Of a stretch of 64,000 bases of DNA, positions 1-64,000 are shown piece by piece. A program made the position numbers and the translations under genes. This DNA is from Selaginella moellendorffii. Its lineage: Eukaryota; Plantae; Lycopodiophyta. The stretch spans positions 186,001 through 250,000 of the forward strand of contig NW_003314309.1 of the NCBI RefSeq assembly GCF_000143415.4, read 5' to 3'. Numbering within the stretch: position 1 is the first letter of the stretch; the number at the start of each line of letters is the position of its first letter. The notes below the pieces were generated by a model. It saw nothing but the letters and a program-made list of their open reading frames with translations, did no database searches and was not told the origin of the DNA.

Positions 1-2484
1 GTTTTTCTAGATGCTACAATCGAATACTACTATAATCAAATGGAGATATAAACTATGAAATACTTGAGCAAATTAGCACTAAAATATTATGCATATAAAA
101 ACTCTTTTTTAATAGCAGACCTTCAGCTATAAATCTTCAAGTTTTACTTTTTGTCTTACCAAAGATTTTAAAACCCTTAAATAACACTCAATAAAAAATA
201 TATCTCAGCTAGTTCCAGGACCAACCATCTTTAACTCATCACTTAATTATACTAATAAATGAACTTGTGTTGTCATAGCTGTTGTAAATAATGTTGCTTC
301 CAATAAACACACATAAATAATAGACTTTTCTTTCATAATAAATTTCAAAGATCTATCTACTTCTTGAGCAGTTTAAAATCTAATTAAAATTAAAATTAAT
401 TGAATTAAAAAAATTAAATCAATTATTACCATACAACTTCTCCAAGAAAATATATTACTTCCCATAATTGAGGTGTTGTGTTTTTCATTATAACAATGAG
501 ATAAAAATTGTACAAAATATGTTAATTTACGTTTTAGTAAATTTAGAAACTTATTTATAGTAAATGAAGCCAATTGTTTTCATACCTATTAAATTACCTT
601 TCTCATCGACACAATTTGAAAATTGAGTTCCATATGTTTTAAGCACTTTAAAAGCCTCTATATTATCAATAAATAATTTATTTTAATAACTTGTTAATGT
701 CAAAATTCCATGATTAATTTTTCCATCACATCACAACCATATGTTTTACATTATTCTGCACATAACTAAGTCTAAACTAAATTTAGAAACTTACTCATAG
801 TAAATGAAGCCAATTGTTTTCATACCTATTAAATTACCTTTCTCATTGACACAATTTGAAAATTCAGTTCCATATATTGTAAGCACTTTAAAAGCCTTTA
901 TATTATAAATAAATAATTTATTTTGATAACTTGTTAATGTCCAAGTTCTATGATCAATTTTTCCATCACTTCACAACCGCATATTTTACCTTATTCTATA
1001 CACAACTAAGTCTTTTCTATTACTTAATTCATCATTTTTACCAGTAATAGTTTTATATATAGTTTCAAAAAAATTCTTAAATATATGCATGTAATCCTTT
1101 AAAAATGCTACTGGAAACTTATAAAAATATAGAAGTTGATAAAATGTGAATATAACCATTTCATACCATTAGGTAACGATATTTGATCTTCTTGTTTAAC
1201 CAAATAATAATATGTTGCCTAACGTTTTGGAGTCATCTGTCCTAGTATTGGTCAAATATAATTATGACCATTAAATAAACTAATTAAAATTAAATTTTAT
1301 TTTATGTTTTAGAAATAATAACTAAAATCTTACATTCTATTAGTAGACCTAAATGGATGATCCATAGGTAAGAAACACCAATATCCAATATATATATGCA
1401 TTTTTATAAATTTCATGACTATATTCCAAGGATCTAGGTCCACAGTTTAGGTAAAAGTATTTTCCTATTAATTTGAACTCCTGAATAAAATCATAATCCA
1501 AGAAAATTATGAATAAACTATCACATTGCTTCTCTAAGCTTAAAAAACTGTTAACCTTCTAACTTATAATTATCTTTGCATGGCACTCCATCCCATAATT
1601 GTTTCAACTCTTCCAAAAATAATGACCAATAAATATTAGGTACCTTAGGGAGTTTTTAATCTAATATCTGGTATAATCATAATAAGAAATATAAATTAAT
1701 TGCTAGAGTTGGTGGTATATTATTATTAATTGCAAAAATTGCCTAACATGAATATATTTTTGCCATTAATTTTGTTGGAGAAAGATCATTTTCAGCCATA
1801 GTAAAATGTATATTTTTTGGATCTACTGCAAAATTTGGGTAATCATCTTTGAGTTTTTTTTAAATTGAACCATCTGCAGGCATTCTCATTATTCCATTAG
1901 TGGACTGATGATCAAATGATAAATGATGTATTGTGTTATTTCTCTACATTGAAATTATTATTGAAGTCAAGGTATAATAGAGAAATAGTCCATTATTTTC
2001 TTAGGTATATAATTGTTAAAATCTGTGTGCTTGTTAGCAATAGAAATTTGACAAAATTAAAGGTCCATATTCTCCTTATGAAATAACATAAAATCATTGA
2101 TGCATAAATCAATCTTTTTATAGGTAAGTCCATTATGTTTAGTGATATTTACCACTTCCTTAAATATATTTGAAAATTTTTATTTGTAGGCAACATTTTA
2201 GTCACAGTTTAAAAGTTGTAAATTGCAGCTCTAATTAGCAACATATATGAGCTTATCTAGCTTTAAAGAATATGTTACTGCAAATTATTATTTATATTTT
2301 AGTTGTAAAGGACAACTATAATTTCCAACTTAAATTTGAGTAACTATAAAGCTATCACAAATTACAACTTAAATTTTGTAACTAAAGCCAATTTGCTACT
2401 AACATTTAAGTTGAGTTGATTACAACTTAAATTTCCAACGAACACAAAAATTTCGTTGGAAAAACATATCATTATAATGCTTTT
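1..2484 (-). mobile_element. Decayed CACTA/En-Spm transposon (Tnp2-type transposase remnant), unit 1
   Basis: Minus strand keeps Transposase_21-like words (PADGS, FAVDP, QLWDGVPC) amid many stops. It has CAACTTAAATTT subterminal repeats and is homologous to 24181-27144, which ends in a CACTA TIR. Confidence 0.75.
537..1012. repeat. 240-bp tandem duplication within the CACTA remnant
   Basis: Sequence at 541 (atttagaaactta...) recurs at 781. Units 2 and 3 have a single copy. Confidence 0.85.
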
Positions 2485-2497
2485 ACGGACTGGCAGA

Positions 2498-2766
2498 AGT
2501 CAAGTCTAAGTCTTGACCTGTCGAAGTCCACATTCTATCCACTGTGGCCAAAAAATCACCACAAAAAAAAATTGTGCAAAAATCTATGTTATGTAATATA
2601 GTTGATAGCCCAGTATACCAATGGCAAATCCCAAGTCCCCCACTTTATTGACTAGCAAGGCTTTTATCAAGGCCCTTTGCTAGTCAATAAAGTCAATAAA
2701 GTATTTTTACAATGGTAAATCCCAAGTCCCCCACTTTATTGACTACCTCAATTGACTCGAAGTCAA
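2498..2766 (+). promoter_or_regulatory. Cluster of 8 W-boxes (TTGACY/RGTCAA) upstream of RLP-1
   Basis: Sites at 2498, 2513, 2648, 2682, 2691, 2739, 2752 and 2761. Includes an inverted repeat at 2643-2692 and a ~36-bp direct duplication. Confidence 0.65.
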
Positions 2767-2867
2767 GTGTGCCAAGAATTGATTAGCAAATGTGCGTGTA
2801 AACTCTTACAAAAAAAAAGAAGAACCTCAGCTTTCATGATAGCGTTCACTCTTTGATGTTCTGATCC

Positions 2868-5009
2868 ATGGCCATGTCTCTCGCGGATTTGCTGCTGCCT
2901 TTGTTTCTACTCGTCTTTCTCACAAGATCCCGGTCACAGTGCCCCACAAATCCATCCGCAATCGTGAACGACACACAGGTTCTTCTCTCTCTCCGTGACA
3001 GGCTTGGCATCAAAGTGTGGAACGAGACTGCCAATCCAAGAGCATGGCGGGGAGTGGAGTGGAGCTCGGACAACCAAGTGGAGGGCCTCGCTCTGTCCAG
3101 GTTTAATCTCTCGGGAGTTTTTCCTGCCACCTGGGCCGAGCTTCCATCGCTGGCTCGCCTGGACCTCTCGCAAAACGGCCTCTCCTCGCTGGAAGTCCCT
3201 TGCAAAAATACGCAGCTCAACCTCCTCAACTTGAGCTCCAATTCCCTGCAAGAGTTCCCCGGAAATCTCTCCAGCCTCGAGAGTTTGGAAAGCCTGGACC
3301 TCAGTGGGAACTTCTTAACAGTGGCCGGACTCCCAAAGTTTAGCTTGACGCTGCGATCGCTCAACCTGTCCATCAACAACTTAACTGGGAGCTTTTCCAT
3401 TGGTGGTAACCTGGGACTGGAGGCACTGGAACTCTCGCACAACGGACTCAGCGGCTCCATTCCAGAAACTTTCGGGGAGATGACGAACTTGACGCGCCTG
3501 GACATATCGTATAACAGGTTTAGAGGAGATCTACCCGATATTTGGAGCAAGAACTTGGAGCTCAGGTACATGCGTATCTCCAAAAATTCGCTCCAGGGTG
3601 GTTTGCCACCGAGCTTGAGAAGGCTACGCAAGCTCTCGGAATTACGCGCTGCATACAACTGTCTCTCCGGGCCACTGGAGCTGGAAGATGGCGACTTTGC
3701 AAGCATCGAGGTTTTGAACCTCGGGCTAAACGGGTTTAGCGGAACGATCCCGGCTACGCTGGGAGGCTTGAGGAACTTGAAGATCCTGGATCTCAGGGGG
3801 AATCGTTTTAGTGGCGCCATCCCAGGCGAGCTCTCGAAGCTCTCGCATCTCCAGCTGCTGGTTCTCACGGGGAATCGTTTTAGTGGTGCCATACCTCCGG
3901 AGCTTGGAAACTGTTCGAACATCAGAGGGATACGCCTCGACAGCAATTACTTGACTGGAACAATCCCAGGCGAGCTCTCGAAGCTCTCACATCTCCAGCA
4001 ACTAGTTCTCAGCAGCAACGACATCGGCGGGGAGCTCCCTTCCGGACTCTCCAACTGCACCGTGCTCGTCGTTCTCTGGCTGGGAAAGAACAAGTTCTCT
4101 GGAAATCTCCCTGAGAGCTTCGGGGATTTGAGCCGCCTGCTCATTCTGGAGCTTTCCAGCAACGATCTTGTCGGTTCAATCCCGGCCATGTTGCAAAACA
4201 TGTCGGCTCTGCAGTTCCTCATCCTCGAAAACAACAGATTCAGTGGCTCCATACCGGACTGGCTTCCCAGGCTCACGAACTTACGAGCCATGGACTTCTC
4301 GGTTAACAGGTTCTCTGGGGAGATGCCGGAAAGCATTGGCCGACTGTTTGCCAACGTCCAGCTTTACAACAAGAGCAAACGGCATATGATGATTCAAACC
4401 GGAGGACTCGTCTACAACGGCTTCGCCTTCCCGACCTTCATAGACTTCTCCTTCAACCAGCTGACTGGAAGCATTCCAGCCGCCATTGGCGACCTCTACA
4501 AGCTCCAGGTGCTGGACCTGAGACACAACCAGCTAACAGGTCCCATTCCCGAGTCCCTGGGGAAGGCAAGGAATCTCTCCAAGGTGTGGCTCGCGGGGAA
4601 TCGTCTCAATGGCTCCATACCATCGTCCGTGGTGGACCTCTCGTTTCTCACCATCTTCGACGTCTCCAACAACAGCCTGGTGGGACGGATACCTGACAGC
4701 CCGCAACTCTCGCCCATGGACGCGGCTCTCTTCGCTGGGAATCAGCTCTGTGGCTTGCCACTGACCAACACCTGTTCGAGCACTGCTATGCTGCCACATA
4801 AGCTTAGAACAGAGGGACAAGGTGGTAGCGAACAGGACCAAACAGAGGTGATAACACTTGTCAGCGTTGCGATCTTCGTGGCAGCCTTCTTCAACGCGTT
4901 CTTCTGGACCTACTTTGCGGCAAACCACAGAGCTCATTCCCATGCTGGCAATCAAATCTCTAGCTCGTCCACCATGTTGCTGCCGTCCTTTCTACCTTCC
5001 AGTTCGTAA
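2868..5009 (+). CDS. LRR receptor-like protein, copy 1 (713 aa, intronless)
   Basis: Signal peptide, plant-type LRRs (LxxLxLxxNxLxGxIP), island domain, FAGNQLCG cap, transmembrane helix, short tail, no kinase domain. Confidence 0.92.
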   Translation: MAMSLADLLLPLFLLVFLTRSRSQCPTNPSAIVNDTQVLLSLRDRLGIKVWNETANPRAWRGVEWSSDNQVEGLALSRFNLSGVFPATWAELPSLARLDLSQNGLSSLEVPCKNTQLNLLNLSSNSLQEFPGNLSSLESLESLDLSGNFLTVAGLPKFSLTLRSLNLSINNLTGSFSIGGNLGLEALELSHNGLSGSIPETFGEMTNLTRLDISYNRFRGDLPDIWSKNLELRYMRISKNSLQGGLPPSLRRLRKLSELRAAYNCLSGPLELEDGDFASIEVLNLGLNGFSGTIPATLGGLRNLKILDLRGNRFSGAIPGELSKLSHLQLLVLTGNRFSGAIPPELGNCSNIRGIRLDSNYLTGTIPGELSKLSHLQQLVLSSNDIGGELPSGLSNCTVLVVLWLGKNKFSGNLPESFGDLSRLLILELSSNDLVGSIPAMLQNMSALQFLILENNRFSGSIPDWLPRLTNLRAMDFSVNRFSGEMPESIGRLFANVQLYNKSKRHMMIQTGGLVYNGFAFPTFIDFSFNQLTGSIPAAIGDLYKLQVLDLRHNQLTGPIPESLGKARNLSKVWLAGNRLNGSIPSSVVDLSFLTIFDVSNNSLVGRIPDSPQLSPMDAALFAGNQLCGLPLTNTCSSTAMLPHKLRTEGQGGSEQDQTEVITLVSVAIFVAAFFNAFFWTYFAANHRAHSHAGNQISSSSTMLLPSFLPSSS

Positions 5010-5013
5010 TCCA

Positions 5014-6780
5014 TCACCATCGTGTGACCGCTTGATGAAGTGAACTCTTTTTATCCGCTTTCAAGGCCGCCTCCTGTATAGTCTTGAGCTTATCATGATC
5101 CTCCCACAGCCCCGCGCTCCGGTAGATGCTCGCCATCAGAACGTATGCAGCCGAGTCATTCTCGTCGATCTTCGTCAGTGCCTCGAACGCAATCCTCCCC
5201 ACTTCCACTTACGGCAGGCCCCGAAGACGCTCCTCCAAACCACAGCATCCGCTCTCAAAGGCATGCTCTCGAGGACTTTCAAGGCCTCTTCCAGTCGGTT
5301 ACGAGATCCACCAAGCTGCTGTAGTGATGAATCCCGCAAACAATGCCAGAGTCCGGGTCCATTGCCTGGAAAAACTCCCTGCCTCGTTCAACTATGCCGC
5401 CGTGGCTGCAAGCAGTGATGACCGAGACAAATGTGATTGCGTTTGCTCGCACGCCATCTTCTCGCATCTCGCGAAAGGCTTCGAACACGCGCGACGTGTC
5501 ACCCTGTTGGCCGAATCCCGTGACCAGTGCATTCCAGGCGACGATATCTCGGACTGCCAGAGATCCAAACAAGTGCTCGGCCGCACTCATAACTCCGCAC
5601 TTCCTGTAGAAGTTTACTCCCCACAACTTGATCGTCTTCCAGCCCACGCCTGTAAAGCTCAGCCTGGATTCCTTCCAGCTAGGCCGTAAGTGCTACAAGA
5701 GTCCGAGAGTTTGGAGCACAGTCCACTCCAAGAGTTCCAGCCCGAGCTCACTCTCACCGTTGTCTATATATCCCTGTATCGAGCTCGTCCAAACGACAAC
5801 GTCCCGGCTAGGCATGCGTTTGAAAACTGCTCGAGCTTTCACCATATCTCCACACTTGGCATACATGTCCACCAAGCTGCTCCCAGCGTCCAAACTTCGC
5901 GGCGAGAGAATGAATCTCCATCCCCTTTTCTAGGCTCTGGATTCGCACTAGCTTTCCATCTTCTCGCGGAACAGGTGGCTCGGACGCTGAAAGGTGGACG
6001 CAGGCCATGAGCGCAGCAACAAACGTTCTCTGGTCCGGATCGTTCTCCCGAGCCATGCCGAAGAACAGCTCCAAGGCCAGCTTGCTGTCTCCACTTACAT
6101 CGGCCAGCCATGCCATCGAAGACCCTGCGAGCTTCCTCTAGCTTCTCACACTTCGCGTACATATCGATCAGAGTGTTCCCCACGAACACGTTCTCACAGT
6201 ACCTGCTGTTTGAAGCTTCACCGTGGATAGCCACCTCGGTTTCCAATCTCTTTCTCTTCACGAGTTTGCCGTCGACATCCACCGCTTCTTCTCGCATTGA
6301 GAGGAAAACGTCTTCGCTGCAAGACGGTCCCATCTGCTTGGCTTGAGAATGGATGCCTCTGCCGGTCTCGAGACTAGCCTCCTTGACGAGCTTCCCATCG
6401 ACCAAAACAGCGTCTTCCTTCGCCGCGAGGCTGCTACAAGCCTTTGCCGCGTCCTGGAGTTTGGCTTGCATCCTCTCGAAGAGATCCAGAGCCACATCGC
6501 TCTCGCCATTGGAGACGTAGCCCAGCATCAAGGACATCACGTTTGGGTGAAGAATGCTGTCGAACACGCGGCGGGAATCCTCCATGCTGCCGCATTTCGC
6601 GTACATGTCTCCCCAGCTGCTTGTTCTCCGCCGCCTGGGCGTGGATCGCCCAGGCGTAAATTGCCCTAGCGCAAATCCCTTGTGACCTTCAACGCCGACA
6701 CCTGCTGATCGGGCGCCCGCGGCGGCGCTGAATGCTGGTGCGGCGCATCGAATCGCTGCGTCGCCAAGTCTCATCCATCG
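5014..6780 (-). pseudogene. PLS/E-class PPR pseudogene, unit 1
   Basis: LVDMYAKCG, RDVVVWTS, ITFVSVITACSHGG and AAYVLMASIY motifs are spread over several frames. It has an internal deletion relative to units 2 and 3. Confidence 0.85.
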
Positions 6781-6869
6781 CAAGAACCCTAAAAATTTGC
6801 TAGCAACATGGAAATCCAACCAAGGCCGTCGATTCAAGAATATCTGACGGTTGGAAATGAATCGGGGAC

Positions 6870-7295
6870 CATTAGCCTGGAAAAACCTACAATGTGCCTC
6901 AGCGCGCTCGCAATCCCAGGCTTGTAAGCCGGTGTCCATCTCCGGTCGCCCTCGAGTTAAGTCGATCGGAAACACCGCTGAAAACAGGAACTATGGCGAT
7001 CAAGCGTAATCGCTCTTAAGACTCTTACCTGTTGAGGCAGCGATTCCTGCTACTCCACCGGAGATCAAGCTCGTCACCATCCTACTCGGGCCTGAAAGTA
7101 ACCATGCAATGCCAGGAGGCCTAAGCATGTCAAAACTGTGTTTACCAATGCGATGGTGCTCTGTCTTTTCCAAAAATTTCTCAGGGAAACTAAAAAGAAA
7201 TCCAACTTTTAGCATTCCAGTAGTTGTAGAGAGTGTCATACAAGCAGAAGTTTATCGCAATCATTGGGCCTATGGCAGGAGTCAAGTCTGTTGCA
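6870..7295 (-). pseudogene. Mitochondrial carrier (SLC25/MCF) gene remnant with introns, unit 1
   Basis: Spliced reading gives IGPMIAINFCLYDTLYNYW ... SLISGGVAGIAAST|AVFPIDLTRGR, matching the Px[DE]xx[KR]x[KR] signature. GT-AG intron at about 6980-7030. Confidence 0.7.
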
Positions 7296-8679
7296 TTTGG
7301 CAGTGAGGAAAACAATACCAAAAGCGTCGGTCAGAGTTCCTTATAAAAGCTAAGAAAGCTCTCCTGTTGATGGATTGTTTTCCTCACTCCTTATAAAAGC
7401 TAAGAAAGCGTGTGATAGATGCGGACGCATGGCAACATCTACACGCAAAAGCACAAAAGTTGTCAAGGGAACAACCAACAACAAAGATCACAAAGCTCAA
7501 GGTGAGGAAATTTAGGAGAAGACTCAGGAACAAGATCCTGAACATGTAACCACCTTGAGGTTCCAAACTTACAGTCGTCAAACCGAAGTGTAATGTGAAC
7601 ATGATCCAGTAGGAGCAGTCTCTAGCATCTCCACCGCACACAGCAACACTAACACAACCAGCTCTCAACGCTGACACCGACAACATGCTGCATCACCGCA
7701 AACACCACAGTTGAGAGCATCCCGAGCAGGAGTGATGCTGCAAGCCTGAGCTTACACCAGATCTTAAGCTTGACATTTCTCCAGTTTGTGGACAAAATGC
7801 ACTGTTTCCAGCCAATGCTACAGATGTTGATACCAGCAGATTTTCCAAGGCTTTTCCACGACAAGCAGATGAACATTTTCATGTGAGACAGAGTCCAATC
7901 AACACCTTTGTCTACCAGCCCCTAGATGCAAAGCTCTCAAACATCCAAAACCATATTCTCCAGCACAAGAGGAGCATTCGAGGTACAGCTTTCTAGGGAT
8001 CTGTATGCGCAAAGACTTAGCACATGAACGAGGAACTCCCCAAGGAGAATACAGAACTTTGCAATGAAATCCAGCTGTAGAGATAGGGTGCACTACAATA
8101 GAAGAACAAGTTCAAGAATGAGCTCTTTGGAATCATAGCAGTAACAAAACAGCCTAATGCCATGGAGAAGTGAGAGCTTCAAGATGAAACTCAACTCAAT
8201 CGTGGAAGAAAAGTGGACCATAGAAAATCAACTTTATATTTAAAAACATCATCCTAAGTCTTGAGATTCAAACTTTGAGACTCAAGAATAGGAATGAGTG
8301 GCAGTTGCCCTATGTAAAACTAATTAAAGGGGTGAGTTAACACAAACTCTATCCCTTTCTTTTGTACTTTAGCCTTCTATTATTAATGCATATCCATATG
8401 CTCAAAATCTAGAGTACTCAAGTGATACTAACTTTATTTGCTCATAACTTCAACAAAAGCCTTCTTAGAGATTGAAGGACTTAAGTCATTCCTTTTTTAC
8501 TTTTTATGTGTTTATTTGTGTCTAGAGCAAAATGCAAAATCAAGTCAAACAAGTGTAGTAGCAAACATCCATTTTACTCTTACCTTTTTTTCTCTTTCAC
8601 TCTTATTTTCTTTTCCTCTTTCTTTCTTTTCTAGTACAAACTTTTAGCACACAGACTTTTACCCAAATTTCTAGGAATG

Positions 8680-9372
8680 GCTTATTCTGACCTTTAAAGT
8701 GATGATTGCAAAATATATGAACTTTCAACATTTAAATTGAGCGGAATATTTGGTATCTCTTTGATATATATATATATATAAAATTCCATTGGTGCTTCAC
8801 CATATTAACTCTTATATGGTTATTATTTGATACTGCCAACAAAGTTAAGTTTACCTTTGTGATTGTTATAAACTACTGATGCTAGGTTTTGGGATCAATA
8901 TTTGTTGAGCATTCTTCCATTTATTTGAGTGGAGTTTATTGAGCATTTAGGCTATATATAAGTGGGATAATAACAACACAACAACTTCCATCATTATCCA
9001 TCAGTGAAATACAAAGTGGATGACTTGGTAATAACTCATTTTCCTTATGTTACAATATATGGTTTGTCTAAGGGGCTCCTTATTCAGTGGAACAAACCAT
9101 ATTAAATATTGTGGTAAGTTAAACTACACATTTATAAGGTTTGGTAAAATATTCAACAAACCAATCCTTTAGAAATTATATATATGCAATAACTTAAACG
9201 CTTTGTATAAAGGGATCAGGCACCATCTACAGATCCACCAATGCCTCCTCTTGATGTTCCTCTAAATCCTAGCCTGTCAACCTGAAAACCTTAACTACCT
9301 TTCATCCTTCTAAAAACATAATGTGAGGTCTAAGTGTATAATTATGATGTTGTATATAAATATTAGTATAGT
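8680..9372 (+). mobile_element. Decayed Ty3/gypsy integrase C-terminus plus LTR start (same family as 9545-14400)
   Basis: SIGASPY.LLYG matches the integrase at 10021-10473 and 61349-62074. tgtgaggtctaagtgtat at ~9322 resembles the LTR start. Confidence 0.75.
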
Positions 9373-9544
9373 GGTATTTTGATAGTCATAAGATTGACTA
9401 CAGATTTTTGATAATTCATACAAAGCTAAACCTTAATTAAATTGTATAAAAAACTTCACATTGATGTTAATCATATTAGTCAAACAACAGTACTTAAGTA
9501 ATCTAATTTAACAAAATTTAATTAATTTATACACTATCATTAGT

Positions 9545-12500
9545 TGTGAGTGCTTGGAATATGGAAAGGGAATACAGAAAATGTGCATCTCAATTAGCCC
9601 AAATACCCTAGCTTATATACAAGAGCGAGTGGTCCAGATTGAAACCAATCCGACGGCTACTAAAATTCTACTACGCTAATATTAGTATACAGCATCGTAG
9701 CCATACACTTGGCCCTCACATCATCCCCTCCTCTCGGAATAATGGAAGACCATCAGGGTTCTCTTGTAGACGGGCCGGGATTGGGAGGAACGTTAGAAGG
9801 AGGCATACTTGCCGCAACACTCGATATAGTCCTTTCCACTGCGCAAGGAGCCCCTTAGATAAACCACATACCGTAAGATGGGGAAAACAGACTAACACCA
9901 AATCATCCACTTTGTACTCTGCAAGTGGACGATGATGGGAGTTATAGTGCCATTGTTGTCCCATTTGTACGTGGCCTAAGTGTGTGGCAAATTTAGCTCG
10001 GACAAGTGGAAGAATGCTCGTTAAATATTGATCCCACGACCAAGCATCGGCAGCTCATGGCAAGGTAAACCCAACTCCATTGGTAATATTGGATCATAAC
10101 CATATAAAAGTTTATATGGTGAAGCACCAATAGAACTCTGCACCCCCGTGACATATGCATACCGAAGAGACGGCAAATAACTATCCCAATCCGAATGCTG
10201 AAAGTTCATATACTTCGTAATCATCCTTTTGAATGTCTGAATGAGCCGTTCCACCAGACTGTCTAATTGTGGATGATAAGCACTTGTGAAAGTGTGGCGT
10301 ATCCCCAACCGAGACGTCAAAACATGAAATGCCTTAGCCACAAATGCGGGACCATTATCCGAAAGAATTTGCTTTGGACAAGAATGCTGGAACACCACTC
10401 GATTGAGGAGGAAGTATCCAACAGTAGTTGCAAAGGTGCTAGCAAGAGCACCAACTTCCACCCAACGAGTCAAGTAGTCAGAAACAATAATAACATACTC
10501 ATTGCTAACAATCGATTGTGGAAAGGTCTTATAAGATCAAATGCTACTAACTCAAATGGACGGGAAATTACAATTGACTCCAACCGTCCTTTGGCAACAC
10601 GAGGAGGAGTATTACGAGCTTGGCACCAAATGCAACTATGCACATATCGAATAATATCATGTCGCATCTCCGGCCAATAGAAAGACCTGTGCAGCTTCTT
10701 GGTTACACGACGATGTCCCATATGCCCACCTAGAATAGGAGAATCATGGTAGGCATGGAAAAACTGCGAAATAAAGACAGAAGACACCACCAGCCATAAA
10801 TGATTATCAAGATCCGTCCCCACAAAATAAAGAAGGCCGTCTCTTCAAGGCAATATTGAGAATGTAAATGCCAAAAAGGCAAATCATTAGCAAGTGATGC
10901 AGGATTCTCAAACCCATCTCGAATCTTTCGAATCCATGGCTCAATCTTTTGAGCATTGCAAACCTCATCAAGAGAAAGTAAATTTTGCTTTGCACCTTGT
11001 AGACATTGAACGTCAAGTATAACAACTGCCGATGGCAATGAATCCTCGTCTAAAAAATCCACAGATGTAGGAACAACAGGTTCGTCAAAAATATGAGAAG
11101 AGAGTGGAAAAGGAAGAGGAGTTCGAGAAAGGATATCAGCATTAGCCATAGAACTCCCTGGGTGATGAATAACATCAAAATCAGTTATTTGAAGCTTCAA
11201 AGCCCATCGAGCAATACGACCAACCAGGTTCTTCCACTTCAATAATGAAGTAATAGCAGCATGGTCACCTTCAAGTAACGTCCGAGAACTATGTAGATAT
11301 GCATGAAGTTTCTTGAAACCCCAGACTATTGCTAAATACTCCTTCTTTGTTGTGGAGTAGTTTATCTCCGCTGGTTGTAATGTACGGCTTATATATGCAA
11401 TGGGATGGTGCTGACTAGGCACATTCGAGCTCTCTTGCATCAATACACCTCCAAGACCAATGTCAAAAGCATCCACACGCAAAATAAAAGGTTGAGTGTA
11501 GTCAGGATATGCCAAAATCGGAAGAGTTGTTAATAGCTCTTTGAGATCCACGAACACCCACTCACAATTCGGAGACCAGATGAAAGATGACGCTGATGAC
11601 TTCAGCAACACTCGCAACAGTGCAATACAATCAGAAAGATGATCCACAAAACAACCAAGATACTGCACCTTGCCCAAGAAGCACTGCACATCATTCATAC
11701 ACTTCGGAGTAAGGAACTTTAGAATAGCCACAAGTTTGTCAGGATCAACTTGCAAACCCTTACGAAAAACACGGTACCCAAGATAAATTGTGTTTTTGGA
11801 CCCAAACACGCACTTCGACCGCTTCAGCTTTAAACCAACATCGCGTAGCCGATCCAACACTTTACAAACATCATGAATGTGCTCCTCCCACGTCCCCTCC
11901 AAATGGATCAAGACATCATCAATGAAGTCAGTAGTCACCTCTGGCATATCGCAAAGAACCTTGTCCGTTATCCGCTGAAAAGTTACTGAAGCATTGTTCA
12001 AACCAAATAGCATCACTAAGAACTTGTACAAACCAAATAGTATACAAAAAGTAGTCTTAGGAATATCTTCTTCGGCCATCGGTACTTGCCAGTACCCAGA
12101 AGTAAGATCTAGCTTGTTGAATCAACGACTTTGCCCCAAGCAATCCAAGAGATCAGTAGTGTGATGAAGAGGGTACACATCTAGGATCATCACTTTGTTT
12201 AACAAACGATACTCGATGTAGAAACGAATACTCCCATCAGACTTCGTCACAAAATGAGGTTCATATGCCCAAGGACTCCACGACTTCCGAATAACACCCT
12301 TTTCCAACATCTTTTTGACGTTTGCACGTAAAATCTTGATCTCCTTGGGTGACTGACAACAAACAAAAACCTTGATTCAATGAGCATCCTCGGTTGGAAT
12401 CGAATGACATGTGGCAATCTTAGCCTTAGATGATAGGTCAAATTCAAAGAGATCAGAATACTCCTTTATGAGCTGGTCAACTGCTGCAACACAAAGATTG

Positions 12501-14400
12501 TTGAAGGGATTGGAAAAGGGAAGAGCAGAATAAGACAGAAACATAAGAGGAAATAGTGGGGGAACAAAAGTAATGGAAGTAGAGGTAAAAGTAGAGAGAC
12601 AAAGAAGTATGGAAGTGAGAGGAATGGATGAAACATAAAGAAGTATGAGACAAGGGGGAGAAGCTTCAAAGTCACACTTAGCATGATTGCGCTGTAACCA
12701 ATCCATACTAAGAATGAGGTCAAAAGCTTGACTTGGCACCACCCGCAATGACTGCAACTCAAGCTCAAGATCGCCCACATACACAACCAGGTCTGCCTCA
12801 TCCCGTGCACATACATATGTACGACTGTTGCCATAAAGAATGAAAACTGGTTCCACCGCACGATGCAAGTGTAGATGGCAACGTGTGGCAACAGGTCGAA
12901 CAATAGAAGATAAACTTGAACCTGTATCAACCAACACAGAGAGAATAATAGGAGACCTCTTGTTATAAAAATGAGCTTGGAAAGCAAACACTGGATGAAC
13001 CGATACCAAGTGAACCCCTTGATGATACTCTCGAAAGAAAGATGGAGGGGTCAATAACTTATTTGTGCAAGGTCCTCTATTACTTGTGCGACTCCTCATT
13101 TCCCAAATGCATCTTGGTGTCCAAACCTTCCACTGTAGTAGCACCAACGGGATGTTGCTGACGCCAAAGTCTCCACCTAGGAAATGGAGGTCGCTAATCC
13201 GGAAAATGCTGACAACGCCGATAAGTATGACCAACTTCATCACACGCCCAGCAGCGAACATCACGGCCACAACTACGTCCTCGCCCTTGTCCTTGGACTC
13301 GAGTAGCAGTAGCATCAACCTCCATTGGAATATAACCATCACCCATAGGAAGTGGAGCTGAAGGATGTGTAACGAGAAGTGGAAGAGGCGACATCTCATA
13401 ACATTGTGCCAAGTGGAGAGCATCATCAAGGGTGGCAGGAGCAAGTGCATGCACAATTCTGACAAGATCTTAACGAAGTGCTGGCCATAACATTCCTAGT
13501 TTGATCCGCTCCGACATATTTGGCTCCACACGAAGCAAAAGACTTCGGAAATGAATGCCAAATTGCATCACTGACTCAGATGGCCTTTGGCGAAGATGAT
13601 GCAATTGTTGGAAGGCATCATCACAATCGTCGGCATGTCCAAAGGCGCATTTGAAGATGTCAAGGAGAACACTCCAATCCCCACAAGTGGCTTTGCTCAA
13701 ACCATTGTACCACTATAATGCTATCCCTTGAAAACACATGGGAAACTCACGCAAATGTTGAGCATCATCCCAAGAATGATATGTGGCAATCACCGTGAAG
13801 TGATTGAACCAAAGGTACATATCATCCCCAGGATTTCTGTGAAAGAACTCCGGCCGAACGTGAGGATTGGCACCAAGAGCAGGAGGAGTTGTACCATGTG
13901 TTGTGAACGCCACCATCAACTGAGTTTCGTTGTTTAATTGCAAATGCATAGCATCAAGCAATTGTACCAACTGCTGCTCCAGAGTCAAAAGAGGAGATTG
14001 TTGATTTGCCATGAAGATGAACGAAAAAGAAATAGCAAAAGAAGAGAAATGATAAAAAGCTAGAATGAAATGGTAGATCTAGACAATGCAAAAAGCTAAA
14101 TCTAAACTAAAATCATGAAAGGAAAGAATAAAAGAAAGGAAATGGAAAAAGCTAGATCTAGACGATGCAAAAGCTAAATCTAAACCAAAATCCTAAATCC
14201 AAACACTTCTTAGGGACAATCAAAGTTGCCCCTCATCTCCACCAATGTGAGTGCTTGGAATATGAAAAGGGAATACAAAAATTGTGCATATCAATTAGCC
14301 TAAAAACCATGGTTCGGATTGAAACCAATCCAATGGTTACCAAAATCCCATTACACTAATATTAGTATATGGCATCATAGCCATACACTTGGCCCTCACA
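9545..14400 (-). mobile_element. Full-length, frameshifted Ty3/gypsy LTR retrotransposon (non-chromovirus type)
   Basis: TG..CA LTRs at 9545-9720 and 14246-14400. PPT at 9721-9737. tRNA-Ala-like PBS at ~14229-14244. Gag with CX2CX4HX4C, protease VDTGS, RT FIDD, RNase H and integrase in gypsy order. 4-bp TSD TAGT; an empty site is present at ~56171-56183. Confidence 0.93.
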
Positions 14401-14795
14401 TAGTGTAACTAAAAGAACAAACACAAAGAATACTTGTCTAAAAAAAAAACCTATTCTTTACTTTTGTCTTTAAGTAATAGCTTCTAAAGTGAAACTTTGA
14501 GGAGTAGTGACTATGATGTTGTATAGCCTCCTAGATATCAAGAACATTTAAGATCCTATACTATTTTATTGCAGGTGCCATAGCGTAAGAAAGAATAGGG
14601 GGTGAGAGAGCACAAGATAAGGACATGAATCTGTAGAAAGATGCTTGTTGAGAGCTCTCACCACCTTTCTGAATTATTAAAAATAGCAGATTAAGATTCT
14701 TCTACCTAATCAGACATCCATTACAAACCATGGTCAGCACTCAGACTCAGAGTGTATGGAGTGAATATACTTGATGGGCCGCCCTAATCACGTGA

Positions 14796-15752
14796 ATGGC
14801 AAGGTCCATGCTTGTGATCAACTCTAGCAGCTCATCGATCAAGTGAGTAAAGATTTTTGTGAAGAAAGAGTTCCTCTAGAGGGTCAATGTATTGTAGGTA
14901 TGCCCTGTATCATCTGGGAAGAGTGGCTTCTTGCATTTTCCAGGGCAGTGTGGAAGGCATTGGAACTTCCAAGAGCTCCATCTCCCACAAGAGCATCTCC
15001 ACTGCCCAAGATCTAAAAATCATGGTATTTATGTTCTAGCAATCTTAAAGCCTTTGTACATGGATAGCTGGGTTGCTAATAGTTTTTGGTTTTCTTCCAG
15101 GGAAAATGTATTAGAGACCACGAAGCTGGTCTCAAGAAAGTGATGGATTTGCTCCAGCAGCCACAAAATGTTTGCACTGTTGGGCACCAAGTCGTTCACG
15201 GCAATGAGAAATTTAGCAAACCAACGCATATAACTCAAGAGGTGAAGAAAGCAATTGAGAGGGCTATTCCTCTAGCTCCACTTCACAATCCAGCAAACTT
15301 GGAGGTAACAGATCTTTACTTTCTTTTTCCAAAAAGAAAAATCCATTTATTTGTCCCGTTTTTTCTCCAACCTTTCTCTTAAAATGATCACAAAAACTTT
15401 CTAGGGAATTCAAATTGCTGAGGAGCTCTTCCACTGCCCCCACATAGCCGTCTTTGACACAGCCTTCCACTCCACCATCCCCCAGCTATCATACATGTAC
15501 AGAATCCCCTAGAAGCTGTACAAAGAGCTGGGTGTACGGTGCTATGGCTTCCACGGGATGAGCTACCAGTTTCTTCTTGGCGAGGCCTCCTGCGCTCTTG
15601 GAAGGCTAGCGCTGGAACTTAATCTCATTGCCTTCCATCTCGGCACTGGAGCAAGAGTGTGTGTGATCAAATATGTGGAATTGATCGATACAAGCATGGG
15701 AATGACTCCACTCGAAGGTTTAGTGATGGCTACTCGGAGTGGTGGTGTTGAT
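14796..15752 (+). pseudogene. ackA: Acetate kinase pseudogene, 3'-truncated
   Basis: Colinear with 56531-57952, but GHRVVHGG has become GHQVVHGN, there is a TGG>TAG stop at ~15510, and it is cut off after ATRSGGVD. Confidence 0.88.
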
Positions 15753-16303
15753 CTTTTAGAGACTTAATTATTAGTGAATAAAGCTTATATTAAAACACAA
15801 AAGTATTCCAAATAAGTTATCATCCAATCAATCAATAGTAGAGTACATGAACCACTAAGATCAGCATATTTGGAAAACATAGGATTCACCATCCAACAAA
15901 ATTCAATAGCCAGTGTATCATCAAGGAAACTTACTGATAAAACTTAACTACTAAAGATTGTAAATAGCATGTCAAACAACTTACAAAAGATAACTTAAAG
16001 AACACAAAGCATCATTAACTAGCAAGTAAGATGCTCGTGAATGTACCACTTAAAGGAAATAACATCCAATCTATTGAATGTATTACCTAATGCCAATCAT
16101 TGCACTAGCTATTCTGAATAAATCCCAATCAATAATATGAAGGAACTCAAGTTGCTTAAACAAGTGTTAGCAACATCCTATCAATGTCTCAAACCCGAAA
16201 GACCAATCCAAAGCAAACCACAAAAACATGTGGTATTGTGAAAAGCCATAAGCCATTAAAGCAAATAACTAACTATCACAAAAGATCATTAATCATCCTA
16301 TGC

Positions 16304-19300
16304 CATCCGCTTCTATCCTTCACTAGAGCTAAGAAAAAGGCTCTGATACTAAATTGTAAGCCATAAATTTTTCCTTTCCAATTTGCCAGCTTACCTTGTC
16401 TATCCAACCAACACTGCCTTGGCTTTTGCCAAATTCCCTCACCAAGGTTCCTGCCTATGGTACCAACTCCTACTTGGTCCTACTTGGTTTCAGTTACTCA
16501 CTACATGAGTAATAGAGCGTTAACCATCAATTCATGGATTCCCAAATCTCTCCCACTCCCCCTCCCCGGGTTAGACTGGACTTAAGGTTCGACTACACTC
16601 CCCGTAGGCACAAGTAGCCAAGCACACCAAGCCTCCAAGTTCCTAACATCCCTTGGTACCACAATACTTGATCATGGGACCCTCTAAATCCCAAGTCTTG
16701 AGTGCAACACATGCTTCAAGACGCCGGGGCGAAACACAATGGCCTAACGGCCTAGTATGGGTACCTCTACCCCCCCCCACTTCCATCCCACTTGCATCTT
16801 CCCCATCTCTCGAGGAAGTCGGAGATGGTAAACCACTTTACCGATTCGTGCCTTAATCTCGTAAGGCCCTGCGAACCTGTTTAAGGAACTCAAGATCAAT
16901 TCAATTCTAGGAATACATGCATTTTTACCTTTGGGTCAACTTCCAGTTGATCCCACTTGGCAGCCTGAGGTTCTTGGTGTTCAGCCACACCTTCTTCCCA
17001 ACTTGGAACTCTACATTCCAACGCTTCTGGTTCGCATATTTGGTTTGCCTTTGTTGAGCCCGTTCCAAGGAATCCCTCACTAGATTCCAAATGTTGAATC
17101 TTTCCGCCATGAATGCCTCCACTGCAGGTAACTCTCCATGGTACTCAACCATGCCAAGCTCCATAGGACCTTCAATAGCTCGCCCATTGATGACTTCCCA
17201 TAGACTCACCCCAATACTCGAATGTGGTGAGTTGTTATAACATATTTCCGCAAGTCCCAAATGACTTACCCAATCGGTCTGGTCTCCTGAGACATAGCAT
17301 TGCAAATAATCCTCCAGTTGCCTATTCACCCTTTCTGTTTGTCCGTCTGTCAAGAAGTGTTAGTGCCATCAAACTTGACTTAATACCCAATACCTATCTA
17401 TGGGTGATAAGCTGTGTTGAATTTCAACTTGGTGCGATATTGTTCTAGAAGAGTTCTCCAGAACCTACTAGTGAAGATCTTATCTCAATCTGAGATGATC
17501 TCTTCCGGCCTTCCCTGCACTCAAACCACTTGTTCGAAGAACAACTTCGCTACACCTTCCGCATCCACTTCCGTTGTGGTGGGTATGAAATGTGCCATCT
17601 TCGAAAATCGGTTAGTGCTTGAGCTCCTCGAGTTCTTTTTGGTTTGGCCCCTTTGCTAAATGTGGACCCCAACCTTGTTGTGTTCCCCTTTCGTAGGTTA
17701 TCGTTGAAATGCACCTTGATGGCTGCATCCAATGCTTCCTTGTAGTTGGTCGTGTTCCAATGCATTACCTCATCGCGAGCCTAGGTTTGCAAGCTTGATA
17801 TGAAGGCATGGAACGCATCCATATCCCCCATGTCCGTGACAAGTATCCTCTTTGCCATAAACCCATTCACATACTTCTAAATGATTCCAATCTACTTTAG
17901 CCTACTAAGCTCGTCTTTTAGATGTAGAGTAGCATTTGGAGGAACGTAAATCACGCGGATCCTTGCTTTCATCATTTCCCAAGTGGCCACCGGTCCTTCG
18001 TTGGCCTTTATCGTTCCCCACCAAGACTTGGCATTATCTGCTAAGTATGGTTTTGCACATGAGACCTTCTCCAAGCTTGGTAACTGCAACGCTTGAAAAT
18101 AGTCCTCCATATTGTAAAACCACTCCTTCACCACCTTATAGTCATTCACTCCCTTGAAGATCAGTGGGGGCTTTGGTTTGTACTTGGGACTGATTCCACT
18201 TTGGTCTGTTCGACCTTGTTTGGTTTTGCCTCAGTCCCTGCCGAAGGGTTCACACCTTCTGCACTGCCAGCATCCGCAGTCTTTTGCCTTTTCTTCCGCT
18301 TCTTATCACGCTTTAGCTTGCGTCCGAGAGTCTTCAGTAGGGCATTGGTCTGTGCCAATTGTCCTTCTAGAATGTCCAATTGAGCCTTGGACGACCGAAC
18401 CTTACTACCGGACTCTTGTTTGGAAGTTTCCTCATTGGAGTCCTCCTCATGCAAGGATTCCTCATCCATAGCCTTTTGTTCGACCGAAGGCTCCAGCTCT
18501 GAAGGAGGTTCCATCTCTGCCTTGGTTTGTTTCCGCCCTGCCTTTGCCATCTCCCAGCAATCCGCCTCTATCCTTCGCTAGAACTGAGGAAAAGGCTCCA
18601 ATACCAAATTATAAGCCACAAATTTTTCCTTTCCAATTTGTCAGCTTACCTCGTCTATCCAACCAACACTGCCTTGGCTTTTGCTAAGTTCCCTTGCCAA
18701 GGTTCCCGCCTATGGTACCAACTCCTACTTGGTCCTACTTGGTTTCAACTACTCACTACACGAGCAATAGAGCATTAGCCATCCATTCATGGATTCCCAA
18801 ATCTCTCCTAATCCCCCTCCCCGGGTTAGATTGGACTTAAGGTTCGGCTACACTCCCCGCAAGCACAAGTAGCCAAGCACACTAAGCCTCCAGGTTCTTA
18901 ACATCCCTTGGTACTACAATACTTGATCATGGGACCCTCTAAATCCCAAGTCTTGAGTGCAACACATGTTTCGGGACGCTAGGGCGAAACACCATGGCCT
19001 AACGGCCTAGTATGGGTACCTCTACCCCCCCCCCCCCCCCCCACTTCCATCCCAAAGGGAAGGCCCAAGCCCTTGGGAAGGGCGAGGACCAATGAGCCGC
19101 AAGGTACTCAAATAGGGCACCACTCCATATGAGCCGAGAGCACCACAGTCGGTTTCCCTTTCGGGAGTGGGAGCTGCTATTGAGCACTTCCTTGGGTGGC
19201 CCCTCTGGCACCACCCGAGTCCATGCTCACTCCCACCCAAGGCCCCTCGGCCCCAGTCTCAACCTCAAGTCAGTTTGGAAGCACCACTGAAGAGTTCCTT

Positions 19301-19742
19301 CAAGACTGGTTCTTGGACCTCACTATCCCTATTATACTTTTGGAACCCCTGCAGCCCCCCCCCCCCGGGAGACGCACGCTTTGGGCTTTCACCCCTTGAC
19401 CTGTATTAGTACTTGGACTCGGTCTCGGACTTGATCTTGGACTTGATCTCGGACCCGACTTTGGACTTGGTCTTGGACTCGATCTTGGATCCAATCTCGG
19501 ACTCGACTTCGGACTCGACCTCGGACTCGGTCTCAGAACCGATCTCGGATCTTGGACTTTATCTCGAACTCGGTCTCCGAGTCGGCCTCGGACTCGAGCC
19601 CGGACTCTATCTCGAACTTGGTTTTAAAGTCGGTCTTAGACTCGATCTCAGACTCGGTCCCATCCGATGAACTCTTTGTCATTTCGGTCATGCTTTTGGG
19701 GATCCTTTAGCCTACGACACCTCGGGGAGTTGGTTCCTTACA
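16304..19742 (-). mobile_element. Internally deleted Ty3/gypsy (chromovirus-like integrase); gag joined to partial integrase, PR/RT/RH missing
   Basis: 5' LTR at ~18610-19742. iMet-type PBS at ~18594-18606. Gag at 18550-17620. Integrase words RFSKMAHFIP and DGQTERVNRQLEDYL. PPT at ~16797-16812. Deleted 3' LTR at 16355-16796. Confidence 0.82.
19410..19665. repeat. Degenerate 6/12-bp tandem repeat (ctcggactcgat) inside the gypsy LTR
   Basis: Directly visible repeat array. Confidence 0.8.
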
Positions 19743-22700
19743 GTAAGTCACTTTATAATAAGCATAAAAATCATCATCAATGATCAATATATAGGATTCA
19801 ACATCTTCAATATTGATCATTAACTCTTCCTCTTGTAAAGTTAGTATAGTCCACGACTGAATCACTTTTCAAGGAAAAGCTAAAGCTGTTGACCCCTACT
19901 AAACAATCTCGTCTAGAACACAACTAACTCAACTTGCAACTCAGTTTATTTGAACGTCAACATAATTGTTAACTAGTAAATACATGAATGCCAATAACAT
20001 AAAGCTATAGCCCAAACATCAACACTATTTATATCAAGACTAATGAAATTCAATATCAATCTTATGGAGAGATATTTCATTTCAGTCAAATCTCAACAAC
20101 AAGGCATCACTTCAATGCCATCAACACCATAATAAAGCTAAAAGAAAGCAAGAGCGAATCACCACTCAAAGCTCTTTAGCAACCAAGCTAAACAAAGTCA
20201 AAAATACCTTAGTTAGTATCTGAGACCAATCCTTCAACACTACTTAGTTACAAATAACACACTATCAAAGAGTGATTCACCACATCCAAGACTCCATGAA
20301 ATCCAACACCATGGACTAAACGCAAACAAATGATATCGACAAAGGTAGACTTGATATACCAACATGGAAAAACTATATAAGTTTAACGACATGATCTTTT
20401 ACAACACCATCTAGTAAAGCAAGCTTATCACTGCTAAATCATCATCGAGCAAAGCAAGTGTTAAATAATCCTTAACAAAGTCTACAAGCAATCATTAATT
20501 TCCAAACAACTAACAATCACTCTTCAATTTGCCTTCACAAGACTTGAACACTAAACTCATGCCATCAAATCATATACTTGTCTAACATAAACATAATACC
20601 TCAAGTACGAGATAAAGGTTTATGGACAGGCATAAATTAAATGACTACTTGAATCCAATTCAACCGCAATAAGCTCATCAATATGTTTAGATAATAGCTC
20701 TGAGCATGCCTAAAGAGGCTAGCTATGCATGATCAACATTTAGTCGTAACTAAAGTGAAAATCATAAGATGGACTCATATCAGTACACAACCTCCTCATA
20801 TACAAAGTTATAGTATGGGTACCAACATTTTAACCTCAGACAACTAAGTTGGACATCACCATCCTTAGCCAAGGCACAGGGCCACCAAAACTAAGTTAAG
20901 ATCAATGAGAGCTCACTACTCTCATATAGTTTAACAAAATGCAAAGTGAGCCTACCACCAAGCACAATGCTACAGAAAAAAGGCACAAGAGTCACATTTC
21001 TAGAAAATTGTAATGACTACTTTTCTACATCAACTCCAGACTCTATCCAACTCAATTGCTTTAGCCTCAAAAGTTAGCATCCCTTTCGGGCCGTATTATA
21101 CAAACTACTTACTAGGGTTTAAGCTAACCAAAATCAACTTCAACCCCTTCACTAGTTTGGATTGGCTTACAAAATAAATTAATTTTTGAGCAAAGTGATC
21201 AATAGATCAACCATTGAAAAATCCTAAAAAAATTTGTAGAAAATTTTCCATCCTAGAGAAAGAATGATTCTCAGTCTAGGAATGCAAACTTTCAAGACTC
21301 AACCAACTTCCTCCTACTAACAACTTCACATATGTTCACCTCAACACTAATTGTCATGACTCAACAATATATTTAAGCATCGAACATCATGCCCATATTT
21401 CGACATCCAACACAGACATCTGCAAAAATGCATAATGAACATTTAAGGCTTGATCATGAAGACTATATCTTCAGATATCCATATTACACTAACACTATTC
21501 TTCAATTACCTTCAACATTTAATATGAAGCCAAAACACTAACAAGAAAAATGACATGGAAAATCAAATTCTAAAGAAAATTCCTCATCACTTGAAACAAC
21601 AATGCTACTTCCTTAACACGAGTGCTAACAATGTCAATGCTTCAACTACACACCTTCTCCATCCAACAATCTACTCCAAGTGCTAACAGATCAACTAACA
21701 AGCTATAACAAGTGAATGTTATAACCCTTTCTAACACCTTATGGGCAAACCCTTAAGTAAATAATGTATTGACTTAAGCTTAGCATAATGGATCATCATC
21801 CAGAATCTAGTCAAAGCTAGTATATGTAAGTAGACTAGTTTTTCCATCAACCACTTTGGGGTTTATCATCATTTACAACTTCATAAACACATTGCACACT
21901 ATCACATGGGTATGATATAAATTCACAATGACTTAATCATTAATTGAGCAACACCACAAGCAATACCCATGTCACTACTACAAAGTTTATGTGAGTATCA
22001 AGTATTAACTCAATTCGACAAAATGCAACATAAATGCCACACCCCATCGATAGAGATTTACAACACCCAATACCACTAACTTTTGTTCACAACATGGACA
22101 AACTCATACCACTTTTTTTTTTACTAAACTCAAAACTAATTTAACACCAAGCTACTTAAGGAGCAATAGCAAGGTTCTCCAGAAAAGATTTGAGCATTAT
22201 AACCCAAGTCTTCTAATAGTAAGTCAAGTTAAAGTGGTTTAACATTTCACGATTATCCATCTTTAACCAAACCTCAAGCTTGCGTTCGCACTGCTTTTAG
22301 TCCAATCCAAGAAACTTTTATGAGAGAGCATGGCAATGATTATTTGAACCAATAGACTTATCCCTATAGTCTTGATTGATCCACTTATAATTATGCCTAG
22401 GAATGATCCACTAGTGTCGTGCTAACAACTATAGGCCAACCTATTTACCACTCTTAGAAAACTCAAGGAAGGTTTATTTTTTCTCACGGTACATAGAACA
22501 ACTCATGGAACCATTGGAATCATTTATGGAACCACTGATAGGTTAATATTAATCCTATTAACTCAAAGTGTAACCTCGAGTTGCTAATGTGCTTCACTCA
22601 CGAGCCTAAGCACAAATTTGTGTATAATGGTACATCTCAGTCCTTCTTAGGAGCCCAAGAGCAAACTCATATAATAAGGTACAAAAATGCAACCAAATCC

Positions 22701-23651
22701 ATACCCAAGAAACAAATGTGAAGCCTTTGCACCCAAACGTGTACCCACTCGGATCATCATTTTCATCTCTACATATTCAACGAAATTAGTTGCCCAATCT
22801 CATTGGATAGTACTTGCTAAGACTCATCCTCTGATACTAATTGTAGCGCATGTGGTTTTCACCCTTTATCCTATGGTGATTTACCATAGGATAACCACGA
22901 AGCGGAACCTAAACCCTTTATATACCATGTGTCACATGCCACGTGTCCAAAAGATAGTGGAGTGGAGCTTGAGTTTCAAAGCCTTAGGCCACTGAATGAA
23001 AGAATGGTGCCAAACTCCCAAATATAGAACCAAAGAGTAATGGCACTAGAGCATGGAATGAATCCCAAGCGTATAGCCCAAAGAGTGAAAAGATAGAAGC
23101 ATGAAGCGATTTGGAATAGTTATAGAGCATCTAACATCCTAATGCCAGAACCAACACGTAAAATGGTGCCAAATGGAGTCTGGCGTTATTTCAGCATATC
23201 GGTGGCCTAACATAAAGATATAAGTACTCCACCTGGAACTTAGGTTTAAACCCAAGCCGGATGTAGAATAAAGATAAACACACAAACGAGAGCTAGATTA
23301 TGCCCCAAGTTGGTCAGCTATGCCCAACCTACCCATTATCCCTACTATACATTTGGAACCCCCTATATCCTGCTACACCTCCTCCCCCTCCCCCCCCCCC
23401 TGAGGAACACATGCTTTGGGCTTTCACCCAAGCTTCCCTTAGTATTAGGAGTTAGTTTCTGAGACAAGCTCGAAACTTACTAAATGTGGAATCCCCCTAA
23501 ATTGTGAATTTGAACATGGGACAAACACCATTGTGTTCAAGACAATCTCTACATTCTGTAAATATGTCAAATGAGCAAATCTAAACACTTTTCATAAATA
23601 ACATTTGGGACTAAAATGAGATTAATACAAAGAACATGATAGTGAGGGTAT

Positions 23652-23846
23652 TGTAAGCTCTTGAGTTTTGGACTTCCCGGGAGGTCACCCAGCCCAGTAC
23701 TATTCAAACCCAAGGACGCTTAACCCCAAGTATCCCAAGACCCTTAACCGATTGGAAAAGGGGGTGCACTCTTGTTCATGGGCCCTTTCCCTCTATATTT
23801 GAACCCCATGGATCGTCTCTCGAGTCGTTCCCTTTGGTTGCTTACA
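23652..23846 (-). mobile_element. Cassandra-like solo LTR carrying a 5S rRNA-derived segment
   Basis: TGTAAGC...GCTTACA ends and 5-bp TSD GGTAT. 23670-23724 is the reverse complement of a 5S rRNA internal control region. An empty site is seen at ~55121-55130. Confidence 0.85.
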
Positions 23847-24180
23847 GGTATTTGGCAAACACAGTAAGCTATCGTTTAGTGAATATTGAGGGACGAAGCT
23901 CAATATTACAAGGGTTCTTAACACTAGCAAGTGCAAATCAACAACACGAGTTTCTCGTTACCATGTTTAGTATGCTTGATTTAATAATAACTTAGGATTT
24001 CCTTCTTTAGTGCCCTTCTGGCTTAAGTGCATATGTGCTAACCAGTTTCTCAACTAGCTTGGGTGGAGACCATAAGGGAACTAACAGTAGTAACCTTTTG
24101 CTATTATGGTAATATGGAGAGAGTGTATGTAAGGATTGGTTGACAAATATCTTTTGATACCTGAAGTCATATTTGCGACA

Positions 24181-27144
24181 AAAATGTGCTTGTGTTGTCA
24201 TAACTATTGTAAGTAATGTTACTTCCAATAAACACACACATATGATTAACTTTTCTTTCATAAAAAGTATCAAAGATTTATCTACTTCTTGAGCAGTTAA
24301 AAATCTAATTAAAATTAAAATTAATTGAATTCAAAAAATTAAATCAATTAGTACCATAAAACTTCTCCAAGCAAATATATTACTTTCTAGTGTTGTGTTT
24401 CCCATTATAAAAATGGGATAAAAATCCTAATAACTATATTAATTAACATTTTAGTAAATTTAGAAACGTACTCATAGTAAATGAAGCCAGTTGTTTTCAT
24501 ACCTATTAAATTACCTTTCTCATCTATACAATTTGAAAATTCAGTTCCATATATTGTAAACACTTTAAAAGCCTCTATATTATCAATAAATAATTTATTT
24601 TGATGACTTGTTAATGTCCAAGTTCTATGATCAATTTTTCCATCATGAAGCAGCCACATATTTTACTTCATTCTGCACACAACTAAGTCTTTTTTAGTAC
24701 TTAATTCATCATTTTTACCAGTAATAGTTTTATATATAATTTCAAAAACATTCTTAAATATATGCGTGTAATCCTTTAAAAATGCTATTGGCAACTTATA
24801 AAAATATGGAAGTTGATAAAATGTGAATATAACCATTTCATACCATTAGGTAATGATATTTGATCTTCTTGTCTAACCAAATAATAATATGGTACCTATT
24901 TTTTTGGATTCATTTGTCCTAGTATTGGTCAAATATAATTATGACTATTAAANNNNNNNNNNNNNNNNNNNNNNNNNNNNNNNNNNNNNNNNNNNNNNNN
25001 NNNNNNNNNNNNNNNNNNNNNNNNNNNNNNNNNNNNNNNNNNNNNNNNNNNNATGTTTTAGAAATAATAACTAAAATCTTACATTCTATTAGTAGACCTA
25101 AATAGATGATCTATAGGTAAGAAACACCAATGACCAATATATATGCTTTTTTATAAACTTCTTGACTATATTCTAAGAATCTAGATCCACAATCTGGGTA
25201 AAAGTATTTTCCCATTAGTTCAAAGTCTTGGAACAAAATCATAATCCAGGAAAATCATGAATAAACTATCACACTACTTCTCTAAGCTTAAAAAACTGTT
25301 GACCCTCTAGCTTAGAATTATCTTTGCATGGCACTCCATCCCATAATTGTTTTAACTCTTCCAACAATAATAACCAATAAATATTAAGTACCTTAGGAAG
25401 TTTTGGCCCTAGAAAAATTATAGATATAAATATTTCAATTTATTTTTTTAAACTAATACCTAGTATAATCATAATAAGGAATATAAATGAAGGCTTAATT
25501 GCTAGAGTTGGTGGTATATTATTATTAATTGCAACAATTGCCTAACATGAATATATTTTTGCCATTAATTTTGTTGGAGAAAGATCATCTGCAGCCATAC
25601 TAAGATGTATATTTCTTGGATCTACTGCAAAATCTGGATAATCATCTTCGAATTTTTTTTTAAGTTGAACCATCTGCAGGCATTTTCATTATTCCATTAG
25701 TGGATTGATGATAAAATGATAAGTTATATATTGTGTTATTTCTCTATANNNNNNNNNNNNNNNNNNNNNNNNNNNNNNNNNNNNNNNNNNNNNNNNNNNN
25801 NNNNNNNNNNNNNNNNNNNNNNNNNNNNNNNNNNNNNNNNNNNNNNNNCATTATTTTCTCAGGTATATAATTATTAAAATCTTTGTGCTTGCTAGCATTA
25901 GAAATTCTACAAAATTGAAGGTCTTTATTCTCCTTATAAAATAACATACAATCATTCTTCCTTTTGTCTTCCAAAAGGTACTCCGACACTAGAGCATACA
26001 GTCAATCCAAGCTTGCGAACATCTTCCACGCCAAAGAACTGGCAATGAGATTCAAGGTATTCATCTAATGCTTTGAAATCTCTCCCACCTTTCTCTTTTG
26101 TCAATGCTTTCTCTTTTGCTGATTAGGCTGAAGGAGTTGACATCACAGCCAACGCTGTTCATCCAGAGTTTATAATGACACCTTTGATGTGGTACACATT
26201 CTACATAATGAGTTTGTCTCTTTGCCTCATTTGTTTTCGGTTACTTATGGAACTTTGATCTTCATGCAGGGGTTCTCAAGTTCCTCTCCAGCTTCCTTTG
26301 GAAAAATGTCCCACAGGTAAGAAAAATTCTCTCAATTATCTGGAAGTTTTTTGTGACTAATACGTGATCGATCTCTCAGGGCGCTGCTACGACGTGCTAC
26401 GCGGCTTTACATCCAAGCCTCAAGGATGTCACTGGGCAATACTTCGTGGATTCCAACAAATCCAACTGTAGCGCTTATGGCAGAGATCCCGAGCTCACTC
26501 ACAAGCTATGGACCTTCTCCCAGGAGCTTATAGACAAGCATTTTCCATCCTAAAGGTAAAAGGTTGATAGTGCTAGAGAGCGAGTGAGCAAACAAGGACA
26601 ACTCAGCTGTTTACCATAAAGACGAATATGATTTATAATAATTTGTATAAGGTAAATATAATTACTTCTACACCTTAAACACCAACATGCAACTCTCATT
26701 CCTAAATCCTAAACAAAAAACTTAATACAGATCTGAGGAAAAAAACAAATTAGGAAATTATGTGTTAAAAGTGGGTACATTATACTACTATTAGTAAGTT
26801 AGTTGATGTAAATATTGTTGAAATTTATGACTAAAAATTTTGGAACTACAAACCTTAAGAACTTACATTTTAGTCACAGTTTAAAAGTTGTAAATTGCAA
26901 CTCTAATTAGCAGCCTATATGAACTTATCTAGCTTTAAAGAACAAATTATGATTTATATTTTAGTTGTAAAGGACAACTATAATTTCCAACTTAAATTTG
27001 AGTAACTATAAAGCTATCTTAAAATTTGTAACTAAAGCCAATTTGCTACATTTAAGTTGAGTTGAAAATTAAAACTTAGATTTCGAACAAACACAAAAAT
27101 TTCGTTGGAAAAACATATCATTATAATGCTTTTATGTAGTAGTG
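24181..27144 (-). mobile_element. CACTA remnant, unit 2, with intact terminus
   Basis: Ends in GTAGTAGTG (reverse complement CACTACTAC) at 27144. Transposase remnants as in unit 1. Contains two 100-N gaps (24953-25052, 25749-25848). Confidence 0.8.
25978..26553 (+). pseudogene. 3' half of a TIC32-like short-chain dehydrogenase/reductase (4 exons) inside the CACTA
   Basis: AYSQSKLANIFHAKELA (YxxxK) | EGVDITANAVHP | FLWKNVPQ | GAATTCYAALHP...KLWTFSQELI*, separated by GT-AG introns. Confidence 0.85.
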
Positions 27145-27448
27145 TACGGACTGGCAGAAGTCAAGTCTAAGTCTTGACCTGCCGAAGTCCACATTGTATC
27201 CACCGTGGCCAAAAAATCACCACAAGAAAAAATTGTGCAAAGGTCTATGTTATGTAATATAGTTGATAGCCCAGTATACCAATGGCAAATCCCAAATCCC
27301 CCACTTTATTGACTACAAAGCTTTCATCAAGGTTCAATCGGCTCGAAGTCAAGTGTGCCAAGAATTGATTAACATTTGTGCGTGTAAACTCTGTGAAAAG
27401 AAGAACCTCATCTTTCATGATAGCTCCCACTCTTTGATGTTCTGATCC

Positions 27449-30278
27449 ATGGCCATGTCTCTCGCGGATTTGCTGCTGCCTTTGTTTCGTACTCGTCTTT
27501 CTCACAAGATCCCGGTCACAGTGCCCCACAAATCCATCTGCAATCGTGAACGACACACAGGTTCTTCTCTCTCTCCGTGACAGGCTTGGCATCAAAGTGT
27601 GGAACGAGACTGCCGATCCAAGAGCATGGCGGGGAGTGGAGTGGAGCTCGGACAACCAAGTGGAGGGCCTCGCTCTGTCCAGGTTTAATCTCTCGGGAGT
27701 TTTTCCTGCCACCTGGGCCGAGCTTCCATCGCTGGCTCGCCTGGACCTCTCGCAAAACGGCCTCTCCTCGCTGGAAGTCCCTTGCAAAAATACGCAGCTC
27801 AACCTCCTCAACTTGAGCTCCAATTCCCTGCAAGAGTTCCCCGGAAATCTCTCCAACCTCAAGAGTTTGGAAAGCCTGGACCTCAGTGGGAACTTCTTAA
27901 CAGTGGCCGGACTCCCAAAGTTTAGCTTGACGCTGCGATCGCTCAACCTGTCCATCAACAACTTAACTGGGAGCTTTTCCATTGGTGGTAACCTGGGACT
28001 GGAGGCACTGGAACTCTCGCAGAACGGACTCAGCGGCTCCATTCCAGAAACTTTCGGGGAGATGACGAACTTGAAGCGCCTGGACATATCGTATAACAGG
28101 TTTAGAGGAGATCTACCCGATATTTGGAGCAAGAACTTGGAGCTCAGGTACATGCGTATCTCCAACAATTCGCTCCATGGTGGTTTGCCACCGAGCTTGA
28201 GAAGGCTACGCAAGCTCTCTGTTTTACGCGCTGCATACAACTCTCTCTCCGGGCCACTGGAGCTGGAAGATGGCAACTTTGCAAGCATCGAGGTTTTGAA
28301 CCTCGGGCTAAACGGGTTTAGCGGAACGATCCCGGCTACGCTGGGAAGCTTGAGGAACTTGAAGATCCTGGTTCTCACGGGGAATCATTTTAGTGGCGCC
28401 ATACCACTGGAGCTTGGAAACTGGTCGAACATCAGAGAGATATGGCTTGACAGCAATAACTTGACTGGAACAATCCCAGGCGAGCTCTCGAAGCTCTCGC
28501 ATCTCCAGAAGCTGGTTCTCACGGGGAATCGTTTTAGTGGCGCCATACCGTCGGAGCTTGGAAACTGGTCGAACATCAGGGAGATATGGCTCAACAGCAA
28601 TAACTTGACTGGAACAATCCCAGGCGAGCTCTCGAAGCTCTCGCATCTCCAGAAGCTGGTTCTCACGGGGAATCGTTTTAGTGGCGCCATACCGTCGGAG
28701 CTTGGAAACTGGTCGAACATCAGGGAGATATGGCTCAACAGCAATAACTTGACTGGAACAATCCCAGGCGAGCTCTCGAAGCTCTCGCATCTCCAAAGGG
28801 TGGTTCTCACGGGGAATCGTTTTAGTGGCGCCATACCTCCGGAGCTTGGAAACTGGTCGAACATCAGGGAGATATGGCTCAACAGCAATAACTTGACTGG
28901 AACAATCCCAGGCGAGCTCTCGAAGCTCTCGCATCTCCAGAAGCTGGTTCTCACGGGGAATCGTTTTAGTGGCGCCATACCTCCAGAGCTTGGAAACTGG
29001 TCGAACATCAAAGAGATATGGCTCGATAGCAATAACTTGACTGGAACAATCCCAGGCGAGCTCTCGAAGCTCTCACATCTCCAGCAGCTGGTTCTCACGG
29101 GGAATCGTTTTAGTGGCGCCATCCCAGGCGAGCTCTCGAAGCTCTCGCATCTCCAAAGGGTGGTTCTCACGGGGAATCGTTTTAGTGGCGCCATACCTCC
29201 GGAGCTTGGAAACTGGTCAAACATCAGGGAGATATGGCTCAACGGCAATGATTTGACTGGAACAATCCCAGGCGAGCTCTCGAAGCTCTCACATCTCCAG
29301 CAGCTAGTTCTCAGCAGTAACGACATCGGTGGGGAGCTCCCTTCCGGACTCTCCAACTGCACTGAGCTCGTCGTTCTCTGGCTGGGGCAGAACAAGTTCT
29401 CTGGAAATCTCCCTGACAGCTTCGGGAATTTGAGCCGCCTGCTCCTTCTGTCGCTTTCCAGCAACGATCTTGTCGGTTCAATCCCGGCCATATTGCAAAA
29501 CATGTCGTCTCTGCAGTTCCTCTTCCTCTCAAACAACAGCTTCAGCGGCTCCATACCGGACTGGCTTCCCAGGCTCACGAACTTACGAGCCATGGACTTC
29601 TCGGTTAACAGGTTCTCTGGGGAGATGCCAGAAAGCATTGGCCGACTGTTTGCCAACGTCCAGCTTTACAACAAGAACAAACGGTCTGTGATGATTCAAA
29701 CCACGCGAGGACTCCTCTACAACGGCTTCGCCTTCCCGACCTCCATAGACTTCTCCTTCAACCAGCTGACTGGAAGCATTCCAGCTGCCATTGGCGACCT
29801 CTACAAGCTCCAGGTGCTGCACCTGAGCCACAACCAGCTAACAGGTCCCATTCCCGAGTCCCTGGGGAAGGCAAGGAATCTCTCCTGGGTGGGGCTCGCA
29901 AGCAATCGTCTCAATGGCTCCATACCATCGTCCGTGGCGGACCTCTCGTTTCTCACCATCTTCGACGTCTCCAACAACAGCCTGGTGGGACGGATACCTG
30001 ACAGCCCACAACTCTCGTCCATGGACGCGGCTCTCTTCGCTGGGAATCACCTCTGTGGCTTGCCACTGACCAACACCTGTTCGAGCACTGCTATGCCGCC
30101 ACATAAGCTTAGAACAGAGGGACAAGGTGGTAGCGAACAGGACCAAAGAGAGGTGATAGCACTTGTCAGCGTTGGCATCTTCGTGGCAGCCTTCTTCAAC
30201 GCGTTCTTCTGGACCTACTTTGCGGCAAACCGCAGAGCTCATTCCCAGCTCTGTGGATGCTGGCAATCAAATCTCTAG
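27449..30278 (+). CDS. LRR receptor-like protein, copy 2 (expanded LRRs; +1 frameshift in the signal peptide, so a probable pseudogene or a sequence error)
   Basis: The orthologous ATG is at 27449, with an extra G at 27489. The reading frame is open from 27546 to 30278. Confidence 0.85.
28368..29310 (+). repeat. Tandem array of 6.5 x 144-bp two-LRR modules
   Basis: LVLTGNRFSGAIPxELGNWSNIREIWLxSNNLTGTIPGELSKLSHLQx is repeated nearly identically. Confidence 0.93.
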
Positions 30279-30279
30279 C

Positions 30280-32590
30280 TCGTCCACCATGTTGCTGCCG
30301 TCCTTTCTACCTTCCAGTTTGTAATCCATCACGACTGCTTGATGAAGTGAACTCTTCTTATCCGCTTTCAAGGCCGCCTCCTGTATAGTCTTGAGCTTAT
30401 CATGATCCCCCCACAGCCCCGCGCTCCGGTAGATGCTCGCCAGCAGAACGTACGCAGCCGAGTCATTCTCGTCGATCTTCGTCAGTGCCTCGAACGCACT
30501 TCCACTTACAGCAGGCCCCGAGGACGCTCCTCCAAACCACAGCATCCGCTCTCAAAGGCATGCTCTCGAGGACTTTCGGTTACGAGATCCACCAAGCTGC
30601 TGTAGTGATGAATCCCGCAAACAATGCCAGAGTCCGGGTCCATTGCCTGGAAAAACTCCCTGCCTCGTTCAACTAGGCCGCCGTGGCTGCAAGCAGTGAT
30701 GACCGAGACAAACGTGATGGCGTTTGCTCGCACGCCATCTTCTCGCATCTCACGACAGGCTTCGAACATGCGCGACGTGTCACCCTGTTGGCCGAATCCT
30801 GTGATCAGTGCATTCCAGGCGACGATATCTCGGACTGCCAGAGATCCAAACAAGTGCTCGCACTCATAACTCCGCACTTCCTGTAGAAGTTTACTCCCCA
30901 CAACTTGATCGTCTTCCAGCCCACGCCTGTAAAGCTCAGCCTGGATTTTCCTTCCACTCCAAGAGTTCCAGCCCGAGCTCACTCTCACCGTTGTCTATAT
31001 ATCCCTGTATCGAGCTCGTCCAAACGACAACGTCCCGGCTAGGCATGCGTTTGAAAACTGCTCGAGCTTTCACCATATCTCCACACTTGGCATACATGTC
31101 CACCAAGCTGCTCCCGACAAATCTGTGCTCGCAGCGTCCAAACTTCGCGGCGAGAGAATGAATCTCCATCCCCTTTTCTAGGCTCTGGATTCGCACTAGC
31201 TTTCCATCTTCTCGCGGAACAGGTGGCTCGGACGCTGAAAGGTGGATGCAGGCCATGAGCGCAGCAACAAACGTTCTCTCGTCCGGATCGTTCTCCCGAG
31301 CCATGCCAAAGAACACCTCCAAGGCCAGCTTGCTGTCTCCACTTACATCGGCCAGCCATGCCATCGAAGACCTTGCGAGCTTCCTCTAGCTTCTCACACT
31401 TCGCGTACATATCGATCAGAGTGTTCCCCACGAACACGTCCTCACAGCACCTGCTGTTTGAAGCTTCACCGTGGATAGCCACCCCGGTTTCCAAGCTCTT
31501 TCTCTTCACGAGTTTGCCGTCGACATCCACCGCTTCTTCTCGCATTGCCGAGCTCGCACAGGCGGCAAGCGCAGCAACACACGTCTGAGAGTTTGGACAG
31601 CACCCAGATAGCTTCATATCTTCGAAGAACACGAGAGCCAGCTTGCTTTCCCCGTTGTCCACAAAGCCTTGTATCAAGCTCGTCCAGAGCACCACATCAC
31701 GACGAGGCATGCTCTCGAAAACCATCCGCGCGTCGACCATGCTCCCACACTTTGAGTACATGGTACTTGGCTGCTCCCCACGAAGATATCTCCACAGCAG
31801 TGGCTTTTCACAGCTCCATCGTGAACAGCGAGCCCCTTTTCCAGGCTCTTCGTCTTCACCATCTTTTGGTGGCCTCCTCTTTCACTGCTAGATTCGCACA
31901 AGCCTTGGCAGCAGCAACGAAAGTCCAAGACTTTGGCGAGCAGTCCATTTTCCCAAAGAACTCGAGAGCGACCTCACTTTCTCCATTCTCTACGTAGCCC
32001 AGTATCAACGCGTTCCAGGAGACCACGTCTCACTGTGACATCTCATCGAAGACCGATCGAGCATCGAGCATGATGCCGCACTTAGCTCGAGAGGAAAACG
32101 TCTTCGCTGCAAGACGGTCCCATCTGCTTGGCTTGAGAATGGATGCCTCTGCCGGTCTCGAGACTAGCCTCCTTGACGAGCTTCCCATCGACCAAAACAG
32201 CGTCTTCCTTCGCCGCGAGGCTGCTACAAGCCTTTGCCGCGTCCTGGAGTTTGGCTTGCAGCCCGACCGCCTGGCTTGCATCCTCTCGAAGAGATCCAGA
32301 GCCACATCACTCTCGCCATTGGAGACGTAGCCCAGCATCAAGGACATCACGTTTGGGTGAAGAATGCTGTGGAACAGTCCTCCATGCTGCCGCATTTCGC
32401 GTACGTTTTTCGTCCACCAGCGCATTGACAACAAGCTGCTTGTTCTCCGCCGCCTGGCCGTGGATCGCCCAGGCGCAAATTGCCCTTGCGCAAATCCCTT
32501 GTGACCTTCAACGCCGACACCTGCTGATCGGGCGCCCGCGGCGGCGCTGCCGAAGGAGCGAATGCCGGTGCGGCGCATCGAATCGCTGCC
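30280..32590 (-). pseudogene. PLS/E-class PPR pseudogene, unit 2
   Basis: MYSKCGSMVDARMVFESMPRRDVVLWTSLI and similar motifs, with multiple frameshifts. Confidence 0.85.
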
Positions 32591-32694
32591 ATCGCCAAGT
32601 CTCATCCATCGCAAGAACCCTAAAAATTTGCTAGCAACATGGAAATTCAATCAAGGCCGTCGATTCAAGAATATCTGACGGTTGGAAAGAATCG

Positions 32695-33790
32695 CAATCC
32701 CAGGCTTGTAAGCCGGTGTCCATCTCCGCTCGCCCTCGGAGTTAAGTCGATCGGAAACACCGCTGAAAACAGGAACTATGGCGATCAAGCGTAATCGCTC
32801 TTAAGACTCTTACCTGTTGAGGCAGCGATTCCTGCTACTCCACCGGAGATCAAGCTCGTCACCATCCTACTCGGGCCCATAGTTGCCAGAAAACGTATGA
32901 AACTAAAAAAACACCGTTCTAAACTCCCAACGCGTTTGCACTATTTGTGAAAAGAGACAAAGGTTTCTTTAGGGTTTCTTTAGGGTTTCTTCAGGGTTCA
33001 TGTAGTCATGGCAGGAATTGGAGGACGCCGCAAATGCTAGAGCTGGAAGCATGTGATATGAGCAGAGCGGCACTGGACATGTAAGTATTGTTATGAGATT
33101 CACACTGGGGGAGCGGAGCGAGTGCGAGCACATCTTGCTAGAGTTCAGGCAAGAGGTGTGAAAACGTGCAAGGCAATGAGGGAGATCCCTTATGAAGTTC
33201 TTAAAAAACCTCACAGCAGTTTTTCCGATTTCGAGCTAGCAGACCCAGCAGATGCCAATGATGGGCATCTGCTGCAGCAAGCCGCACAGGGTTCAGGGGG
33301 GCAGCAGAATCTATGGTGGCAAGCACGGAGAACTGGTCCAGTGCTGGGACAAGCAGAACAGTGAAACAGCTTTTTCTTTCATTTGTTTTAGTATGTTATT
33401 CCGTTGGGTTTTATAAACTTAATATCAGATTAAAGTGTATTTAGTAAATATTAGTGTTTTTTTAATCATTTTAGGCTTTAACATGTAAATGTTTGATTGT
33501 CCTGAAAAAAACGTTTTAAACGGCGTTTAAACGTGGACGCGTTTGAACGTTTGCACGTCTAGCTGCAACTATGCTCGGGCCTGAAAGTAACCATGCAATG
33601 CCAGGAGGCCTAAGCATGTCAAAACTGTGTTTACCAATGCGATGGTGCTCCGTGCCTGTAAAGCTTTTCCAAAAATTTCTCACTCTGAAACTAAAAATAA
33701 TCCAACTTTGAGCGTTCCAGTAGTTGTAGAGAGTGTCATACAAGCAGAAGTTTATCCCAATCGTTGGGCCTATGGCAGGAGTCAAGTCTG
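32695..33790 (-). pseudogene. Mitochondrial carrier remnant, unit 2, split by a hAT insertion
   Basis: Homologous to 6870-7295 on both sides of 32878-33573. Confidence 0.65.
32878..33573 (+). mobile_element. Non-autonomous hAT element (696 bp) retaining a BED zinc-finger remnant
   Basis: TIRs CATAGTTGC/GCAACTATG and 8-bp TSD CTCGGGCC. Empty site at ~7085. Encodes WKHV..WTCKYCYEIHTGGAERVRAHLA..C. Confidence 0.92.
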
Positions 33791-35159
33791 TGGCATTTGG
33801 CAGGGAGGAAAACCAATACCAAAAGTGTCAGTCAGAGTTCCTTATGAAGGCTAAGAAAGCTCTCCTGTTGATGGATTGTGGAAAGCGTGTGATAGATGTG
33901 GACACACAGCAACATCTACACGCAAGAGCACAAAAGCTGTAAAGGGAACAACTAACAACAAAGATCACAAAGCTCAAGGTGAGGAAATTCAGGAGAAGAT
34001 TCCAGACCTGAACATGTAACCACCTTGCAGGTTCCAAACTGACAGTTGTCAAACCAGTGTAACGTGAACATGACCCAGCAGGAGCAGTCTCCAGCATCCC
34101 TACCGCACACAGCAACACCAACACAACCAGCTCTCAATGCTGACACCGACAACATGCCACATCACGGCAAACACCACAGTTGAGAGCATCCCGAGCAAGA
34201 GTGATGCTGCAAGCCTGAGCTTACACTGGATCTTAAGCTTGGCATTTCTCCAGTTTGTGGACAAAATGCAATGTCTCCAGTCAACACCATAGATGCCAAT
34301 ACCAGCAGATTTTGCAAGACTTTTCCACGACAAACAGATGAGCATTTTCATAAGAGACAAAGTCCAATCAACACCTTTGTCTACCAGCCCCTAGATGTGA
34401 AGTTCACGAAGATCCAGAACCATATTCTCCAGCTCAAGAGGAGCATTCAAGGTACAACTTTCTAGGAATTTGTATGCACAAAGACTTAGCACATGAATAA
34501 AAAACTCCCCAAGGAGAATGCAGAGCTTCACAATGAGATCTGACAACTCAAGGTGAAGCAGCTATAGGGATAGGGTGCGCTACAACAGAAGAACAAGTTC
34601 AAGAATGAGCTCTCTGGAGTCATAGTAGCAATAAAACAGCCCAATGCTATGGAGAAATGAGAGCTTCAAAATGAAACTCAACTCAGTTATGGGAGAAAGT
34701 GGAGCATAGAAAATCAACATTATATTTAGAAACATCATCCTAAGTCTTGAAATTTAAATCTTAAGACTCAAGAACAGAAATGAGTGGCAGTTGCCAGAAC
34801 TTATTAAGGAGGTGAGTTAACACTCAAACTCTATCCCTTTCTTTTGTACTCCAACTTTCCATCATCAATGCACATCTATTTGTGCAAAATCTACAGTACT
34901 CAAGTGATGTTAAGTTTATCTTTGCTCATGACTTCAACAAAAGCTTTCATAGGGATTGAAGGACTCAAGTCATTCCTTTTTTACTTTTTATATGTTTATT
35001 TGTGTTTAACTGAAGCAAAATGCAAAATCAAGTCAAACAAGTGTAGTAGTAAGCATCCACTTTACTCTTACCTTCTTTTATCTTTCACTCTTATTTTCTT
35101 TTCCTCTTTCTTTTTTTTCTAGTACAAGCTTTTAGCATACAGACTTTTACCCAAGTTTC

Positions 35160-35935
35160 TAGGAATGGCTTGTTTTAACATTTAAAGGAATGATTGCAAA
35201 ACATATAAAATTTTAGCATTTAGATTGGGATGGATATTTGCCGTTTCTTTGGTATATGTATATCACAGGGTATAAAGTTCCATTGGTGTTTCACTTTATA
35301 AACTTTTATGTGGTCATTATTTGATATTACTAATGGAGTTGAGTTTACCTTCGTGATTGCTATAAAGTACCAATACTAAGTCTTGGGATCAACATTTGAT
35401 GAGCATTTTTCCATTCATTCAAGTGGAGTTTATTGAGCATTTAGGCTATGTATAAGTGGGATAATAACAACACAACAACTTCCATCATCATCCACCAATG
35501 GAGTATAAAGTGGATGATTTGGTGTTAATCCATTTTCCTAATATTACAATACATGGTTTGTGTAAGGGGCTCTTTATTCAGTGGAAGAGATTATATTAAG
35601 TGTTTTGGTAAGTTAAACTGCATGTTTATAAAGCTTGGCAAAACATTCAATAAACTAATCCTCCAGAAATTATATATATGCAATAACTTAAATGTTTTGT
35701 ATAAAGGGATCAAGCACTACCTATAAATCCACCAGTGCTTCCTCCTGATGTTCCTTTAGATCCTAGTCTCTCAACCTGAAAACCTTAATTACCTTTCATC
35801 CTTCTAAAAGAATAAGATAATATGAGGTCTAAGTGTATAGCTATGATATTGTATATAAATATTAGTATAATTTTCAAACCACTCACTTTTGTATATAAAC
35901 TATGGTTTTTGGGCTAATTAAGATGCATATTTCTA
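35160..35935 (+). mobile_element. Decayed gypsy integrase/LTR fragment, unit 2
   Basis: Homologous to 8680-9372 and to the 9545-9720 LTR. Confidence 0.7.
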
Positions 35936-36387
35936 TATGCACTAAGAGTGCTACTTAAACTATAAGTGAGGTTAGAAAATAAACCCTTTTATGGCATCTT
36001 TCTTAATATTAGATCAAGAGGGTAATAAATAACTCAATGAAGTTATCAGTCTTTATATTTTTTCTTAGTGAAAATCTTATAACTTAATATACATATCTAA
36101 TCAATATAATTCATTGGGAGTAGGTAAAAATACCATAATATAACTAGTAAATTTTAGAAATATAATAAATTTACTTTTAAATAGGACAGAAAAAAAAATT
36201 AAGTAGAGAATGGATAAAAGTGAAAATACAAGTGATAGAGAAGAAACCATTGATATTTTATCCACTTGAAAAGTTCTTCACCACTTAAGAAATAATAAGC
36301 TTAAATAGAATATTAATTATATAGTATTTTAATTCCTTTTGAAAAAATAAATATCCTCAATGTTTTTAAGGGGAGAAATTTAGAAGC

Positions 36388-36782
36388 TGTAAGCTCCTGA
36401 ATTTAGACTTCCTAGAAGGTCATCTAGCTTAGTACTATTCAAACCCAAGAACACTTAATACAAAATATCCCAAAACTTTTAATCGATTGGAAAAAAGGGT
36501 ACACTCTTATTTATAGGCCCTTTCCTTTTATATTTGAACCCTATGAATTGTCTCTCTCTTTAGTTATTAAGAATCCAGTACACTTCTTTGCAAATTCATG
36601 CCCTTGTGAATGGAAGTTGAGAGCAATAGCTTTCCAAAGAGCCCTGCTCTTTTGACACCCTACCCTTTGGGTTGAACCTAGCTGGAGCAAGTTTAATTTG
36701 CCAAATATCAATTAACATATAGTGCAATTCCATTAACTAACCAACAATATAGACCGTTTCTTGAGTCATTTTTTTTGGTTGC
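36388..36782 (-). mobile_element. Second, decayed Cassandra-like LTR sequence
   Basis: 36388-36555 aligns with 23652-23820. The LTR end recurs at ~36752-36782. Confidence 0.7.
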
Positions 36783-36842
36783 ATTTTAAGTTACCAAATG
36801 GTATTACTTAAAAAACAAACAAGTATATTTCTAGGGGCAATT

Positions 36843-37310
36843 TGTAATGCATGTGGTTTTTACCTTTTATCTTATAGTGATTTACTATAAGATAAAAATG
36901 AAATGGAACATAAACCCTCTATGTGCCACATGTCATCCATAGGACCTTGAGTTTCAGGGCTTTGGGCTATTAAACAAAAGAATAATGGCAAACTCTTAAG
37001 TATGGACCTAAGGAGTGAAGGTATTATAGCACAGAGTGACTTGAAACAGTTCTAGAGTATTTAATATCCTAATGCTAAGACTAACATATAAAATAGAGTC
37101 AAATGGAGTTTAATATTATTTCAACATACTAATGGCATAATACAAGGATATAGGTACTCCATCAACTAACATCATATGAAACTTAAGCTTAAACTCAAGC
37201 CAAATGCAGAACAAGGACAAACACGCAAGCAAGAGTTAGATTATACCTCAAGTTAACCAGCCATGCCTAATCTACCCACTATCCTTATTATATATATGGA
37301 ACCCCCTATA
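36843..37310 (-). mobile_element. Fragment of the 22842-24180 LTR family
   Basis: Aligns with 22842-23366 and abuts the truncated 3' end of MSH3. Confidence 0.75.
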
Positions 37311-37318
37311 GCACCGAG

Positions 37319-40300
37319 CTAGAGCTTGTAGAGGAACGTCACCTTTTGTGCCACTTCTTGCCCGGAGCTTTTGTCAAGGTCTCCTTCCAGGCTCTCCACA
37401 AGATATGACATATGGTATGCTTGAACCTGGCTGGGAAAGAGCTTCACCACCTCCGTGACGTTCAAGTAGTGAGTATGAACCTCTTGGAGAAGGTGATGGA
37501 GCATCGCATACGCGATGGTGATGCCGTCGTGTGTGCTGGTTCCTCTTCCCAGCTCGTCGATGACTACCAGCGAGCGAGAAGTTGCCTTGTGGAGAATAGT
37601 TGAAGCTTCACTCAGCTCCTCGAAAAACGTACTGGAGCCCCTCTGGATTCTGTCCATCGCCCCTAAACACGGCATCGAATACATGCAGTTTGGCTGTCGC
37701 GGCTGGAACATACGATCCTATCTGCACGATAACAAAACATACGGAGTGAAAAGAAATAAAGATAGTTGCGAACCTGGGACATGATTGTGATTAGAGCAAC
37801 TTGACCGATGTAGCAACTTTTACCACCCATTTTTGGACCAGTGATTATTTGCGATCGTTCACCCTCACCAGAAACAACTGTGTCATTTGGTACAAATGCA
37901 TCTTGCAGAGTCGAATCTAGGACCTGCTCACGGAAAGACATTCCAGTAAAAATATTAAACGACAAGAGCAAAAGAAACAAACCGGATGTCGACCACCTTC
38001 TATCTTCAAAAGGCACGCTTCATCCACGAACTCCGGTCGAACATACCCCTGAAGCACATTTTTCATTCAGATAAGCGTTGAAAAACACAAGGAGACAGAC
38101 CTGATTGCACGAGACAACAGCAAGGGAATCAAGACAGTCGAGAGCTGCTAGTGCCTGTACTGCAGCCCGGAACTCCATGTGATAGGAGGTAAAGTCAGTC
38201 AGGAACATGTCCCATGCTTTGGCGCAAGATATATTTAATTGCTCCTTTGCAAGTGCCATTCTTTCCGATGCTTCCAAGACCTCCGGAGGATGATAGCGGT
38301 TTGCCTTTTTCGTACTGTTTATTTTAACCCAATCTGCAGGTACACGCTGCGCACATGGAACCTGAAACTACAAGCTTTTAGCAATCAAATAACTGAATTG
38401 AGAAAAAGAAAGTACCTCGACCAAAAACGACGTTCCCGAGACGCTCAAGTATTCCAGATTTGAACACTTCCAACAGTTTCCGATAACTGGGAAGAAAACT
38501 TTCGAGATCCTCCTCAATACTTTTTATGGTCTCTTTGCATTCGTCTACCTGAAGCACGACTTAAACGAAGTCTGGGAAACGATAACAAACCTCGGGATAC
38601 TGGCCGGCAACAAACAAGTTAATCTTATCCCCAGCTGCTGCTGCCTCTGCATTCAAACTTGTCACAAGCTTGTTTGCGTGATCTATCACTGAAGTTGAAG
38701 TCACTGCGGAGATTAGCCTGCTGAGGAGCGCAGACCTGGCGTCGCGAACCCGTTGAAACTGGGACGCTGCTTTCATAATCGCATTAATCACGTTAATGAA
38801 CTGCAGCAAACATTACGGTCAGAAAAGAATAACAATCAGGATTACAGAAAAGGAAAGGTACCTCATACGTTGTTGCTGTTTTGTGATAAATTCTTGTGAT
38901 ACCACGCTCAAGATCAGGCAATTTTCCCAGCAGCAACAACGTTGAAGCTAAAGTTGCAACTGTTGTGCCTCTGCCTTTATCTCCAATGGATTCGGCAATT
39001 TCCGCAACGGCGTCTAAACGTTGAGAAATAAGCATGCGGTCTCTTAACGGATGGGCCACCTGAAAATAGACATGAGTGGAAAAAACGAAAAATCCAAGAT
39101 TGTGACTGAGACCAAACTCCTTACCCAATACTTAAGCAGCCTCGCGCCAAAAGCAGTTTTTGTGTGGTTCATAAGCCAGAATAAAGATCCGTTTTCAGTA
39201 CCATCAGTTTGGTTATGTAGAATCTAGAAAGAAAAAACTTGTTACTGGTAAGTAAACATCGCATTCAGTGGTTACCTCAAGCTGGCGGATGGTGTTGGGC
39301 GAGAGCGTCATCTCTTGCTGCCCGGCAAATGGTCGGAAAAGAGCTCCTAAGCGCAATACATTTTCCAGATTAAACTGCTTCAGATAAGCAAATATATGCG
39401 CAAACGCAGCAACCACGATTTCTGGCATCGTCATCAACGCCTGCAAACTTCAATTCTCATCCGATAGTGTAATCAAGACAACTAGAAAATTACCTCTAAC
39501 CCTGCATCAACCTTCTCGTCCAGACAGCCTTTCTTAGAAGACGCCAAGCTCCCGTAGAAGTCCGCAAGAGCAGCAACAGTACCGCCATTTTCAAACGAGT
39601 TCTCAGGCGTCTTCTCGGCTCGAACATCCGCTGCGCCTGCATAGTCCATCAACAACTATACAAAAATCACCATCATTCATATACAACCCGATCAGAGAAA
39701 AGAAAACAGCTTACCTTCTTTGTAGAAGTGGACAAGGACGCAGATAAAAGAAGTTCTGCGGGAGCACACGCAAGCAACCGTGATTCCAGTTCCGTCCTGG
39801 TGACAGTGTCCATAAAGTGACCGTACATCACGTCTCCGGTCGAGGTTTCCACGGCCACCACCCCAAATCTAGCATCAAAACTTCCCTTCACTTCATCCTT
39901 TCCAGCGTTGGCCTTGTGCTCGGTGATTGCCTCCTCCACAACACACATGATATAGCTGCTAAGACGAATAGGTCCATCCCTTTCCCCACTCTCTTCTCCC
40001 CCAAGAAACTCGCCCGCCTCGAGCGTGGCCTTGGTATATAGCGCCGAGAGATCTCTCGAGAACGGGCCAGCCTTGTTCGTCCCGTGAGCTTTGATAGCCG
40101 CTGTCTCGGTCTGCTTGACAACGCCAACTTTGTAGCCAGCTTCCACAAGCCTTCTCACATGTACGTGCAACCGGAACGTTGGAACGCTGGCAGTGAGAAA
40201 GCTGTGGCTGTAGTAAGCAACGATTCCCAAAACATTGGCTGCTTTCTCCGCATCCTCTCCGAAAAATCGAAACTTGTATCCCACCTCGACCATGAGAAGG

Positions 40301-40710
40301 ATGTCAGGGAATTTCTTCTTGAGCTCCACAATCTGCTGCTCCAGAGGAGTAAGCTTCTCCTTCCCTGACGGTGGCTTTCCATAAAAGGAGGAATTTCCAC
40401 CACCGCCATCTCTGTCCCCCTCTCCAAGAAGAACATCTACAAACTTTCTACGCCTGTCTTTAATCGCTTCCCCCGATACTCCGCAATCGGCATCCTTCCC
40501 ATCGCCCAACCCGGCGTCTACATCTAAATTCAAGCACCGTTTCTTACTCGCGCTGGCCGCATTCTCGGCTGATCGCCTGAGATGATGCGGCGATGGCCAC
40601 ACTAGTGTGGGAGCCCGCAATGCATCGGTCTCACCTCGCTTGAAGAAGCTGGGGATGATCGCCTGGCCCTTGGCGGCGGCAGCGCCCTCGTCCTTCTTTC
40701 TCTTTCCCAT
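37319..40710 (-). pseudogene. MSH3: MutS homolog MSH3, multi-exon; 5' part looks intact, ATPase domain damaged and truncated
   Basis: LTPLEQQ..ILLMVEVGYKFRFFGEDA (MSH3-type), [27 protein letters not shown] and IDELGRGTST are present. There is a frameshifting deletion at the TRMGA motif, and the gene stops at VTFLYKL. Confidence 0.85.
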
Positions 40711-40789
40711 TCAAAAACTTATAAACCCTAAGATTCTTTCTTCAAGCCCAACAATTACAGTCACCACCCCAAATCTATGCTTGAGGCTA

Positions 40790-41345
40790 AGGAGTTTCTG
40801 GGAGGAGAAGAGGGCGGTGAAAGAGATGGACCAATTTGTCTTAGCAGCTGGGTGCTGGCTTTGGTATATAGAGCCCAAGAAATCGAGAATGGGCCAGCCT
40901 TGTGTCTTGGTACGCCAACTTTGTAGCCAACTTCCACAAGCCTTCCCATACACACAACTGGAATGAGAAAGCAGCCAATTTTCTTAGAATTTGTTTATCA
41001 TAGCCACAGCTTTCTCACTGCCAGCGTTCCAACATTCTGCCACATCCTCTCTAAAAAATTGAAACTTTGTATCCCACCTCAACAATGAGAAGAGTGTCTA
41101 GAAATTTCTTCCTGAGCTCCACAATCTGCTGCTACAGAGGAGTAAGCTTCTCCTTTCCCGACGGCAACTTTCCATCACAGGAGGAATTTCCATTGGAAGC
41201 ATCCTGTCCCCAATAACATTTACAAAATTTCTATACCTGTGTGCTTGCAAGAGGATTTAGATGTAGAAGCCAGGTTGGGGTATTGATTGGCTGCGTTCTC
41301 AGCCGGTCGTTTAAGATGACACAGTGATCATTCTTGAAGAAGCTG
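40790..41345 (-). pseudogene. MSH3: Decayed partial duplicate of MSH3 exon 1
   Basis: Colinear with 39960-40650, with deletions (RLVEVGYKVGV, KAGPFS). Confidence 0.8.
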
Positions 41346-44300
41346 GTGGCCGCAGTGCTTAGTATATTTATTATAAGATTCTTATATTATTTTATTAGAA
41401 TAATATTATTTGTAGGTGAACCATATATTATAGCTTACTTGCTAAATCTGAGAGGGAGATGGAAACTCTTTGGCTAATTATTTTCCTGTTGCATTTGTTA
41501 GTTATTGCAAGAGTGAAATTTCTGCAATATTTATCTTTGGAGACTCATTAGTAAATTATAGAAATAAAATTTACATTTTAAACACTTATGCAAAGGTTAA
41601 TTTCCTCCCTATGGAAGGAAGTTCCTTAGTGGAGCAATAAGGAGATTTTCAAATGGAAATCTTATTCTTGATGTTAATAAAGTGTTTAAATTTGTTCATT
41701 TGCAACTTCATATTTAAATCTTCAATTAATTTAACCATTTTTGTCACCCACAAAGAACATATAGTAAGGTGTAAATTATGGAAGTGCTAGATTTGGATTG
41801 TTTAATATTATTAAAGTTTGTTTAAAGATAATTCATTTAATTTTTTAATTTTGTGTCAAAAGAATCTTTCCAAGCCAAAATTATCCATGACCTATCTATC
41901 TACAAGTGAAAAATTTCATTGAAGATAAACATATACTTATATCTCAAATTGGTCTAAATGCAACACTAAACATCATAAACAATTCTATATTTTACATAAC
42001 ATATGGATCTAATGATATAATTAATAATTACTATGAACTTGATTCTTTTTTGCCAAGTTAATACAAAATCTTAGAGTTTATTGATATTTTGATGCAACTT
42101 TATGATACTCAAATTCTGGTAAACATAATTCATAACTTTAAACTATTATACAACCTCTTTATTTATGTTATAGATCTTGTATCAAGAAAGAACATGCAAA
42201 ATTGTAGTTGCATCCTTATTTTCATTAGGTTGTAGCACTCTTTTTTATCAAACACCATTAACTAACTTGCAAAGTAGTAAACCAGTTTAATTACAAACTT
42301 AATTTAGTCTTATTTTATTTTAGATTAAATTTACTAGGACTTAATATTTTTTATGTAGACTCTTACACTATATTACTTGATATTGTTCAAAATCTTCTAT
42401 CATATAGTAAATTTGTATTAAAGAAAAATACTTTATTGATAAATTTTAATCATGAAAAATTGTAATAAGCTTCACAATTTTTAATGTTGGATGTTGCAAC
42501 TTTATAGAACCCAGTTAAAATACTTTAGTGACAGAATATTTACCCTTGATTTCATCTTGTTTAGATCTAAAAAAGTATATTTATTGGGATCAATTTTATC
42601 TTACCTCCAAAATTTATAACATGCTTACTGATTTATTTTGAATGAAAGTGATTATATATATTCTATTAGCATCTAGCAATTAACTTCTATATAATAAAGT
42701 TTAATACAAATTTTTATTCGTCTGATTTTATTTATAAAATATTATAATAAAATTTTAAACTGAAGTTTTTAAAAGTAATTTATAAATATTTTAAATACTT
42801 TATTATAATAATATTTATGTATAATATTTTACTTTAGAAAAATAAATAACTAGCAATACAAACATATGAATTAATCAAGTTTAGATTATCTGATTTAGAT
42901 TTTTTAGGAATTTAAAGATTATTTACTAATTTAAGAGCATTAGATTATATATAAAATAGTTTTACTTATATTTTCTTCACCATTACTGCTGCTATAGTTT
43001 TAAAGATAAAATAATCTTTAATTTAGGTAGTGAATTGAATAAAAAATAACACTATTCTTTCATAGATATAAATGTTTTTTATCACACTAAATTAATAGTA
43101 AACATTTCTTCTATAAACCCTATACAATGTTTTACTATCAAAGTTCATTTAATTAAATTTATTTTAAAACTTTTGAATTCAGCTATATCAAGTTATGTAT
43201 ATATTGGATTTTACTTAATTAATCTTTGGTTTTTCCTTGATTTTAGTTAAAATAAATATATTAGTAACTGTTCATTATATAAATGGAAAGAAACTATATT
43301 TTGTTGTTTAAATTTTTATTACAATAGCTTGAAACATCTTATTACAAAAATTTGAAATTTCTATAATAGAATTTGGATCAGTTAATTCTTTGAATAATAA
43401 AAACATTTTATAAATAGAATTATTTACGATATAATCTTGAATAAATCCTAATGAATAATTAAATAATATATTAACTATTTATTTTCAAAAATATTCCTTA
43501 CTTAATATCACATTCTAGCCCTAATTGTTGTTTAACATATAGATTTTGCAACATTTGTGGTTGTTGTGTTTTTATTTTATTTAAGTTAAAAACTTTGGTC
43601 TCTTTTCTCATCACATGTTGGTTCTAGGATGGCTATCTTTTTCAGGTCACCATAGCTTCCCAAGATGAGGTGGTAACATTTCTAACATGGATTATCAAGC
43701 AAAGTTCTTCTACCAATTATCTTGGATCCAAAATCCAAAAGTTTCTAGCATGGATTATCTTAGATCTCAAGCAAAGTTCTCCAAAACTTTCTAGCATGGA
43801 AGAGATTTAGGTGGTGGAAGAAGAAAGGATGTATGTGTAACCTCCCCCCATTCTCTAGGCTTTGAGTCTGCGACTGGGATCACTGCTAGCACACGTGGTT
43901 CTTGTTGGATTCCAAGTCTAGAGATCCTCGTCTTGCTTACCAAATATCTTGACGTCCCCGATCAATCACAAGCTCCACCTGGGTTTCCATTTAGAGATGA
44001 AACAAAAGTTTGTAAAGCAGCGAAGTCCATTTTGATCTTCGTCACGAACTTGTCTTCCGAGAACTAAGAGCCTGTCAAGCCTCTCACGAGTTACAATTCT
44101 TCACAGGGAAAAAAGAAAGAAAACACAGCTCCACCTTGAGTGCCTAAACCACGAACATTGCTCATAGTTACTCCTCGAATTCCAACTCTCAGCAATGCTT
44201 GATTGAAAGAACAAAAAGCTTGAATAAAAAAAACCTTGAATCCTTGAGAGTTCTTACCCTTGATGCTTGGGAGTCTCCAAGGTCTAGAAAAAAAGGAGAG

Positions 44301-44479
44301 AGAAGCAAAGAAATTGGTATTACTGCGTTACCAGTCAGATCCGAGCTCCAAAGAATCCGTCCACATCCTCTATCCTCACAATCCAAAAGAAAAGAGAAAG
44401 AAAGCTCAAACCTTTCTGCAGCATGTTAAGATGTGCTATGCGACCCTTGAGCCGGGTCCTCCTTGAAACCTGAATAAGC

Positions 44480-47400
44480 CAGCGGTGACCTCATCTATCC
44501 CTGCCCTCTACAAATCACACCCAATGGTGTGTGGGACGACTGGCCTGCATCGCTCGGTCTTAGCGGCCAAGAAGATTTCCCATTTAGCCCTAAATTGTGA
44601 CACCTCTTCTTCTCGTGATCGATCTGGCAATTGGATGATTTTAGCTGACTCATTCATTTTGACAGCTCATTATTGAGCCACCTGAGGCAAATGATATACA
44701 CTCACTGAGGTATAGAAGTATCTGTGCTGAGAATTTTAGACTCTATGATCAGAACTTTGGATATAAAACTATTCCCATCCAAAGGTTCTACTTGATCAAT
44801 CATCATGGATAGCATATGATTTTCCTCCATTCTCACTGTTCCTTCCTTAATATTGAACCACTGAATTTTAAAAATAATTCTCTTGAATTATCTAAAGTTT
44901 ACCTCATAAATATCCATTAATGTACCTGTTTAATATAAAAGTTATAAAAAACTAACATAGATAAAAATACATACCTGGAAAATCAATATGAGGTTGTTGT
45001 GGATTCCTTAACGTAATTATAATGTTGTCCATTGTTTTCTTATTTGCATTGATTTGAGAAACTCTAAAATGCTTTCCATTAATCTAATATACTGTATAAC
45101 TCATGGCCTAAAATTTAAAAGTAATTAATAATTAATTAATATTAATTATGACTTTGCATCCATTACCCAAGTCCTTAAAAAAGTTTGATCCATTTCCTCT
45201 TCAATTAAGCATATATGTAGAGAAATATTTTCATGCTCTTCTTAATTAAGTTGAATTTGTTTTCCTAAATGCTACAATCGAATACTATTATAATCAAATG
45301 GTATAAACTGTAAAATATTAGTTACCAAATTAGCACTAAAATATTATGCATACAAAAACTCTCTCTTAATAGTAGACCTTACACTATAGATCTTCAAGTT
45401 TTGCTTTTTGTCTTACCAAAGATTTTAAAACTCTTAAATAACACTTAATAAAAAATATTTTTTAGCTAGTTCCAAGACCAACTATCTAACTCATCAATTA
45501 AGTGTACTAATAAATATACTTGTGATGTCATAGCTGTTGTAAATAATGTTGCTTCCAATAAACACACATAAATGATAGACTTTTCTTTCATAATAGGTAT
45601 CAAAGATTTATCTACTTCTTGAGCAGTTAAAAATCTAATTAAAATTAAAATTAATTGAATTCAAAAAATTAAATCAATTAGTACCATACAACTTCTCCAA
45701 GAAAATATTGCTTCCTGTAAATGAGGTGTTATCTTTCCTATTATAAAAATGAGATAAACATCCTACTAAATATGTTAATTAACATTTTAGTAAATTTAGA
45801 AACTTACTCATAGTAAATGAAGCCAATTTTTTTCATACCTATTAACTTACCTTTCTCATCAACATAATTTAAAAATTCAGTTCCATATGTTGTAAGAACT
45901 TTAAAAGCCTCTATATTATTAATAAATAATTTATTTTGATAACTTGTTAATGTCCAAGTTCCATGATCAATTTTTCCATCACGTCACACCACATATTTTA
46001 CTTTATTCTACACACAACTAAGTCTTTTCTAGTATTTAATTCATCATTTTTGGTAGTAATAGTTTTATATTTAGTTTCAAAAACATTCTTAAATATGTGC
46101 ATATAATCTTTTAAAAATGCTACTGGCAACTTATAAAAATATGGAAGTTGATAAAATGTGAATATAACCATTTCATACCATTAGGTAATGATATTTGATC
46201 TTCTTGTCTAACTAAATAATATATGTTGCCTATTGTTCAGGAGTCATTTGTGTTAGTATTGGTCAAATATAATTATGACCATTAAATAAACTAATAAAAA
46301 TTAGAATTTAATTTATGTTTAGAAATAATAACTAAAATCTTACATTCTATTAGTAGACTTAAATTGATGATCCATAGGTAAGAGACACCAATGACCAATA
46401 TATATGCATTTTTATAAACTTTGTGACTATATTCCAAGAATCCAAGTCCATAGTCTAGGTAAAAGTATTTTCCCATTAGTTTGAAGTCCTGAACAAAATC
46501 ATAATCCAGGAAAATCATGAATAAACTATCACACTGCTTCTCTAAGCTTAAATCACCCTCTAGCTTAAAATTATCTTTGCATGGCACTCCATCCCATAAT
46601 TGTTTCAACTCTTCCAAAAATAGGGACCAATAAATATTAGGTACCTTAGGAAGTTTTTGGCCTAGAAAAATTATAAATATAAATATTTCATTTTATTTTT
46701 TAGACTAATACCTGGTATAATCATAATAAGAAATATAAATGAAGGCTTAATTGCTAGAGTTGGTGGTATATTAGTATTAACTACAACAATTGCCTAACAT
46801 GAATATATTTTTGCCATTAATTTTGTTGGAGAAAGATTATTTGCAACTATAGTAAGATGTATATTTCTTGGATCTACTGCAAAATTTGGGTAAATAAGTT
46901 GAACCATCTGCAGGCATTCTCATTATTCCATTAGTGGATTGATGATAAAATTATAAGTTATATATTTTTTTTATTTCTCTACATTGAAATTATTATTGAA
47001 GTCAAGGTATAATAGAGAAATAGTGCATTATTTTCTCAGGTATATAATTGTTAAAATCTTTGTGCTTGCTAGCAATAGAAATTTGACAAAATTGAAGGTC
47101 CTTATTCTCCTTATGAAATAACATAAAATCATTGATGCATGAATTAATCTTTTTTTAGGTAAGTCCATTATGTTTAATGATATTTTCCACTTCCTTATAT
47201 ATATTTGAAACATTTTATTTGTAGGCAACATTTTCTTGAAGAGCCTTCATCCAAATAATGAAAAACTTAATACTATATAATAAATAAAAATTAAATACTT
47301 TACAAAATGATCTGTTGCTTGGCTTGATATTCCAGTAATAACTTGCACATCTAAAATCCTTAAACAAGCCAACAAAATAGAAGCACTTGCCCCTTTATAA

Positions 47401-48185
47401 ATAGGTAATAAATTGTCTTCATTTCCATATAAGCAATCTTAAAAATAATTAAATACATTATCATCCTCAATATCATCATTGCCACTACCATTACCACCAC
47501 TCAAATTAATATAACAATCATCTGGAACTATAGAGCTTTTATCAATTTCAAAAAATTGTTATACTAAAGTAGTAGATCTGCATAATCTAATCCCTTGAAT
47601 ATCTTCCATTGAAAACCATGCATCATGTGGTGCTAAAGGATGTTTACCATAAAGATGAATATGATTTATGATAATTTGTATAAAGTAAATATAATTACTT
47701 CTACACCTTAAACACTAACATGCAACTATCATTCTTAAATCCTAAACAAAAAAATTAATACAGATCTGAGGAAGAAAACAAAGTTCTTTTATTAGGAAAT
47801 TATGTGTTAAAAGTGGGTACATTATACTGCTATTAGTAATTTAGTTGATGTAAATATTGTTGAAATTTATGACTAAAACTTTTGGAACTACAAACCTTAA
47901 GAACTTACATTTTAGTCACAGTTTAAAAGTAAATTGCAACTCTAATTAGCAACATATATGAGCTTATCTAGCTTTAAAGAATATGTTACTACAAATTATG
48001 ATTTATATTTTAGTTGTAAGGGACAACTACTTAAATTTGAGTAACTATAAAGCTATCACAAATTACAACTTAAAATTTGTAACTAAAGCCAATTTGCTAC
48101 TAACATTTAAGTTGAGTTGATTACAACTTAAATTTCCAACAAACACAAAAATTTCGTTGGAAAAACATATCATTATAATGCTTTT
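44480..48185 (-). mobile_element. CACTA remnant, unit 3 (longest; left boundary uncertain, may extend to ~41400)
   Basis: 45260-48185 is colinear with 1-2484 and includes the transposase fragment EELKQLWDGVPC. Confidence 0.72.
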
Positions 48186-48198
48186 ACGGACTGGCAGA

Positions 48199-48448
48199 AG
48201 TCAAGTCTAAGTCTTGACCTGTCGAAATCCACATTCTATCCACCGTGGCCAAAAAATCACCGCAAAAAGAAACTATGCAAAAATCTATGTTATGTAATAT
48301 AGTTGATAGCCCAGTAAAATCCCAAGTCCCCCACTTTATTGACTAGCAAGGCTTTCATCAAGGCCTTTTGCTAGTCAATAAAGTATTTTTACAATGGTAA
48401 ATCCCAAGTCCCCCACTTTATTGACTAGCTCAATTGACTCGAAGTCAA
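48199..48448 (+). promoter_or_regulatory. Cluster of 7 W-boxes upstream of RLP-3
   Basis: Sites at 48199, 48214, 48339, 48373, 48421, 48434 and 48443. Confidence 0.65.
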
Positions 48449-48544
48449 GTGTGCCAAGAATTGGTTATCAAATGTGCGTGTAAACTCTGCAAAAAGAAGA
48501 ACCTCATCCTTCATGATAGCGTTCACTCTTTGATGTTCTGATCC

Positions 48545-50869
48545 ATGGCCATGTCTCTCGCGGATTTGCTGCTGCCTTTGTTTCTACTCGTCTTTCTCAC
48601 AAGATCCCGGTCACAGTGCCCCACAAATCCATCCGCAATCGTGAACGACACACAGGTTCTTCTCTCTCTCCGTGACAGGCTTGGCATCAAAGTGTGGAAC
48701 GAGACTGCCAATCCAAGAGCATGGCGGGGAGTGGAGTGGAGCTCGGACAACCAAGTGGAGGGCCTCGCTCTGTCCAGGTTTAATCTCTCGGGAGTTTTTC
48801 CTGCCACCTGGGCCGAGCTTCCATCGCTGGCTCGCCTGGACCTCTCGCAAAACGGCCTCTCCTCGCTGGAAGTCCCTTGCAAAAATACGCAGCTCAACCT
48901 CCTCAACTTGAGCTCCAATTCCCTGCAAGAGTTCCCCGGAAATCTCTCCAGCCTCGAAAGTTTGGAAAGCCTGGACCTCAGTGGGAACAACTTAACAGTG
49001 GCCAGACTCCCAAAGTTTAGCTTGACCCTGCGATCGCTCAACCTGTCCATCAACAACTTAACTGGGAACTTTTCCATTGGTGGTAACCTGGGACTGGAGG
49101 CACTGGAACTCTCGCACAACGGACTCAGCGGCTCCATTCCAGAAACTTTCGGGGAGATGACGAACTTGACACGCCTGGACATATCGTACAACAGGTTTAG
49201 CGGAGATCTACCCAATATTTGGAGCAAGAACTTGGAGCTCAGGTACATGCGTATCTCCGAAAATTCGCTCCAGGGTGGTTTGCCACCGAGCTTGAGAAGG
49301 CTACGCAAGCTCTCGGAATTACGCGCTGCATACAACTCTCTCTCCGGGCCACTGGAGCTGGAAGATGGCGACTTTGCAAGCATCGAGGTTTTGCACCTCG
49401 GGCTAAACGGGTTTAGCGGAACGATCCCGGCTACGCTGGGAAACTTGAGGAACTTGAAGATCCTGGTTCTCATGGGGAATCGTTTTAGTGGCGCCATACC
49501 TCCGGAGCTTGGAAACTGGTCGAACATCAGAGAGATATGGCTCGACAGCAATAACTTGACTGGAACAATCCCAGGCGAGCTCTCGAAGCTCTCGCATCTC
49601 CAGAAGCTGGTTCTCAGGGGGAATCGTTTTAGTGGCGCCATACCTCCGGAGCTTGGAAACTGGTCGAACATCAGAGAGATATGTCTCGACAGCAATAACT
49701 TGACTGGAACAATCCCAGGCGAGCTCTCGAAGCTCTCGCATCTCCAAAGGGTGGTTCTCACGGGAAATCGTTTTAGTGGTGCCATACCTCCGGAGCTTGG
49801 AAACTGGTCGAACATTAGAGAGATATGGCTCGACAGCAATAACTTGACTGGAACAATCCCAGGCGAGCTCTCGAAGCTCTCGCATCTCCAGCAGCTAGAT
49901 CTCAGCAGCAACGACATCGGCGGGGAGCTCCCTTCCGGACTCTCCAACTGCACCGAGCTCGTCCTTCTCGGGCTGGACCAGAACAAGTTCTCTGGAAATC
50001 TCCCTGACAGCTTCGGGAATTTGAGCCGCCTGCTCCTTCTGTCGCTTTCCAGCAACGATCTTGTCGGTTCAATCCCAGCCATATTGCAAAACATGTCGTC
50101 TCTGCAGTTCCTCTTCCTCGACAACAACAGCTTCAGCGGCTCCATACCGGACTGGCTTCCCAGGCTCACGAACTTACGAGCCATGAACTTCTCGGTTAAC
50201 AGGTTCTCTGGGGAGATGCCAGAAAGCATTGGCCGACTGTTTGCCAACGTCCAGCTTTACGACCAGAACAAACGGTCTGTGATGATTCAAACCGAGCGAG
50301 GACTCGTCTACAACGGTTTCACCTTCCCGACCTACATAGACTTCTCCTTCAACCAGCTGACTGGAAGCATTCCAGCTGCCATTGGCGACCTCTACAAGCT
50401 CCAGGGGTTGTACCTGAGCCACAACCAGCTAACAGGTCCCATTCCCGAGTCCCTGGGGAAGGCAAGGAATCTCTCCTGGGTGGGGCTCGCAAGCAATCGT
50501 CTCAATGGCTCCATACCATCGTCCGTGGCGGACCTCTCGTTTGTCACCATCTTCGACGTCTCCAACAACAACCTGGTGGGACGGATACCTGACAGCCCAC
50601 AACTCTCGTCCATGGACGCGGCTCTCTTCGCTGGGAATCAGCTCTGTGGCTTGCCACTGACCAACACCTGTTCGAGCACTGCTATGCCGCCACACAAGCT
50701 TAGAACAGAGGGACAAGGTGGTAGCGAACAGGACCAAAGAGAGGTGACAACACTTGTCAGCGTTGCCATCTTCGTGGCAGCCGCCTTCAACGCGTTCTTC
50801 TGGACCTATTTTGCGGCAAACCGCAGAGCTCATTCCCAGCTCTGTGGATGCTGGCAATCAAATCTCTAG
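48545..50869 (+). CDS. LRR receptor-like protein, copy 3 (774 aa)
   Basis: Same architecture as copy 1, with three two-LRR modules and an intact ORF. Confidence 0.92.
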   Translation: MAMSLADLLLPLFLLVFLTRSRSQCPTNPSAIVNDTQVLLSLRDRLGIKVWNETANPRAWRGVEWSSDNQVEGLALSRFNLSGVFPATWAELPSLARLDLSQNGLSSLEVPCKNTQLNLLNLSSNSLQEFPGNLSSLESLESLDLSGNNLTVARLPKFSLTLRSLNLSINNLTGNFSIGGNLGLEALELSHNGLSGSIPETFGEMTNLTRLDISYNRFSGDLPNIWSKNLELRYMRISENSLQGGLPPSLRRLRKLSELRAAYNSLSGPLELEDGDFASIEVLHLGLNGFSGTIPATLGNLRNLKILVLMGNRFSGAIPPELGNWSNIREIWLDSNNLTGTIPGELSKLSHLQKLVLRGNRFSGAIPPELGNWSNIREICLDSNNLTGTIPGELSKLSHLQRVVLTGNRFSGAIPPELGNWSNIREIWLDSNNLTGTIPGELSKLSHLQQLDLSSNDIGGELPSGLSNCTELVLLGLDQNKFSGNLPDSFGNLSRLLLLSLSSNDLVGSIPAILQNMSSLQFLFLDNNSFSGSIPDWLPRLTNLRAMNFSVNRFSGEMPESIGRLFANVQLYDQNKRSVMIQTERGLVYNGFTFPTYIDFSFNQLTGSIPAAIGDLYKLQGLYLSHNQLTGPIPESLGKARNLSWVGLASNRLNGSIPSSVADLSFVTIFDVSNNNLVGRIPDSPQLSSMDAALFAGNQLCGLPLTNTCSSTAMPPHKLRTEGQGGSEQDQREVTTLVSVAIFVAAAFNAFFWTYFAANRRAHSQLCGCWQSNL

Positions 50870-53130
50870 CTCGTCCACCATGTTGCTGCCGTCCTTTCTA
50901 CCTTTCAGTTTGTAATCGACCGCTTGATGAAGTGAACTCTTCTTATCCGCTTACCGGTAGATGCTCGCCATCAGAACGTATGCAGCCGAGTCATTCTCGT
51001 CGATCTTCGTCAGTGCCTCGAACGCAATCCTCCCCACTTCCACTTACGGCAGGCCCCGAGGACGCTCCCCCAAACCACAGCATCCGCTCTCAAAGGCATG
51101 CTCTCAAGGACTTTCAAGGCCTCTTCCAGTCGGTTAAGAGATCCACCAAGCTGCTGTAGTGATGAATCCCGCAAACAATGCCAGAATCCGGGTCCATTGC
51201 CTGGAAAAACTCCCTGCCTCGTTCAACTAGGCCGCCGTGGCTGCAAGCAGTGATGACCGAGACAAATGTGATTGCGTTTGCTCGCACGCCATCTTCTCGC
51301 ATCTCGCGAAAGGCTTCGAACACGCGCGACGTGTCACCCTGTTGGCCGAATCCCGTGACCAGTGCATTCCAGGCGACGATATCTCGGACTGCCAGAGATC
51401 CAAACAAGTGCTCGGCCGCACTCATAACTCCGCACTTCCTGTAGAAGTTTACTCCCCACAACTTGATCGTCTTCCAGCCCACGCCTGTAAAGCTCAGCCT
51501 GGAGTTTCCTTCCAGCTAGGCCGTAAGTCCCGCTACAAGAGTCTGAGAGTTTGGAGCACAGTCCACTCCAAGAGTTCCAGCCCGAGCTCACTCTCACCGT
51601 TGTCTATATATCCCTGTATCAAGCTCGTCCAAACGACAACGTCCAGGCTAGGCATGCGTTTGAAAACTGCTCGAGCTTTCACCATATCTCCACACTTGGC
51701 ATACATGTCCACCAAGCTGCTCCCGACAAATCTGTGCTCGCAGCGTCCAAACTTCGCGGCGAGAGAATGAATCTCCATCCCCTTTTCTAGGCTCTGGATT
51801 CGCACTAGCTTTCCATCTTCTCGCGGAACAGGTGGCTCGGACGCTGAAAGGTGGACGCAGGCCATGAGCGCAGCAACAAACGTTCTCTCGTCCGGATCGT
51901 TCTCCCGAGCCATGCCGAAGAACAGCTCCAAGGCCAGCTTGCTGTCTCCACTTACATCGGCCAGCCATGCCATCGAAGACCTTGCGAGCTTCCTCTAGCT
52001 TCTCACACTTCGCGTACATATCAATCAGAGTGTTCCCCACGAACACGTCCTCACAGCACCTGTTGTTTGAAGCTTCACCGTGGATAGCCGCCCCGGTTTC
52101 CAAGCTCTTTCTCTTCACGAGTTTGCCGTCGACATCCACCGCTTCTTCTCGCATTGCCGAGCTCGCACAGGCGGCAAGCGCAGCAACACACGTCCGAGAG
52201 CTTGGACAGCACCCAGATAGCTTCATATCTTCGAAGAACACGAGAGCCAGCTCGCTTTCCCCGTTGTCCACAAAGCCTTGTATCAAGCTCGTCCAGAGCA
52301 CGACATCACGACGAGGCATGCTCTCGAAAACCATCCGCGCGTCGACCTTGCTCCCACACTTGAGTACCTGTCACTTGGCTGCTCCCCACGAAGATATCTC
52401 CACAGCAGTGGCTTTTCACAGCTCCATCGTGAACAGCGAGCTCCTTCTTCAGGCTCTTCGTCTTCACCATCTTTTGATGGCCTCCTCTTTCACTGCTAGA
52501 TTCGCACAGCCCTTGGCAGCAGCAACGAAAGTCCGAGAGTTTGGCGAGCAGCCCATCTTCCCAAAGAACTCGAGAGCGACCTCGCTTTCTCCATTCTCTC
52601 CAGGAGACCACGTCTCACTGTGGCATCTCATCGAAGACCGATCGAGCATCGAGCATGATGCCGCACTTAGCTCGAGAGGAAAACGTCTTCGCTGCAAGAC
52701 GGTCCCATCTGCTTGGCTTGAGAATGGATGCCTCTGCCGGTCTCGAGACTAGCCTCCTTGACGAGCTTCCCATCGACCAAAACAGCGTCTTCCTTCGCCG
52801 CGAGGCTGCTACAAGCCTTTGCCGCGTCCTGGAGTTTGGCTTGCATCCTCTCGAAGAGATCCAGAGCCACATCGCTCTCGCCATTGGAGACGTAGCCCAG
52901 CATCAAGGACATCACGTTTGGGTGAAGAATGCTGTCGAACACGCGGCGGGAATCCTCCATGCTGCCGCATTTCGCGTACATGTCTCCCCAGCTGCTTGCT
53001 CTCCGCCGCCTGGGCGTGGATCGCCCAGGCGCAAATTGCCCTAGCGCAAATCCCTTGTGACCTTGGGCGCCCGCGGCGGCGCTGCCGAAGGAGCGAATGC
53101 TGGTGCGGCGCATCGAATCGCTGCCGTCGC
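50870..53130 (-). pseudogene. PLS/E-class PPR pseudogene, unit 3
   Basis: Same PPR motifs as units 1 and 2, frameshifted. Confidence 0.85.
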
Positions 53131-53234
53131 CAAGTCTCATCCATCGCAAGAACCCTAAACATTTGCTAGCAACATGGAAATTCAACCAAGGCCGTCGATT
53201 CAAGAATATCTGACGGTTGGAAATGAATCGGGGA

Positions 53235-53396
53235 CCATTAGCCTGGAAAAACCTTGATGTACTCGGGAAAAATCGCCTTGTACAACCCAGCGTAGCCTTG
53301 GGTGCGAACAATGTGCCTCAGCGCGCTCGCAATCCCAGGCTTGTAAGCCGGTGTCCATCTCCGGTCGCCCTCGAGTTAAGTCGATCGGAAACACCG
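53235..53396 (-). pseudogene. Mitochondrial carrier remnant, unit 3
   Basis: VFPIDLTRGR and GYAGLYKAIFPEYIKVFPG (GLY[KR]G-like carrier motif). Confidence 0.7.
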
Positions 53397-54659
53397 AAAA
53401 GCGTGGTCAGAGTTCCTTATAAAGGCTAAGAAAGCTCTCCCGTTGATGGATTGTGGAAAGTGTGTCATAGATGCGGATGCATAGCAACATCTACACGCAA
53501 GAGCACAAAAGCTGTCAAGGGAACAACCAACAACAACGATCACAAAGCTCAAGGTGAGGAAATTCAGGAGAAGACTCAGGAACAAGATCCTGAACATGTA
53601 ACCACCTTGCAGGTTCCAAATTAACAGTCGTCAAACCAGAGTGTAACATGAACATGACCCAGCAGGAGCAGTCTCCAGCATCTCCACCACACACAGCAAC
53701 ACCAACACAACCAGCTCTCAATGCCGATGCTAAGAACATGCTGCATCACTGCAAACACCACAGTTGAGAGCATCCTGAGCAGGAGTGATGCTGCAAGCCT
53801 GAGCTTACACTGGATCTTAAGCTTGGCATTTCTCCAGTTTGTGGACAAAATGTAGTGTCTCCAGTCAACACCACAAAGCAGATTTTGCAAGGCTTTTCCA
53901 CAACAAGCAGACGAGCATTTTCATGCGAGACAGAGTCCAATCAACACCTTTGTCTACCAGCCCCTACATGCAAAGCTCATGAAGATCCAGAACCATATTC
54001 TCCAGCTCAAGAGGAGCATTTGAGGTACAACTTTCTAGAGATCTGTATGTGCAAAGATTTAGCGCATGAACAAGGAACTCCCCAAGGAGAATGTAGAGCT
54101 TCGCAATGAGATCTGACAGCTCAAGGTGAAGCAGCTGTAGGGATAGGGTGCGCTACAACAGAAGAACAAATTCAAGAATGAGCTCTTTGGAGTCATAGCA
54201 GCAATAAAACAGCCCAATGCCGTGGAGAAGTGAGAGCTTCAAGATGAAACTTAACTCAGTTGTGGGAGAAAAGTGGGGTATAGAAAATCAACTTTATATT
54301 TAGAAACATCATCCTAAGTCTTGAGATTTAAACTTTGAGACTCAAGAATAAGAATAGTGCTTTCATCATCAATGCCCATCCATATGCTCAAAATCTAAAG
54401 TACTCAAGCAATGCTAAATTTATCTTTGCTCATGATTTTGACAAAAACCTTCATAGGGATTGAAAGATTTAAGTCATTCCTTTTTTACTTTTTATATGTT
54501 TATTTGTGTCTAGCTGAAGCAAAATGCAAAATCAAGTCAAGCAAATGTAATAGCAAGCATCCACTTTACTCTCACCTTCTTTTTTCTTTCACTCTTATTT
54601 TATTTTCCTATTTCTTTCTTTTCTAATACAAGCTTTTAGTATATAGACTTTTGCCCAAG

Positions 54660-55449
54660 TTTTTAGGAATGGCTTGTTTTGATGTTTAAAGGGATGATTG
54701 CAAAACACATGAACTTTCAGCATTTAGATTGAGATGGATATTTGCCATTTCTTTGGTATACATATATCACAGGGTATAAAGTTCTATTAATGCTTCACTA
54801 TATAAACTTTTATATAGTCATTATTTAGAGTTGAGTTTACCTTTGTGATTGTCATAAGGTGCCGATGCTTAAGTCTTGGGATCAATATTTGATAAGCATT
54901 CTTCCACTCATTCGAGTAAAGTTTATTGAGCATTTAGGCTGTGTATAAGTGAGATAATAACAACACAACAACTTCCATCATCGTTCACCAGTGGAGTACA
55001 AAGTGGATGACTTGGTGTTAATCCATTTTCCCAATGTGTGCCAAATGAGCAAACTTAAACACTTTCTATAAATAGCATTTGGGACCGAAATGAGACTAAC
55101 ACAAAGGGCATGATGGCGAGGGTGTTTGGCAAACATGATAAATTATCATTTAGTGAATATTGAGGGAGCAAGCTCAATATTACAGGGGTTTTTAATATTA
55201 GCAAGTGCAAGCTAATGACAAGAGTTTCTCAAACTAGGCCGAGTATACTCAGCAAGAAATACATGGGGTTCCTACTTTATGTTTATCTAATTTAAATATA
55301 TGGTCATTGACCAGTTTCTCAATTAGTACAAGAGGGATTGATAAAAGGTCTAGCAAAACCAACCTCCTACTATTATGGTAGTAGAGAAAGAATATCTGAA
55401 AGGACTAACTAACAAATAACTTTAGATACCCAAAATCACATTCACAACA
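54660..55449. mobile_element. Gypsy integrase fragment (54660-55035) fused to a fragment of the 22842-24180 LTR (55036-55449)
   Basis: Homology to 8680-9050, and to 23560-24180 without the 5S-containing insertion. Confidence 0.7.
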
Positions 55450-56530
55450 CAATTTCTCCTTTCCTCTATTCTTTTTCTTCTAAGGCTTGGGCTTCTTCCC
55501 ATCAATCTTCTTGTAGATTCAATGCTGCCCATCTGGCTCCCCACAGCCCCTTGAGATGTGCACAGAGATCCACCCCCTGCACATTGAAGTAATTGTGCCT
55601 AAATATGATGGATCTACCATCGGGCCACATGGGTGACCATGTGAGATTGATGTTCATCCATGCCAAGTGGAAATCATGCCTAGCATCCACTTCAATTAAA
55701 TCTGCTGGGATCCCTAGCTTGCACAGCTTGTAGAACTATGTGTTGATGGAGAATGACACTGGCATAATGTTGTCACTGGCATAATGTTGTCATTGGCATT
55801 GGAGAAGGCCATATTTTGCAAGAACTGGTTGAAGAGAATCACATTGCTGTGCACCTAGAAAAATTAGAAGTTGATATGGCTCTTTGTTTTACTGTAAATA
55901 AGGAACCATATTAACTTATAGTTTTTCTAAGTTCAGCAAAATATATAGCAAAAGGTAATTATATTTGAAGGTTTTTAAGCATGTAAATTATACTTCTATT
56001 GAATTCTTTTTTATAAAGAAAATTTTAAATAATATGTACTTATTTTTATTATATTTAAATGGGATTTTTGATAATTCATACAAAGCTAAACCTTAATTCA
56101 CATTGATGTTAATCAAACAATGGTACTTAAGTAATCTAGTTTAACAAAATTTAATTAATTTATACACTGTCATTAGTGTAACTAAAAACTACTTGTCTCA
56201 AAAAAAAATACCTGTTCTTTATTTTTGTCTTTAAGTATCTAAAGTGACACTTTGAGGAGTAGTGACTTATGCCGTGTAGCCTCCTAGATATCAAGAATAT
56301 TTAAGATCCTATGATATTCTATTACATAGTGTAAGAAAGAATAGGGACTGAGAGAGCACAAGATAAGGACATGAATCTGCTCGTTGAGAGCTCTCACCAC
56401 CTTTCTGAATTATTAAAAATAGCAGATTAAGATTCTTTACCTAATCAGACATCCATTACAAACCATGGTCAGCACTCAGACTCAGAGTGTATGGAGCGAA
56501 TATACTTGATGGGCCGCCCTAATCACGCGA

Positions 56531-57952
56531 ATGGCGAGGTCCGTGCTCGTGATAAACTCTGGCAGCTCATCGATCAAGTGAGTAAAGATTTTTGTGAAGA
56601 AAGAGTTCCTCTAGAGGGTCAATGTATCGCAGGTATGCCCTGTATCATCTGGGAAGAGTGGCTTCTTGCATTTTCCAGGGCAGTGTGGAAGGCATTGGAA
56701 CTTCCAAGAGCTCCATCTCCCACAAGAGCATCTCCACTGCCCAAGATCTAAAAATCATGGTATTTGTGTTCCAGCAATCTTAAAGCCTTTGTACATGGAT
56801 AGCTGGGTTGCTAATAGTTTTTTGGTTTTCTTCCAGGGAAAATGTATTGGAGACCACGAAGCTGGTCTCAAGAAAGTGATGGATTTGCTCCAGCAGCCAC
56901 AAAACGTTTGCGCTGTTGGGCACCGAGTCGTTCACGGCGGCGAGCAATTTAGCAAACCAACGCATATAACTCAAGAGGTGAAGAAAGCAATCGAGAGGGC
57001 TGTTCCTCTAGCTCCACTTCACAATCCAGCAAACTTGGAGGTAACAAATCTTAACTTTCTTTTTTCCAAAAGGAAAAATCCATTTTTTTGTCTCTCTTAA
57101 AAAGATCACAAAATTTTCCAGGGAATTCGAGTTGCTGAGGAGCTCTTCCACTGCCCCCACGTAGCCGTCTTTGACACAGCCTTCCACTCCACCATCCCCC
57201 GGCCGTCGTACACGTACGGAATCCCCTGGAAGCTGTACGAAGAGCTGGGCGTACGGCGCTATGGCTTCCACGGGACGAGCTACCAGTTTCTTCTTGGCGA
57301 GGCTTCTCGCGCCCTTGGAAGGCCAGCGCTGGAACTTAATCTCATCGCCTTCCATCTCGGCGCTGGAGCGAGCATGTGTGCGATCAAGCACGGGCAATCG
57401 ATCGACACAAGCATGGGAATGACTCCACTCGAAGGTTTAGTGATGGCTACTCGGAGTGGCGACGTTGATCCGGCGATCTGGCCCTTCCTCGCAGCGCACA
57501 GATCCATGGGCTTGGCCGAGATCGATGCTTTGCTCAACAAGGAGAGTGGGATCTACGGGCTTTGCGGAGACAAAGATATGAAAGAAGTTGTGCAAGCCGC
57601 GGATAGTTCCGACAAGCACAGGCTAGCGCTGGAGGTGTACGTCCACCGTATAAGGAAGTATCTGGGAGCGTACATGGTTGATCTCGAGGGGAAAGTTGAC
57701 GCGCTGGTGTTTAGCGGTGGCGTTGGCGAGAGGTCGGCTAAAATCCGGTCCATGGTTTGCGAGAGGCTGGAGGCTTTTGGAATCCAGGTTGACGAGGAGA
57801 AAAATGGTAAAAGCTTGAGAGAGATCCACAAGGATGGTTCGAGGATCAAGGTTTTGGTGATACCGACCGACGAGCAGCTTTGTATTGCGCAGCAAACTCG
57901 CGAGGTTTTGGAGAGTTTGGAAGCTCCGGTTCGTGAGAAGAGTGGGGGATAG
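56531..57952 (+). CDS. ackA: Acetate kinase, 402 aa, exons 56531-56577, 56633-56759, 56837-57040, 57122-57952
   Basis: The spliced ORF is in frame and has [78 protein letters not shown] and VIPTDE. Confidence 0.93.
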
Positions 57953-58259
57953 GATTCACTAGAAAACTTGGATGATCTTGGTTGTAAATAGAATGGATTG
58001 ATCGAGGTTATAAGAGAACAAAAGTTATCGCTACATGGTCTTTTAAGTAAAACTACTGAAAGCCATACACCTCTACTATAGCTTGATCTCTTCGCTTCGA
58101 ATCGCAATCATCGACGAATTGGCAAGGAGAGCGCTGGATTCTTTGATCTTCTCGAGCATCACATCAGCTGCAAGAACCAAGTTGATAAGTATTTGACGAC
58201 AAGTTTATGACGTGAGACTGATAGACAGGACTTACACATGATTTGTCTTAGCTGAGTTA

Positions 58260-60224
58260 TCACCATCTGTATAGATCACAAGAACACGGTTGAGATAAAG
58301 CAAAGCGATGAACAAATGCCACTTACGGATTTCCAGGAGGGCCTTGTTGTTGTTGTTGCTGCTGCGGCTGCTGCTGTGCCGGATTGTAGCCTCCAGGATT
58401 GCTTCCTCCGCCTGGGTTGTATCCATTGTTGTTCCCAGTGTTATATCCGCTTCCCGGATTAAAACCTCCACCTCCGGCACCCGAGGAAGGATTGCTAAAA
58501 CCTCCCTGGCTTGGATTGTTAAATCCTCCTGGACTGCTTCCTGGACCACCACTATTGCTTCCCGGATTGTTGAAGCCTCCCGTACTATTGCCTGGACCAC
58601 CACTGTTGCTTCCAGACGGAGTGTTGAATCCTCCTGGACTATTTCCTGGACCACCACTGTTGCTTCCCGGATTGTTGAATCCTCCGGGATTGTTACCCCC
58701 GGAGCTAAATCCAGTCGAAGAGTTTCCAGCACCAAACCCGCCAGGATTACTTCCATAGCCTCCACCCGCATTTCCTCCTGGACTAGGAGACCACCCCGGA
58801 TTTCTACCTTGTGCACTAAAACCACCTGGACCGTTTCCGGGATTCGAGCCAGGACCCGAGTTGAATCCCCCTGGACCGCTCCCAGGATTGGAGTTGAATC
58901 CGCCAGGAGCGCTTCCGGCATTTGGATTAAATCCTGGATTGTAGCTGCCACCTCCTGGAGCTGGACTTCCAGCATTCATCGCTCCAGCCGGTGCTGCTCC
59001 AACAGCCGCTCCCACTGGTGCTCCAACCGGCGCTCCAAACGGAGATCCACCGGGTGGAGGATTCACCGGAGGCAGCGGCTTAACATTTGGATTCGGCCAA
59101 GTTCTTCTGCTAGCTCGACTCCCACCAGCAAACTCGGGACCAACCGGAGGTCCCTTGTAGTTTGGATTCGGCCAGACTTTGCCACCTTTCTTCCCAATGC
59201 CTGCGAACTCCGGACCGACTGGGGGACCCTTGTAGTTTGGATTCGGCCATACTTTCCCCTTGGGAGTCTCGTAGATCGGTGGAGGACCTTTGTAGTTTGG
59301 ATTCGGCCATGTCTTGCCACTGCCTTTGCCACCGCCGCCCCAGACGTACTTTGGATCGTCACCCTTGTAGTTTGGGTTCGGCCACACTTTTCCAGTCCCT
59401 CCTTTGCCAGTGCCGCTCACGAAAGGCTTGTCCCCGGGCTTTGGCTTGTAGTTTGGATTCGGCCACACTTTTCCACTGCCTTTGGTGAAGGTCACAAAGT
59501 TGTCCTTGCCATCTTCCGGGGGCTTGTAGTTTGGATTCGGCCAAGTTTTCCCACTGCCATACTTGCTGAAAGACGAGCCTCCAGTCGACCACACGTAGTT
59601 GTCACCAGGCTTGGGCTTATAGTTTGGATTGGGCCAAACTTTCCCGACTCCTTTGCCACCTTTGAAAGATCCACAGCCAAATGGCTCGTCCGAGACTTTG
59701 TACTCGGGATCCATGAGAGGATGAGGCCAGCCATCCCCGTCCCTGTAAATCTTCTGGTTTGGATCGATTCCACCACCAGTGTTCTCGGTCTTTGCCGCTC
59801 CATCGGTGCCTGCTGGAGATGGAACTACATCTACCACAGCGCTGGAAGCTGGCGTGGTAGAGCCAAAAAGCCCACCGGGACCCCATAGACTGGAAGAGCT
59901 GGAGTTTCCACCGCTGCTAGTGCTGCTATTGCTGGAACTCTCCCACGGCAATGCGCTCGGGGACGAGGAGGAGCTAGAAGAAGGATTCCATGAGCTCCCA
60001 AGATCACTGCCAGATGCGGCCTCCGGTGCCCTGAGCAGCCGAAATCGCGTCCTGGAGAGCTCTCCTCCAGGCCCTAATCGCTGGACCCTAAGACCGCTGC
60101 TGCTGGAATGCCGCGAGAGGAGATCCCTGTCGACGCCATTGCCGATTCCAGCCGCGGGCGCTGAAGAAGAGGAGGACGATCGCGCTAGCGGCGGCAGCGG
60201 CACGCTCACTACCTGCGCCGCCAT
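58260..60224 (-). CDS. Uncharacterised Gly/Pro/Asn-rich repeat protein with a plastid-transit-peptide-like N-terminus (~634 aa; probable intron 58267-58326)
   Basis: Long GC-rich ORF. ATG at 60224 (MAAQVV) or 60239. Eight K[VT]WPNPNYK-type repeats, GGFNNPG repeats and a polyQ tract. The ORF stop lies inside a GTAAGT donor; splicing gives ...GNPW*. Confidence 0.8.
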
Positions 60225-61140
60225 AGCACTCACCAGCATTCCTTGCGCATCCACACAGCTCCCACGAAGAAAAATCCCTCTAGGGTTTTGGATAAGGGTT
60301 TAACAAGAAAAATATCTAAAAGCAGTATATTCGTGTAGTGTTAGAGGATATTCTAATTGGAGCATATATTCTTTAAAGGGACCAGAGTGAGCTTAAAATA
60401 ATGCATACTAAAAAACAAATTAATATATTTCTTGAAGTACGTTTTTGAAGTAAATTCAATATATATAAAAATTATGAATTGCAAACCTTGTTAGAACTAA
60501 AAAATGAAAAGAATTAAATAGATAAAAACAATAAAAACACCTTTATTTACTTTCTTCATCTTTACCTTTAATAAAATTTTATTATAATTTTATTAATTTA
60601 TAATCTTTTAAATATTTCTTAATTTATATGGAAAAATTAAGAACTCATCTATTAGAATTATGTATAATTTTAGATACTATTTATTTATTATTTGGATTTT
60701 TCTTTTTATTGTTATTTTTTTAAGTAAAAATATTTATGAATGTTCATCTAAAGATTGGGAAACATCTTTTCTCTTTAAATAATAAAAAAATTTATGTATA
60801 AAAACATTTACATCTTTTCTATACTTATCATAATAAATTTCTAAGCAACAAAGCATTATTTCCCATACTACAAGCAGACTTAGCCTTGTTATCAATGGGT
60901 TTGTCCCTTTTCACTTGACTCCCCCAAGTACTTGCTTGTTAATGATCCAAATCATATTTTAAAAACTATATTTTTTTAATAAATAATGATAAATATCAAC
61001 TTATAGCTTTTCCCAATTCAGCAAAATATATAACAAATGATGATTATGGATGGCAGAACTGGTCATTTAAAGGTTGCTTTCAACATATAAATCATAATAT
61101 TATAAATCATCATGTCAATAGAATATAAAACATATATATA

Positions 61141-64000
61141 TGTGAGTGCTTGGAATATGGAAAGGGAATACAGAAAATGTGCATATCAATTAGCCCAAAA
61201 ACCCTAGCTTATATATAGAAGCGAGTGGTCCGGATTGAAACCAATCCGACGGCTACCAAAATCCCACTACGCTAATGTTAGTATACGGCATTGTAGGTGT
61301 ACACTTGGCCCTCACATCATCCCCTCCTCTCGGAATAATGGTAAACCATCAGGGTTCTCTTGTAGACGGGCTGGGATTTGGAGGAACGTCAGGAGGAGGC
61401 ATCGGCGGATCTGTAGGTGGTATTAACTGCTTCTGATCCCTTTGTATAAAGCGTTTCAACCGTTGCACATGCATAATCTCTGGAGGCTCGGCTTGCTGGA
61501 TGTCATGCCAAACCTCATAAACTTGTGGTCCAACTTGCCGCAAAACCCGATATGGTCCTTTCCACTGTGCAAGGAGCCCCTTAGATAAACCACGTACCGT
61601 AAGATGGGGAAAACGAATTAATACCAAATCATCCACTTTGTACTCTGCAGGTGGACGATGATGGGAGTTGTAGTGCCGTTGTTGTCCCACTTGTACGCGG
61701 CCTAAGTGTTCGGCAGACTCTGCTCGGACAAGTGGAAAAATGCTTGTCAAATATTGATCCCATGACTTAGCATTCGCAACTTGTGGCAATCGCAAAGGTA
61801 AACCCAGCTCCATTGGTAATATTGGATCATGACCATATAAGAGTTTATATGGTGAAGCACCAACAGAACTCTGCACCCCAGTGACATATGCATACCGAAG
61901 AGACGGCAAATAACCATCCCAATCTGAATGCTGAAAATTCACATACTTCACAATCATCCCCTTGAACGTCCAAACGAGCCGTTCCACCAGACCATCTGAT
62001 TGTGGATGATAAGCACTCGTGAAAGTGTGGCGAATCCCCAACCGAGACGTCAAAACATGAAATGCCTCAGCCATAAATGTGGGCCATTATCTGAAAGAAT
62101 CCGCTCTAGACAAGAATGCTTGAACACCACTCGATTGAGGAGGAAGTATCCAACAGCAGTTGTAGAGGCGCTAGCAAGAGCACCAACTTCCACCCAACGA
62201 GTCAAATAGTCAGAAGCAATAATAATATACTCATTGCCAACAGTCGACCGTGGAAAAGGTCCCATAAGATCAAACGCCACCAACTCAAACGAATAGGAAA
62301 CTGCAATTGACTCCAACTGTCCTTCCGCAGCCTGAGGGGGAGTATTACGAGCTTGGCACCAAACGCAGCTACGCACATACCGGATAATATCACGTCGCAT
62401 CTCCGGCCAATAGAAAGATCTGTGTAGCTTCTCAATTACATGACGATGTCCCATATGCTCACCTAGAATAGGAGAATCATGGTAGGCATGGAGAAACTGC
62501 AGAATAAAGATAGAAGGCACCACCAGACGTAAATGATCATCAGGATCTGTCCCCACAAAATAAAGAAGGCCACCTTCAAGATGATATTGAGAATGTAAAT
62601 GCCGGAAAGGCAAGTCATCAGCAAGTGATGCAAGATTCTTAAACCCATCTCGAAGCCTTCGAATCCATAGCTCAATCTTTTGAGCCTCGTGAACCTCATC
62701 AAGCGAAGGTAGATCTTGCTCTGCACCTTGTGGACACTTAACGTCAAGTACAGCAACTGCCGACGGCACAGAATCCTCGTCTAGAAAATCCACAGATGCT
62801 GGAACAACAGGCTCGTCAGAAACATGAGAAGAGAGTGAAGAAGGAAAAGGAGCTCGAGAAAGGGCATCAGCATCAGCCATAGAACTCCCTGGACGATGAA
62901 CAACATCAAAATCATATATCTGAAGCTTTAAAGCCCACCGAGCAGTACGACCAACTAGGTTCTTCCGCTTTAATAACGAAGTAACAGCAGCATGGTCACC
63001 TTCAAGTAATGTCTGAGAACCATGTAGATATGCATGAAGTTTCTCGAAACACCAGACTGCTACTAAACACTCCTTCTTTGTCATGGAGTAGTTCATCTCC
63101 ACTGGTTATAATGTACGGCTTATATATGCAATGGGATGGCGCTGACTAGGCACACACTCAAACTCTCTTGCATTAACACACCTCTAAGACCAATGTCAGA
63201 AGCATCCACGTGCAAAATAAAAGGTCGAGTGTAGTCAGGATATGCCAAAACTGGAGGAGTCGTCAATACCTCTTTGAGATCCCCGAACGCCCACTCACAA
63301 TCCGGAGACCAGATGAAAGATGATGTTGATGACTTCAGCAACGCTCGCAACAGTGCAGTGTGATCAGAAAGATGATCCACAAAACGATCGAGATACTGCA
63401 CCTTGCCCAAGAAACGCTGCACATCATTAACACACTTCGGAGTAGGGAAATTTAGAACAGCCACAAGTTTGTTAAGATCAACTTGCAAACCCTCACGAGA
63501 AATACGGTACCCAAGATAAGTTGTATCTTTAGACCCAAACACGCACTTCGACCGCTTTAGCTTCAAACCAACATTGCGTAGCCGATCCAACACTTTACAA
63601 ACATCACAAATGTGCTCCTCCCACGTCCCCTCTGAGCGGATCAAGACATCATCAATGAAGTCAGCAATCACCTCCAGCATATCACAAAGAACCTCGTCCA
63701 TCATCCGTTGGAAAGTTGCTAGAGCATTGTTCAAGCCAAATGGCATCACCAAGAATTCGTACAAACCAAATGGTGTACGAAAAGCAGTCTTAGGAAATTC
63801 TTCTTTGGCCATCGGTACTTGCCAGTACTTAGAAGCAAGATCTAGCTTGGTGAACCAACGACTTCGCCCCAGACGATCCAAGAGATCAGCAGTGTGAGGA
63901 AGAGGGTACACATCTGGGATCATCACTTCGTTTAATAGACGATAGTCAATGCAGAAACGAATACTCCCATCAGGCTTCGTCACAAGATGAGGTTCACATG
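61141..64000 (-). mobile_element. Second copy of the short-LTR Ty3/gypsy family (3' LTR 61141-61316, integrase, RNase H, RT; runs off the window)
   Basis: The 176-bp LTR matches 9545-9720. PPT present. Pol is in three frames (61349-62074, 62050-63102, 63120-63983). Confidence 0.93.

Follow-up and report, generated by a model that had tools for sequence, protein, structure and literature searches.

An unannotated WPNPNYK-repeat protein gene in Selaginella moellendorffii encodes a candidate multivalent scaffold

Results

A 64,000-nt window of the Selaginella moellendorffii genome contains a real nuclear gene, transcribed and spliced, for a protein of 634–639 residues (depending on which ATG is used) in which the motif WPNPNYK recurs along an array of short units. 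The protein, predicted to be disordered, carries the array of GK[VT]WPNPNYK units that defines a new Selaginella WPNPNYK-repeat family. The family appears to be small, and S. moellendorffii is the one species in which it has been seen to date, in protein sets that lack the gene's own product. The reading favoured here, tentatively and with somewhat less than even confidence, is that this disordered basic protein is a multivalent scaffold or condensate former, probably organellar, the plastid being a likelier site than the mitochondrion.

Gene structure and expression

The open reading frame of the repeat protein is the minus-strand frame of 58323–60254, in which all sequence features listed in the original prediction read exactly. 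RNA contigs from four runs, representing four studies and two organism labels, cover 60276–58327 and join the same two introns, both GT..AG on the minus strand (Table 1); an adapter-tagged contig end lies at 60270. The TAA at 58323–58325 of the unspliced frame is not a real stop. In the contigs 58327 is joined directly to 58266; the protein consequently gains a single final Trp, ends ...GPPGNPW and terminates at a TGA (58260–58262) that fits the left end of the originally predicted span, 58260; the strand is corrected here to minus. Two in-frame ATGs are present in exon 1, at 60239 (MLVSAM...) and 60224 (MAAQ...), the upstream one adding MLVSA. Because a six-codon uORF overlaps the first of these, the ATG at 60224, which lies in a favourable context, is a good candidate for the initiation codon in use, and the protein read from it has the MA- N-terminus rich in Ser, Arg and Ala that was described originally.

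Twenty runs from seven studies contain 78–86% of the sequence words drawn from the query stretch, which is itself 89% exon, and a read-depth spike within the gene corresponds to polyQ 31-mers. Lack of a transcript would have refuted the original prediction; public RNA contigs contain one in spliced form. The 3' end of a convergent acetate-kinase gene adjoins or overlaps exon 3, and contigs of two runs merge the two genes. The adjacent acetate-kinase exon is 100% identical to SELMODRAFT_92330, which identifies the genome as S. moellendorffii. AT-rich DNA and retrotransposons surround the repeat-protein gene.

The plus strand also contains a codon-aligned ORF (58308–59888, 526 residues) that reads LVVWIRP at each motif. 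Antisense coding is rejected because the intron borders read GT..AG on the minus strand and because the ten differences between units 7 and 8 of the array are silent in the minus frame only. The plus-strand ORF is free of stops because Leu (TTA/CTA) and Ser (TCA) codons are scarce in the gene.

Table 1. Features of the WPNPNYK-repeat gene, in window coordinates
Feature	Position	Strand	Basis
5' UTR, as far as RNA contigs extend	60240..60276	minus	contig ends at 60263–60276
uORF, 6 codons, within 5' region	ATG 60250, stop codon ends 60230	minus	spliced mRNA
Coding exon 1	58327..60239	minus	ORF, translation; unbroken cover by contigs from 4 runs
Presequence-like N-terminal module, residues 1–75	60015..60239	minus	composition by domain
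Acidic Ser-rich linker, residues 76–165 (S 31%, pI 4.05, three Trp)	59745..60014	minus	composition
Basic repeat region, residues 166–395, nine units	59055..59744	minus	composition and motif map
Degenerate first motif, WPHPLMDPEYK (GWPHPLMDPEYK)	59697..59729	minus	translation
WPNPNYK copy 1, 21-nt core with 2 synonymous changes	59616..59636	minus	
WPNPNYK copy 2, consensus core	59523..59543	minus	
WPNPNYK copy 3, consensus core	59445..59465	minus	
WPNPNYK copy 4, 1 synonymous change	59364..59384	minus	
WPNPNYK copy 5, 1 synonymous change	59289..59309	minus	
WPNPNYK copy 6, consensus core	59229..59249	minus	
WPNPNYK copy 7, consensus core	59154..59174	minus	
Variant motif WPNPNVK (RTWPNPNVK)	59079..59099	minus	
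G/N/P/S tail with GGF(N/S) repeats, residues 396–638 of exon 1	58327..59054	minus	translation, composition
Intron 1, 60 nt, GT..AG	58267..58326	minus	joint 58327/58266 in 4/4 runs
Exon 2, 31 nt: completes Pro codon, adds Trp, stop TGA 58260–58262, remainder 3' UTR	58236..58266	minus	
Intron 2, 68 nt, within 3' UTR	58168..58235	minus	joint 58236/58167 in 4/4 runs
Exon 3, 3' UTR, minimum extent	57977..58167	minus	contig piece 57977–58167 of one run

Domain organization

The repeat region (pI 9.8, K+R 34, 19% Pro, 18% Gly) contains every motif originally reported: seven exact K[V/T]WPNPNYK copies, one RTWPNPNVK and one degenerate GWPHPLMDPEYK. At up to three mismatches, the 21-nt motif DNA occurs seven times versus 0.00 expected from 100 shuffles. 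The units span 20–31 residues with the consensus GK[VT]WPNPNYK[PG]xPxxx[FYW][VA]..G.KG[ST], and they carry a second aromatic position besides the motif. Contrary to the original proposal, the spacers do not vary freely: the units keep to this length range, the second aromatic recurs, and units 7 and 8 keep the same 20 residues despite 10 synonymous and 0 non-synonymous differences.

The N-terminal 75 residues are 19% Ser, 13% Leu, 13% Ala and 12% Arg (pI 11.9); Lys is absent and the first acidic residue is at position 37. Downstream of residue ~75 the composition switches sharply, with Lys in use and Arg and Leu almost absent. It is this change from an Arg/Leu-rich, Lys-free module to a Lys-only body that suggests a presequence. 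It could be either a transit peptide or the presequence of a mitochondrial protein, and plastid targeting is only plausible. Disordered Ser-rich N-termini are frequently mistaken for transit peptides. Hydropathy maxima in residues 1–15 reach only 1.73 (9 residues) and 1.79 (15 residues, Kyte-Doolittle), a weak hydrophobic core by signal-peptide standards, and the stretch is interrupted by Gln and Ser. No transmembrane-grade segment is present in the protein, the highest 19-residue hydropathy mean being 1.54.

The tail is 244 residues long and contains the GGF repeats and polyQ tract that were noted then. It is 32% Gly, 16% Pro, 15% Asn and 14% Ser, with about ten GGF-type repeats, three [GS]YNP motifs, a Phe or Tyr approximately every 13 residues, and the tract QQQPQQQQQQQ near its end (58344–58376, minus strand). 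The Asn content, the 11-residue Q tract and a single charge in 244 residues are prion-like traits, but the Pro and Gly contents are not, and the tail appears too Pro-rich for the classic prion-like domain that was suggested. Its composition seems to resemble elastomeric or FG-like sequence more than a Q/N-rich prion domain.

Relatives and fold

Pfam searches at E values up to 1 return no family for the protein, including wall-protein families, and no RNA-binding or other domain. The best match among solved structures, the expansin-like domain of a grass pollen allergen (E = 0.68), is not significant, and the ESM Atlas yields no usable match to either the whole protein or the repeat region. Searched exhaustively with HMMER, 1.84 billion representative proteins yield one match, the one-motif fragment SELMODRAFT_424337; a word-index protein search with the repeat region likewise finds only this chimeric model and its one motif copy. 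Searched alone, the tail matches only a truncated paralog (P0122). In an exact look-up, the product is not on record in the public protein sets searched; since the protein library missed the gene's own product though public RNA assemblies carry it, claims of absence from other lycophytes are limited accordingly. A degenerate DNA pattern of the motif matches 46 metagenome contigs, once each and never as an array, which is about the chance level by a rough estimate from the information content of the pattern. Protein and HMM searches therefore assign no characterised family.

AlphaFold2 finds no confident structure for the whole protein, modelled from its single sequence (mean pLDDT 35). A two-unit piece, modelled with an alignment of the units (only 5 rows) as a test for a beta-hairpin or solenoid, has a mean pLDDT of 50 and no secondary structure. 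Neither model contains a helix of at least 4 residues. When the input is one sequence or a 5-row alignment, low pLDDT gives weak support for disorder, and the units have a hairpin-like pattern (aromatic-V...GxGK-V/T-W) that could still adopt structure, either upon binding a partner or as a solenoid. With Pfam, solved structures, the Atlas and AlphaFold2 all returning neither family nor fold, the earlier observation that no folded domain is recognisable holds.

Selection on the motif and its DNA

Several comparisons show purifying selection on both motif and spacer. The motif is identical in seven copies, while the 30 nt on each side are only 34–46% identical, and the same motif is kept in the fragment on another scaffold, which aligns with 72% DNA identity. 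Together with the silent divergence of units 7 and 8, these data support the proposed build resembling stickers and spacers, in which selection keeps a Trp/Tyr motif invariant. A truncated duplicate has a dN/dS of 0.49 on 67 codons and so is not simply drifting.

The DNA of the motif is itself conserved, in a block of exactly 21 nt whose synonymous sites are frozen beside saturated flanking ones. Between units 7 and 8, 10 of the 13 flanking same-residue codons differ synonymously versus none of the six degenerate core codons (Fisher p = 0.003). Across the nine motif copies, AAT encodes the first Asn in eight and AAC the second in eight (p = 0.003); all nine use CCA for the second Pro, while Pro codons elsewhere in the gene are evenly used. 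By this pattern, some of the constraint may be on RNA or DNA instead of protein. An Rfam search of 55000–62000 gives no match within the gene, RNA folding of the repeat region reveals no excess structure (z = 0.58), and a literature search finds the peptide and 15-mers of the 21-nt core in no paper.

Discussion

From the N-terminus, the protein comprises a presequence-like module rich in Arg, Ser, Ala and Leu, an acidic poly-Ser segment, nine units of ~25 residues, and an uncharged tail with polyQ and a final Trp. In the favoured model, WPNPNYK would be a short linear binding motif whose [aromatic]-x-N-P-x-Y pattern promotes tight turning, and its Trp/Tyr pair would be presented eight times, either to a multimeric partner or to other copies of itself. 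The aromatic, uncharged tail may add self-association, such that motifs and tail together would form a multivalent scaffold or condensate, probably inside an organelle and more likely a plastid than a mitochondrion. Disorder in vivo, multivalent binding, condensation and targeting are inferences. What stands of the original interpretation is a real expressed gene with no recognised family or fold and a basic product built like stickers and spacers around a selected motif; free spacers, a classic prion-like tail and the Rubisco analogy are not supported. A bolder extension, which should be regarded as a long shot, is that such proteins are lycophyte-specific plastid condensate scaffolds of a pyrenoid-less land plant, their eight stickers fixed both as protein and as a 21-nt RNA element, for example as small-RNA sites that dose the scaffold.

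Other locations and roles are each unlikely, to differing degrees. The protein might instead be secreted and serve a structural role in the wall or the extracellular matrix, as a hybrid Pro/Gly-rich protein with oxidative Tyr-Lys cross-linking or adhesion and an elastomeric PGGF-rich tail. Its K-rich repeats with their Pro and Gly, YK and KPKP would suit such a role, as would the GPGGF/PGGF units and AP/SP dipeptides of the tail, and there is an apparent likeness to proline-rich proteins of the PPVYK type, to the mussel decapeptide and to Siliplant1. Selaginella accumulates silica, and Lys/Pro repeats beside an acidic poly-Ser block could, by analogy with silaffins or Siliplant1, template it. 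However, the hydrophobic core is weak and broken, ~55 Arg/Ser-rich residues that a signal peptide does not need follow it, and SP3-5, PPVYK and GGX-array motifs are absent, as are matches to Pfam wall-protein families; secretion is an improbable reading. Scarcely different in probability is an untargeted cytosolic or nuclear protein, for example of an RNA granule or other condensate, in which the N-terminus is simply further disorder. Low complexity throughout, aromatics in an uncharged G/N/S context that is FUS-like or FG-like, and the polyQ tract are all compatible with this, but the composition switch near residue 75 resembles a cleavable presequence, and the RNA-binding or other domain that might accompany such a role is not found by Pfam. 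Least probable of the protein-level roles is that of a Rubisco linker or pyrenoid-like matrix protein, with WPNPNYK stickers that bind RbcS or RbcL and condense Rubisco, and it should be given very little weight. The general architecture of basic disordered repeats with a Trp-centred motif agrees with it, and K-x-W-P in the motif and the [GS]YNP of the tail recall the KWSP and GTGYNP of PYCO1 (PMC10288592), but short-motif likeness of this kind is at chance level for low-complexity sequence. Hornworts are the sole land plants known to assemble pyrenoids (PMC13655443), with none known in Selaginella; the protein has no sequence relation to any linker and its motif is neither an EPYC1-type helix nor KWSP.

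The frozen cores raise a further explanation that is compatible with any of the protein readings. If the eight 21-nt cores were small-RNA sites, RNA-binding-protein sites or codons selected for translation kinetics, their unchanged synonymous positions, the AAT/AAC/CCA fixation and the exact 21-nt length of the block would be explained. The empty Rfam and literature searches and the unremarkable RNA structure stand against this, the good representation of the gene in RNA speaks against strong silencing, and short-tract gene conversion seeded on the sole shared homology may be an alternative cause; a function at the nucleic-acid level is unlikely. That the locus is a young ORF without a selected product, mere transcribed low-complexity DNA, is most improbable. 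It is indeed an orphan, unannotated and repetitive, in AT-rich DNA among retrotransposons, but the purely synonymous divergence of units 7 and 8, the invariance of the motif in seven copies and in the fragment on another scaffold, the spliced mRNA present in seven studies and the dN/dS of the truncated duplicate all argue otherwise.

S. moellendorffii is the reference lycophyte genome, yet this well-expressed gene has no entry in the public protein sets searched, and its product is invisible to proteomic or comparative work based on them. The protein is a clean natural example of a basic, predicted-disordered chain that carries one invariant aromatic motif eight times over, and in which multivalency and phase behaviour are easily testable. 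The frozen 21-nt block beside saturated neighbours is an unusual signature, new and unexplained; if a small RNA or RNA-binding protein reads these cores, one repeated element would be selected on two levels. No route is opened to Rubisco condensation in vascular plants, as the Rubisco link is unsupported.

Comparison with known systems

Plant PPVYK-type proline-rich proteins (PRPs), GGX-type glycine-rich proteins (GRPs) and the mussel foot protein decapeptide provide one comparison set. The protein resembles these in having short, very basic Pro/Tyr/Lys repeats followed by Gly-rich low complexity. It differs from wall proteins of the PRP, GRP and extensin types in lacking a clear signal peptide, SPPPP and a Pfam match, and Trp and Asn are central to its repeats, which is unusual in PRP, GRP and mussel proteins. 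A second likeness is to FxNPxY, the sorting and PTB-binding motif that forms a tight turn, in single copy, in the cytosolic tails of membrane receptors of the LDL-receptor type. WPNPNY has the same form, and only the form is shared; unlike those receptors, the repeat protein has eight motif copies and no membrane segment.

PYCO1, the pyrenoid linker of Phaeodactylum tricornutum, has KWSP(R/Q) and GTGYNP stickers in repeats of ~80 residues, a pI of about 10, mostly disordered sequence, a predicted transit peptide and a low-complexity, prion-like composition (PMC10288592). Both are basic tandem-repeat proteins with aromatic stickers, here K-x-W-P...N-Y in the units and [GS]YNP three times in the tail only. 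Of the PYCO1-type traits, the repeat protein has a pI of 9.6–9.8 overall and a low pLDDT; its composition makes a transit peptide putative. Homology to PYCO1 is not detectable by sequence match and KWSP is absent; the units are 20–31 rather than ~80 residues, Trp and Tyr share one 7-residue motif, and Selaginella, unlike the host of PYCO1, has no known pyrenoid. The stickers of EPYC1 and CsLinker are short alpha-helices ~50 residues apart (PMC13655443), compared with a Pro/Asn-rich, turn-prone motif with no predicted helix and spacing half as long in the Selaginella protein. All three follow sticker-and-spacer logic, in that one short motif recurs unchanged several times along a basic, disordered chain.

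Transcript and gene structure

The WPNPNYK gene is a real, expressed and unannotated gene. Contigs from four runs, each of a different study and with two organism labels between them, were placed on 56000–61500 and cover its mRNA without a break from 60276 to 58327; they include spliced mRNA. These contigs skip the GT..AG introns of the adjacent acetate-kinase gene and therefore represent RNA, and the AT-rich flanks of the WPNPNYK gene have no contig cover within the same interval. Across 20 public runs from 7 studies, 78–86% of the sampled words of 58100–60400 are present; exons make up 89% of that stretch. Two splice joints, 58327 to 58266 and 58236 to 58167, read CT..AC on the plus strand and are thus GT..AG on the minus strand. 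In the spliced message, exon 2 completes a Pro codon and adds a single Trp before a TGA stop at 58260–58262, which coincides with the left edge of the originally predicted feature; the second intron lies within the 3' UTR. Two in-frame ATGs, at 60239 and, in better context, at 60224, give products of 639 or 634 residues. Four variants are found among the runs: two silent changes, an S>N substitution in the tail, and a P>S substitution within the Ser-rich region.

The acetate-kinase gene converges on the WPNPNYK gene, and the 3' UTR of the latter extends to where the former ends. In two runs the RNA contigs fuse both genes at this 3' junction, which makes a cis-antisense pair possible. The last acetate-kinase exon (57122–57949; 276 residues) is 100% identical to SELMODRAFT_92330, with the next matches at ≤69%. 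The closest relatives of this kinase belong to bryophytes, lycophytes, ferns, gymnosperms, and streptophyte algae, and angiosperms are absent from the best 120 matches. Gene islands of ~53% GC stand amid AT-rich DNA in the window. The MutS and PPR ORFs probably represent exons from conventional nuclear genes, and the Rfam matches of the hairpin probably reflect chance. Each of the three LRR genes carries long antisense ORFs, and one Ty3/gypsy-type piece lies directly upstream of the AT-rich promoter region of the WPNPNYK gene.

Features of the window, of related scaffolds, and of the WPNPNYK protein
Feature	Position	Strand	Remarks
Three related LRR genes, ~20–25 kb apart	2868–5009, 27546–30278, 48545–50869	plus	strong LRR_1/LRR_8 Pfam matches
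PPR-repeat ORF	5839–6975	minus	
Ty3/gypsy-type retrotransposon pieces	10730–13465, 61349–63983	minus	reverse transcriptase, RNase H, integrase
MutS domains I and II ORF	39673–40710	minus	
AT-rich palindromic hairpin	55853–55932	both	weak miRNA-precursor Rfam matches, far below gathering scores
Acetate kinase gene SELMODRAFT_92330	56555–57952	plus	introns 56759–56835, 57039–57119
Antisense ORF, 526 residues	58308–59888	plus	LVVWIRP at every motif; codon-aligned with WPNPNYK gene
WPNPNYK gene ORF	58323–60254	minus	ORF and translation
uORF, 6 codons, MRKECW	60230–60250	minus	start 60250 in short 5' leader; overlaps ATG 60239, ends 6 nt before ATG 60224
SELMODRAFT_424337 fragment	L001 (GL377631.1) 11618–12268		one intact unit GGSSFSKYGSGKTWPNPNYK, putative second-unit remnant
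Segmental duplicate	L002 (GL377716.1) 9974–12361		92% identical; acetate-kinase gene and last ~185 WPNPNYK-gene codons only; frameshift
N-terminal module	residues 1–75		R 12%, L 13%, S 19%, A 13%, no Lys; pI 11.9; first acidic residue at 37
Acidic poly-Ser stretch	residues 76–165		pI 4.05
Repeat region	residues 166–395		Lys-based, pI 9.8
Uncharged tail	residues 396–639		244 residues; G 32%, N 15%, P 16%, S 14%, one charged residue; GGF(N/S) repeats, QQQPQQQQQQQ tract

Protein anatomy

Translation of the minus strand bears out the Ser/Arg/Ala-rich N-terminus, motif array, GGF(N/S) repeats and polyQ tract described from the sequence, and yields one degenerate motif, GWPHPLMDPEYK, seven exact K[V/T]WPNPNYK copies, and one RTWPNPNVK. 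Cut from motif to motif, the array comprises nine units of 20–31 residues that align to the consensus GK[VT]WPNPNYK[PG]xPxxx[FYW][VA]..G.KG[ST], with the second aromatic position present in seven of nine. Units 7 and 8 have the same 20 residues despite differing at 10 synonymous sites; this indicates an old duplication, with purifying selection acting on the spacer as well. The freely varying spacers of the original prediction therefore give way to units of motif plus spacer, and its prion-like tail is too Pro-rich (16%) for the classic type.

The absence of a recognized folded domain was upheld, with neither a Pfam family nor a fold predicted by AlphaFold2. The whole-protein model has a mean pLDDT of 35, and a two-unit piece, for which the remaining units supplied the alignment, reaches 50.5 with no secondary structure; folding of the units as hairpins or a solenoid is without support in either model. 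These models, based on shallow alignments, are consistent with a disordered protein.

Arg and Leu are nearly absent beyond residue 75, and this sharp switch in composition resembles that of a cleavable organellar presequence. The segment RFRLLRAPEAA would presumably be compatible with processing in the stroma or in mitochondria. On balance, an organellar location is favored, with a plastid being plausible. A hydropathy scan found no membrane-grade hydrophobic segment in the protein.

Relatives

No Pfam family matches the protein at E up to 1, Atlas returns no match, and the best solved structure has an E of 0.68. Two protein searches, one by word index over 5.8 billion proteins and one exhaustive with HMMER over 1.84 billion representatives, identified a sole match, SELMODRAFT_424337, a 483-residue model on another scaffold with one intact unit; the protein remains as unrecognized as first supposed. 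This model looks like a chimera, and the remains of a second, frame-shifted unit seem by eye to follow the intact one. Relative to the window copy, 7 of the 10 codons preceding its motif are altered, every one of them silently. Searched alone, the tail matches only P0122, a 227-residue model adjoining a second acetate-kinase copy on GL377716. Homology of this duplicate ends at window position 58881, indicating that the tail alone of the WPNPNYK gene was copied; dN/dS between the tails is 0.49 over 67 alignable codons. The NCBI name for P0122, 'uncharacterized transmembrane protein DDB_G0289901-like', rests on low-complexity likeness. A degenerate DNA pattern of the motif matches 46 metagenome contigs once each, about the number expected by chance on a rough estimate from its information content. 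The family has so far been seen only in Selaginella moellendorffii, in protein sets (including the 1.84 billion representatives) that also lack the gene's own product, which is thus unannotated there.

A conserved 21-nt core

The most surprising point of the WPNPNYK gene is that the 21-nt core encoding each motif, TGGCCGAATCCAAACTACAAG, is conserved beyond protein requirement. The motif DNA occurs 7 times at ≤3 mismatches, versus 0.00 expected from shuffles. Among the seven exact motifs, mean core identity is 95%, versus 46% in the preceding 30 nt and 34% in the following 30 nt. When units 7 and 8 are compared, codons for the same residue differ at 10 of 13 positions outside the core and at none of the 6 degenerate codons within it (Fisher p = 0.003). 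Among nine copies, a count that includes the SELMODRAFT_424337 fragment on its other scaffold, the first Asn is AAT in eight and the second AAC in eight (p = 0.003), and the second Pro is always CCA; Pro codons outside the motif are evenly used across the gene. Codon bias does not account for such position-specific choice, and recent duplication is at odds with the saturated flanks. Tracts of gene conversion would be expected to exceed 21 nt in length. The repeat region has no excess RNA structure (z = 0.58), Rfam has no match within the gene, and the core was not found in the literature. Small-RNA sites, RNA-binding-protein sites, or codon-specific translation may impose the constraint. The long antisense ORF is judged a composition by-product of a sense frame poor in TTA, CTA, and TCA codons, and splicing and silent substitutions both favor the minus frame.

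Proposed function and comparison with known systems

The spliced, widely represented mRNA, selection on both motif and spacer, and a basic, low-complexity product with no predicted fold lead us to a tentative reading, held at slightly under even confidence, of the protein as a multivalent scaffold. In this view, each WPNPNYK peptide would serve as a linear binding motif, whose aromatic-x-N-P-x-Y form may be turn-prone by analogy with the turn-prone FxNPxY motif, and self-association would come from the aromatic, uncharged tail. A secreted structural or mineralizing protein is unlikely: the N-terminus is weak as a signal peptide (best 9-residue hydropathy mean 1.73), and the repeats and domains that define wall PRPs, GRPs, and extensins are absent. 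A low-complexity protein of the cytosol or nucleus, without targeting, is much as doubtful, and a nucleic-acid-level role, which could coexist with any protein reading, is a little less likely still. A functionless ORF is highly improbable.

Support for the scaffold reading does not extend to Rubisco, and the Rubisco linker originally raised as an analogy is equally improbable. PYCO1, a basic, disordered protein with a transit peptide and KWSP and GTGYNP stickers (PMC10288592), is nearest in style, and the two share no homology; its repeats are ~80 residues rather than 20–31. Selaginella has no known pyrenoid. Pyrenoids among land plants are known only in hornworts, which use RbcS-STAR (PMC13655443), and the helices spaced ~50 residues apart in EPYC1 and CsLinker are not predicted here. 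The WPNPNYK motif unites K-x-W-P and N-Y where PYCO1 has KWSP and GTGYNP, and [GS]YNP occurs three times in the tail. The WPNPNYK protein is of the sticker-and-spacer disordered type in kind, and new in sequence.
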